Shown in pieces: positions 1-64,000 of a DNA stretch of 64,000 nucleotides; the stretch's first letter is position 1; each line of letters begins with the position of its first letter. The position numbers and the translations under genes are program-made. Source of the stretch: Balanoglossus misakiensis (Eukaryota; Animalia; Hemichordata); contig CM082584.2 of assembly GCA_040954595.2 (NCBI GenBank), positions 3,476,110 to 3,540,109 of the forward strand, given 5' to 3'. The notes under the pieces are model-generated. The model saw only the letters and a list, made by a program, of their open reading frames with translations. It was not told the origin of the DNA and made no database searches.

Positions 1-900
1 CATATTAAATTTTGTAAATCCATTTTAAGGTTAAATACCAAAGCGAATAATGCAGCAACCAGAGGTGAGCTTGGGAGGTACACCATGAATACAATGAGAC
101 TTCATAGAATAATTAATTACTGGTTAAGATTTTTACAAATGGGCGAAAATAGATACATTCATCATGCATATCTGGAACAGCATAGCATGGCTGAGAGAGG
201 GATTGAATGCTGGGCAAAACAGTGAAAAGTATGTTGTTTTACTACGGTTTTGCGGAAGCATGGTACAACCAGGGTGTTGATAATGTGTCCAAGTTTATTT
301 CCGAGTTTAAACAGCGCTGTAAAGATATTGATGAACAAGAGTGGCATTCATCCATTACTTGTTCAAGTAGACTTGACACTTATAGATTGTACAAATCCGC
401 TTTATAACTTGAACCTTACCTTTTGACCCTATGAAATCTATTATTAAACGCACGCTTACCTTTTTCCGTATATCATGTCATAATCTTTTAATAGAACAAG
501 GAAGACATAAGAAACTTTCACGAGAGAACAGACTCTGTATTTGTATTGATGGCAGCATCGAAAACGAGTATCACTTCCTTTTGAATTGTAAACTTTATAA
601 CCCCTTAAGATCAAAATATCTCCCTCCCCAATACACCATAAACCCAAGTATTGATAAATTTAAAACCTAAGCTTGTTATCTTCACAACACAACGAAACAC
701 TGAGAAAGTGGAGTACCTACTTATTTTTTTGCGTTTGAGTTGAGGAAAAAATTAGATTTTGATTTTTATTCGTCCTAGTACACGAATTAAGTTCTGTATA
801 TATTGTACATATTTCAAAGGTCACTGTTCATGTTAATGTTATGTATTTTGGCACAAAAGGCTGGAGGCCTGCAGTGCATTCTGAATAAATTATTATTATT
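1..900 (+). mobile_element. 3' end of a decayed non-LTR retrotransposon (RTE-X-like LINE ORF2 C-terminus)
   Basis: Frameshifted translation HIKFCKSIL...ATRGELGRY...YWLRFL, then FRISCHNLLIEQGRH...RLCIC...ENEYHFLLNC (CCHC knuckle typical of LINE ORF2 C-termini). Ends in AATAAA plus an (ATT)n tail at ~885-900. Clade assignment is from motif recall only. Confidence 0.8.
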
Positions 901-3507
901 TTTAGAATAAGATAAACAGTGTCTTGTATCAAACATAATTAATGGAAAAGGGCAGCGAGAGACAGACGTTGTCCCTTTAAGAGATCTGAACCAGTATTTA
1001 CACATTCAAGAAAAATATTTAAGCAAAAACCCTTTTATAGATTATAATTTAGATGATGACCTAGGCATATCCCTTTTTAGGTGAACATTAGCATATTTGG
1101 CGGGAAATAATCACCGAGCGAAAAACACCCCTGTGATGCACCTTTGGTTCTAGAGGATAGGGCATATATTTGAAGTATTTTATTATGGGGAAAAATATGT
1201 GAAATAGGGGCTTTAAGTGTTTTTGGGACAGCTCCGCTCAATGAGACTGTGGTTTGAGTGTAGGAAATTGCCAAAAAAGAATAAATAGCTTCCAACCGAT
1301 AATTTTCCTCTCCTGGGTCTGTTATGTCCCTCTCTAGCTGGTTTGTTTCTACGCATCGCAACTGAAACAATCCGCTTCCAACCTTTACTGCTGGAATTCG
1401 TGTCCATAGAAAAACAGGATGTCAAAAGTACGTGCTCGGAATGTTTCACGTGAGACATTTGATCCTTAAGTTGTATAGCCCCCTTGTAATACATTATCAG
1501 ACAAAGACTTTGTTTGGCATGGTGGCTCAGCAACCGTTTACGATCATACTATACCACATTTACATTCATACAATAGTCGGCTGCATTACTGATTGTATAT
1601 TTAACAATCTTTTTTGAAGTCAGGCTTTTTTGGCTTAAATAGTCATTTGGGGCATTTCATCGTTAAACTTGGAAATTTAATTTCGCTTTCTGAAAATACC
1701 ATCTGGTTTGAAGGAAAAGTTCACATGCTGAAAAGTGAAAACCTTGCCTTTCGTTGCTTACTGTAGTTTCTCATTTATCGCAAAAATGATTTAAAAGGGG
1801 CCGATATCTTGATGTGTGCAACAACTTGCAAAATCCTTTAGATGATCATAGTGCTAATGTGAACCCATGAAAACAAGGATTGCAAATTCTTATCTCCTCT
1901 GCTTACCAGATATCACGACATGCTTCGTTTTAACCAGGTTGTTCTGTCCCGTCGTGCGTATACCTCAAATCACAACAGGGCAAGTTTTGTGGGTTTGTTG
2001 GTTATGGAGGGAAGTAATCCTATCATTTTCAACAGAGGCGTTGTAGACCTCACTGTACACTATGTGATGTCAACGACAAGTCTGTTTGGCGGGCGGTACA
2101 GTACATCAGTTGTGTAATTGTGACGGAACGCGCCCACTATGCGCAAGCGTAATTGGATGCCAAGAAGTAACATTCATCACTTTCTCAGGCATGACGTCAC
2201 AGCGGTCACAATGTTCCGAATAAAGGTTTGGAGGGCTATCATTTTTTGATAAACTGTCTCCGTGGTACATAATAAATTTATTAGCTCTAAGGATGTACGC
2301 GCAGAACATAAACCGGAAAACTGCGCGCACTCGTCTTTTCCTCTTTACTATCAATCACGTGATCTGGCCATGTGACCCACGGCGTTGTCATTTCCAGGTG
2401 ACGGGCAAGCAATATTTCGGCATCCAGTAAATGTTTTCCGAGTATGTTTATACTTTAGAACAACCAGACAAGTAACATGTATCAGGTATGGTGCCTCATC
2501 AGCCTCATGGCGTTTCGTCTGCGCAGTCTTCGTCTGCACCACGTTGTTGAAGTTGCCGGTCATCTGGAAATTTGAATGCCGACGTAACTTTGCCTGAGCG
2601 CGTCTGACATCATTTGATATCGATGAATAGGATAACATTGATAATTGCTGGAAAACAAATTTCTACTATTGTCATTTTCACGAAATGTTACACATAGCTC
2701 AGTTCAGTCCAGAAAAGCAAAATAAATTTTGCTCTTACAGGCAATTGAAATCTGCGCCTAACGCTACGTATTGTCGTCCCGTATATCAACTCATGTCATT
2801 ATGAAGTGAGACTGCATAGACCACGGCGGAAACATCTTGGTGTAAATCCGGAAAACCCTGTCACCAGCTTGTAAACACACACGGCCGGCCCGGCGCATCG
2901 TTCAAGCACTAATGAACATAGGTTCATTGAATTGTTTCCCCAGTAGTTTTTAACTGGCCACATGAGGGTTTTTTTTTTTTCAAGAAACTTATCGCTCGTT
3001 TCTAATTTCCAGTTCATAAATATTCAGCTGAAGACGTCCCTTACATAAATTTGCATACGAAAAAATTGTCTGCTGTTGTTGATAGCTCACGGTTGTGACA
3101 TCGCACACGGTATTTACATAAATTTGCATGTGAATGAAAAATGTTGTGCATGGTCAAACGTTGATTCATTATATATCCACATGTAGAATAATATAAACGG
3201 TGTCTTGTATCAAACAAGTTAATGGAAAAAGGGCACCGAGAGAGAGACTTTGTCCCTTTAACTAACTAACGAAGAACGAAGGTACAAACTGAGTGAACTA
3301 ACTCGCTCACCCACTCAGTCACTCATTCACTCACTCACTAATTCCATCTCACATGTTATATGAATCTGCTTCGCGGAGTGCAGTAGGTACAAATTGCAGA
3401 AAACTTATCAATTTATTAATTATTTTTATAGTTTTGTTTTAGTGATTTATTTATTTTCAGTCATTTATTTTCTTTATACATTTTTTGCTTTCATGTTTTC
3501 TGTCTAG

Positions 3508-4638
3508 GAACATCATCTCTAAAAGGGCAACACTGGAAAACTCGTTTGCAAAATTTCGCTCCAATGCTGCCTTGGATTTAGTTCTCAATAAAGGATTTCT
3601 AGTACCGCCCGGATACTCTATGATATCCTATTCTCCTCCATGAAACAATATAAGTCATGCGCATTGGTGGCAAACGGTGGTATTCTCAAAAACAGCGAAT
3701 GTGGACGTGAGATTGACAGTCATGATTTTGTGATGAGAGTAAATTTACCTAAATTAGTTGGATTTGAAAAGGATGTTGTAACAAAAACTGACTTACAACC
3801 TTTCAACCAATATGTAGACATCGATTTGTATAAAGCCGTCAGCCAAATGACAGGTCAAAAGGAAAGAAAAAAAAAACAGAATTTGTCAGATATCTTGCAG
3901 AGGCTTGCCAACTTACACAATTCAACCGTTTGGTTTCCCTATAAGTTGTCAGGATGGAAAGGTAAACTGAACGATTCAACCGTTATGATGCAAGACGTAT
4001 TGAGACAAACGAAGTTAGGGTTAAAAGCCATGGACTACAGCGTTGCATATTCTCCGGTACCTATATGGCCGGACGTAATGAACAGGTGCGTGACTTCTAT
4101 TTCAAGACTTTAAATGAAACACATACATACAAATAAACACAAAGAAACAAACCAAACATGACAAAGAGACAAACAAACAAACAGAGACAGACTAACACAT
4201 AGACACACAACATGACCCACAACCACACGAGAATTTGTAGTACGTAGGATCGGCCAATGAAAATGAAAGGCCAAATTATGACTACTAAACAGAGAATTCA
4301 AATAATAATTTGATGACGAAGAAACAGGAAAGGTCGCATCCTCAGCTACCAACGTAAAATTATTCGTTATATTTTTCAGAATGTGGAACAAAATAAAAAA
4401 CAGCGAGGGTTTTACACTGTTTACCATGTCGACGCTTTTCTGCAAGAAACTGACTCTCTATGGATTTTGGCCCTTTTCTGAGGACTCGAGAGGGCGCAAA
4501 TTGTCTCATCACTACTATGAGAATTTGATCTACAATGTCACCTCAAAAAACAACATGCCTCCGGAGTTTGAAATTTTGAAAAAAATCAATCGCTCAAATG
4601 TCATAAGTCTCTTTACAGAGAAATGTACTCAGCACTAA
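3508..4638 (+). pseudogene. ST8Sia-like (GT29) sialyltransferase partial pseudogene, copy 1 (exons 3508-4085, 4380-4638)
   Basis: Sialylmotif L ([30 protein letters not shown]), motif S ([13 protein letters not shown]) and motif III (HHYYEN). A 34-bp deletion at ~3598 relative to the intact copy shifts the frame. The TM exon and 90-bp stem exon are absent. Confidence 0.85.
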
Positions 4639-6214
4639 GTAAAACCGTTTTCAACACTCATTTCGAAGTTCTGGTTTGGCACATGCGTATTAGACGATCG
4701 TCGCCCTTTAAATCAGCGATGCAGAGCTACATGTAAGTCCCACACATTGCAATATCATTCCTACCAGGTACTCATTACTCCTGAGTGGGGAGAAGCAATG
4801 AAACGTCAAGGTAATATACACCTCAAAAATTAGTGTTACACATTTCTCATGTTTCGCCCAAGTCAACTATAGATTATTCTGTCTTAAAATTGAGAATAAA
4901 AACGGGGGTCAACGGGAAAAATTCTGAATGAGACAGCAAAACTGTCTCCAATTCGAAATTCAAAATTGCCACCAATCTCTGTAGTAAGTCTGTGGAGAAA
5001 ATGGAAAGTAGCCATTTTTATGAATAAAAGATGGTGATCGCCCAGTATTCTTCTTTGTATTTTAAAGACACCCGACACGCTTTAATATAGCAACGAATTG
5101 GAAGGTTTAGAGGACTATAATTTTACTGAAAATCTGTTCCCCAGGTCCCTTGCTAAAGGACGCAACATCTGTACGACAAGGTCGCTCATGAATACACACC
5201 TCCAGCCACTGGAAACGGTCACAGAAGGTCACTCGCATTGAAGCCATGCACTGGTTCACTTGTCTGTAGACCGGAGTCTGGACTGTACCATTATACGGTG
5301 GTGAGGGTCGCATCCCATGGCCATAGTGTACAGACAATACACTCGTAAGAATTGAACGAATTCACGTGTTGGATGTTACCGACAGCAATGAATATCATTT
5401 AAATTGAAATATCCAAATTTGACACCACAGAAGTAAAAGAAGCAATCTGCTTTCATTTACTGCACCCCTCGCCCAGCCTTCCCCGAAGAAAACTTCAACA
5501 GTGCGGTGAGCGTGATTTACAATGGTGCATCTCAGTCTGGGTCACAGTAGTCCCTTTCTTGAGGGACTGTGTGTCTGGGTGAAGCGCGAAGACGCTATGC
5601 ATATTTGCAACTTTTTACTTGACTACATTTTTGCAGTGACAACGCATAGCGATTTCACACTGGAGGTTTTCAGAACAGCGTAAGTGGCAATGAAATGGTT
5701 AATTTTCATAAAGACAATGAACCTTTGGCTCAGCAAACCACGGACAAGGTCACCTCATGGCATCTCACGTAGCTACCATTATAATGGCAACTCTTTACAT
5801 GTATAAGCCTTTTCTTAAGAGGTGATGCCCTCCATTCATCATGGTTCGGGTGGACAGGGGTCATAATTCACTCTTCAGTCACTTTTCTTTTAGGGTGAAT
5901 AAAGATTTACTATACTAGGTATTTGTTGTTGAATAACACATGCAACGGAGAAATATTGTTGGTCTTCAAATGTTGATAAATTGTCTCCAATTCGAAATTT
6001 CAAAATGACCGCCATTCTATGTGGTAAGTCTATGGAGAAAATTTTAAGCAGTGGTTTTCATGAACAAAAATGATAGTAAACCCCTAGTGTTCAAAAATAC
6101 TACCCTATATAGCTTAAAGCTCAAATGAAAAGTACACTAAACATTGCTGAAAAAGTGATTTTCACTTAATAATTAATACACGGAAAGACACGAGCAAAAC
6201 AATTACGACAGAAA

Positions 6215-6625
6215 AAGGAAGACATAAGAAACTTTCACGAGAGAACAGACTCTGTATTTGTAATGATGGCAGCATCGAATATGAGTACTAGTATCACTTC
6301 CTTTTGAATTGTAAACTTTATAACCCCTTAAGATCAAAATATCTCCCTCCCCAATACACCATAAACCCAAGTATTGATAAATTTAAGACTTTGTTATCTT
6401 CACAACACAACGAAACATCGAGAAAGTTGAGTACCTACTTTTTTGCGTTTAAGTTGAGGAAAAAATACCTCGAGAAAAATTAGATTTTGATTTTTATTCG
6501 TCCTAGTACACGAATTAAGTTCTGTATATATTGTACATCTTTCAAAGGTCACTGTTCATGTTAATGTTATGCATTTTGGCACAAAAGGCTGGAGGCCTGC
6601 AGTGCATTGAATAAATTATTATTAT
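6215..6625 (+). mobile_element. Duplicated, shorter copy of the LINE 3' end seen at 498-900
   Basis: Near-identical to 498-900 (GRHKKLSRENRLCIC..., AATAAA-ATT tail). Confidence 0.8.
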
Positions 6626-7924
6626 ATTTTAGAATAAGATAAACAGTGTCTTGTATCAAAAATAATTAATGGAAAAGGGCAGCGAGAGACAGACGTTGTC
6701 CCTTTAAGAGATCTGAACCAGTATTTACACATTCAAGAAAAATATTTAAGCAAAAACCCTTTTATGGATTATAATTTAGATGATGACCTAGGCATATCCC
6801 TTTTTAGGTGAAAATTAGCATATTTGGCGGGAAATAATCCCCGAGCGAAAAAACACCCCTGTGATGCACCTTTGGTTCTAGAGGATAGGGCATATATTTG
6901 AAGTATTTTATTATGGGGAAAAATATGTGAAATAGGGGCTTTAAGTGTTTTTGGGACAGCTCAATGAGACTGTGGTTTGAGTGTAGGAAATTGCCCCAAA
7001 AGAATAAATAGCTTCCAACCGATAATTTTCCTCTCCTGTGTTTGTTATGTCCCTCTCTAGCTGGTTTGTTTCTATGCATCGCAACTGAAACAATCCACTT
7101 CCAACCTTTACTGCTGGAATTCGTGTCCATAGAAAAACAGGATGTCAAAAGTACGTGATCGGAATGTTTGACGTGAGACATTTGATCCTTAAGTTGTATA
7201 GCCCCCTTGTAATACATTATCAGACAAAGACTTTGTTTGGCATGGTGACTCAGCAACCGTCTACGATCATACTACACCACATTTACATTCATACCATGGT
7301 CGGCTCCATTACTGATTGTATATTTAACAATCTTTTATGAAGTCAGGCTTTTTTGGCTTAAATATTCATTTGGGGCATTTCATCGTCAAACTTGGAAATT
7401 TAATTTCGCTTTCTGAATATACCATCTTGTTTGAAGGAAAAGTTCACATGCTAAAAAGTGAAAACCTTGCCTTTCGTTGCTTACTGTAGTTTCTCATTTA
7501 TCGCAAAAATGATTTAAAAGGGGCCGATATCTTGAGGTGTGCAACAACTTGCAAAATCCCTTAGATGATCATAGTGCTAATGTGAACCCATGAATACAAG
7601 GATTGCAAATTCTTATCTCATCTACTTACCAGATATCTCGACATGCTTCGTCGTGCGTATACTTCAAATCACAACAGGGCAAGTTTTGTGGGGGTTTTTA
7701 TTATGGAGGGAAGTTATCCTATCATTTTCAACAGAGGCGTTGTAGACCTCACTGTACACTATGTGATGTCAACGACAAGTCTGTCTGGCGGGAGGTACAG
7801 AACATTAGTTGTGTAATTAGGACGGAACGCGCCCCCTATGCGCAAGCATAATTGGATGCCAAGAAGTAACATTCATCACTTTCTCAGGCATGACGTCACA
7901 GCGGTCACAATGTTCCACATAAAT

Positions 7925-9780
7925 AGGGCGGGTATCGTCACGTATGAGGACGTCCTTGCGTGGGCCCAACAGCAACGCGACGAGGGCCTCACTAGCAACG
8001 CGACGATGGACAACTAGCAAGGCAACGTGAGACGAGCTCAGAAATCCCATAACTCCGCTAAAACTATTAAAAGCTTTATTTGAGGATTCTTACACTCTTT
8101 GGATTGACGAATAACTCGTAAACAGTGATCACCATTCAACTTCCGAATTTACAGAAGAAATTTCAGTGCTGAAAGCTCTTCTGATTTTTTGTGAGAGAGG
8201 CCTGTGTACCGCACGATGTCCAGCACTTCTGTCCAGTCGCTGCAGCACGCAATCACTTTGAACAGCGTTTGACATCGGACACAACAACGCAAGCGACTGA
8301 AACAGCCGTACGGCCCACAGCAGATAGGTGAGTGTCTGTGACAGTTGAGAGGTTCGTCCGTCACTTGTCTGTGAACTATCGGTAAAAGTACGTAGGCCCC
8401 TACATTGAAGTTACTCACTGTACCAACTATGGACAATGTCCTTGTATGGCTTCGTCATATAATTCTTTTTTTTTTGTATCGAGAACATTCTCTAAGTTTT
8501 TATGATATTAGGTCATGCTGATATATTTTTCTCGATCTTTGTTTCAGATCAATCTGTCACAATTCAACTTGATGCTGACAGGGAAAGATGTGTCTCCAGC
8601 CCCTGTTGAAATTTCCACTGTTATATAGCTGAACTACATGTAATTATAAGACTAAGCAAATTAAACTGTGTTTATGTTAGAGTAACTCGTATAACAAGTG
8701 TCTGATTCACTTTTTTGTACGGATGTGTGTAGTGTATGAACTTGATCAACAAATCAATGTGTACCGTCCTAGGTGGACTGGCTGGGTCAGTGCAGCTGAC
8801 GCGCGCAGAACACCGGGCGGCTTGTAAGCTGGGCCGGGAAGAGATAACAAACATTGCCGTGTACGATAATAAGCCGTGCGCTCGTGGGGGAAGACTGAAG
8901 ATGCACAAATTATGAAGATGCACAAATTACCAGTCGCAGTCACTGACTGTGTACCAGTATATACGGTGTTCGACGGGAAGGACTTTGTAATCAACCGAGA
9001 AGAAAACTGCTAGGATTGGCAGCGATAATTGCTAGCGATTGCTCAGGTGCCGATATAGGCCTACAATAGGCGGTCAGATCAGCGATGATTTACGCCAGCT
9101 AAAACACAAATGTATTGTAAAAGATTGATACATCGACAAAGAACTGAGCTAAGGTTTATACCAAGGTGTGCTTTCAGTCCGTAGCGAGGTCGATTTTGTT
9201 GTGGGCCGTCTTTGGTGTCTGGCGTTTTCATTTATACGAGTTATTTTCTATCGTATTCCCTACGTATATACTCCACGGGCATATATCGATCATCATAAAA
9301 TTGTGCCGCAAAATAAAGGCACACCATCAGAAATACACGAAATTTTCCAGATGAACTGTATAATAGTGGACGGTTTGTCACTAAAAGAAACATTTTGGTT
9401 CATGATCAACTTTAGTGTGAAGCAAAAGGCTGATTGTGGAGACCAAGCTCTGTACATGGCAGGGCCGTGTGTCGTACGGCCGATACCTTCACCACAGCCG
9501 ACCCAGCTAACTCAAAATACAAGGCGATCTTTGGGCAGTCATTTCGACTAGAATTTCCGTCTCTGAATCAAAACTCGTGGACCTATAACCGTTACCGAGC
9601 ACACCTCATCCATACGGGGCGACCAAACGCCCCAAAACGCCTCACAACTTGTACAAAGGCCCCTTTTTGGACTTTATGCGAGAGAAACCACGGCCATCTT
9701 GTTCCAGCTTGCACACAAGTTATGCAGTGCATTGTGGGTATGTTTATTAACAAAGGCTAAATCGGGACGATACCCGCCTT
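7925..9780. mobile_element. Non-autonomous TIR element (~1.86 kb), possibly Kolobok-like
   Basis: Left end AGGGCGGGTATCGTCACG; right end CGGGACGATACCCGCCTT followed by TTAA. No convincing internal ORF. Absent from the other copies of the duplicated unit. Confidence 0.65.
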
Positions 9781-11069
9781 TTAATATAGCAAAGAATAAA
9801 GGTTTGGAGGGCTATCATTTTTTGATAAACTGTCTCCGTGGTACATAATAAATTTATTAGCTTTAAGGATGTACGCGCAGAACATAAACCGGAAAACTGC
9901 GCGCTCTCGTCTTTTCCTCTTTACTATCAATCACGTGATCTGGCCATGTGACCCACGGCGTTGTCATTTCTAGGTGACGGGCAAGCAATATTTCGGAATC
10001 CAGTAAATGTTTTCCGAGTATGTTTTAACTTTAGAACCACCAGACAAGTAACATGTGTAAGGTATGGTGCCTCATCAGCCTCATGGCGTTTCGTCTGCGC
10101 AGTCTTTGTCTGCACCACGTTGTTGAAGTTGCCGGTCATCTGGAAATTTGAATGCCGACGTAACTGCGCCTGAGCGCGTCTGACATCATTTGATATCGAT
10201 GAATAGGATTACATTGATAATTGCTGGAAAACAAATTTCTACTATTGTCATTTTCACGAAATTTTACACATAGCTCAGTCAAGTCCAGAAAAGCAAAATA
10301 AATTTCGCTCTTACAGGCAATTGAAATCTGTGCCTATCTCTACGTATTGTCGTCCCGTATATCAACTCATGTCATTATGAAGTGAGACTGCATAGACCAC
10401 GGCGGAAACATCTTGGTGTCAATCCGGAAAACCCTGTCACCAGCTTGTAAACACACACGGCCCGGCGCATCGTTCAAGCACTAATGAACATAGGTTCATT
10501 GAATTGTTTCCCCAGTAGTTTTTAACTGGCTACAGGAGGGTTTTTTTCAAGAAACTTATCGCTCGTTACTAATTTCCAGTACATAAATATTTAGCTGAAG
10601 ACATCATTTAAATAAATTTGCATACGAAAAACATGTCTGCTGTTGTTGATAGCTCACGGTTGTGACATCGTACACGGTATTTACATACATTTGCATGTGA
10701 ATGAAAAATGTTGTGCGTGGTCAAACGTTGATTCATTATATATCCACATGTAGAATAACATAAACGGTGTCTTGTATCAAACAAGTTAATGGAAAAAGGG
10801 GACCGAGAGAGAGACTTTGTCCCTTTAACTAACTAACGAAGAACGAAGGTACAAAGTGAGTGGACGAACTCGCTCACCCACTCAGTCACTCATTCACTCA
10901 CTAATTCCATTTCACATGTTCTATGAATCTGCTTCGCGGAGTGCAGTTGGTACAAATTGTAGAAAACTAATCAATTTCTAATTATTTTTACAGTGTTGTT
11001 TTAGTGATGTATTTATTTTCAGTCATTTATTTTCTTTATACATTTTTTGCTTTCATGTTTTCTGTCTAG

Positions 11070-12245
11070 AAACATCATCGCTAAAAGGGCAACACTGGAA
11101 AACTCGTTTGCAAAATTTCGCTCCAATGTTGCCTTGGATTTAGTTCTGAACAAAGGATTCCCCAGGATGCCACAGAACCGGATGCCCCTCTTTCTAGTAG
11201 CGCCCGGATACTCTATGATATCCTATTCTCCTCCATGAAACAGCAGAAGTCATGCGCATTGGTGGGAAACGGTGGTATTCTCAAAAACAGCGAATGTGGA
11301 CGTGAGATTGACAGTCATGATTTTGTGATGAGAGTAAATTTACCTAAATTAGTTGGATTTGAAAAGGATGTCGGAACGAAAACTGACTTACAAGCTTTCA
11401 ACCAATATGTAGGCATCGATTTGTATAAAGCCGTCAGCCAAATGACAAGGTCAAAAGGAAAGAAAAAAAAACAGAATTTGCCAGATATCTTGCATAGGTT
11501 TGCCAACTTACACAACTCAACCGTTTGGTTTCCCTATAAGTTGTCAGGATGGAAAGGTAAACTGAACGATTCAACCGTTATGATGCAAAACGTATTGAGA
11601 CAAACGAAGTTAGGGTTGAAAGCCATGGACTACAGCGTTGCATATTCTCCGGTACCTATATGGCCGGACGTAATGAACAGGTGCGTGACTTCTATTTCAA
11701 GACTTTAAATGAAACACATACATACAAATAAACACAAAGAAACAAACCAAACACGACAAAGTGACAAACAAACAAACAAACAAACAAACAGAGACAGAAT
11801 GACACATAGACACACAAAATGAATCACAACCACACGATAAATTGTACTACGTAGGATCTGCCAATGAAAATGAAAGGCCAAATTATGACTACTAAACAGA
11901 GAATTCAAATAATAATTTGATGACTAAGAAACAGGAAAGGTCGCATCCTCAGCTACCAACGTAAAATTATTCGTTATAATTTTCAGAATATGGAACAAAA
12001 TAAAAAACAGCGAGGGTTTTACACTGTTTACCATGTCGACGCTTTTCTGCGAGAAACTGACTCTCTATGGTTTTTGGCCCTTTTCTGAGGACTCTAGAGG
12101 GCGCAAGTTGTCTCATCACTACTATTAGAATTTGATCTACAATGTTTCCTCAAAAAACAACATGCCTCCGGAGTTTGAAATTTTGAAAAAAATCAATCGC
12201 TGAAATGTCATAAGTCTCGTTACAGAGAAATGTACTCAGCACTAA
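11070..12245 (+). pseudogene. ST8Sia-like (GT29) sialyltransferase partial pseudogene, copy 2 (exons 11070-11680, 11987-12245)
   Basis: Same sialylmotifs as copy 1. A 1-bp deletion in the C-run at ~11160 shifts the frame. Premature TAG (HHYY*, ~12126) and TGA (~12201) in the last exon. 5' exons absent. Confidence 0.9.
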
Positions 12246-13460
12246 GTAAAACCGTTTCCAACACCCATTACGAAGTTCTGGTTTGGCACATGCACATGAG
12301 ACGATCGTCGCCCTTTAAATCAGCGATGCAGAGCTACATGTAAGTCCCACACATTGCAATATCATTCCTACCAGGTACTCATTACTCCTGAATGGGGAGA
12401 AGCAATGAAACGTCAAGGTAGTAAACACCTCGAAATTAATGTTACACTTTTCTCATGTTTCGCTCAAGTCAACTATAGATTATGCTGTCTTAAAATTGAG
12501 AATAAAAATGGGGCACCGGGAAAAATTCTGAATGAGACAGCAAAACTGTCTCCAATTCGAAATTCAAAATGGCCACCAATCTCTGAAGTAAGTCTATGGA
12601 GAAAATGGAAAGTAGCCATTTTTATGAAAAAAGATGGTGATCGCCCAGTATTCTTCTTTGTTTTTTAAAGACTCCCGACACGCTTTAATATAGCAACGAA
12701 TTGGAAGATTTAGAGGACTATAATTTTACTGAATATCTGTACCCCAGGTCCCTTGCTAAAGGACGCAACTTCTGTACGACAAGGTCGCTCATGAATATAC
12801 ACCTCCAGCCACCGTCTGGAAACGGTCACAGAAGGTCACTCGCATTGACGCCATGCACTGGTTCACATCCCATGGCCATAGTGTACAGACCATACTCTCG
12901 TAAGAATTGAACAATTTCACGTGTTAGACAGCAATGAATATCATTTAAATTGAAATATCCAAATTTGACACCACAGAAGTAAAAGAAACAATCTGCTTTC
13001 ATTTACTGCACCCCTCGCCCAGCCTTCCCCGAAGAAAACTTCAACAGTACGGTGAGCGTGATATACAATGGTGCATTTCAGTCTGGGTCACAGTGGTCCC
13101 TTTCTTGAGGGACTGTGTGTCTGGGTGAAGCGTGAAGACGCTATGCATATTTTCAACTTTTTACATGACTACATTTTTGCAGTGACAACGCATAGCGGTT
13201 TAACACTGGAGGTTTTCAGAACAGCGAAAGTGGCAATGAAATGGTTAATTTTCACAAAGACGATGAACCTTTGGCCCTGCAAATCACGGACAAGGTCACC
13301 TCATGGCATTTCACGTAGCTACCACTATAATGGCAACTCTTTACATGTATAATCCTTTTCTTTAGAGGCGATGCCCTCCATTCATCATGGTTCGGGTGGC
13401 CAGGGGTCATAATTCACTCTTCAGTCACTTTTCTTTTAGGGTGAATAAAGATTTACTATA

Positions 13461-14580
13461 ACCCCGTAGTGTTCAAGCTTGGACAATAAAGTGGCATGGT
13501 GAATGTTATCGAAAGCTTTGCTGAAGTCAATAAACACCCCCAGTGTGGAATTCCGGTCCCCTTATCAATTTCTTTTAACAAGTGGTTAACTAAGTTATTC
13601 AAAGTGAGCTTGGTGCTATGGTTCTTTCTAAAGCCATACTGATGCTTATATAATATATTATATTAATCAAGGAAAGCAATCACTTGTTTGTTTACCACTT
13701 TACTGAACATTGGTAAAATGGCGATGGGTCTGTAGTTCCCAACAATGTGCTGTTCTCCTTTCTTGAAGCTGGGTTTAACCTTAGAAACTTTTAAGGCATT
13801 AGGGAAGACACCGGTACAGAAAGACATATTTATGATGTGGGTCAAAGGTTGAGCAATAACATCAGCTGCATCAATTAGGAGTCTTGGAGGAATATTATCC
13901 CACCCACTGGCCTTTTTACTGTCAAGATGCACCAAAATCTCTTTTATCTCAGCAACCGTCACAGGATGGAGAAAAAAAGAGTTTGACATAGGATCATTCA
14001 TATAATTTTTAAAATCTTTTGTGGTTTTCGGAATGTGTTTTGCCAGATTTTGACCCACATGTACAAAGAAGGCATTAAAACACTTAGCCATATCAGCTGG
14101 CTTATCTACCAAACGTTCAATCCCATTTACCTTAACTTTTAACTGATATGGTCCGACCGTACAAATGGCATGTGGACATTGGAGTTGTTGAAAATAGAGA
14201 AAATAGGTAAGTGATCTGAAATATCAGCAATAATTGTACAAGCATCAATGTGACAAGAGCTAATATTGGAATAAATATGATCAATGGTCGACTTGGAAGT
14301 ACTTGTACTACGAGTTGGGGAGGAGATTAACTGTTCAAGATGACGACATTGCATCCTTGGTATGAAATCCCGAGCACTAGAGTCTGGATTTGACACATCA
14401 ATATTAAAATCACCCATAAGAATACAATGTTTTTTATCCAATTTCAGAGAACAAAGAACATCAAAAAGACTGTCTTCAAACTCTGTGACACTAGTTCCTA
14501 GTTTGCGATATAACACACCGACAAGTATGCGATTCTTTAAACCGCATATTTCAAACCATAGTGATTCAGAGTGAACCACT
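13461..14580 (-). mobile_element. CR1/L2-group LINE ORF2 fragment (endonuclease plus start of reverse transcriptase), decayed
   Basis: Endonuclease motifs ESLWFEI...ILMGDFNID...PTR...STIDHIYSN...ISDHLPIF, then FNAFFVHVG...KASGWDNIP...PLTHIINMSFCTGVFP...GNYRPIAILP. Frameshifts and internal deletions are present. Confidence 0.9.
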
Positions 14581-14777
14581 TTCGCTGCGGGAGGGCGTTT
14601 TCTGCGCCGGCAGTCAGAATGCGGGAGACGCGTAAACGCGCCAAGATCGCGTATGTTACTATGTTAGTCTGGTTCCCTCCCCCAATCCCACCGCTGGTTG
14701 CGCTACGCTAAAGGGAAAGGGTCAGGCACGGCCTATTGTAAACATGGCTCTCATTGGTCAATACATACGAACATTAA

Positions 14778-15281
14778 AGGCACGTAAGCTGTAACTTTTG
14801 GGATAATTTTCATAATTTTTGTTTCACACTGCACTACCATTAGTCCATGCAGATGAAGGCAGTGAACTATACACAAGCATTATAAACCCTAAATATCAGT
14901 GCATATGCAAGTTTTAACCAGATAAATAATAAAGCTTTGCCGCAAGCGATTATGGCCGCCACCGTGGGAAAATGCAAGAAACAATGAAAATGTTGCATTT
15001 CAGGTTATGAAACTTCATAAACAATACATGATCTCATCCACTTGAGCTCATGGAAGTAAATGTACACCACTGAGACATCAGATTTTCATTTTTCATTGCA
15101 ATATAGCACTTTTTTTAAAAATTTCAGGAATTTTCGTTTTTCTTTAATTTTGGCCATTTTGTCATAAATAAGTGTTGAGCTTGATATATTATCATGAAAT
15201 AGCATTTAATAGATATAATTAAAAGCATATATGAGATTATTTAAAACATTTATTTTTTATCCAGTTGCAGCGTACGTGCCT
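14778..15281. mobile_element. MITE with TTAA TSD and AGG...CCT termini (Kolobok-like)
   Basis: TTAA|AGGCACGTAAGCTGTAACT ... AGTTGCAGCGTACGTGCCT|TTAA; 19-bp TIR with 2 mismatches. Confidence 0.85.
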
Positions 15282-15299
15282 TTAAGTTGTTAAAGTTGA

Positions 15300-16050
15300 T
15301 AAGTTGTTGTAAGATACTCATTTCCCGTTATCTCCTTCACCTCCATGAATGTTTATCATTCGATTTCCAACTTTACAACAAACGAAACAAAATAAACAGC
15401 CTGGATGAATCTTGACTGGCGTACGGACATTGGAGGCATCCATCTTGTTTATGATCACGTGGTCTTCCCAGGTTTCTGGGTATGCAATCTGATTCCAACT
15501 GTGTGAGTCTTTCGTTCAATTCTTGATTCCCCTTCGTTAATTTCGTGTTATTATTTTCGAGTAGAGTTATCTGGGTTTTAAACTGTTCAAACATTGAGTT
15601 CATAAAGTCGACGGAGATTTTTTACCGCTTCTGTATTTTCTTCGACATGCTGGATTTTTTCAGACATATTTTCAAGTTTCTGCAGTCTTGTGCTGATTTA
15701 GCTCAGTTGAGCAAATATGTCCGAGGATGTCACAGTGTGTGGGAGGTCTGGTAACGGACGTGATGCTTCACCAACAGTATCCGTTGCAACAGGTGGTGCA
15801 ATGTTCTGCGCGGTCGCCATTAGATGAACCACTTACTTGCCGGTGATCTTCTGAAGTCGGAAACCGCTTCTTCTTACAACATTTACACAGCATCAGGTCT
15901 CCTTGACACAGCGTTACAACCCTGATGACATTACAGTCCTCACACCTTGGTTTAGACATAGTTATGGTCTTACTTGCAGTGAAAATAAAAAAACTTTTGC
16001 TGGAGCCGATGTGAACGCATTGTCTCATCGGAAGCGCCCTCAACATTTTT
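15300..16050 (-). mobile_element. Probable CR1-type LINE ORF1 remnant (Cys-rich N-terminus plus coiled coil)
   Basis: MSKPRCEDCNV...LCQGDLMLCKCCKKKRFP followed by heptad-like QITLLENNNTKLTKGNQELNERLTQLE. Same strand as, and upstream of, the ORF2 fragment. Confidence 0.6.
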
Positions 16051-16315
16051 TCACTTTACCGGACCTTTACTTATCTGGCCCCACATGGCACTAAACTCGG
16101 CCCGTCCGTTTGTTTCTGCGATCACGTTACCTGTTTAATAAACTAGCCATAGCCATAAATTATCTTATCCCGAGTATTTTGTGTGCTAGCTGCCAAAGCC
16201 AGACACTTTCGCTATACTACTACTAGCATACTGGTTTAGAGACAAGTCCAGTCGGTTGTTTGAATTGCGATTATTTTAGGGGGGAGGGGGTGTACAAAAC
16301 GACAGAATTTTCATA

Positions 16316-19300
16316 GAAAAACTACTGGAGAAACAATTCAATGAACCTATGTTCATTAGTGCTTGTACGATGCGCCGGGCCGTGTGTGTTTACAAGCTGG
16401 TGACAGGGTTTTCCTGATTGACACCAAGATGTTTCCGCCGTGGTGTATGCAGTCTCACTTCATAATGACATGAGTTGAGACACGGGACGACAATACGTAG
16501 CGATAGGCACAAATTTCAATTGCCTGTAAGAGCGAAATTTATTTTCCTTTATCAATGTAATCCTATTAAGCGATATCAAATGATGTCAGACGCGCTCAGG
16601 CGCAGTTACGTCGGCATTCAAATTTCCAGATGGCCGGCAACTTCAACTACGTGGTGCAGACAAAGACTGCGCAGACGAAACGCCATGAGGCTGATGAGGC
16701 AACATACTTGATACATGTTACTTGTCTGGTGGTTCTAAATTAAGAACATACTCGGAAAACATTAACTGGATGCCGAAATATTTCTTGCCCGTCACCTGGA
16801 AATTACAACGCCGTGGGACATATGGCCAGATCACGTGATTGATAGTAAAGAGGAAAAGACGAGTGCGCGCAGTTTTCCGGTTTATGTTCTGCGCGTACAT
16901 CCTTAAAGCTAATATGTACCACGGAGACAGTTTATCAAAAAATGATAGCCCTCCAAACCTCTATTCTTTGCTATATTAAGCTATATAGGGTAGTCTTTTG
17001 CAAACAAAGAACACTAGGGGTTCACTATCTTTTTTTCAATGCTTAAAATTTTCTCCATAGACTTACCAGACATAGAATGGCGGTCACTTAAAAATTTCGA
17101 ATTGGAGACAATTTATCAACATTTGAAGACCAACAATATTTCTCCGTTGCATGTGTTATTCAACAACAAATACCTAGTATAGTAAATCTTTATTCACCCT
17201 AAAAGAAAAGTGACTGAAGAGTGAATTATGACCCCTGTCCACCCGAACCATGATGAATGGAGGGCATCGCCTCTAAACAAAAGGACTATACATGTAAAGA
17301 GTTGCCATTATAATGGTAGCTACGTGAGATGCCATGAGGTGACCTTGTCCGTGGTTTGCTGGGCCAAAGGTTCATTGTCTTTATGAAAATTAACCATTTC
17401 ATTGCCACTTTCGCTGTTCTGAAAACCTCCAGTGTGAAACCGCTATGCGTTGTCACTGCAAACATGTAGTCAAGTAAAAAGTTGCAAATATGCATAGCGT
17501 CTTCACGCTTCACCCAGACACACAGTCCCTCAAGAAAGGGACCACTGTGACCCAGACTGAAATGCACCATTGTATATCACGCTCACCCTACTGTTGAAGT
17601 TTTCTTCGGGGAAGGCTGGGCGAGGGGTGCAGTAAATGAAAGCAGATTGTTTCTTTTACTTCTGCGGTGTCAAATTTAGGTATTTCAATTTAAATGATAT
17701 TGATTGCTGTCGGTAACATTTAACACGTGAAATCGTTCAATCCTACGAATGTATTGTCTGTACACTATAGCCATGGGATGCGGCCCTCTTCACCGTATAA
17801 TGGTACAGTCCAAGGTGGACAGACAAGTGAACCAGTGCATGGCGTCAATGCGAGTGACCTTCTTTGATTGTTTCCAGACGGTGGCTGGAGGTGTGAGCGA
17901 CCTTGTCGTACAGAAGTTGCGTCCTTTAGCAAGGGACCTGGGGTACAGATATTCAGTAAAATTATAGTCCTCCAAACCTTCCAATTCGTTGCTATAGTAA
18001 AGCGTGTCGGGAGTCTTTAAAAAACAAAGAAGAATACTGGGTGTTCACCATCTTTTTTTTCATAAAAATGGCTTCTTTCTTTCTATTTTCTCCATTGACT
18101 TACTACAGAGATTGGTGGCCATTTTGAATTTCGAATAGGAGACAATTTTTCTGTCTCATTCAGAACTTTGCACGGTGACCCTCCCCCCCCCCCCCCCCCG
18201 TTTTTATTCTCAATTTTAAGACAGAATAATCTATAGTTGACTTGAGCGAAACATGATAAAAATGTAATATTAATTTTTGAGGTGTATACTACCTTGACGT
18301 TTCATTGCTTCTCCCCACTCAGGAGTAATGAGTACCTTGTAGGAATGATATTGCAATGTGTGGGACTTACATGTAGCTCTGCGTCGCTGATTGAAAGGGT
18401 GACGATTATCTAATACGCATGTACCAAACCAGAACTTCGAAATGGATGTTGAAAACGGTATTACTTAGTGCTTAGTACATTTGTCTGTAACGAGACTTAT
18501 GACATTTGAGCGATTGAATTTTTTCAAAATTTCAAACTCCGGAGGCATGGTGTTTTTTGAGGTGACATTGTAGATCAAATTTTCATAGTAGTGATGATAC
18601 AACTTGCGCCCTCTCGAGTCCTCAGAAAAGGGCCAAAATCCATAGAGAGTCAGTTTCTCGCAGAAAAGCGTCGACATGGTAAACAGTGTAAAACCCTCGC
18701 TGTTTTTTATTTTGTTCCATATTCTGAAAAATATAACGAATAATTTTACGTTGGTATCTTAGGATGCGACATTTCCTGTTTCTTCGTCATTAAATTAATG
18801 TTTGAATTCTCTGTTTAGTTGTCATAATTTGGCCTTTCATTTTCATTGGGCGATCCTACGTACTACAATTTATCGTGTGGTTGTGATTCATTTTGTGTGT
18901 CTATGTGTCATTCTGTCTCTGTTTGTTTGTTTGTCTCTTTGTCATGTTTGGTTTGTTTCTTTGTTTGTTTGTATTTGTATGTATGTGTTTCATTTAAAGT
19001 CTTGAAATAGAAGTCACGCACCTGTTCATTACGTCCGGCCATATAGGTACCGGAGAATATGCAACGATGTAGTCCATGGCTTTCAACCCTAACTTCGTTT
19101 GTCTCAATACGTCTTGCATCATAACGGTTGATTCGTTCAGTTTACCTTTCCATCCTGACAACTTATAGGGAAACCAAACGGTTGAGTTGTGTAAGTTGGC
19201 AAGCCTCTGCAAGATATCTGGCAAATTCTGTTTTTGCTTTCCTTTTGATCTTGTCGTTTGGCTGACGGCTTTATACAAATCGATGCCTACATATTGGTTG

Positions 19301-20445
19301 AAAGCTTGTAAGTCAGTTTTCGTTCCAACATCCTTTTCAAATCCAAGTAATTTAGGTAAATTTACTCTCATCACAAAATCATGACTGTCAATCTCACGTC
19401 CACATTCGCTGTCTTTGAGAATACCACCGTTTCCCACTAATGCGCATGACTGATGTTGTTTCATGGAGGAGAATAGGATATCATAGAGTATCCGGGCGCT
19501 ACTAGAAAGAGGGGCATCCGGTTCTGTGGTATCCTGGGGGAATCCTTTGTTCAGAACTAAATCCAAGGCAGCATTGGAGCGAAATTTTGCAAACGAGTTT
19601 TCCAGTGTTGCCCTTTTAGAGATGATGTTCCTAGACAGAAAACATGAAAGCAAGAAATGTATAAAGAAATTAAGTGACTGAAAATAAATAAAAAAGTGAA
19701 AAATAAAAATAATTAATTAATTGATTAGTTTTCCTGCAATTTATACCAACTGCACTACGCGTGGCAGATTCATAGAACATGGGAAATGGAATTAGTGAGT
19801 GAGTGAGTGAGTGAGTGACTGAGATGGTTAGCGAGTTAGTCCACTCAGTTTGTACCTTCGTTCGTTCGTTTGTTAGTTAGATAAAGGGACAAAGTCTCTC
19901 TCTCGGTGCCTTTCTTCCATTACTTTGTTCGATACAAGACACCGTTTATGTGTATATATAGTGAACCAACGTTCGACCACGCACAACTTTCATCCCGTTT
20001 GTAGGATATGAGAGTAATAATCTTGCCAATATGAATAAAAGATAAACACCGATTTTACATTTTGACGAGTTTTGTCCCTTTAAGTAGTTAAGTCGGTAGG
20101 TGGGTAGGTAGGTAGGTCGGACTCGGTCCATCCGCAAGAGACTTACTTTAGCTCGACCAAGCTCCTTGCATTCCTTGGGTCTTCTGGTAGATATGCAACC
20201 TCTGAATGTGTTTGAGTACTATTTGGTTCAGGTGAGCTATGAACATCAGAAGAAAACATTTTTCATTCACATGTAAAGTTATGTAAATACCGTGTGTGAT
20301 GTCACAACCGTGAACTATCAACATCAGCAGACAATTTTTTTCGTATGCAAATGTATGTAAATAACGTCTTCAGCTGAATATTTATGTACTGGAAAGTAGA
20401 AACGAGCGATAAGTTTCTTGAAAAACGCCCTCCTGTGGCCAGTTG
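16316..20445 (-). repeat. Inverted copy of the duplicated unit (probable ancestral arrangement)
   Basis: Reverse complement matches 2952-6117 followed directly, at a shared TTAA, by 9781-10521. Confidence 0.9.
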
Positions 20446-20992
20446 ATTACATTTTGATGGTCAACTGCATGTTTCGCAGTCAACTGTGGGATTCAGTGGT
20501 CGATAGTTTTTTTTTCTGCTGGGTCAACTGTTTTTTGGTGATCAACAGGCTATTTTCCATTCTCCACATCGATTCATATATAATCCCTGAAATTTATTTT
20601 CCAATAATATAAAATGCGTGATAGTAAAAAAGACACTGAATATACCCTTATCATTATTCTAGCGCCCTCACAAAGCCATTATGAATTTGAACTCAAGGCG
20701 AGGTCAATGGGGAAAGTTGACCAATCGCATTAAGGGGATTTCCCATTGACCTTCCTTTTAGTTCAAATGCATGATGGCTGTGCGAGAGCGGTAGACTTAT
20801 GACAAGGGTGTATTACCTCGCAGTGTAAAATTAACAAACTCACCTTGAAATCTGAGCTTGTAGGTCCATATAACTCATGGGTTTTAATTGTGTTAGACTT
20901 AGCTGGCCTTTGTACTCAATCAGAACAAAAATAATCACCATTATGGCGACCAATAAAACTATCACCTTCTTGGCAGATGTCAACTCCATCAT
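18465..20992 (-). CDS. Alpha-2,8-sialyltransferase-like (GT29, ST8Sia family) type II membrane protein, ~368 aa; exons 20992-20844, 20236-20147, 19630-19022, 18723-18465
   Basis: All introns are GT-AG and phase 2, and the 1107-nt spliced CDS is open. N-terminal signal anchor [18 protein letters not shown]. Motif [33 protein letters not shown]...DVGTKT, motif [26 protein letters not shown], motif III HHYYEN, ST8-type C-terminal Cys (LVTDKC). Motif VS reads NTMPPEF instead of HxxxxE. Confidence 0.88.
19885..20079. mobile_element. Intronic TTAA-type MITE of the AGGGACAAAGTCTCTCTC family
   Basis: ATAA|AGGGACAAAG ... GTTTTGTCCCT|TTAA. Relatives at 57657-57989 and ~25570-25780; one-ended fragments at ~905-980, ~3145-3260, ~6630-6706 and ~10710-10828. 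Confidence 0.7.
20640..20814. repeat. Imperfect palindrome / small MITE in intron 1 of the sialyltransferase
   Basis: ATACCCTTATCAT...GGTCAATGGGGAAA pairs with TTTCCCATTGACC...ATGACAAGGGTGTAT. Confidence 0.6.
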
Positions 20993-21439
20993 TTCCAAAT
21001 GCACATGTTAGTCCTGTAAAAATATTTTCTTCAATGATGAAAACCTATATATAATGCTCACCAACGCCTGGATTATTTTACAGTAATAAGATTGAAGGCG
21101 TTTCCTTTTAACATATGTGCATATGCGATGACACTACTATCCCTGTCAAACAGTCAAAATTAAATTAAATAATATGACAGACCTTCAGGACCTCTCCGCG
21201 CGATCTGTGTGGTACAGAAGTTGTTTTCTCGGGTGATGGGGTGTATTCTGCCGCTGTATCACCGCATCATAACTTCTTAATCTTAAATATTTTCTGTATT
21301 GTAATTGGTATAGTTGAATTTGTACAAGTGACAAAGTTACATGTTATAGAGAATTTCAAACGTTACTTGTAACAGAAAAATACTTTATAGTTGTTAAGGT
21401 CTATAAACATATTAAAATGTTGGCACGATGAAGGTGCCA

Positions 21440-21830
21440 TCTCATTCACCAAAATAGAAACTGATAGAAAGTTCAACATTGACTGAATGGACAGACTTTG
21501 TGTATTGTGTGAACGAAATGAGGTTGAAAATGAGTATCACTTTGTACTAATTTGTCCCTTCTTTGATGCTCTAAGAAACAATTATTTACCAGTTTTTTAT
21601 TTCACACCATCATCTGAGAGGGAATTTGTTTATTTGATGTCGTCAAATAATATTGATTTGTTAAGAGATTGGCAGCTTTTACATTTCATGTAATGATATG
21701 CATAATATATATTGAAAATGTACAATAATGTTCCAATATTGGTTTTTGTCATATATCTTCCTGTCATATAAAGATGTAGTGAAATTGTTATTGTATATTG
21801 GGCCAGCGGCCTGAAATTACTGAATAAAGA
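21440..21830 (+). mobile_element. Short LINE 3' fragment (CCHC knuckle)
   Basis: DRLCVLCERNEVENEYHFVLICPFFDALRNNYLP, followed by AATAAA at ~21823. Confidence 0.7.
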
Positions 21831-22179
21831 CCAACTTCTGAGAGATGTTCGTAATCTTCTAGGTTCCAAAACATACTGACAACTTAATGTTTTGTTATTC
21901 TGAAAACAGTTTGAAATGATAAGACAATGACGTCCCAGAATGTTGAAAATTCCCCACGTTTCGGCGATCATAACCCAGCTTTGGCGATGGCGTTCAATGT
22001 TTACAAACAGAACGAGTCCGGTTTGTTTTTTACTAATTGGCATATGGGTTGTAAAATACCACTTTGTCGCGCGCACAACTAAAACACCAATCGCCTTTTT
22101 GCGACTAAATAAAAATATTTTAATAATCTGGAGGTTTATATGAACTACAAATGTTTATGTCACAGCACGGGGAATAAAC

Positions 22180-22355
22180 ATTACAGAAATAATGGACGAC
22201 GCCCTGACCATTAACGATGGTTTATGGGCGAGGGCGAGGAGTAAGCAACAACAATTCATTGGCGAGGCTTCCGAGCCCATGAATTTTGGCTTTCCTCGAG
22301 CCCGAGCCCATAAACGAACGTTAATGGTCAGGGCGGAGTCGGTTATTTCCATTAT
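22180..22355. repeat. Hairpin / palindromic dispersed repeat
   Basis: CGCCCTGACCATTAACG..TTTATGGGC pairs with GCCCATAAA..CGTTAATGGTCAGGGCG. Confidence 0.7.
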
Positions 22356-23694
22356 ATTACCAACCAACTCCGTCAAAATTTACATAAATGTCCCACGCAA
22401 AAGACTAGGGGCCCGGAACTTGTGTTACGCAAAATGTTGGATTCACTGAACTAGTTGTTAATATTATTATTCAGATTTACGGGCATGTAAACAAACCATT
22501 ACTGAGTATTTGTGGTCAATGACGTCGTTCATCTCGACCAATTAAAATGCGACGCACAAGCCATGCTAATATAATGAAAGATACGATCGATTGAGCAGGA
22601 AATGGGAGATCTTATTATTCTGGATGCTCATTTGCATATGAGCTTGCAAAAATACCAGAATTATTATTGAAAGGACCACTTGGAAAACAGGATTACATAT
22701 GCAATACTGCATTGGATTAAGAGATTTGAACCAGTTGTTACACACAGAAAAATACAAAAAGCAGACGAGCTTTGGGTACAATTCGCGACATATGGGCCCC
22801 TGTTGGTATTAATACAGTTCTTCGTCTTCTTCTTCCTAACAATTCTTTGTCGCTCTAGATTTCAAAATACCGCCGTACCTAAAGTTTAAGTCCGCTGCAT
22901 CCAGAAGTTCAGCCTACTACTAGCCTCGGGAGCCCCGGTCGAGGACATCTGTCGTCCGCTAAGACAATGTTACGTATGGCTGAGCATATAAAAACTATGT
23001 TATAACTAAAAAAAAATTATTGTTGCCATACACGATTTGTATAAAAGAATGAATTTATATCTCGGCTATGATATACTTTGATTGGCGAACTGACTGACTA
23101 TATCGACTGGACTGGATCCTGATGATGACGATATTATGCGCTTCTCAAATTGGTGCCAGTATATACTAGGCTAACGAAACTGTCCTACCTCTAGGTAACT
23201 AGACCTTATATAAAGAAGGGCTTTTCATCTGCTTACCAGATAGATGTCGACTTCCGTTCGTTTTAACCAGGTTGGTCCTGCGTGTGCTTCAAATCACAAT
23301 AGGGGAAGTTTTATGGGTTTGTTGGTTTCTGGAGGGAAGTTATCCTACAAGCAATCACTGAGTAATTTCCAACAGAGGCGTTGTAGACCTCACTATACAC
23401 TATGTTTGGCACCGGCTATGCGCACGCGTACTTCACCAAGAAGCAACATTCGTTTAGTTCACAATTTTAGCTCCGTGTGGTTCACACAGCACAGGTAGAT
23501 TGTGGAGGGTAGTCAATTCCCATAATTGGAAGGGGTATTTTATACAGTTTTTTTATTCTGTGCGGATGTTTCCAATTTTAATTTTAGTGCTGGGCTTCTT
23601 CTCATTGATTTGGTCAAATTACTAAACCATTCAGTGAATTAGTAGGGGTATCAATAAATCAATTAACCAACCAGGCAGGCAGCCAGGCAGCCAG

Positions 23695-23830
23695 TCATTC
23701 ATTCATTCATTCATTCATTCATTCATTCATTCATTCAGTCAGTCAGTCAGTCAGTCAGTCAGTCAGTCAGTCAGTCAGTCAGTCAGTCAATTAATCAATC
23801 AATCGATCGATCACTCACTCAATCAATCAA
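23695..23830. repeat. Compound tetranucleotide microsatellite (CATT)n(CAGT)n(CAAT)n
   Basis: Directly visible. Confidence 0.95.
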
Positions 23831-26639
23831 AAATTTTATGTAGCGCCAAAATCAATAAGTTCTGTTCAGTGGCGCCCGGTGGTTGTTCACACACCGTAGG
23901 CTTTTAGGGTATAGGCCTTTTTCATAAAGAAGGCGCCCTTCAAAAACAATGCGTCATCTCCAAGTAAATGGCGCGAATACAGGTCACAGAGTGTTGTTCT
24001 AGTCTGTATCCTTGTCCCATTCCCACCGCTGGCTGCGCTACGCTAAAGGGAAAGAGTCAAGGGATGGCTGTTGTTAATATGGCTCCCATTGGTCAATTGA
24101 AACGAACATTGTGATTGGCGGAAAGCTATTTCCAACAAAAGGGTCAGGTGATGGCTGTTGTTAATATGGCTCTCATTGGTCAATTGAAACGAGCATTGTG
24201 ATTGGACGTAAGCTATTTCAAACATGTCAACCCCCAAGTTAGTATTTGCTTGCCAAACAAAACGTGCCTTGGCGTTGTTAAATGAGAGCACTCCTCATCG
24301 AAAACATGTGGTTACAAGCCAAAGCATCGTTGTATGTAGGGAATGCAGCTCCCTCATCGTCAATCCCAGTCTCATTTAAATTCCAACAAAACAAGTGTTA
24401 TTGTACACAGAAACTCGCCGATTCTGGGCCCCTGTATTTTTGGTAATAAGAACAAGGGAGTTTCAAAACTGCAGTAAACACACAAAACAAAATCGGTGAA
24501 AACTTGGCAAAATGTACAGCAAATGGGCCCTCAATTTTAAATATTAATATTAGTTGATTAAACAAAACCCACCAAACTGACTTGCGTCTAGTCAATTATA
24601 GACAGTTTAAACCAGCATTGTTTATTGCGTGGTATCAAAAGCACCGAGTGTTTAGTTTTATAGACTTAATTTTATGTTTTCTGGGTGACACAATACGTCT
24701 GAATATACAGCAAAAGCCACACCAAGCGGCCTGGAAATTTTATTGACAGCAAATTATAGTTATGTTAGCTTACACACGTACAGAACATACACATTTAAAT
24801 ACATGTATCATCCTCTAATCCTGACGTGTCCCCAATCTTTCCTTCATTATCGGTAAAATCGGTTTGGATTCCACATTTTCCACACACTGTGTTATTTGCT
24901 GATAAAATCATATGCAAGTAATATGGATAAATGGTGAGGATTTTAAAGGATAGGGAATATATTTGAAGTATTTTAATGTGGAAAAAAATATGTGAACTTT
25001 GGCAGCTATAGGGGCTTTAATAGCGCCCATTTACTCAAACAGTTATTTGTAATACACATAGAAGTAAAAAAGTACCCGGAGAATTACCAGACTAACAGTA
25101 AATTTAGTAACTTTTGCGCCCGGACTGACATCGTAAAACATATTTAAGGGGAAGAGTTAAGCAACATTTCATGCTGATCTGTATTCCTAATCGGTTAACG
25201 GAACATTTCGCTGTAAGTACACAACTTCTTTATTTCAATTGTCTGCACATACTCAGACAGTCTGTCATTGTGTTCACTGGTAGAAAGGACTTCAAGCATC
25301 AAAGTCCGAAACTTTGTCTCGTCTTATGCTCAAAGGTATTCTTAGATTTTTCTCTCTGAAAACTGATAACAAAAAATTAGTTATTACAAAATTCTAATGA
25401 GAGAGCAAAACTCTCTCAATTCTGCATTTAACATGACCACCAAGCCTATGGAGTCGTTGTGTGCTGTATCATTTTGTGAGTTTGTCTTTGCAACTGGCCA
25501 TGTAAATACTGTGTATTTCACCGATGAACTTTAGAATATTGATGGATACGATCAAAATAATTAGTATAAAGGGACAGAGTCTCTCTCTCGCTGCCCTTTC
25601 CCATTAATTACGATTGCTACAAGACACCGTTTATGTTATTCTACATCTGGGTATATGGTGAATCAACGTTCGACCACACACAACTTCCATCCTGTTTGTA
25701 TGATATGACAATAAGCATCTCGCCACAATGAAAAAAAACCCGGTAAGAACCGATTGTTCATTTTGGTGAGTTTTTCACTGTGCTGTTTGGTTGTCACGCA
25801 GGTGTACAAGGAACCGTGACAGACAAGATTTGAATATATTTGGTTACCATGATGTCTGGTATGGTTGGCTTGATTCTTGTGACAGTAGTCGCTTGTGTTT
25901 CAGCACAAGGTAATTAAAAATGTCAATCGCTTTATAGTGTTATTAATTTTCAAAGGTATTTGTGGGGCTTGTTTCTTACACTCAAACAGCTAGAACAGCA
26001 AATTGTAGACTATTTACATGTATAACATGGTAAGTATTGAGCAGTTCAATTGGCCACTTTCATGACCCCTACACGACCTTACATCATCGAACCTTTTTTG
26101 ATACGCTCGGTTGAATAGAACCTCAACAAACTACACGATTCCAGTTGTGGTCGATAACATGTACTGAATTACAAAAATGGGACTTTTCAAATGATATTTA
26201 AGATGTTTCTTGTCCCCAGATGTTGAATTTTGACAACGCAGTACAAACTACAAATACACGGATGTCACATATGGGCATAAGGGATTGAGAAGATTGCAGC
26301 ATTTCACCAATTTAAAATATGCTAAAAGTGGCAGCTATTTGGGCTGTAACCACCGTGAGTCAGGTTGGACTTCAAAGAATGGAAGTGAAAGAGACATGCA
26401 TTGTTCTGTTTTTTTATTTCTTGCCCATCATAATCTATTCTCTGATGATTTTGTGTCTTTTAGCGCCAGAAAGCACGCTGGAGTTTCTGACCGACAATCA
26501 TGACGTGGCTGTACAAACCACCGTCCCTGACATGACCGATGCAACCGTGTGTCTCTGGGTGAAATTTGCCGAAGCGGGGCAAGCGGCCACATTTGTCTCC
26601 TACTGTATTTCAAGCAGCGCATGTGATGAGTACGAAATA

Positions 26640-26847
26640 CTGTAAAACGGGTTATTTTCGTGACAGGAAATTTTCGCGATCTCAGAAGAGGCAACTGTTA
26701 CGCGAGTATTCATTTTTGCGTTCTCGTACTTCACTAACTGCATCGTTATCTCCGAAAACATTTTACGCGACTTTTTATTTTCACGTTTTTTTGGCTCTCG
26801 CGTATTTCGCGAAAATTTATTGCTCGCGAAAATAACCCGTTTTACAG
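26640..26847. mobile_element. 208-bp MITE with TA TSD (Tc1/mariner-type target) inside the pentraxin exon
   Basis: TA|CTGTAAAACGGGTTATTTTCG ... CGAAAATAACCCGTTTTACAG|TA; perfect 21-bp TIR. Confidence 0.9.
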
Positions 26848-27440
26848 TAGGTCAAATGAGCACTCAGGTATACTTGAAGGTCAAAGGTTAGAAAGTGGGG
26901 GGAAGGTTTAATTTTCAGTGAAGGACGGTACTTGGCACCACTTGTGTATCACGTGGGAATCACGCAGAGGGTACTGGCAATTTTATGATAATGGAGTCGT
27001 GCAGAAACAAGGGGACATGATGGCCAGAGGGAAAACTGTTCTTGGCGGCGGGTCCTTGGTGCTGGGGCAAAACCAGGGTGACGTCAGAAGTCAATACGAC
27101 CCTGCAACAGCCTTCATTGGGACAATGAGTGGTTTCAATCTGTGGTCCAGGGTACTCTCCGCAGAGGAAATTGCTGAGTTGACCACGTGCTGCTGCGCTG
27201 CGGGCGATGTGTTCACCTGGGATGTATTCGACCTGTCTGTCGCCCCCAGCGTCGATTTTGATCGAGAAGAAATATGCACTGTAAGTTGAATTTACTCTTA
27301 TATAAATGGTGTCTTTACAACTTTGGACTTAAACTCTGATCTTCAACTAACACTGATGTAGGCCTTAAGTCAATTTAAGTTTTTATGTCAGATCGATCGA
27401 AGCTAAGTCCATGAAGGAAAGATATATGAACCTCTGTATG

Positions 27441-27449
27441 CAATCAATT

Positions 27450-27507
<58 letters not shown>
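27441..27507. repeat. (CAAT)n microsatellite
   Basis: Directly visible. Confidence 0.95.
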
Positions 27508-30500
27508 CAAAAAGTTTATATAGCGCCAAAATCCAAAATAAGAAATTTTGCCCGATGACGCTCATGGTTAAACCACACTGTAAGCTCTTTCGAACATATG
27601 AGTTTTAAGTTTAGTGGCAGGTGTTTCGAAAAGAGTACGCAGACTATAACCCTTTTATAATATGCTTTCTACACAGGCCTAAATCCAAAGGTGAGATATG
27701 GATGAAAGCAATGGTTCTTGTACTGAAGCTGATTGCAAATATTTGATGAGGTGGTTGAATAAAATTGGTGGTCGGTGCTAATTTCATGTGCGACTTTTAA
27801 CAGCTAATAAAATTGGCTTCAACAGTTAAAAGGTTTGCCTTGCCTTGTTATTTACAATGAACTCTCTCATACCCACTACTGGCAATATTTTTGGAAAGCC
27901 TTGTTGGAAGCATTTTTTACTCAGCCCGCACGAACAAGTTTTTCCCCAGGTAAAAGGCTTTCGACTATTCTTTTTTTTGCAAAAATCCTCCAGCCAGCCC
28001 CCCCCCCCCGAAATCAAATGGTCCACCCCTTATACATATACATCAAGCGAGCACCATATATAGCTTTGACAAACGGAATCACAAGCTTACTGGGTATTTT
28101 ACCTAGTTGTAAAATAAAATTAACCCTGTATAAGTTTTAGCAAAATTATTGGGAAAAATATCAAAGTTAGACCTTTTATTGTAATGTACAGTATTGAAAT
28201 CGATCAGTGTGTTGAAACCGACGTAACGTAGGTTCAAGTACAATGCATTTCTTACGTCTGTAATTTTGATCCACAACTGTAGGGGGCGTTTTACGATTTC
28301 ATCCCAAGTTTTCAGGAATTTTGCTGCTCCTAAATGTAATCAAAGAAAGATCTATCGCTACTGCTGGGTGCTTATCGCGACCGAACAGTAAAATTGCGTC
28401 AATTCTAATGTTTACAAACCGAGACACAGGGCAGATCAGCGGCAAATTCATTACGCGACAAGCAGCTGTCCACCTGGAAATTTAGTTGTCATTCAACGGG
28501 TATTGCGCCTAATTTTAACCCGGAGAGTAGCTGTTTGTTCAACTACCTACCAAGCGAACAGCCCGGCCTGCAGTCCAGTGCACTGAATTATCATACATGC
28601 ATCGCCTGTATTTGGTACTTTCTATTGTTCTCGTACACGAACTATTTTTGAGAACGCGCTGAAATCATCACACAGCTGACTCAGTCATCGGCGCGGCAGT
28701 TCGCTGTGCACGCGAGCGACATACGGGGTATAGGACTCTAGTGGACAAGGGTGTTGTAAAATTCGGTTATTAGAAGCTGGAATACAGTTTTCAAAGCTGG
28801 CGGTATTGTCATGTTGAATGTATTATTTTTACTTCTTCGGAATGCGAAATAATTGTTAACATGATATTTTGAAAGAGAACGTAGACAATTTTATTTAGAA
28901 TGTGGATGTGCCCATCGTAGTGAGAGCTGCCAACCCCCTTAGAATAATACTATGGCCTACACGATGATCACCTGATCGCATCGCCCTGTGGCACTACTGT
29001 CGTGATCCCAGGGCGCCCGGTTCAAATTTCTGGCCGTGTAATGGTTTTTCTCGGCGCATTTTCGCTAATCGTACTGTTTTATAGGTAGGCATATATGATC
29101 GCAGCGAGTCAAAATACGGACATCACGAGAATGCGTCGCGTTATCGACCAAAATTCGTGTAATAACCCCTAATTATTGCAGTTGTCTTGAGCACCATACT
29201 GTGGTGTGGAATGAGGTAGGCCTAAGCATATAGACCACTGCAAAGAAAAAAGTCAGGGCTGGCAACAGAAGAGAATTTGTGGTCAGATTGCCTGAAACAT
29301 GAAAGGGCTTTTACTATTACACCTTTCAGGATTTCGATGAGACAATCATTATTTGTCAACCTTCAACTGTTCCTTTCTTCCTGATTGGGTCAGGGGATTT
29401 TTTTTTTCACACTCAGCGGAAAGTGTGTCAGAACTTTGTACACGACACGCGCGCGCTCATTAAAGCCCCCTGCTCACCCTGTGAATATTTAATTATTATA
29501 TATAATTCCCCCGTATTTCGAACGAGTGTGCCCGCGTCGCGGACGAGTGATTCCCCGTATAGCGGCCGTATCCCTCCTCGCCTGCGAGGACCCGTCTGTC
29601 GTGCGTCAGCTGGATTTCATCGTCCGTCAAGGTTTCACTGGAGCAGGAAACCTTTCTTATGCCTTTTGCTTCATGACTAGACCGTTTTGCTCTAATCGTC
29701 GCATCAAAATTTTTGCGAATACTCAGTTTTGTATCTGTCGCTCGTTCGACAACGCGACGACATTGGCTCAGCACTGACGACCTCGCGACAGTTTTGGTGC
29801 CGGTTGGTGCGATAAAAATGTACACAGGTAAAACTAATCGTCGATCGTCCATATTTACACATACGAAACATTTTATTTATCTTTGCTTATTTTTTAATAT
29901 CGAAATAAAACCAACAATTGCACTGAATTTTGTCGCCCAAAGAGGACTTTGTTTACAAGTTTAAAATAGTTCCGTTTGGTGACGTCAGAGGGATGGGTAT
30001 TACAATAACGCTTGGTGCAAATTTACCTACGTCTGACGTCATACTATGGTATATGCGGAGCTATGTATGTGATAAAATTGAAAATAATGTTCGTTCGTCT
30101 TGATGAGCCCATTTAAGTCGAGGAGGCAATTTCTACGGCAAAGAATTCGACGTTTTTGCCAAGTGTTCAGTGTTAGTTTTGACGTCAATCTTTGGTCTCA
30201 GGATGGATATACTGCATTCATATTTGGATTCCTTGCTTATCTTCTCGATTTCCATCTTGGTCTGTTCGGCGATCTCTTTCTGCGTCCAGGGACAGTACAC
30301 CTTGGGCCACATGTTTGGTGTGAACAACTACTCGTAGAATCCACCTTTACCGATGCCAGTCTGGAAAAGAAGAAGCGCGTAGAGTTATGCACTTGAACAA
30401 TAGTGACAAAGGTCATAGTAGTAAAAACGCCGTATCGCAAATAAGACCCAAGTATGGACGTACCATGACGCAACAAAAGTTGCAATACTTATTGCATAAA

Positions 30501-30508
30501 TTATTAAA

Positions 30509-30546
<38 letters not shown>

Positions 30547-31608
30547 AACGATAAATTATAGGTATACGGTCACCTATGGAAAATTGGCTATAGTAACCAT
30601 GACGAATTGAGATATAGCCAATCATAGATATTCAGTGGGTGGCACACGCGAAAAAAGCGCCACCATATGTTCTTTAGAACTCTCACAATTTCAGCCAAAT
30701 ACGGGCGTATGTAAATTAGAGGTGAATGTATATACCTTTACCATCCAGAACACATGCCTATGTGCGCCGATTATAAGCAACTTATCAAAATAGCCACTAA
30801 ATGAAGCTAGCAAAACTGAACAATATTGCTGGTCTTGATTAATTGTCATGCGCGGGCAATGACAAATGCGTCTACCGTTTAAATAATGTATATTTAGATT
30901 TGGTGTACAAGCTGCGAGCCATGCGTTTTAAGTTTGTCGAGGGGCGCGACTCCGAGCCATTACATCACTCTCAAACTGGACACGACATTGTTATAGTACT
31001 TCTGGAATTTGGAGTTGAACGTACCAGTTATCAGGTTTACTCAGGGGCAAAGATAATACAGCTGGTCTGAAGCGCCGAAGCGGTCTCGTTCGGTATTTCC
31101 GAATGAATAATCGGTTGATTGTGAAAGCACTCTTCGAACAGGTCACGGTATACAACAGGTGAGTGAATGTGTTAACCTTGGAGAGTACATAATTATTGAG
31201 AGGAACATGTTGATCCAACTTCTTGTTTTTATTTAAGATAGTGTAGCATGCAAATCGAAAATCAAAGTATTATACTTGTTTCTTATATTTTATACAGCGA
31301 TTCTTTTTTAAAAAATTGGGATGTTTAGTTTCTGAAGTAACGTTAATCATGATAATAACGTATGTGTTACACCGATCGTATCAAGATACGATGGGAAAAT
31401 GTCTTTCCGGTCTATCGTCATTTTTTCTGCGCTTACAGGTAGAGATGTTTACCTGATTGTACATCGGTACGCCCCTGATTGAATGACGCGTGTTCATACA
31501 ACTCGTTCATCGACATTCTTACGTTTTCCCCTTCACAGCATAAAATCAACTCTGTGACCCTCACACTGTGATCTATCAAGACGTATTGTCCGCTGTTCAA
31601 AGGGCACC

Positions 31609-34600
31609 ATGTTCTCGGCCTTGGAATCTCGCCTCGTCGCAATTTTCGCAGGGATGTTGTTTTGTAAGTATACCGTTAATATAAATGCCTTTATTCTGAT
31701 TTAGATGTTGAAAAGGATGCATGGGCTTCATTTCATTTGTACATGTAACTGTGGTCTATATATGATCACAGACAATACATCACGATTTGCAAAGACGCCA
31801 ATGGATCTGACGCTTCATGAGAAATTACCTATCTCCCCAAATGTCCAATGCAGGATTAACAGTTGATCAATGGATTTTGTACACGAGAAACAGTTGTTTT
31901 TAAAAAGTCGCAAAAATGTCAGAGTGAAACTAAAATACAAATTTTATCATTTTCAGCAGTCTATTATGACGTATGTCACAGTACAGACATGATAACAGCT
32001 TTGTATCGCATCAAAAAATTGTCTGCAAGCAGGGACTTAGGAGATGCGCTCAATGACAATTGTAAAAGTCGCTCCCAGTGGCTATTGCATAATTTCACGA
32101 CCGTTTTCTTAAACATATTGTTTGACTGACTGACTGACTGACTGACTGACTGACTGACTAATTGACAGTCTGGCTGAATGAACGAATGAATGAATGAATG
32201 AATGAATGAATGAATGAATGAATGAATGAATGAATGAATGAATGAATGAATGAATGAACGAACGAACGAACGAATGAAGGAAGGAAGGAAGGAAGGAAGG
32301 AAGGAAGGAATGAATTAATGAATCGGTCGTTGATATTGATTAGACCGATTCCACTTTTCTCTCGACCACTCTCGACCAGTTTGCAGCTTCCAAGTCAATG
32401 CTTCGGAAGACTTGAATGCCATAGCAACTAACCTTCGTTCCATTTTGGAAAAACGTTTCTCCGAAAATCGCAATCACGATGTCAACCCCGAAAACAAGGA
32501 CATCACAATTGATTACATCAGAGACGCCTTGAAAGGGTACGGGCTGCAGGTTGAATTAATGCAATTTACTGGTGAAAATAATGCGGTGAGTTTTGGGCGG
32601 AGGGGTTGTGTGTGTGCTCCGTGTGAACAGCTGGGGTTTGGGTTATTTAAGCACGGCCACAGTTACCTCCGGTTGCGCGTCGTTGGGGGGGGGGGGGCAC
32701 GTAATAGTCCGTGACACTGAACTGCCCGTGCCTCATTGTAAAACGCCCCGAGGCTATCGATGTACGTGTAGATGATGGAGTACTGCAGATGTACATGTAT
32801 GTGTACAGTGACATGAGTATGAAGAAGTATATTGACATATCAAATGGCACTTTCACAGCCCGTATTTTCGCGACCCATTTTCACATGTACAAGTCTCTTA
32901 AGAGAAACGACTCGGAAAAAATAACCCAGCCTTCCAGTTTAATTTGTAAAGTCTGAAAGCGAAAATAATACAAACAGTTATTGAGCTGTATTTTATATAT
33001 TACGCAGTTCAATAATGTTTGCCTCCAAAACTGGACTAACACTATCACGCTTTACGCATATCTTGTGGCATGCGCATTGATTCACAGTACAATGGTACAA
33101 ACGTGATCGGCGTGCTTCCGGGGAAGATGCGCGGCAAGGCAGGCGACAAAGTTCTGGTCTTGGGGTCGCACTTTGACACCGTCGCATCGACACCCGGAGT
33201 TGACGACAACGGCTCCGGCATGGCCGCGTTCCTCGAAGCAGTTAGACTAGTGGCGCGAGAAACATGTCGTCTCACAAACACTATAGTGTTCGTAGCCTTC
33301 GACCTCGAAGAATTAACACTTCAAACAGGTTGGTATACACTGAGTCTCTTGTCTATGTTTAAAGCTTGTAAAGTATTAAATAATATGGATATGAAACGAA
33401 GCACAGGATCTTTCATTGTCCTGTTTGTTATGATTTTTGAAATACGCCTTCTTACTTGTATATGATTCATTGAGGTTTTACCACAAACAATTAAATTTTG
33501 AAAAAAGGTTAATTACTAAAACTTTTAATTAGTTCCCTACCTTAATCGCCGAAGAACTATAATATAGTCATCACATTCAGTGTTCAAACAACAGTGTACA
33601 TGTATACTTTCCTGTAAATATATGTCGGTAATAATTTTATAGGAAATCCACATGTTTACATCAATAGGGCAAACACTTGCACCATAAGTCACGATTGCTT
33701 TACCACATCTTGCAAAAGGTTGTGAGCTATTGTAGCTTTGTCCCACAACACCATTACTATATGTTTGTCAATTTGTGAACAAATAACCGAAAAGAAGAAA
33801 CAAATTTATCTCTGTATTATCTGCAGTTGGAAGCGATCACTTCGTAAAGGAATGGCTGATGCCTCTCCTGGCCAAAGACGACGGCACCAAGGGCACCTTC
33901 CAGGGCGCCATTGTCTTGGAAACCCTCATGAATTTCAATGCCACAGATCATGCGCAAACGCTACCGACAGGGTTTGAACTGGTAAGTATACCCTCTCACA
34001 AAAACAAGTCTCAGCTAAAAAAAAACGTGCGATACAGACACTGTACGCTTGTTATACACACATTTAGTTTCCTACAAAATAAGTATGAGATTATGTCTTC
34101 CGAGGCATTTCCGGAGATACACAAGAAAGTCGCTGCACGAAACTTTGCCGGTGACTTCGTCGCAGTTGTTGGCAGGGCGACCGATGACTCAGAACTGATG
34201 TCTGGCTTCAGTGACCAGTGGAACGAACTCAGCCATGACGCCTTCCTGGAGGAAACTGTTGCGCTTCCATTTTCTGGCAAGTGTCGAATGAGACGAAAGC
34301 CCAAATCGATACTCTCATGTGTATTTGTTTGGGTGGAAAATGTCACCGCAATGAATCATGCCGATGTGAATAACTTTTCTTCTAGTCATGACTTAATTTA
34401 TGGTTGCCATTGTATATTCAGTTTGACTGGCATGACGTTTGCGCTTTACTTCTGCAATGTTGGCCTATTCATATCAATTAACGTTGACGCCTAATTTTAG
34501 TTTATCACTTAGTTTGAGCCAATGACGATCGCTCTGAGTCTAAAAACAAATGAAGTGAAATACAAAAGCTCGGGAATATTTGAATAAATGGCAAAATAAT

Positions 34601-35621
34601 TGCCATACGTGTATGTCTGTCTTCTAAATATTATCCGACCCACCTGTCTGTCTGTCTCAATTATTTTGTATGATCATAAACGCTGGCATGCATAGTTATT
34701 ACCCAAAACGTGACCTTAATCCAATGTATATGCATGGTCGTTACATTTGTTTTTTCAGGTGTACCCACTGAGCAAGATTACATGATATTCCACGATTTCT
34801 TCAGAAGCGATCATAGATCGTTTTTGTTCAATGAACCAAATTCACTGAAGGCGATTATGTTAACGGACACAGGTAAGGTCAAGGAAAAATAATGAAACAT
34901 TGATTGTATCTGGCTTATAGCCTTCGCCATTGTGGATGCCTTTTTATTTCCCATTATATATCTGGAAAGGTGTGTGGCTATATGGCTTGACTTTATAGGA
35001 AATGTTGACACAAATTATTTAATATGAACTGACTATGATATGTTCTATTTCGCACTGGTGATATGCAAATGAACTAAGATCATATAGCAATATATCAAAA
35101 TGAAAAATTCAAACTATTTTAAATCCAAATTGTCATCACAGCCAATATAATACCTAATATAACTCTCACCGTGCTTTTTATACGCCCGCAGAATGTCTAG
35201 CCATGTTCAGTACGGTCTGTTGTAATAGCCACTTGGTCTTTTATATGTTCAGTATTTTAGCAGTTCGTGTGCAAATATTACCTATCAAACTAGAACTGAA
35301 TATTAAGAACAGCGAACCGAGGTGATTATTTGACATTCTGTATTGCAATTTTGAATACAGTGGTGCCAGTTGTGCAAACGAGCCTAAAAGTCTAATACTG
35401 TCGCAAAGTGTGTATGTAATGTTCCAATCTGCCTCATTGTATTCTTTCTCACAGCCTTCCTTCGAGGTAATATGATTCAATGTTATCATCAAGAGTGTGA
35501 TGACCTGATCACTATTACCGACGAGAAAATGCTGTTCCTGGCCAAAATAACACGCAGTGTGGTAAACATTTTAAAAGAACGTGGAGACGACGACCCTAAT
35601 GCCAACTGCAGTGGTTTATAA
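31609..35621 (+). CDS. Secreted M28-family zinc metallopeptidase, ~369 aa; exons 31609-31663, 32380-32585, 33088-33328, 33827-33981, 34105-34276, 34759-34872, 35455-35621
   Basis: Open 1110-nt spliced CDS with consistent phases. Hydrophobic N-terminus. M28 motifs NVIG, GSHFDT, GVDDNGSG, FDLEE, LETLMN, RSDH and CYHQECD. Intron 5 uses a GC donor (G|GCAAGT). Confidence 0.88.
32123..32320. repeat. Compound microsatellite (TGAC)n(TGAA)n(CGAA)n(GGAA)n
   Basis: Directly visible; intronic. Confidence 0.95.
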
Positions 35622-36419
35622 GGTAATCAATGAATCAATCAATGAATCAATCACTCAATCAATCATTCATACATGTATCTTTCAATCAATCAATCATAAA
35701 TGTATCTTTGGCATTTTAATCAACAGAGAGTGTTTAAGGACAGCACAATATGCAGCTCTTACGTTTTGTCCAGCTCTGTTGTTGAAGCTACAGGTGACAA
35801 GGGGATCCTTGAGAGTGTGGTACTACGGCGCGCCAAGTGTTTCAAAATTATTTATCATTATTTTATAGAAAATTGATGTCTTTTAACAAAAAAAATACGT
35901 AAAAAACACAAAAAACTGATTGGTGGTTTAAAAAACAACGAGTGTAAAAAGTAATCCATCGTGGAGTCAAAAAAAAACAAAAACAACAAAAAAAAAAAAA
36001 ACACTAACACACACAGAAGAAAATCTCACCTATTGTAAAAAAAACCCACCAAGCTCACCAAAAAATACGCCCACAAGGCAGTTGAAAAAAAAAATCACTT
36101 ATGTGTCACAAAAAACTACGCGCACATTTTTCACGAAAAACGCACACTTCATCCCCACAAAAAATACACACAAAGTATTAAAAAGAACACTCTTTGAAAA
36201 AAAAGAGATGCTACAACTTGAAAAAAATGCATACCCCCAGAACAAACAACACAGGCAAACATAGAAAAAACACGAACATGTTAGCCATAAAAAACGGAGA
36301 TATTTGTCACCGAAAAAAAACCCCGCACTCATGTCACCCTAAAACTAACGGACCACTTTTAAAAACGCAGATGCACTGAGGTTGCAAAAATAAGCACATT
36401 TCTAATCCCCCGAAAAAAA

Positions 36420-36815
36420 AACAGGCAATTTGAAAAAAACGCACAGCAATTTGCAAAAAAAAAAAAAAATAGGAACATTTGTCACCCAAAAAAACCCAGG
36501 CAATTTGAAAAAAAAAAACGCAGAGCAATTTGCAAAAAAAAAATATATAGGAACATTTGTCACCCAAAAAAACAAGCAATTTGAAAAAAAAAAACGCAGA
36601 GCAATTTGCAAAAAAAAAAATATAGGAACATTTGTCACCCAAAAAAAACAGGCAATTTGAAAAAAAAAACGCAGAGCAATTTGCAAAAAAAAAAAATATA
36701 GGAACATTTGTCACCCAAAAAAACAGGCAATTTGAAAAAAAAAAACGCAGAGCAATTTGCAAAAAAAAAAAATAATAGGAACATTTGTCACCCAAAAAAC
36801 AGGCAATTTGAAAAA
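36420..36815 (+). repeat. ~75-80-bp tandem array in the left foldback arm (5 units)
   Basis: Unit CAGGCAATTTG(A)nCGCAGAGCAATTTGC(A)nTAGGAACATTTGTCACCC(A)n; five GGAACATTTGTCACCC cores counted. Confidence 0.9.
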
Positions 36816-38574
36816 AAAAAAACACGATATAAAATTTGAAAAAAAAATATATAGGCATATTTGTCACCCAAAATATTCAGGCAGATCCAAGTTGTAAAAA
36901 ATGGTATATTTGTCATCCAAAAAATAAAACAAGCGTGTTTAAAAAAACGAGCATTCAGTTGTAAAAATAAATAATAGTCTTTAACAACTTGAAAAAAAAA
37001 ACGGACGCACTTGAAAGAATAGCGTATGCGCATGCGCCGAAAAAAAATGAGTGAGAAATGCGCTCCAAAAAAAAAAGTGAGAGATTTTGCTAGAGGAGTC
37101 TGGGTAATCTTAAAAAAAAAACAGAGTGTGAAAATAAGTTGACTCGAAGAAGAGAAAAGAAAGGGGAAACACACAAACCGTCACACAGGACAAACAACAG
37201 TCTCCTCATCGCCGAGGCGTACGCGTGATGATATGACAAGTGTTTACGTCTGTGAGGTGGTGTGTGTATGTGTCGGATAGAACGCGAGTCGACTAGAATC
37301 CGAGTCGACTGAAGGTTACTGTGGTGGACGCGAATATGTGGTCGCCATTGTGGGATTCCTTCGTGAAGGAAGTGAAGCAACTTGTTCGGGACCACATAAA
37401 CATGATACCGTCATGATACCACACAGTCAAACATGACACCACTGGCACTACGTCCGCGGTTTGCTATTCTAGATTTGGTCTACAGAAATCGTGAAATTTG
37501 TAGCATAATCATCTGTGATGTAAGACAAATCTAAACCCCAAACGGCAGAACTGAACGTTGCCCATAACGTAAGAGTTGGCATGGTGCCCACAACTAATAC
37601 TGTCTTCTGTGCAGTACTAGCGAACTATACAAAAAATCAGCTCAGTTTTGACAACTTATAAATATTGGAAAAAAATATTTTATTTAGAAACTGTTTGTTA
37701 TTTGTTGTATTTTTCAAAGTGAGGTATGAATGACCTTCGGGAAATCGTTGTCATGTGTATGAATTCACCGCAAATCGTTTGTTTACATTTGGCTGGTAAA
37801 AGGTCAAATACCCCAAAGGAGTCGCTCAGTCCATAATTAGTTGATCGTCTCCGCGTCATCCGCGTTGAAACTCTGTGTACTGTACAAAAGAATATGGAAA
37901 GTTATTGTACGTTTCAGCATCACAGGTTACAGCAGGAGTTGTTCATAATGACAGTTCGTTCGACCATGTTAAACGCAACGCTCCGGTCATATGTGGTCCC
38001 GAACAAGTGGCTTCACTTCCTTCACGAAGGAATCCCACAATGGCGACCATATATTCGCGTCCACCACAGTAACCGTCAGTCGACTCGGTTTCTAGTCGAC
38101 TCGCGTTCTATCCGACACATACACACCACCTCACAGACGTAAACACTTGTCATATCATCACGCGTACGCCTAGCGATGAGGAGACTGTTGTTTGTCCTGT
38201 GTGACGGTTTGTGTGTTTCCCCTTTCTTTTCTCTTCTTCGAGTCAACTTATTTTCACACTCTGTTTTTTTTTAAGATAACCCAGACTCCTCTAGCAAAAT
38301 CTCTCACTTTTTTTTTTTTGGAGCGCATTTCTCACTCATTTTTTTTTTCGGCGCATGCGCATACGCTATTCTTTCAAATGCGTCCGGTTTTTTTTTTTCA
38401 AGTTGTTAAAGACTATTATTTATTTTTACAACTGAATGCTCGTTTTTTTTAAACACGCTTGTTTTATTTTTTGGATGACAAATATACCATTTTTTACAAC
38501 TTGGATCTGCCTGAATATTTTGGGTGACAAATGTGCCTATATATTTTTTTTTCAAATTTTATATCGTGTTTTTT

Positions 38575-39295
38575 TTTTCAAATTGCCTGTTTTTTGGGTG
38601 ACAAATGTTCCTATTATTTTTTTTGCAAATAGCTCTGCGTTTTTTTTTTTTTTTTTCAAATTGCCTGTTTTTTTGGGTGACAAATGTTCCTTTATATTTT
38701 TTTTTTTGCAAATTGCTCTGCGTTTTTTTTTCAAATTGCCTGTTTTTTTGGGTGACAAATGTTCCTATATATTTTTTTTTGCAAATTGCTCTGCGTTTTT
38801 TTTTTCAAATTGCCTGTTTTTTGGGGGTGACAAATGTTCCTATTTTTTTTTTTTCTTTTTTTGCAAATTGCTCTGCGTTTTTTTTTCAAATTGCCTGTTT
38901 TTTGGGGGTGACAAATGTTCCTATTTTTTTTTTTTTTTTTTGGAAATTGCTCTGCGTTTTTTTTTTCAAATTGCCTGTTTTTTTGGGTGACAAATGTTCC
39001 TTTATATTTTTTTTTTTGCAAATTGCTCTGCGTTTTTTTTTCAAATTGCCTGTTTTTTGGGGTGACAAATGTTCCTATATATTTTTTTTTGCAAATTGCT
39101 CTGCGTTTTTTTTTTTTCAAATTGCCTGTTTTTTGGGGGTGACAAATGTTCCTATTTTTTTTTTTTTTTTTTTTGCAAATTGCTCTGCGTTTTTTTTTCA
39201 AATTGCCTGTTTTTTGGGGGTGACAAATGTTCCTATTTTTTTTTTTTTTTTTTTTGCAAATTGCTGTGGGTTTTTTTTCAAATTGCCTGTTTTTT
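38575..39295 (-). repeat. Same tandem array in the right foldback arm (9 units)
   Basis: Nine GTGACAAATGTTCC cores counted. Confidence 0.9.
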
Positions 39296-39999
39296 TTTCG
39301 GGGATTAAAAATGTGCTTATTTTTGCAACCTCAGTGCATCTGCTTTTTTTTAAAGTGGCCCGTTAGTTTTGGGGTGACATGAGTGCGGGTTTTTTTTCGG
39401 TGACAAATATCTCCGTTTTTTATGGCTAACATGTTCGTGTTTTTTCTATGTTTGCCTGTGTTGTTTGTTCTGGGGGTATGCATTTTTTAAAGTTGTAGTC
39501 TCTCTTTTTTTTCAAAGAGTGTTCTTTTTAATACTTTGTGTGTATTTTTTGTGGGGATGAAGTGTGCGTTTTTCATGAAAAATGTGCGCGTGGTTTTTTT
39601 GTTACAAATTAGTGATTTTTTTTTGCAACTGCCTTGTGGACGTTTTTTTGGGTGAGCTTGGTGGGGGGTTTTTTGACAACAGGTGAGATTTTCTTCTGTG
39701 TGTTTTTTGTTTTTTGACTCCACGATGGATTACTTTTTACACTCGTTGTTTTTTAAACCACCAATCAGTTTTTTGTGTTTTTTACGTATTTTTTTTGTTA
39801 AAAGACATCAATTTTCTATAAAATAATGATAAATAATGTTGAAACACTTGGCGCGCCGTAGTGGTACAACAGAGCCAATTTACGAAAAGCTCATCATATG
39901 TAGTACGAGAATGATAATATTAAAAGACACTAAAAAGCCAACGTCATCTTTTTAGTCTTATTGTAGCATTAAAAAGTGTGACATGCTGAATGTTGACAG

Positions 40000-40190
40000 G
40001 CTTTGAGCCACCTGCGCACGTGATGAGGAGAAAGGCGGCGTGTTTTACCTATGCTTTGCTTTGCTTGGTCTTTTCTGTCTGCGTTCTGTTGTTGATATTG
40101 CAATGGAGAGTCTCATCCAATATCGCGCTTAAAGCGAGCAGAAGCGTCTTACATCGTCTTACATGTACAAGGAACTGGAGTTATGGCTGA
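40000..40190 (+). other. Candidate orphan exon encoding a transmembrane helix
   Basis: GACAG|GC acceptor (weak pyrimidine tract), then GFEPPAHVMRRKAACFTYALLCLVFSVCVLLLILQWR...*. Gene assignment uncertain. Confidence 0.35.
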
Positions 40191-41867
40191 TGCCGAGTGT
40201 GGGCGCCACACGCATGTTGTTTAGTGCGACTCGTTTGGTTTTATTTCATTCGGTGCTAGTTCGCAAAACACAATTTTAAACGTTAGTAATTGTTCTGGGA
40301 GGTGTTATTGTTTTAGTAGGTGACTTTGTTGTCGATACAAAAACGATATTACCTCAGCTGAATTGTAATTACCAATTTTCTTGTCGTAGCATTTTCCATA
40401 TGACGTCATGAAACCATGAATGATATCACACCATCCCAGTGGCCGACCATTAAGACTGTCATCTACGGCAGAATGTAGGCACAGTTAAGCGATTTGGACA
40501 GTTTAAACTCACCTATGTAATAAACTGGTATCATTACCATGGGGGAACACACACATTCGCTGGCCCAGAGACCGAATTTATTGAGAAGGACACACATGAT
40601 TAAAGATGAAGTTTTATAGGTACAAAAACACAGAAAGGTATTTTCAAAATAGCCTATAAATAATACACATTTTCTTTTTTTATAAAACTGAAATTCCAAT
40701 ATTTTGTCTTAATCATGCAATTTGTGAAAATGTCAATACAGGTTCATATAATTCAGATTTATACGATATTTCTGAATACTATATTTTACTTTATAAATCA
40801 CAAAACAGTTAGAAAATGTGTTGTTTGTTGATTAATAAATCATGTCTGTGGGCTCTCAGTCTGGAATGTCTGCTTGCCAGAGGCTATGAATAAAAATATT
40901 TCCTTTTGTGGTGCAACGTACTTTATTTACAAAGCATATACTTTTAGAAAAAAATAGACATCGAACTCTGTATTCTTTCACAAATGTTGTTATGTACGTG
41001 AAAAGAAAAAATATATATTTGAGGTGCAGATAAATATTTTATTTCAGGTGGTAAAGCACCGATTTCTTTTGATGATGCCGATGTGATGGGTTGACATTTG
41101 GCACTTGAAGATTATTTCATGTTAGAAGATAAAGTATGATTAAATATTCAACCGACCTGTGACACGCGGTACTCTGTTTGTCACAGAAATGTTTGGCTTG
41201 CATCCTAGGCCAAGGTCGACAAAATTAGCCTGAGAATTCAATACAATGGCGCGTTGATACAATTTTGATCGACAGCAGTCTACCAAGGTCGAGGAGACGC
41301 CAATAAAAATGATAAAAACAATAAACGATAGAAGTCATACACATTATTATTATTTGAAAACATCGAAAATCAACCACTCTCTCTCTCTCTGTGAGATGAT
41401 TATTGTTTGTCTTCCTGCAATAAATTCAGTTATAGTTTCCGGGAGAAAATATTCGTGTACATTATCAGCTTTGTATAGAACAGTGTCTGCCGTGAGTCAA
41501 TAACGTACTTGAAGAGAAGAAGCTTGAAAACGTAGGGTGCCAATGATGTCAGTATGATTCTGCGGCCATTTTGGGAGTGAGTATTGTAAAGAATACGCAC
41601 AACGGGGACTGTCTGTATGTACAGAAAAGTTGAACATTCGTCGGTGTTCTTTAAAGCCATTAGTTTAAATTTCTACTCCGAAAAGTGCTAAACATGTGTT
41701 AGATCGTGCTTGCTGACAACGATAAACCAACCACTGAGTAGCTAGTGTCCGTCAAAGCATGGTAACCGGGCTATGGTGGCCTTCAATCCACCCCCGATCA
41801 AAGGCCAATCCCTATTGGTGGACACGCTATAAATGTAAAGTATTGTCAGTTGAACGACACACCGGGG

Positions 41868-44800
41868 TCAAAGGTCCATCAGGGTCAAAGATCCATCTCT
41901 TGATCGTAGTGTTTTCCTCACTACCCAAGTCGCTGCAACCGGTGGGCGTGTACCCTGTGCCGAAACCCGGTGATAGTAAAACATTACAGTTATTTGAATT
42001 CCGTGAAAAACACAATTTTCTGAAACAAGAACAAAGTAAAAGTAAGAATAATATATATGCATATATTGGAAATAATATTGAGGAATCATATTACTCGTGT
42101 GGTCCGAGATGCATAGTACGATAACAATAAGGGGAATACCCGATGGGTTGGGTTAGCAGTTTGGGTATATGAATTTAATATTGGTGTATAATCGCACTGA
42201 ATTATGAAACACAATACTGTCGATATAAAGTAGGGGATAGGTCACGGGCTAAGCTTGCATAAATACTTTCACCGCAAATTCATATCGTAACAACGTATGA
42301 CATGTACCTGTACGATGCATTCATGATGACTTAGGGAGCCGTCATTATTTATGGCCTGGGGGGGGGGGTTACTCAAAAATTGGAAGGCTGCAGGGGGGGG
42401 GTTTCTCAAAAATTGTAGATGAAGAGGGGGGGGGTCACTCATTTTTGGGAAATGTATCAAAGTTTTTCAACTGAAAGATTTAGTTGTGTGCTGTGCAAGT
42501 GCTGCAGCGCTCCGCGACCTCCGGTCGCGGAACACCAGAGTGTCCACACTGCACTGTCAAAGTATTTTTCCCAAAATTTGCTGATAAAGGATTGGCCTGC
42601 TTGCCTGATCATGCATAAAAAACATATCTCCTTATTATATCAACAAAGTTTGATAATCATTTTGACTTTTAACGATGCCTGTCCAAATTACACAATGCTA
42701 CTTGATGGTTACTGGTTATGGGTGAGCTTTTACGGTAATCATTATTTAGTTGTGACTTTGAGATTGTTTTGTTGTTTCACCCTTTTCAATCCATCATGAT
42801 GCAACTGATGATCACCTACAATGTAGCAGGGTGAACCTGGAGTTGAAAGGTCTTTTACTACACTACTGTAATAGTGAACACCTATTGCCTGGCCATGAGG
42901 GCCATAGCGGCCGTTTATTACACCCGAGGGGCTGTGAGTTACCAGAGCATATGATTCTGGTAACTCACAGCCCCTCGGATGTAATAAACGGCCGCTATGG
43001 CCCTCATGGCCAGGCAATAGGTGTTCAATACAGATACATGTATTGATATGTAGTTGTTCCGGTTTTAGGGGGGGGGGGCCAGTCGAAATTTCTGTGTTGG
43101 AAGGGGGGGGTTTCTCAAAATCTGCATGCTTGGCAGGGGGGGTTTCTCAAAATTTTGGAGTTTCTAGTGTAATTCCTCCGACCCCCCCCCCCCAGGCCGT
43201 AAATAATGACGGCTCCCTTAGAAGGGGTGATTGCGTTTTCAAAACTTACTTCGGTCTTGTCCTTGAGTTGTTCGGCTGACTCAAGTAAATTTGAGAAGGT
43301 TGGTCTGTCATTGGGATCCTTTCTCCAACAAGAAAGCATCAGATCATACCTAAACAAAAGATCAAGAGTGTGTAACAACACATCCATCCACAACAAGTTC
43401 ACATGATCACATATATCCACGTATGATTAGATAGATTAGCTTGTGGACTGTAACAAATGTTGATACGCGGACATCAAGAAAAACATGCAAAATTAATTTG
43501 TCTTATTAAATATTATGGTGTTGACAGCTAATATATCACAAGCCCTTTTCATTACATGCAGGTCCATATTTCTGGTACCAATACAATTGATCAATTAAAC
43601 ATAGGAATGAGCCAGAGGATGCGTACTGTAACAATGAATCAATCTTGTTTGCAAACCTGCCGATGTAACTATTTAATAAATATACCAAGAATGACCTTTT
43701 GTCAAATTAATTAATATATTTTTGTCACACACGAAACTGTGTAACACCTTCAATATAAGTGGTGTGTGTCTGCAACCCATTCGAGGAAATTGTTCAATAT
43801 GGAAATTACCACTGGCAATGTATTTGTTTATTTGATTGACTATAGGTTTCCTGGAAGATGCGTGTTCGCCCAAGTTAATATTTAAATTGCTCTGCCTTTC
43901 AACTTACAGCTCGTCACCACAGTGGTCTGGTTTTGGCAGCCTGTAACCGCGTTCGAGCCTCATAATAACTTCCTTTCGGTCAAGCCCTTCGAAAGGGCTA
44001 TGAGCTGAAATGGAGAAGAATATTGATAAAGTGTATATTTCTGAATACGAAAATTCAGCCGTAAACAAATGACCTTCATAAACTGCCAGTAGGGAGACTG
44101 TAGGCCTAAGAATGGAGGTTGAAACAAAAAGGGGGTTTTGTAGTTGTTTTGGTGGTGGTGGTTTTGGTGGTGGTGGTGGTGGCGGCGAGGGTGGTGGATA
44201 GCTGGCTAAGCCAATTTTCGACCCAAAACCAAGGTGTACCTTGGTAGGCCTAAAATATTGGCCACATTGTGAAAACCACGGAGATCTATGATATTGGATG
44301 ATGTTTGATTGTACGGACATGACATGATAGGATGGGGATGGGGCCAAAATGACATACCGAATTAAGCTAATCACAAACACACTGTACACGAAAAAAATTA
44401 AGATTTGTAGTTCTGTTTGTCTGTGTCCATGTGATTCTATGTCTTTGTTTCATTGCCTAGAACAAGTTTGTCTTCGTATCTCTACCTTATCCATGTTGTC
44501 GGTCTGACTGCCTGTCTGTCTGTCTGTCTAGGTATCAGTCTACCACTTCTGTCAGAGTATGACTCTCTGTTTCTGTCTGACTCTTTGTCTCTGTTCCTGT
44601 TGTCACGTCCTTCTCGTTCATAATATGTGTGTGATTGCATTACAAATCACTGTTGAAGAGCTCAATTTTGTTAGGAAAAAAAACAAGCGAATATAATGAC
44701 CTAAGGTGACTATTTCCCAAAGCACAACACCGAAAGACCATACATCTGTCTTCACATCAAATGTCCATTTGGTGAGTGTTTCCAGTGCTAACCATTGGAA

Positions 44801-47800
44801 TGGAAGTTCATCCTGTTAGGATAATACAAATCGATCAGAATAAAATACTTTACATTAAATTGCGAATGTGAAAATATATAATCAATAATTTGATCAATAA
44901 CGAGTACATGTACAGGGTGTACCTTCTTTGCCAAGTCTTGTAATCTTCCTCCGTAGGTAATGTCACTTGTGTAGGTGAAGTTAGAAATTTTGCACGTTTT
45001 CCCTGTAAATACCAATATGTGATTTGCAGCAAGGAATCTGTGTGTGATCTGTGAAGTAATCCAAGGGTTGCATTGTCTATAGCGAATAAAAAACTATCAA
45101 CTATAATTAATCTAAACCAAAACCGTAAGTCAGGACAATTACTGTTGTGTCTGTGTGTGGTGGTATAGCACTGTGACAACAACAAAGACATTGGGGAACT
45201 TTGATACGAGTAGCACAAATATTGTTCAGGCGGTCAGATTTTTGAATCGCCAAGTAAGCAGCGCCCACTGCATATACTGATCACTATCTTACCCCCAATA
45301 ACGAAAGGTGCTCCATGCCGTCAGCAATGTCGGCAACAAATGAAAGTAATTGTCTCTGGGAATCCACACTCTCATCTGATAATATCCCTTGGCGGTTTTC
45401 GATCAGGTATTTTCGCAGATTTCCGTGTTCTGCGTAGTCAGTCATGTAAAACGGTGGGTCTGAAATAAATGGTTGTATTAATATGCACCATTTATTTTCA
45501 CATCTAATTATTGTATGTCCTGCTAAATTTATCACACAGCATACTACGCAGGTGTATTTGTTTCTTTGTTGGTGATATACATTATTTTATGTTACGCCAT
45601 AGACCCCAGAGAGGGCCTGTAGTTACACAGAAGATAGCGTATTAATTAATTTGACCAAACATTAACACGAATACTGTTCAACTTAATTTTGTGGATTAAG
45701 AATGCGCATACATGCAGACTGTTTCTATCGACGGATCACTGGCCACAGTTAATGATTATTATAAACGACCTTTCCTAAACACTGACCTTTGTCCAAGCCC
45801 TCCTCGACCAAGAAAGGTGACCCAGACACAGCGCACACGTAAACAAAAGAGAAAGATGGCTGCTCACTGAGTCAACTGAGCGGTTTTCGATCGATTGTAT
45901 CGGCATTTGGGGCGTTTTGAAAGCCAAGTAACATGCAAAACAAGAACTAACGGAGATGTAAGATGTATAATAATAAGGTTATTACGAAAATACCGCAATG
46001 TATGCACTCGGACATTAGCGCAGCGCATCGCCCTCCGCTGCGCGTCGGACGATACTCAGCGCTAATGTCCTCGTGCATACTTTGCGGTATTTTCGTAATA
46101 ACCTCATAGTATTTTACCAACCAAACTATTGTGTGGAGAACACAGCATTATAACCTACAATACCGTACAGGCGAGTGATGCAAATGAAGAAAGAACGGTG
46201 GGAACAACTTACTGTTTTCTGTAGAATATGCTAAAAGCCTAACAACATTGGCGTGTGGTGATATGGATTTCATAAGCTCGACTTCTCTCTCCAGGGCTGA
46301 TGTGTCTGTTGTCTCACCTGTGAAAATAGTAATACACTTGTGAATTAATTGCACAATGCCTTCGTTTAGCGAATAAAAACCATCAATGGCAATCTAAACA
46401 TTGGCTCTTGACTGATAAACCACTTGAAACACACACACACACACTAAATTTGCGATTTCACACTGCTGCCACTGGTTATTTGTTTCAGTAATTTCAGAAA
46501 TTATCTCCCATTATACAAATACTGACCATATTGAAATTTACCTGACAGGATTTTGACGACAACTTGAACAGTCTGTGGAGGGTCGAGCGAGTCAACGATT
46601 TTAGCTTCTGCTCTGAACACTTGACTGAATGCCCCACTGTAAATTGCATCTGCCACAGAAACAATGTATTCGTCCATTCTCAGCTCTCTTTGTATAACCG
46701 GTGCTTTCGATTCAGGTTTAAGTGCTACACTTCTCCGGGCAGATTCTCTCCGAGGGAGAAAATTCTGCAATGTAAATGCAATTCTGATATTATAGTAAGG
46801 AAAATATTTCTGATGTATACTTTGAATTAGAACACTATACTGATGATTTAACTTGGTATGATTTGATTTGATTGGGACACTTTTGTAAAATATCATTAAT
46901 CGTTAGGTTAATTTTTGTCACTGGGGTCACAATAACATTTCAAAACTATGCAATTTTTAGTCAATAATGTAGAAATTATACTGACACACATCACTGAGAT
47001 GGCGAGGTCTTTGAATGTGGGTCGTTCTCGAGGCTTCTGTCGCCAGCATGACAGGATCAGGTTGTATCTGTAGGTGTAGGGCACATATACAAAATAGATT
47101 ATAGTCCAACACAGACTGGCACTGAAACAGCCTCGTTGTAGGATAATACGTGTCGGAGACACTGTAACGACAAAATGGCGGTACATTCTGTCTGTCTGTC
47201 TGCCTGCCAGTTTGCCTGTCTGTCTGCTTCTTGGTTTGTCTCCCTGCATGTCTGTTTGTCTGTCTGTTTGTCTGTATATGCCTGGCTGTATATCTGTGTC
47301 TTCCTGCCCACCTGCCTCGTCGACGTGCCTGCCTACTTGACTGCCTACCTACATGACAATACACGACGAATTGTCATGTTTTGATTCAATAGTCAACTCA
47401 CATGTCATCTGCACCGTGATCTGGTTTGAGTAACCGGTAACCCTTCTTCAGCTTCACCAGTACTTCATTCAGTGAATCCTCAGAGTAGGGTAGGCGACCT
47501 GCATGTCAAGAAATTAATTTTATTGACAGATACTTGTTGCCCCTACATTTCTACATACACAAGGACAAGTAAACAATCCTTAGAATGTCTTACCAAGGGT
47601 GAACACTTCCCACAATACAACACCGAACGACCATACGTCAGTGAACTGGTCAAAGGTCAGTTGGGTCAATGACTCGAGTGCCATCCATCGGTACGTAAGA
47701 TCGTGCTAAAAAGAGAAAAACAACATTATACATCGGTTTTGGGGGGTATTTCTGTTTTTTCTAAACAATATTGAACACAAAGTCATTCTGAATGTAACTG

Positions 47801-50800
47801 GGCATCACTTAGCCCAACTTGAAGGTGTCAATTGTGTGACTTTAACATTTAATGCTACCTGTTTCGTGAGTCTGAAGAACTGTCTGTCCCCAATAACATC
47901 CGACGAATAGGTGAAGTTCGATATTTTGCAAGTCATTCTGTCGCAAAGTAACACGTGATTTGTTGCCAGATACCTGAGTATAACCTGTTGAAAGAAATCA
48001 TTGCAGTTTTGGGAATTTGTATTTTGTGTGTTGTATCATTAGCCAGAGTAATCACAGTGTACATTTAATTTGTTAGTTTTAATAACACGTTTATATGTTT
48101 ATGTATCATGGGTGACATTATTTTCACTCTCCATTTTTATTTTTACATTAACTGTGAACTATTGAGACTAGTGAAAGTGAAAATAATCTCTATTGAATAC
48201 CTAAATTCCTCTGCAATATCATACCCTCTTATGATCAAAACAAACGTACTTACATTATTAGAAGACAGATATTCCATTCCTTTTACAATATCCCAGCTAA
48301 ATGCCAAAAGCCTCTGCCTCATTAAAGTAGCACCTAATGAGAGTATTACGTCGTGGTGTGTATGCATAAAATTCCTCAGGTTACCGTATTGTGGTTGCTC
48401 TGTTAAAAGGTATGGTGGATCTGAAACATAATTTCAAAACTTTCAATGTGATATAGCTGTTGGTTAAGTAGAAGATGTTCAACTCATTGCAATGGGATGC
48501 TAGGCAAGTAGCGTTTTGTTCAAAACTAGACTTATTGAATAAATTGTAACCTCTACATTGCAATTGCTGAACTGCTACAGGTCATAAAATAAAACTTGCT
48601 TAAATTCTTTGAGAGGTATAGGATGCTTATATAGTCTCGAAATTCATATATACAAGTTTTGGTTTCAGTATCATAAGTATGTGTTTTTGTTTGATAATTC
48701 AACGGGGAGATGTCAACCGAACGTCACGATCCGAAACTATTGTCCGAGGTCGTGCTAAAACTGTAGCCAGAAGTTTCGATAGATATTGTAAATGATTATT
48801 GTGATAACCTAGTGATTCGTGTGTCCATAATCAACTTAGGCTTACAGAACCGTATTTGATCTTTATAAGTAACACAGAAGGTCTGTTTCTCTTCTCATGC
48901 GTTATAACTCTAATAAATTTCAACCAACAAAGGGGACATTTTACCGGGAATATGACACCAATAGTCCTACTCACCAACTTTTGTACAGCACCCCAGGAGA
49001 CTGTTAACGTTTGTATGTAAATCGAGAGACTTCATGAGTTCGATTTCTCTCCTCAAACATAGCGCTGATTCCCTAGTGTCTGCAATAATGTGAGAAAACT
49101 TTCAGGTGTGTTCACCGTCTTTTTTGACAAAATTTGTATTCTCAATTTTAATAGTAAGTGAATATGAAAGTTGCGTTTAGCAAAATTCTTATTATCCAGG
49201 CGCATGATACCAACACATTATACGTTTAGATGGCACATAGTTAAAAATATTTACAAAAATGGCATTTGTCTGTTAACACTCTTCTTAATTTTGTTATCAT
49301 TGAAGCTTTTATTTTGTTCCCAAGCTCTCTGTCTTCATATGTTTCACATGGAATTTGATGCACATTATCCTATGAAAATGTACATTACCTGTTGGTGATT
49401 TGATAAAAATATTGGTTGACCCCTCCTTGCCTCCGATGAACCAAGCTTCGCCTCTATGTATCTGGTAGATGTCGCCCACAAAGACACGTTCTGTGATGTG
49501 CAGTCTGTCCATCTCGACCTCAAAAACCCGCTGTCCTGGGTACAAGTATTCCCCTTCAGCCAGATCGTCGATGTCCGGTTCCACGTATGGACCCTCAGAT
49601 ACACTCGCCTGCCGATGTTCACATGGATTTTAGAATTATCAGTGATAGGATGGGTTGAAAAGTAATGAATTCGTATTGTGGCGTCTCTGCGATTATTAAA
49701 ACGTCCCTAAGATTATTAAAACGTCTCTAAGATTATTAAAACCACTACAGGGAACAAAAGCTACTAAGCTATTGTAAATATAAGGCATTTGGTACTGGTT
49801 TCTTGCTAAAGATATTGCTAGAAAGCTTGGCAAGATTGCATCCCTACAATATACGGACTCAACGTTACACTTCTTTCTGATAATGAAAAAATGAAATTAC
49901 CATTGTGTGAAATAAATCAGTAGACGCAGCCTCATCGTATTCATGTATGCTTTCACTTTCTGCAGCAATACTTCCCCTGTCTCTCTCGTCTCTCACAACG
50001 GTTGGTATCTGCTCGTATGAATGAAATATTTGTTCTGGTTCATCTGGAAAAAGAATGCATGAGGGAATATAGTTTGGAAAATGTGGTGCTTCCTATAGGG
50101 ATGCACTTTGTGTTTAAATGGGAAATAGAAAGTATAATATTAATTCACCTGGTTCAGTTGATTCATTTGTTCCTGTTTGTGAGGCCTCATCTGCAATTAA
50201 ACCGACATATAAAATAAGAAAAAAACAATAATAGCAATTAAAAGCCACAACAACAACAGCAACAACAAAGTAGAATTCAAGTTTATCTTACCTTGAGGTA
50301 TAGCGGAACGAAATCTGCGAAACCGTCTGTAAACTGCACGGAATATTAAGAAGAGATAACATTATAGCATTATATCATTTTTGAAATACACACACATATA
50401 CATACATACACACACACTCTCCGTATGTATGTGTGTGAATGTATGTATGTATGTATGTATGTATGTATGTATGTATGTATGTATGTATGTATGTATGTAT
50501 GTATGTATGTATGTATGTATGTGTGTATGTATATTGCACCACACGTCAAGATCAATGCTAAAGATACACATACCATTTCATCTGAAAGTCCTTCAGTTGA
50601 TACTCTAGCAATGTTATTATGCACCATAGCCTTGTAATTTACGCAAATGAGAAAAATTAATTTGAAACAACTTCTTTGAAAAAGGCCCAAAATATCAAAA
50701 TTTAGAAAGTCGAGAATTGGTCATCCAGATACTAACCTCTGTGCATCCCACGAGATTTATACAAAGTAATCATAATGATAACAACCAGTAAAGTTATTAC

Positions 50801-51085
50801 GACGACGGCAATTACAATAACAATGGTTACGTGCATCACCGGCTTGTTGTTTTCCGGGTTCCAATCTATAGGAGGCAATTTAAACATGTTTCACAAGATC
50901 AAGGTCAAATGCAGGTTGACTTGAACATATAAAGTACACCACTCTACATTAAATGTATATTACAGTGATCTGTTGGCATTCATTGTTATAAAATACTTAC
51001 TGTTGTTTTCTGTGCTCCGATTAGGAAACTTAGTCGATCCAAGCATTGTGTAATTCATGTCCCCTCTCCTGCTGATCAGAGACAT
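41868..51085 (-). CDS. Single-pass membrane protein with two tandem tyrosine pseudokinase domains, ~783 aa, 20 coding exons: 51085-51001, 50865-50737, 50333-50292, 50190-50149, 50043-49901, 49593-49389, 49079-48975, 48420-48254, 47984-47859, 47705-47594, 47498-47402, 47067-46986, 46764-46542, 46317-46213, 45459-45293, 45048-44923, 44812-44701, 44004-43908, 43349-43250, 41954-41868
   Basis: All junctions are GT-AG and phase-compatible, with no stops. TM helix VTIVIVIAVVVITLLVVIIMITLY followed by basic YRRFRRFR. Both domains have PTK hallmarks (RWMALES / QWLALET, TDVWSFGVVLWE, GYRL.KP, CWR..P..RPTF). First and last exons and the exon-12 donor (46986 vs 46995) are less certain. Confidence 0.88.
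42334..43217. mobile_element. PIF/Harbinger-type MITE (TTA TSD) in the last intron of the pseudokinase gene
   Basis: TTA|GGGAGCCGTCATTATTTATGGCCTGGGG ... CCCCAGGCCGTAAATAATGACGGCTCCC|TTA. Confidence 0.88.
42875..43027. repeat. Near-perfect 153-bp palindrome nested in the MITE
   Basis: TGAACACCTATTGCCTGGCCATGAGGGCCATAGCGGCCG...CATATG...CGGCCGCTATGGCCCTCATGGCCAGGCAATAGGTGTTCA. Confidence 0.92.
45976..46104. repeat. Intronic palindrome / hairpin repeat
   Basis: AGGTTATTACGAAAATACCGCAA...GGACATTAGCG pairs with CGCTAATGTCC...TTGCGGTATTTTCGTAATAACCT. Confidence 0.85.
50439..50522. repeat. (ATGT)n microsatellite
   Basis: Directly visible; intronic. Confidence 0.95.
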
Positions 51086-52577
51086 TCTTATGCTAAGTAA
51101 CCGTTACGATAAACTCGGCTTGAAGCAACTTTATGTGTTGATGTGATGCAGCATGCTCACCGATTAAAGCCTCTGTCTTTTCTGCTGTGCGGTAAACATG
51201 AAAATCTGTCCAATACTACTTGAAACACCCCCTATCAGGTCGACAGCTAACTTATTCAAAATAAGTGTGGTATTTCTGTAACACCGCAGGTGTATGAATA
51301 TCCAGGTACGCCTATGAGATTCGTATTTTCCAAGAACCTCCTGTCAGAAAAAAACCATACTGTAATATCGTTCTCGTGCAGGGAATTCCCAGGGCAGTAC
51401 CAGAGTCTGCGCTAAGCCCAGTAGTAAAATGATTCGTGATACCTCGATTGTCCATACAAAGTCCAACATATAAACAATATGGTGTATACACAGAATATGT
51501 TTCACACCATAGCGATTGTACCCACTGTACACAATTGTGACTGCACTTTGCCAGATTATCGCCTTCTGATGTTACCGGACATGTTTGTTTGTTCGAAGAA
51601 AGATAGCCAAACATCTCCCCATTTCATTGGCCGAAACGTGCTTTTGATTTCCATATTAGTCACCAGTTTCTGGAAGTGGTAACTGTCCATGGTTAACCAA
51701 CCCGGGTCACATTACGTTTACCTTTCACCCCAACAGAGGTCACATCACAGATGCACGACCAGGTAAGTGGTCTTGTGGTCAAGTTGATGAAATTGGCCGC
51801 ATACAATACTTGTATAATGTGCCATGACAACGAGTATAATATGTATAAATAACTGTTTGTTATTTGGACAGAAAAATCCACCGATCACGAATTATCTCTC
51901 TGTCACAAGCATAAAATATACTAGAGCAGTCAGATCACCTAAACGGCCAATATCACACCGCAGATGTCGTGAGCATAATTGTCGAAACTTCGTTACAAAA
52001 CGATTTCTGGGTACACGAAAACGCATCTCTAAATAAGGTATGAATCAACCATTATTATGTATTCTGAACGGACTCGTCACTACTCTCGAATGACCCTACA
52101 GTTGTATTTCCCCTTCCATGTCCCTAAAATTTCTACCACTAGCTGTTCAAGGGGTGAACTACGTCTTTCGAGCCAAACGAAAACACAAGCCCACAGAACT
52201 GGGTTATGAGTCAATCCTTATTATGCATTTGGGCGGACTTGTCACTACTCTCAAAGGATCTCATTTCCTTGTACCGTGTTCCCAAACTTCCCATCACTAC
52301 CAATTATTCCAAGGTTTAATTCTACAAGTACGTCACACAAATATCAGAACAAAGTCAAATCCATAACAAAATATATGCACTTCTGGCAGAAATTCCAAGA
52401 GGTGATGTTAGACTAGGCTACACTAAACTAGTCTAGTCTAGTTTAGTCATGTCTAGTCTTCTTTTTACCGCATGTAAATAAACATGTAAATGAAATAATT
52501 GAAATATTACCCGTGGTTAATCCCACGCAATATTTAGAAAAATGATCTCAAATATTCTATGATATAATTTGTTGCAG

Positions 52578-54704
52578 TTTGGGCATCGGATGTATCAACA
52601 ACAATGACCCCAGATATCAAGTCTACTGTCCCAATCTCATCGACTAGGGTGAAGACTAGTAGTTACAATACAACTACCGTTAGGTGTACCAGGAAGCGAC
52701 ACAAAAACCATTTACCTAACAACTGAAGAGATAATCGGTGAATATTCCTCAACTTCAAGGCAAAACGTCGACCCCACCGCTACAGCGTTTAACAATGGAG
52801 CAAGTTTAGTGGGCTCGAACACCAATCCTGAGATTTCAACCCAACCCACTTCAACCCACTTGGAAATAAGTCAACATATCATTTCTAAAGAAATTAACAC
52901 AACGTGGAGACCAAGTGTTAGTCCTTGATACAGTCCCCCCCCCCCACCCCCATGTGAATTTGCATAACAAGTTATTAATAGGTATCAATAACAACTATTC
53001 CGAGTCTAAAAACAAACTGGGTATCATTTTCGAAGCTATCAGAACAGACAGAGAAATGACCTTTTTGACACAGACATTAATGGGATATATGCATGGTTCT
53101 CCACTAAGATAAGGCTGCATTCACAAACACCTCTGGAGGGGGGGGCGGGAGAATTCAATTTTTTTTACCGCTAATTTTCACATGCCCCCCTTCCGAACTG
53201 CCAATATTTTCAAATCCCCCCCTTCCGAACTGCCAAAATTTTGAAATCCCCCCCATTTTCTTTCACAGAGCAAAACACATCACCTATCTATCTTGTAAAA
53301 AGAAAAACAGCGCTCCCATGAAAAGAATTTGAAACTGATGTTTCCCCTCATCAGTGGGTATTAAAACTGAACATTGTTTTTATTTTTTAAGTACATATAT
53401 TTGTATTCTGTGTTGGGAGACATTGTAAACCGAGAATTGAAGGGGTGGGTTTGGGAGGGGTGTCCCCCTCCCACGTAAGAAAATTTTCTAAAATACAGAG
53501 CTCAAAGCTGCATTTTAATGAACCCGGCAAAAGCAAATTAACTCAACTACCGGTATGTTGGGGAGGACAAATTTAACCGTCGCCGCTCAAAGTTATCATG
53601 GGGTGGGGCAAGTCCCCTGACCTGGGACACTAGATAAACCAGTCAATGATTGAAAGGTGTTGATGAATGGAGGGGGTGGGTGTGGGAGGGGGTGTCCCCC
53701 TCGCACATTAGAAAATTTTGTAAAATAAAGGGCGCGAAACTGCATTTTTGTGGACTCAAAATAAATATTTAGTCGTTAAAGTTTTCAAGTCCCCCCCCCT
53801 TTCAGTCCCTAAATTATTTCAAATCCCCCCTTACATACCCTCAATTTTTTCAAATCCCCCCCCCCTCAATTCTCCTGCCCCCCCCCCCTCCAGAGGTGTT
53901 TGTGAATGCAGCCTAACATCACTCCTTTCTGTATCTTTTGAAAAAAGGGCATTTGGCAGTTCTAGTTATTGTTCTCTTAGTTCAATCTTTAAAAAATATT
54001 GCAGATGGCAACGTGTCTACAGCAACAGGTCCATCATTAGCTATTTGCTGAAACCGCTTGTAAATGTTTCTCCCTCTCCTTTTTTGTATCTAGATACAAC
54101 ACACATGTAGAAATTCACGATGCAAGTCAGTTTTTTTGGAAATTTTGTTTGTCATTTTCACCTTAGATGGATGATGACAGTGACATAAATCGGTGCTGTC
54201 AAATAGCCAGGTCAACTAACTGGTAAGTTACTTTCTGTGTCAGGGATACCGTTGACAACACTTGCGCCGAATGAATGAATATGTTGACATAGAATCTCTT
54301 CTACACTCTACCCGAAAGAAAACGAGAAAACGTCATGCAAGCAAAGGAATTTGCCTCTTCAGAGAGAGGTAATACCACAGTACGAAGGGCACTATGACTT
54401 ACTCCAAGAACCAAATCGTAGTGGAGTTCTTAAACAGACATGCAATAGCGACAGTGACAGAAGTCCATCTTATGAGAGCGCACCCCTTTTGCCCTGTTGC
54501 TGGCAGGGTGGTGGCCTATATGGCGATTGCGTCACCCCAGGCCAGTCAAAGAAGAGAAAAGTCTCTAAAGATTCTACAACAGATACTGGTGATGTAAAGA
54601 TACACATTTATGAAAACCTACCGCTTATAGAAAACAGTCTTCTCTCGGACAGCCAACGTCGGTTTACAGGAAATAACCATACAGACGCACACGCTGTTGC
54701 ATGA
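52578..54704 (+). pseudogene. Decayed gene fragments: Ser/Thr-rich mucin-like exon and Tyr-motif-rich terminal exon
   Basis: After the acceptor at 52577: WASDVSTTMTPDIKSTVPISSTRVKTSSYNTTTV, a frameshift, then ...STSRQNVDPTATA...ISTQPTSTH. Small exon at 54167-54222. Terminal region with EYVDI (shifted frame), HYDLL, SYES and IYENL. No TM exon found. Confidence 0.4.
53113..53913. mobile_element. PIF/Harbinger-type MITE (TAA TSD)
   Basis: TAA|GGCTGCATTCACAAACACCTCTGGAGGGGGGG ... CCCCCCCTCCAGAGGTGTTTGTGAATGCAGCC|TAA; perfect TIR of more than 30 bp. Confidence 0.9.
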
Positions 54705-57656
54705 TGATGATATTTTTGGAGCTTTCAAAATTCTATACTGCAGTCTACTCATTCGTGGTTAAGATAAAAATCAGTCAAACTGGAGGAATGACTTTCTCAA
54801 ATTGGCCATGCTTTTGAGTATTTCATTCAGCGTTTTTTTCTGTGTTGATGTTCATAAAAGTGTGAGAACGACAAATACACTGTCGTCATCTTTCTCTCTG
54901 CGTGTGGATGTGTTTGTATTCGTTCAACTTTATTCGCCATTGTAGATAATTAATCAGACAAGAAATTTGTTTGTCAGTCTGATATCCCTCCCCATTCTGG
55001 CTTCATTTTGCAATGCCTATTGTTATTTCATTCTCCGTCTGTTTCCAAACACAATATTATCTTCATTGACCTCCCCGTTGTGTAAAGATGTTTACTTCAC
55101 CAACTATTCCAAGAAGCTGGGATAACGGGACAGTTTTATATCGTCTATCTTAATCAATAAACTTAAGATACACATGAACTAAAGATGGAAAAGTTAACAC
55201 TTTTAGTTCGCAAATACATGTCATTGACCATAAGTTGGTGGATTGAAAGCATCCTTACTTCTACAATGATAACATCAGTTAAATATAAACGATATAACGT
55301 ATTTACTCGGTGGGGGACATTTTGAGTCAACTATAACGCCGAAACTTAGTGAGGAAAGGCGGGCTTGAACGTTCCGAAATGAGTCAACACATTGGAATGT
55401 TCTTAGTTTCGATGCTGGGTGCATATCATGAGTTTGCTGTGCCCATCGATGATTTATTAGGTTGATAACCTCTGACATGCCCCTTTGAAATTTCTCTTTG
55501 GGGGAAAGGTTGAGTGGGAGTTATTTAAAGCTACTATACCATGAACACCTGTTGCAACAAGCAGGGCCCGTGACTAGACTTCATTCACATGTATTAAAAC
55601 AAAGCTTATCAACGTGAACATGTCTCGTTTTCCTTTTTATCATGATTCCTTATCACCAGAAAAAAATTGTAGACCAACAACACTTGAGGTGCATATTGTC
55701 CAATTTATTCAGCTGCTAGTCATATTGTCCTGCCCACTCGTGTTGCAAATTCATCACAAGTGTCTGCAATGAGATTCGAATATTATTGTTGAAACGAACA
55801 GCTCTAACTTTTACATAGCTTTTTCTCATACAAGAATAAATTACAGCCTGTGTGAAACAGTCCCATCGATTCGAAACCGAACCGAGTACGTGTTAAGACA
55901 TGCTTGTGCCATAAGTCTGACATGTGTATATCACGTGGGGCGTACTCGAGTGTGTTCCTGCGGGTTGATGTGACCGTGGGTTCAACGCAAAGTTACGGTG
56001 CTTGCTTTGTCTATATTCTTCAAGGCTCACAGAGCTAGCGCGGTTGGGATTGTCACATCTAAACCCTGTCTTTATGGACCTTAGGTTTAAAGTGGGAATT
56101 TTATTGGACAATTACACAACTGATCAAAGCGTATACAATGGCGTGGTATCACAGACATTGTCTGTATTGTCGACTTATTTGTCCTACCAGAAAAAAATGG
56201 ACTGGGTGACAGGTTGATCAAAGACCCCAGTGATTTGAGATAAGCTTGTGCTTACAATATGACACACGCTGACCACTGCTGGCAAAATTGACTGCAAATA
56301 AAACAGTGCCACAGGGTATCAGATTATCACTACAGCAGTGCAAATACAGAAAACCACCAGTCATGACACCAGTCGGCGTTTGTGCAGGGTCATAACCGGT
56401 AATATTTTGTAAACAGCAAACAGAAATATTGTGTTGAAAAAAATATATGGCACCGTTTATTTGCATTAGGGCTAGCTTGTTTACTGAGTTCATACCATGC
56501 CAATATTTCGGTTGCCTACTCGAGACCTCGAGGAAAACATTATACTCCCCATCGCTATACCAACGAAAACGCCAATTATGTCTCTTTTTTATTCCTGCCA
56601 ACTGATTTCCCAAAGACAAGATTATCCTGTTACCCATTTGCATGTAAATTGTACTCTACCCCTTTACATTTGGCGTTAGGTTTCAGCTTCTAAGCGGTAC
56701 GAGTTTACTTGTTACAAAGGAATCGGGGTTTGTGCATCAAAGCCAAGTTTTCGGCTTGATCACCGTTGCAATGTTTTTCTTGGTGGCGTCATTTCGTCGA
56801 CAGACAAACTTCAACTAGTTATTTATGTATTTACATATACAACGCGTCAATTTTATAATGTATCGGAATCTAAAATAAGACATGATACATGTAAGTTGGG
56901 GGAGTGGCTATATCCGTGTCAACACGGCCGCGTCCATTTTTAAATGACACAGACAACTTACAGCCTATCACCCGTGCGTTCCAGTTTATCATTGCAATTG
57001 AATGAGTCGAAGCATGTCGATACTAAACGATTTTAAGACAAACAAGTGTAACTCGCTTGGCTTACGTGGGTAAAAACCATTGCGTACATTTGCAGACTAT
57101 GGCATCTTCAGAAAAACAATAAATCACACGGAGGTTACCATACTGCCATTACTTTAATCTGCTGAGCGTAACTGGGAATACCCATGACCGTCCCAGTATT
57201 AGACGATACACCTTTACATTGCTGCTATTCTCGACAAACCTAGCACTGTCTCAGAGCTTTGAAGACAAGTGAAGCTGTGAACAATCTGGACAAATTGCCT
57301 TTGTACGGTAGGTCTTTACGGATCTTGTATATAAACCACATAATTGGCTTGTCAACGACGATCACAACACCCAAAACATTGTTTCGCCTTGAAAACGAGG
57401 TTGTAATTATAGCCACGTCTATCTGCGTTATGTAGATAACGACTGACAAAGCCAGCGAAAAGAGAGACTTACAGATGTGAACGCTGAATACTTGCACATA
57501 TAAGAAGAAACTCTATTGCAAGAAAACGCTTTGAGTCAATCGTGTGGTAGGGACCAAAATCAATTTATGAAAATACATTGGTAAGTAGATATATGGTTCC
57601 ATGTGAGTTTTTCGCGCCAGCGTTCACAACAGACATATGTACTATGTACCTGTTAA

Positions 57657-57989
57657 AGGGACACAGTCTCTCTCTCGCTGCCCTATTTCCATAAATTATG
57701 TTTGATACAAGATACTGTTTATGTTAATGTACATGTGGATATATAGTGATACAATGATCAACCACCCACTTGTATGATATGAGAGTAAAAACTTGCCCAA
57801 AATGAATAAATGGTAAAGAACGATTATTCATTTTGGCGGGTTTTTTCACTCTCCTGTCTATAAGAGGGATGGAAGTTGTGTATGGTTGAACGCTCATTCG
57901 CTATATATCCCCATGTAGAATAAGAAACAGTGTCTTGTATCAAATATAATTAACGGAAAAAAGGGCAGCGAGAGAGAGACTTTGTCCCT
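57657..57989. mobile_element. Full-length TTAA-TSD MITE (Kolobok-like AGG termini) with long imperfect TIRs
   Basis: TTAA|AGGGACACAGTCTCTCTCGCTGCCC ... GGGCAGCGAGAGAGAGACTTTGTCCCT|TTAA; inverted similarity extends ~100 bp. Confidence 0.85.
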
Positions 57990-59880
57990 TTAAGGATTGA
58001 TACAGTGGGTGACAGAAAGAAGGGCATAGATTACCAGACAGACAGGTAGAGACGAACAGATAGTCATGCACGTAAGAGTGTAATAAAAACCTCTCTGCAC
58101 TGCTAAATGTGCGTTACACATTTGAATTCAGTATGGCAGTCACAAAATAACACCTTGGACCGGAACTATTTTGTATGTTGGCATAGGTGAAAATAAAACA
58201 GCTTCACGTATGGCGTTACTTGCCCATTGGTGGACTGAAATAGGGGTTAGAGGTCAAGTAGCGTACCCCGTCTAGTCAGTGTGGAGAGTATTGTGCTTAG
58301 TATTCAGGACCGTGAACACGGTATAGTTTTCACGCGGACGGAAATTACTGTTTTCCATATCCTGTTGGATTATACCACATGTTGGATTGCGCTGGCATGT
58401 CTTGCCGTTACTGAGTGTGAGCTAACATCCTTTATTTGATGACAGTGTGTGTGTTACCAGGATAACTTGGTGGAAAGGGGGATCAAATCGACCAGTTCGA
58501 GATATAAGGTAGGCCTGCACACGTATTAATTCAGATCACCTAAACTGATCAGAAATAACTTCCCTATCTTGCTTGTCCTTGTGCATTCAAAACCCTTTTT
58601 AATAACGTTAACTTTTCATACATTCTCTGCGAACACCTCCAAGGTCTTAAAGTGGTCCACACGTTTTGTCGGCAATAACAACGGTTCGACTTGAACACAA
58701 AATGTGATAATCTATCGTACTTAGGCTTTCTTAACACGATTGCTCTTGTTGTTTGTCATCATAGGCATTGGATTATTATTTTATATATTCAAAGTTTAAA
58801 CAGAAAAGCATACATTTTGGACGCCATATCCAGAGTATTTATTTGAATGCACTAATCGGGACATTTAATACCACGCTGTTTTTTCGCGCCGTTTCAGTCA
58901 CATGAAAGTTGTACAATGGGGACCAAGTTAAATAGTTAATAATTTAAACTATATTGTTATCTTCTGTTATTCATTAAACGATCGACTGATAACTCTATGA
59001 GTATAACGTGCCAGCATGTCAAGGTTACTAAAATAAAACCAATGAAGTAGTAATTACAATCAGCAAAAACCCACATTGCGACAATAGAAGGTGCTTTGAG
59101 TCCCACTCTTGGTAATTTCATATTTGTCTATGGCTACATTCAAATCACAGTAATAGGCTGAATGATATAGTTAAGAGATCATGAAGCTTTATAAAAAAAA
59201 ATAAACACTAAGCTTTATACAAAAATATATACTAAGCTTTATAAAAAATAAATACAAATAATGTTGTACAAAAACCGTTAACACACTATTCATTCGTGAA
59301 AGCTCAAAAATTTTGCATTTTTTTTTCAATTTATAGTATACTAAAAACTACATTAATTATGCAGTTAAGCACACAACTATTCATTGACTAAAATTATGTT
59401 CAGATAAAGTCTTACTACAAGAAGAAATATGACGTTCCTGATAAAACCATTTTAGTTTTTACTTGAACATTTCCAACCTGCCTGTATGAACCAAGGGAAT
59501 TTTTTGGAAATGATCACTTCACCGTTTTTAACATTCTACTGGATGACAACACATGATAAACATTTGAGAGTGAATTAGATGTATATGTATTGTATTAAAA
59601 TCAAATAAAATTACAGTTTTTATTTTAATTAAGATACCTACTGGAAGCAAATGGTTCAATACTATGCACACAAACACGAATGGTTTGTTAATAATTTCAC
59701 TTGAACAACTACATTTGTATGCTTTGATTCAATTTGTTAATGCAATAAGAGACACTAAATACCACATAAGGTGAACCTCCTACTAAAACTCTGTTTAAGT
59801 TTACAATTTAAATTCTTTCCTACCTAATAGAACCAAAGGAAAATGGTCGGATAGATACACTTACATGAGTCCAGTATTTT

Positions 59881-60249
59881 ATTTCAGTTTGATGAATAAA
59901 CACTTGGCAGTCTGATTCTACCTATCGAAAAAACACAAGCATGGTTCGAAGAATGTGAAACAGGAATTAATAGCTGGCAGTGACTTGAGTGAATAAAGCC
60001 TCTAAAACAAGTTCAAACTATGTCATATTTTACTCTTAATTTTGCCACACAAGTACAGGCAGTGTAATATATTTCAGTTTGAATAAACACTTGGCAGTCT
60101 GATTCTATCTATCGAAAAAACACAAGCATGGTTTGAAGAATGTGAAACAGGAATTAATAGTTGGCAGACTGAGTGACTTGGAGTGAAAAAAGCAAGTTCA
60201 AACTATGTCATATTTTACTCTTAATTTTGCCACACAAGTGCTGGCAGTG
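59881..60249. repeat. ~190-bp direct tandem duplication
   Basis: ATTTCAGTTTGA..ATAAACACTTGGCAGTCTGATTCTA...GCCACACAAGT begins at 59881 and again at 60071. Confidence 0.9.
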
Positions 60250-60319
60250 GTGAGCACATCTGTACCACAAGCTTCACAGTTGAGTAGAGTCAGAAGGCAA
60301 TATCTCAGTCTTTATGGTT

Positions 60320-62799
60320 TTAAGACAAAGGGGTCCTCATTGTAGTCTGACAAGTCCCCCATATCTAAGCAAATTAACAATTCAATTGTTTTTCGTGTGA
60401 ATAATATGAAATGTCATGGCAAGGGAGAATAGTAATGCTTAATAATACCCTTTTTCTAATTGGTCAAATATGTTTAGTCCCCAGCCACACAGGAGACAGC
60501 GGAAAAAGATGGACTAAGGCCCATCTCTAAACACACCTTACTCCTGGTATCATTACAACTTCCTGTTCTCCTTCTTCTTCATGTTTATCTGTGAAACACA
60601 TCACAAAAGCAAATTCAAAATGCTGGAACACCATGCATGGATGTGTTGTGTAAATCAGTGTTGTTTTCTGTGTTCACTTTTGATTCTATTGTTATAGTAT
60701 TTGTTCGAGTTTCCATTATGTCCCCTATGATGTTCCTTATTAGAGTCTAAGCAAGTATGCTTGGGGTTGGACTGTCAATAAAACCTTCCCTAATGAGTAG
60801 TATGTGTCAGGGGGCTGTAACGTTGTTTACCCACAATTCTTGTTGCACAGATTTTCCAGATTTCGCCTTAAGTCTTTGCTTTATGGCAATGTCCGTACCT
60901 TTACAGCATGGAGGTTGAGAAGATCAAGCTATCATTGCCATAGTTTCTAGTACCCCTTCTAATATTGCTCCTGTAATGTCTCTTTTGATGTTCAATCTTT
61001 TAATTTAAACATTTAACTCGTCTTGTCAAATATAAATACCAGAAAACCAACAGCGCATTATTCAAAATAAGGCAAGATATCTTGTTGTGTATAATAATTC
61101 ACAAATAACATCAGCTATGTTACTAAACAGGCATTTGTCTCTCACCTTGATTGCGTGGAGTTGCAAGAGACTTCCTTCGAAAAGATGGCCCTTTTCTCAG
61201 CTTCTTAATAATTATCACCACGATGGGGGCGATGATGGCGATGATGGCGATTAGTATGCCGATGATTAAACCAACGATCGTTGCAGGTGTGCTAACTGTG
61301 GTATCACCATGATCTGGGTAAAACCAAACCACTAATGTAAACTCGATAAATAATATCATTGAATTTGATGCATCATCTGCGTTCCTCAGTAAACCATGCC
61401 TATCACCGAACCAGTGAGAAAATAGCGCTTATTAATTTACAAAATGACTGATCACTAGTGCTTAAGTGTTTATTAATCTCCCACAAACAGAGCATGCAGG
61501 GATACAAATAGACTAAAGTTGTCACAATATGTTAATGTAATAAAACAGTGGACCATGTAATACAAATGATAATTATCTGAACTTGTTCAGCCAATTAATT
61601 TCTGATAAATTGACCTATCAAGACCAGATTGCTTATTATAGGCCTATAGGCCATTGTGAACCATGAGTGTGGAAAGTTTGACATACCTGGGCGCCTGTTC
61701 AGACAGACTGTCATGGTGTCAAACTTGGTTCCTACTAATGGAGATGACTGAACAGCTTGGCACGTCAGATTGGTGATGTCCTTGTCATCACAGTTACTTA
61801 TATTGAAGGTTGAAATACTGTAATTGCTCATGCTGTCTGCGGTTCCATTACTATAGGTAGCCACTACTTCCCCTTCATCCTCAGTCACTGTCGTGTTCAA
61901 AATCCAATGAAACGTAGCTGCCGGTTTGCCCCTTTCGGCTACACATGTAAATGTGTAGTTCTGATCTTCCGATATCCTCACACTGACGACATTAACTAGC
62001 ATAAGAAGATTAAGTGGTCATGTTCTAACTCATCTGTTCCCCAACATTCTTGCGGTGATGAAGGTGATCACCACAACAATTATTTGGAAATGTTGACACT
62101 ATTTTTTTCTTACTGTAGGCACATAGAAAACAAAAATAGTATTTTTCCTGCACTTTTCGGCTTGAAGTTTGCATATTTTCACTGTTGTTATTTAATTAAA
62201 TATCTTTACATGATTATGCAAGCGTTCTAATATTTACAATTTCAGAATTAAATCAGATTTATCTTTCAAATAATTTGTTTTATTTTCGAAATGTTGCATG
62301 TCCAAGGAGGATACAATTTACAAAAATAATATTTGAATTAACCCAGTTCACGAAATATAATCCTATACCATTTGTACATTATTTTCTTTCTCTCTACTTT
62401 TGATTTGCTAACTATTCCTCTGATGTGTTATTGACAGTTTCTTTGCAATTCTAAAAGAGTCAATTGCACTCAGGCTGTTAAATCACTTACCCATAATCTC
62501 TAGATAAGTTTCCTTGTTTTGAGGAGTCACGTCTATTTGAGTGCACTGCCAAGTACCTTCGTGTTTGTCTACATCAATACTGTGAATCTGCAAGTTATAA
62601 TATCCGTCTTTCTCGTATAGCTGACAACAGTCATTGAATACTGAACTCCCTTCGGCAATATTATAAAATGCACCATCTATGGTAATGTAGTTCCATTGTG
62701 GAGGCGCTAACCCTGCACTGTTGAGCTTGCACTCCAACATGACGTTATCACCTTGTACGACTTGTCTATGACCAGATTGCACATACACATTTATCTGTC
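60320..62799 (-). CDS. Ig-superfamily type I membrane protein (V/I-like plus C2-like Ig, TM, short tail), 5' partial; exons 62799-62491, 61995-61687, 61313-61146, 60588-60542, 60364-~60320
   Basis: Ig1 VMLECK...PQWN...YNLQIHS...HEGTWQC. Ig2 FTCVAERGKPAATFHW...NLTCQAVQ. TM IVGLIIGILIAIIAIIAPIVVIII followed by KKLRK. Phase-1 domain exons. Signal-peptide exon not located and last exon tentative. Confidence 0.8.
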
Positions 62800-62984
62800 C
62801 TGCAAAATTAAACAAAAAACATGCCAGATGAATACGGCGCAGAAATTCTTATATGCCGAATAGAAGGTAACAATACGCATATATCATATTTGCCTTGTTT
62901 AAGCAAGCACTGACTAAATGAATGAATGAATGAATGAATGGGTTCCATTTTCACAAATTTCGTGTTCTTCAAGATATTCTTTAC

Positions 62985-63270
62985 AATCAATCACGTGATC
63001 TGGCAATGTGTCCCATGGCGCAGTCATTTCCAGATGACGGGCAAGCAATATTTCGGTATCCAGTAAAAGTTTTTCCGAGTATGTTTTTACTTTAGAACCG
63101 CTAAACACATAACATGCATCGGGTATGTTGCCTCATCAGCCTCATTGCATTTCGTCTGCACAGTCTTTGTCTGCACCACGTAAGTCCACGTTGCTGAAGT
63201 TGCCCGTCATCTGGAAATTTGAATGCGAACGTAACTGCCACCTGAACGCGTCTGACGTCATTTGATAGCG
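62985..63270 (+). repeat. Dispersed repeat also present at ~2350-2620, ~9926-10200 and (minus) ~16570-16842
   Basis: Shared ATCAATCACGTGATCTGGC...GACGGGCAAGCAATATTTCGG...GTCATCTGGAAATTTGAATGC. Confidence 0.8.
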
Positions 63271-64000
63271 AAGAATTAGAGAGGTTCGGCTACACGTTAT
63301 ACGTGAACGTGAACGCGCAACGTCACGAATTTCTGTTATGACGTCATCAAGTTTTGTGTAAAGTTTGACGTTCACGTAAAAGACTTCGCGTTTTTTACGT
63401 GGAGATAGGTGTTTTCACGTTAGTTGCAAACGTGAAAAGTTATTCTCATTTTGGGCAACAACAAATCATATTATCTACGAAATATGTGTATGCCTTGTTG
63501 TTAGCTTGATATCTCATTGTGACAAACGAAAACGCATTTATTTCTTATTAGTCATTTTATGTGACATTTTGTCATCAATTTGTATTGTCGCCCGACGGTT
63601 TAATCCGTAGTGCAGGCAACTCGGTAGGCAACTCGACGCGCAACCCGAGTTGCTCGGTGAGTTGCCTCGTGTGTATGATGTAGTCGCGTCGCTGGAACGC
63701 GTCTGGCGACGTCGCCTCGAGATCCGTCATGTCGGATTTTCGGGCGACGAGTTGCCTGACGCGCAAGCGGTTGCCCCGCGTTACCACTTTGCCTCGAATA
63801 AATTTTTGACATCTGCACATGCGAAAATGGTTTTTATTTGTTATTTTCTGAACCAGGAACTACATACTGTAGACCTGTAGACTTCCGAAAATATTGGTAA
63901 ATAAGTATTTGCTATGAAATCGGATATTTGTATGTATTTATAGTTTAATATTTGCATATAAACTCAAGTTTTGTTAAAGAAACTTTCAACTAGTTTATCT

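Follow-up and report, generated by a model that had tools for sequence, protein, structure and literature searches.

Gene structure

The window, the whole 64,000-nucleotide stretch of Balanoglossus misakiensis contig CM082584.2 that was analysed, contains a gene of 20 exons on the minus strand (51085-41990), whose spliced frame is open for 769 aa. The predicted protein starts with ~42 residues and a transmembrane (TM) helix; a juxtamembrane segment containing tyrosines follows, and then two domains of tyrosine-kinase fold (D1 and D2). The exons are as follows.

51001..51085, minus strand: exon 1; start codon and short N-terminal stretch bearing two N-glycosylation sequons, no signal peptide; donor gtaagt; predicted N-terminus
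50737..50865, minus strand: exon 2; lone TM helix at about 50830-50762; acceptor phase 1
50292..50333, minus strand: exon 3, 42 nt; basic juxtamembrane segment, frame set by phase, no close homologue coverage
50149..50190, minus strand: exon 4, 42 nt; juxtamembrane spacer, no close homologue coverage
49901..50043, minus strand: exon 5; acidic part of the juxtamembrane segment, carrying YEQI (50017) and YDEA (49939)
49389..49608, minus strand: exon 6, 220 nt; YVEP and YLYP sites, degenerate Gly loop of D1, beta-3 Lys
48975..49079, minus strand: exon 7, 105 nt; alphaC of D1 with its Glu
48254..48420, minus strand: exon 8, 167 nt; D1, hinge to alphaE
47859..47984, minus strand: exon 9, 126 nt; D1 pseudo-active site, HRD to LRY, Asn to His, DFG to NFT, Tyr at DFG+1
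47594..47705, minus strand: exon 10, 112 nt; D1, APE-Glu and alphaF
47402..47498, minus strand: exon 11, 97 nt; D1, alphaG region
46986..47067, minus strand: exon 12; end of D1, favoured donor 46986
46542..46764, minus strand: exon 13, 223 nt; duplicated from exon 6, with linker, Gly loop of D2 and beta-3 Lys
46213..46317, minus strand: exon 14, 105 nt; alphaC of D2 with its Glu
45293..45459, minus strand: exon 15, 167 nt; D2, hinge to alphaE
44923..45048, minus strand: exon 16, 126 nt; D2 pseudo-active site, HRF, Asn to His, NFT, Tyr at DFG+1
44701..44812, minus strand: exon 17, 112 nt; D2, APE-Glu and alphaF
43908..44004, minus strand: exon 18, 97 nt; D2, alphaG region
43250..43349, minus strand: exon 19, 100 nt; end of D2
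41990..42019, minus strand: exon 20; short tail and stop codon (41992-41990), matched by the C-termini of Ptychodera flava models P0039 and P0015

All 20 exons are bounded by AG/GT and, as the first-pass annotation had claimed, they join into one intact reading frame. Its length depends on the donor of exon 12, the weakest in the gene, where five GT sites were tried: 46986 (gtcagt), which is preferred, gives 769 aa, 46995 gives 766 aa, and the other three lead to early stops. Reading through exon 12 meets a stop near 46910. Both the inter-domain junction (46986-46764) and the lack of upstream ectodomain exons are predicted from splice signals and related gene models. The gene had been taken to end at 41868. 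This is wrong, because the peptide of the last coding exon (42019-41990; KIVFFTEFK, stop) matches the P0039 C-terminus, KLVDFTEYK, and an alternative last exon reaching 41868 was dropped in its favour. Searching exon by exon with Pfam PK_Tyr_Ser-Thr, a check proposed in the first-pass annotation, matched D1 and D2 alike: of the 14 domain exons, 10 scored at E<=0.5, and six of these passed the curated cut-off.

The single TM helix (hydropathy 3.76) starts at residue 43 of the predicted chain, in line with the ~40 aa that had been claimed to precede it. The juxtamembrane segment had also been described as Tyr-rich; it is enriched, with 7 Tyr in 112 residues (6.2%) vs 3.6-3.7% in the kinase domains, but only modestly so. 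It holds four candidate phosphotyrosine sites, YEQI, YDEA, YVEP and YLYP, and a YExI/L motif is found in the juxtamembrane region of 13 of the 18 family proteins listed. The phosphopeptide pYEEI is a Src-SH2 ligand. We rejected the label of an ITAM-bearing receptor, since the protein has no match to YxxL/I-x(6-12)-YxxL/I, even with a relaxed pattern; the latter was matched in 6 of the 18 family proteins.

Two pseudokinase domains

All the motifs previously quoted for the two domains were found on the minus strand: FVGDIY (49482), REIE (49050), LRYLATNH (47978) and NFT (47918) in D1, and YSGAFS (46641), REVE (46288), HRFLAANH (45042) and NFT (44982) in D2. The HRD Asp is replaced by Tyr in D1 and Phe in D2, and the DFG Asp by Asn in both. 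D1 and D2 are thus both pseudokinases by sequence, as proposed, and are predicted to lack phosphotransfer activity. To this can be added the catalytic-loop Asn, which is His in both domains. Neither Mg-binding residue remains, the Gly loop lacks glycines 1 and 3, and the beta-3 Lys, alphaC Glu, APE-Glu and C-lobe are kept, here and in the relatives. A JAK-type active C-terminal kinase was rejected on the grounds that D2 lacks the catalytic Asp, the loop Asn and the DFG Asp.

An AF2 model of P0039 has a mean pLDDT of 79, with residues 1-42 and 325-355 below 50. Each of its domains matches FGFR/RET in Foldseek, with a TM-score by target of about 0.8-0.9, and the top match is PDB 9p9u, an EGFR kinase-domain duplication. 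From this model, both domains are predicted to fold, and the juxtamembrane segment and linker to be disordered. A pTM of 0.49 and the disordered linker give no sign of packing between D1 and D2.

Exons 6-11 and 13-18 have the same sizes (220/223, 105, 167, 126, 112 and 97 nt) and the same phases; D1 and D2 are therefore the product of an old intragenic duplication. A recent duplication within the B. misakiensis gene is ruled out by rejection of its D1 and D2 as a single clade (p-AU 0.0002). Both domains were already catalytically dead before the duplication. Between D1 and D2, pS is 0.77 (saturated) and pN 0.37. When the 613 domain codons were randomly substituted to 79% identity in a neutral simulation, the frame stayed open in only 1 of 2000 runs, so the open frame is not due to chance. 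These comparisons argue firmly for purifying selection on the gene and agree with the earlier suggestion that selection maintains a double-dead, membrane-tethered protein.

A family of dead receptor kinases in acorn worms

With the two motif exons as query, a word-index search gave no match; a full HMMER scan identified the relatives. A search for two-domain relatives, which the first-pass annotation had proposed, showed that P. flava has five distinct RefSeq models of this form: P0039/P0001 (P0039 is XP_070549796.1), P0053/P0170 (XP_070549781-784, 'JAK2-like'), P0054 (XP_070549496-497), P0172 and P0015 (XP_070551904.1). In P0039, P0053/P0170, P0054 and P0015, the tandem dead domains are of the same FGFR/RET type and have the same replaced motifs. 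Identity to these models is 44-62% per domain; to P0039 it is 169/271 in D1, 152/272 in D2, 8/32 in the linker and 31/44 (70%) in the distal juxtamembrane region. P0053 shares with the B. misakiensis gene a short N-terminus, of 15 residues in P0053, followed by a TM helix and a Tyr-rich segment. These models are automatic, fragmentary predictions, most of them lacking an N-terminus, and among the five genes a TM helix is present only in P0053/P0170. For example, P0003 is D2 alone, and a second copy of P0053 is split in the annotation into P0021 and P0171.

The RefSeq names of the two-domain models, Cad96Ca-like and JAK2-like, are misleading. JAKs have FERM/SH2 domains and no TM helix; we rejected this label because a TM helix is present and P0053 matches only kinase families in Pfam (PF07714 and PF00069). 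Cad96Ca combines a cadherin ectodomain with an active kinase, and its label was rejected because 15 family proteins gave no Pfam cadherin match and the catalytic residues are missing.

In a tree of 43 rows, 14 of them active kinases and none a distant RTK outgroup, the dead clade is separated from the active kinases with support of 100/100. The D1 (100/99) and D2 (100/94) clades both fall within a 98/97 clade shared with the single-domain models P0023 and P0010, which have short N-termini without a signal peptide (TM helix at 78 in P0023, and at 36 in P0048, the longer isoform of P0010). P0039 is at most a candidate one-to-one orthologue, since its D2 does not group as sister of the B. misakiensis D2. 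Among Vegfr/Pdgfr/Ret/Fgfr/Tie group members, kinase sequence and fold are closest to FGFR/RET, again in trees without distant RTK outgroups, and the nearest single-domain matches by sequence are RET and FGFR1/2, in agreement with the fold comparison. Compared by phase alone, the introns (1,1,0,0,1,2) would be compatible with part of the Vegfr series 111010012 given in the accessible part of PMC4898815.

The catalytic Asp is found in none of 31 family domains (27 have Tyr), the loop Asn is His in 30 and the DFG Asp is Asn in 29, counts taken over related, non-independent domains that include three near-duplicate pairs. Tyr occupies DFG+1 in 28/28 family domains vs Leu in 20/21 active kinases; the beta-3 Lys is retained in 24 of the 25 domains covered and the alphaC Glu in 26/26. 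The replacement residues (Tyr, His, Asn and the DFG+1 Tyr) are near-invariant over three acorn-worm genera. Given these replacements and its place inside the acorn-worm HRY/NF dead-RTK clade, we assign the gene on sequence grounds to a multi-gene acorn-worm clade of FGFR/RET-type pseudokinases; it is not an orphan. Ectodomains of Ig or FN3 type are common in the family.

A family-profile search, with 7995 candidates scored, gave seven proteins at E<=1e-50, six of them from acorn worms, which is a weak guide to taxonomic limits. Non-exhaustive searches of Glandiceps and Saccoglossus did not find the two-domain form. The text and one supplement of a Saccoglossus poly(I:C) paper contain neither 'kinase' nor 'Cad96'; 'cad96' is absent from the portion searched of a Schizocardium single-cell supplement, whose FGFR-like rows could not be mapped to the dead-RTK family.

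Possible functions

We give about an even chance to a single-pass membrane protein, with an outer part of ~42 residues and two dead FGFR/RET-type domains, that acts as a co-receptor or scaffold phosphorylated by an active tyrosine kinase. By analogy with FLOR-1 of C. elegans, it would be trans-phosphorylated on YExI-type sites. Since there is no ligand-binding domain, a partner would probably engage it sideways in the membrane; candidates are FGFR/RET-like paralogues that are active, relatives that bear Ig domains and Src-family kinases. SH2 proteins might then be recruited to the phosphorylated YEQI, YDEA, YVEP and YLYP sites, both dead domains could serve as docking or allosteric surfaces, and the conserved Tyr/His/Asn/Tyr set may lock them in a fixed inactive shape.

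A fairly unlikely alternative is that the dead domains attach to active FGFR/RET-like paralogues and dampen or adjust their activity, with the tyrosines secondary. The retained beta-3 Lys, alphaC Glu, APE-Glu and C-lobe would suit such an inhibitory or allosteric regulator, and active Cad96Ca-like paralogues (P0068, P0083 and P0094) occur alongside the family models in the same species. Allosteric regulation is among the possible roles given for STYK1, PTK7 and ROR in the accessible sections of PMC13519141, and FLOR-1 also sets OLD-1 levels, according to those of 10.1101/2022.12.15.520564. However, the juxtamembrane tyrosine motifs are kept across the family and the distal juxtamembrane region is as conserved as the domains, which fits a docking output.

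It is similarly doubtful, though conceivable, that the gene belongs to an undescribed acorn-worm multichain system, possibly for immunity or self-recognition, made up of clustered Ig-bearing chains and ectodomain-less dead kinases with one or two domains. Ligand-binding chains, for example that of the adjoining Ig V/C2-TM gene, would signal through the double-dead chain as a subunit, and the Tyr/His/Asn/Tyr site would be a new kind of switch controlled by ligand or phosphorylation.

We consider it improbable that the gene model is partly wrong, either because the Ig exons at 62797-61687 join exon 2 or because intron 12 is retained and D1 stops near 46910. The phase 1 acceptor of exon 2, the ectodomains of other family members, the weak exon 12 donor and the single-domain pieces among the RefSeq models would all allow this. 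However, the Ig exons come with a TM exon and a stop of their own, and lie ~11 kb away vs introns of 95-1230 nt in the present gene; exon 1 has a consensus donor, and short N-termini recur within the subclade. The minus strand from 51000 to 60300 holds no convincing coding exon by a loose filter that recovered 10 of 18 internal exons at their true ends. At 221 nt, intron 12 is too small to hold the start of another gene together with its TM helix.

Also improbable is a repurposed active site, in which the fixed Tyr/His/Asn/Tyr set and the Lys-Glu pair bind a nucleotide or other ligand or catalyse a non-kinase reaction. The replacements are indeed not random, but the losses of the Mg-binding residues and Gly-loop glycines count against it, bulky residues may merely fill the pocket, and binding of ATP and Mg is seen in only about 25% of pseudokinases, according to the accessible sections of PMC13519141. 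Finally, a decaying pseudogene with random catalytic losses is largely refuted and very improbable, given a frame open through 14 domain exons, limited non-synonymous change beside saturated synonymous change and identical replacements in three genera.

The first-pass annotation held that the architecture was unlike any characterised family. In the literature searched, we found no description of the acorn-worm dead-RTK family or of any double-pseudokinase receptor, although amphioxus kinase and pseudokinase-census work may treat related families. Even so, it is a variant of the receptor tyrosine pseudokinases, and unstudied P. flava models share its two-domain form. A literature match for two pseudokinase domains concerned the YukC dimer. 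The gene belongs to a mislabelled acorn-worm family, with at least two dozen dead RTK models, in which the inactivating residues are themselves conserved. This family offers a natural comparative series for pseudokinase biology and a candidate receptor system for hemichordate signalling or immunity, in a non-model animal and with predicted function only.

Comparison with known systems

A precedent is FLOR-1, which requires its tyrosines downstream of the active paralogue OLD-1 and keeps the K/E pair, but has lost HRD-Asp, loop Asn and DFG-Asp as well as its Gly loop (10.1101/2022.12.15.520564, accessible sections). Both FLOR-1/OLD-1 (the KIN-16 family) and the acorn-worm genes represent a lineage-specific, clustered RTK expansion that includes a membrane pseudokinase with K/E. 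In contrast, FLOR-1 has one domain, belongs to a nematode family and has other replacements (HRALALRS); its immune role is demonstrated, whereas one for the B. misakiensis gene would be hypothetical. STYK1/NOK also has a short ectodomain and a TM helix (here at residue 43 from a predicted N-terminus), but a single kinase domain (PMC4898815, accessible part).

EGFR kinase-domain duplication, as described in the available portion of PMC9953181, likewise places an in-frame tandem copy of the kinase exons inside one receptor gene. It is somatic and oncogenic, with active domains that form an intramolecular asymmetric dimer, whereas the B. misakiensis duplication is germline and old, with both domains dead and no predicted packing. 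JAK JH2-JH1 and the plant tandem kinase-pseudokinase proteins share the arrangement of two tandem kinase folds including a pseudokinase, but in them one domain is dead and the other active (PMC13519141, accessible sections). As far as these sources go, the tandem kinase proteins compared (JAK, plant TKPs and EGFR-KDD) retain at least one live domain. Here, two already-dead copies have been retained through gene duplications, which suggests that pseudokinase surfaces alone can merit doubling.

Gene model and protein layout

On its minus strand the window carries a spliced animal gene of 20 exons with AG/GT borders, running from 51085 to 41990. With the exon-12 donor at 46986 it gives a single open frame of 769 aa, and with that at 46995 one of 766 aa; early stops followed with each of three alternative exon-12 donors tried. 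The predicted protein has a 42-residue N-terminus that contains two sequons but lacks a signal peptide, a single transmembrane (TM) helix beginning at residue 43, an acidic juxtamembrane segment of 112 residues with seven tyrosines, and two dead tyrosine-kinase-fold domains, D1 and D2, the exons of both of which match Pfam PK_Tyr_Ser-Thr, a check that the first-pass annotation had proposed. The chain of 20 exons encoding a short N-terminus, a TM helix and two kinase-fold domains, as read there, does join in frame, and all the motifs cited are found in the window. Its 3' end at 41868 was wrong, the last exon being 42019-41990, in agreement with the C-terminus of the Ptychodera flava relative P0039. 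The gene is real and intact.

An acorn-worm family

A profile built from two motif exons and searched against 1.84 billion representative proteins matched 38. The HR[YFWN]L...N[FL]-type motif was present in 25, and the 24 of these assigned to species all came from Ptychodera flava, Saccoglossus kowalevskii or Glandiceps talaboti; the remaining 13 were active-kinase fragments, multi-kinase proteins or non-kinase repeats. The window's own protein was absent from the matches of the protein searches. Automatic annotation names family members as, for example, Cad96Ca-like or FGFR-like, and many of them have Ig or FN3 ectodomains. Several P. flava models share a contig size (1,688,405), as do six Glandiceps models (26,684,518), which suggests that the genes are clustered in both species.

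The suggested search for orthologues with two NFT-type domains led to five distinct two-domain P. flava genes (P0039/P0001, P0053/P0170, P0054, P0172 and P0015), all automatic and fragmentary predictions, with a TM helix only in P0053/P0170. P0053 ('JAK2-like') has the same plan as the window protein: a 15-residue N-terminus and a TM helix, then a segment rich in tyrosine, then two dead domains. P0003, P0021 and P0171 are pieces with a single domain.

Separately, P0002, P0004, P0024, P0026 and P0036 contain 4 to 10 tandem tyrosine-kinase-like domains (10 in the 2911 aa of P0002), with degenerate and intact catalytic motifs mixed; the four tested were placed outside the acorn-worm clade.

The pseudo-active site and its likely output

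Residues were counted over 31 family domains, which are mutually related and include three near-duplicate pairs. None keeps the catalytic Asp (Tyr in 27, Phe in 2, Trp in 1, Asn in 1); the catalytic-loop Asn is His in 30 of 31 and the DFG Asp is Asn in 29 of 31, and the first Gly-loop Gly is kept in 0/24. The beta-3 Lys (24/25), alphaC Glu (26/26) and APE Glu (31/31) are present. With duplicates removed, DFG+1 is Tyr in 28/28 family domains vs Leu in 20/21 active kinases, and 20/28 family domains have Phe in the activation-loop Tyr column. The pseudo-active site is thus conserved across the family, not eroded. Phosphotransfer requires a catalytic base and metal ligands; judged from these residues, it is very unlikely here, because the base and both metal ligands are lost.

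Docking would be the likely output of such a double-dead membrane protein, because a ligand-binding domain and catalysis are both absent. Of the 18 family proteins listed, 13 have a YExI/L motif and two of those without it are truncated; pYEEI is a Src-SH2 ligand. No canonical ITAM was found in the window protein. That the protein serves as a trans-phosphorylated co-receptor or scaffold is a reading to which we give an even chance. A role as inhibitor or allosteric tuner is improbable by comparison. It is less probable again that the gene model is wrong: a loose exon scan gave no convincing ectodomain exon between the window gene and the upstream Ig V/C2-TM gene. Marginally behind this comes repurposing of the pseudo-active site.

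Features in the rest of the window
60316-62797, minus: separate gene of Ig V-like and C2-set exons, TM exon, short tail and own stop, on the strand of the window gene and ~9-12 kb upstream of it
52577-52928, plus: Ser/Thr-rich, mucin-like exon-shaped stretch behind a good splice acceptor, with a change of frame near 52680; a pseudo-exon or sequence error
3592-4638 (plus), 11085-12900 (plus), 18465-19716 (minus): three copies of a GT29 sialyltransferase, nearly identical, of which two are direct and one is inverted, with frame breaks in some (stop-to-stop listings)
13663-14663, minus: broken endonuclease/LINE-like fragment
26316-27289, plus: pentraxin-domain gene
32340-34494, plus: peptidase M28 gene
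35822-39862: large inverted duplication, arms of A/T-rich tandem units of 76-81 bp, with a central segment between
42330-43221 and 53112-53914: a MITE-like element each, with G/C-run terminal inverted repeats of 39-40 nt, the first inside intron 19 of the window gene and containing a palindrome (42872-43030, 75-nt arms)
45965-46117: second palindrome, inside intron 14 of the window gene

The tail of the Ig V/C2-TM gene has no signalling domain, and its product is a possible ligand-binding partner chain. Among 174 proteins, the best match of its V domain was the Ig domain of P0020 (E 4.8e-9), a partial Saccoglossus model in which that domain is joined to a family pseudokinase. This hints at linkage between the two gene types, in a single model that may be a mis-join.

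Duplication and selection

Exons 6-11 and 13-18 agree in size (220/223, 105, 167, 126, 112 and 97 nt) and in phase, and D1 and D2 therefore stem from an intragenic duplication. In P0053 and P0172 the juxtamembrane motif is still present ahead of D2, so the duplication took in that exon.

The tree held 43 rows (a 62-row set minus 20 near-duplicates, redundant outgroups and long branches, plus one D1 fragment), without a STYK1, Tie or insulin-receptor-group outgroup. The split between 29 dead domains and 14 active FGFR/RET/PDGFR/Cad96Ca-like kinases had support of 100/100. Every D1 row fell in one clade (100/99) and every D2 row in another (100/94), and the two grouped with the single-domain relatives P0023 and P0010 at 98/97. 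P0039 D1 was the sister of window D1 (99/88); P0039 D2 was not the sister of window D2. A recent duplication within the window gene was ruled out, the constraint of window D1 and D2 to one group being rejected (p-AU 0.0002). It follows from the tree that a single duplication, of a domain already dead, came before the paralogue radiation. N-termini in the D1/D2 and P0023/P0010 subclade, where modelled, are short and signal-less (window 42 residues, P0053 15, P0023 77, and 35 in Glandiceps P0048, a longer P0010 isoform).

D1 and D2 share 90 identical residues over 201 gap-free codons, with pS 0.77 (synonymous sites saturated) against pN 0.37. When the 613 domain codons were randomly substituted to 79% identity, the frame stayed open in 1/2000 runs. 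The gene is under purifying selection, as first proposed, and on these two results a decaying pseudogene is highly improbable.

Comparison with known systems

AlphaFold2, run on P0039 with an alignment of 28 rows, gave a model of mean pLDDT 79 and pTM 0.49, with pLDDT <50 at residues 1-42 and in the linker 325-355. Each domain by itself resembles FGFR/RET kinases in fold. Over the whole chain, EGFR-KDD and JAK/TYK2 matched best, with an rmsd of 15-25 A; as modelled, this likeness lies in the possession of two kinase folds and not in a common packing.

The window protein is not a JAK, despite the 'JAK2-like' label on P0053, nor Cad96Ca, despite the Cad96Ca-like labels on relatives; nor is it STYK1, which has one domain where the window protein has two. 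It belongs to none of FLOR-1, STYK1 and EGFR-KDD, although its build resembles the last. No account of the family or of double-pseudokinase receptors was found in those parts of the literature covered, a scope outside which two key surveys lie. We place the protein as a receptor tyrosine pseudokinase variant, inside an acorn-worm expansion so far unreported in that literature. The best precedent comes from C. elegans: the membrane pseudokinase FLOR-1 has lost residues in a similar pattern, and its tyrosines are required downstream of the active OLD-1 (10.1101/2022.12.15.520564). By analogy, the window protein would work most like FLOR-1 or STYK1.
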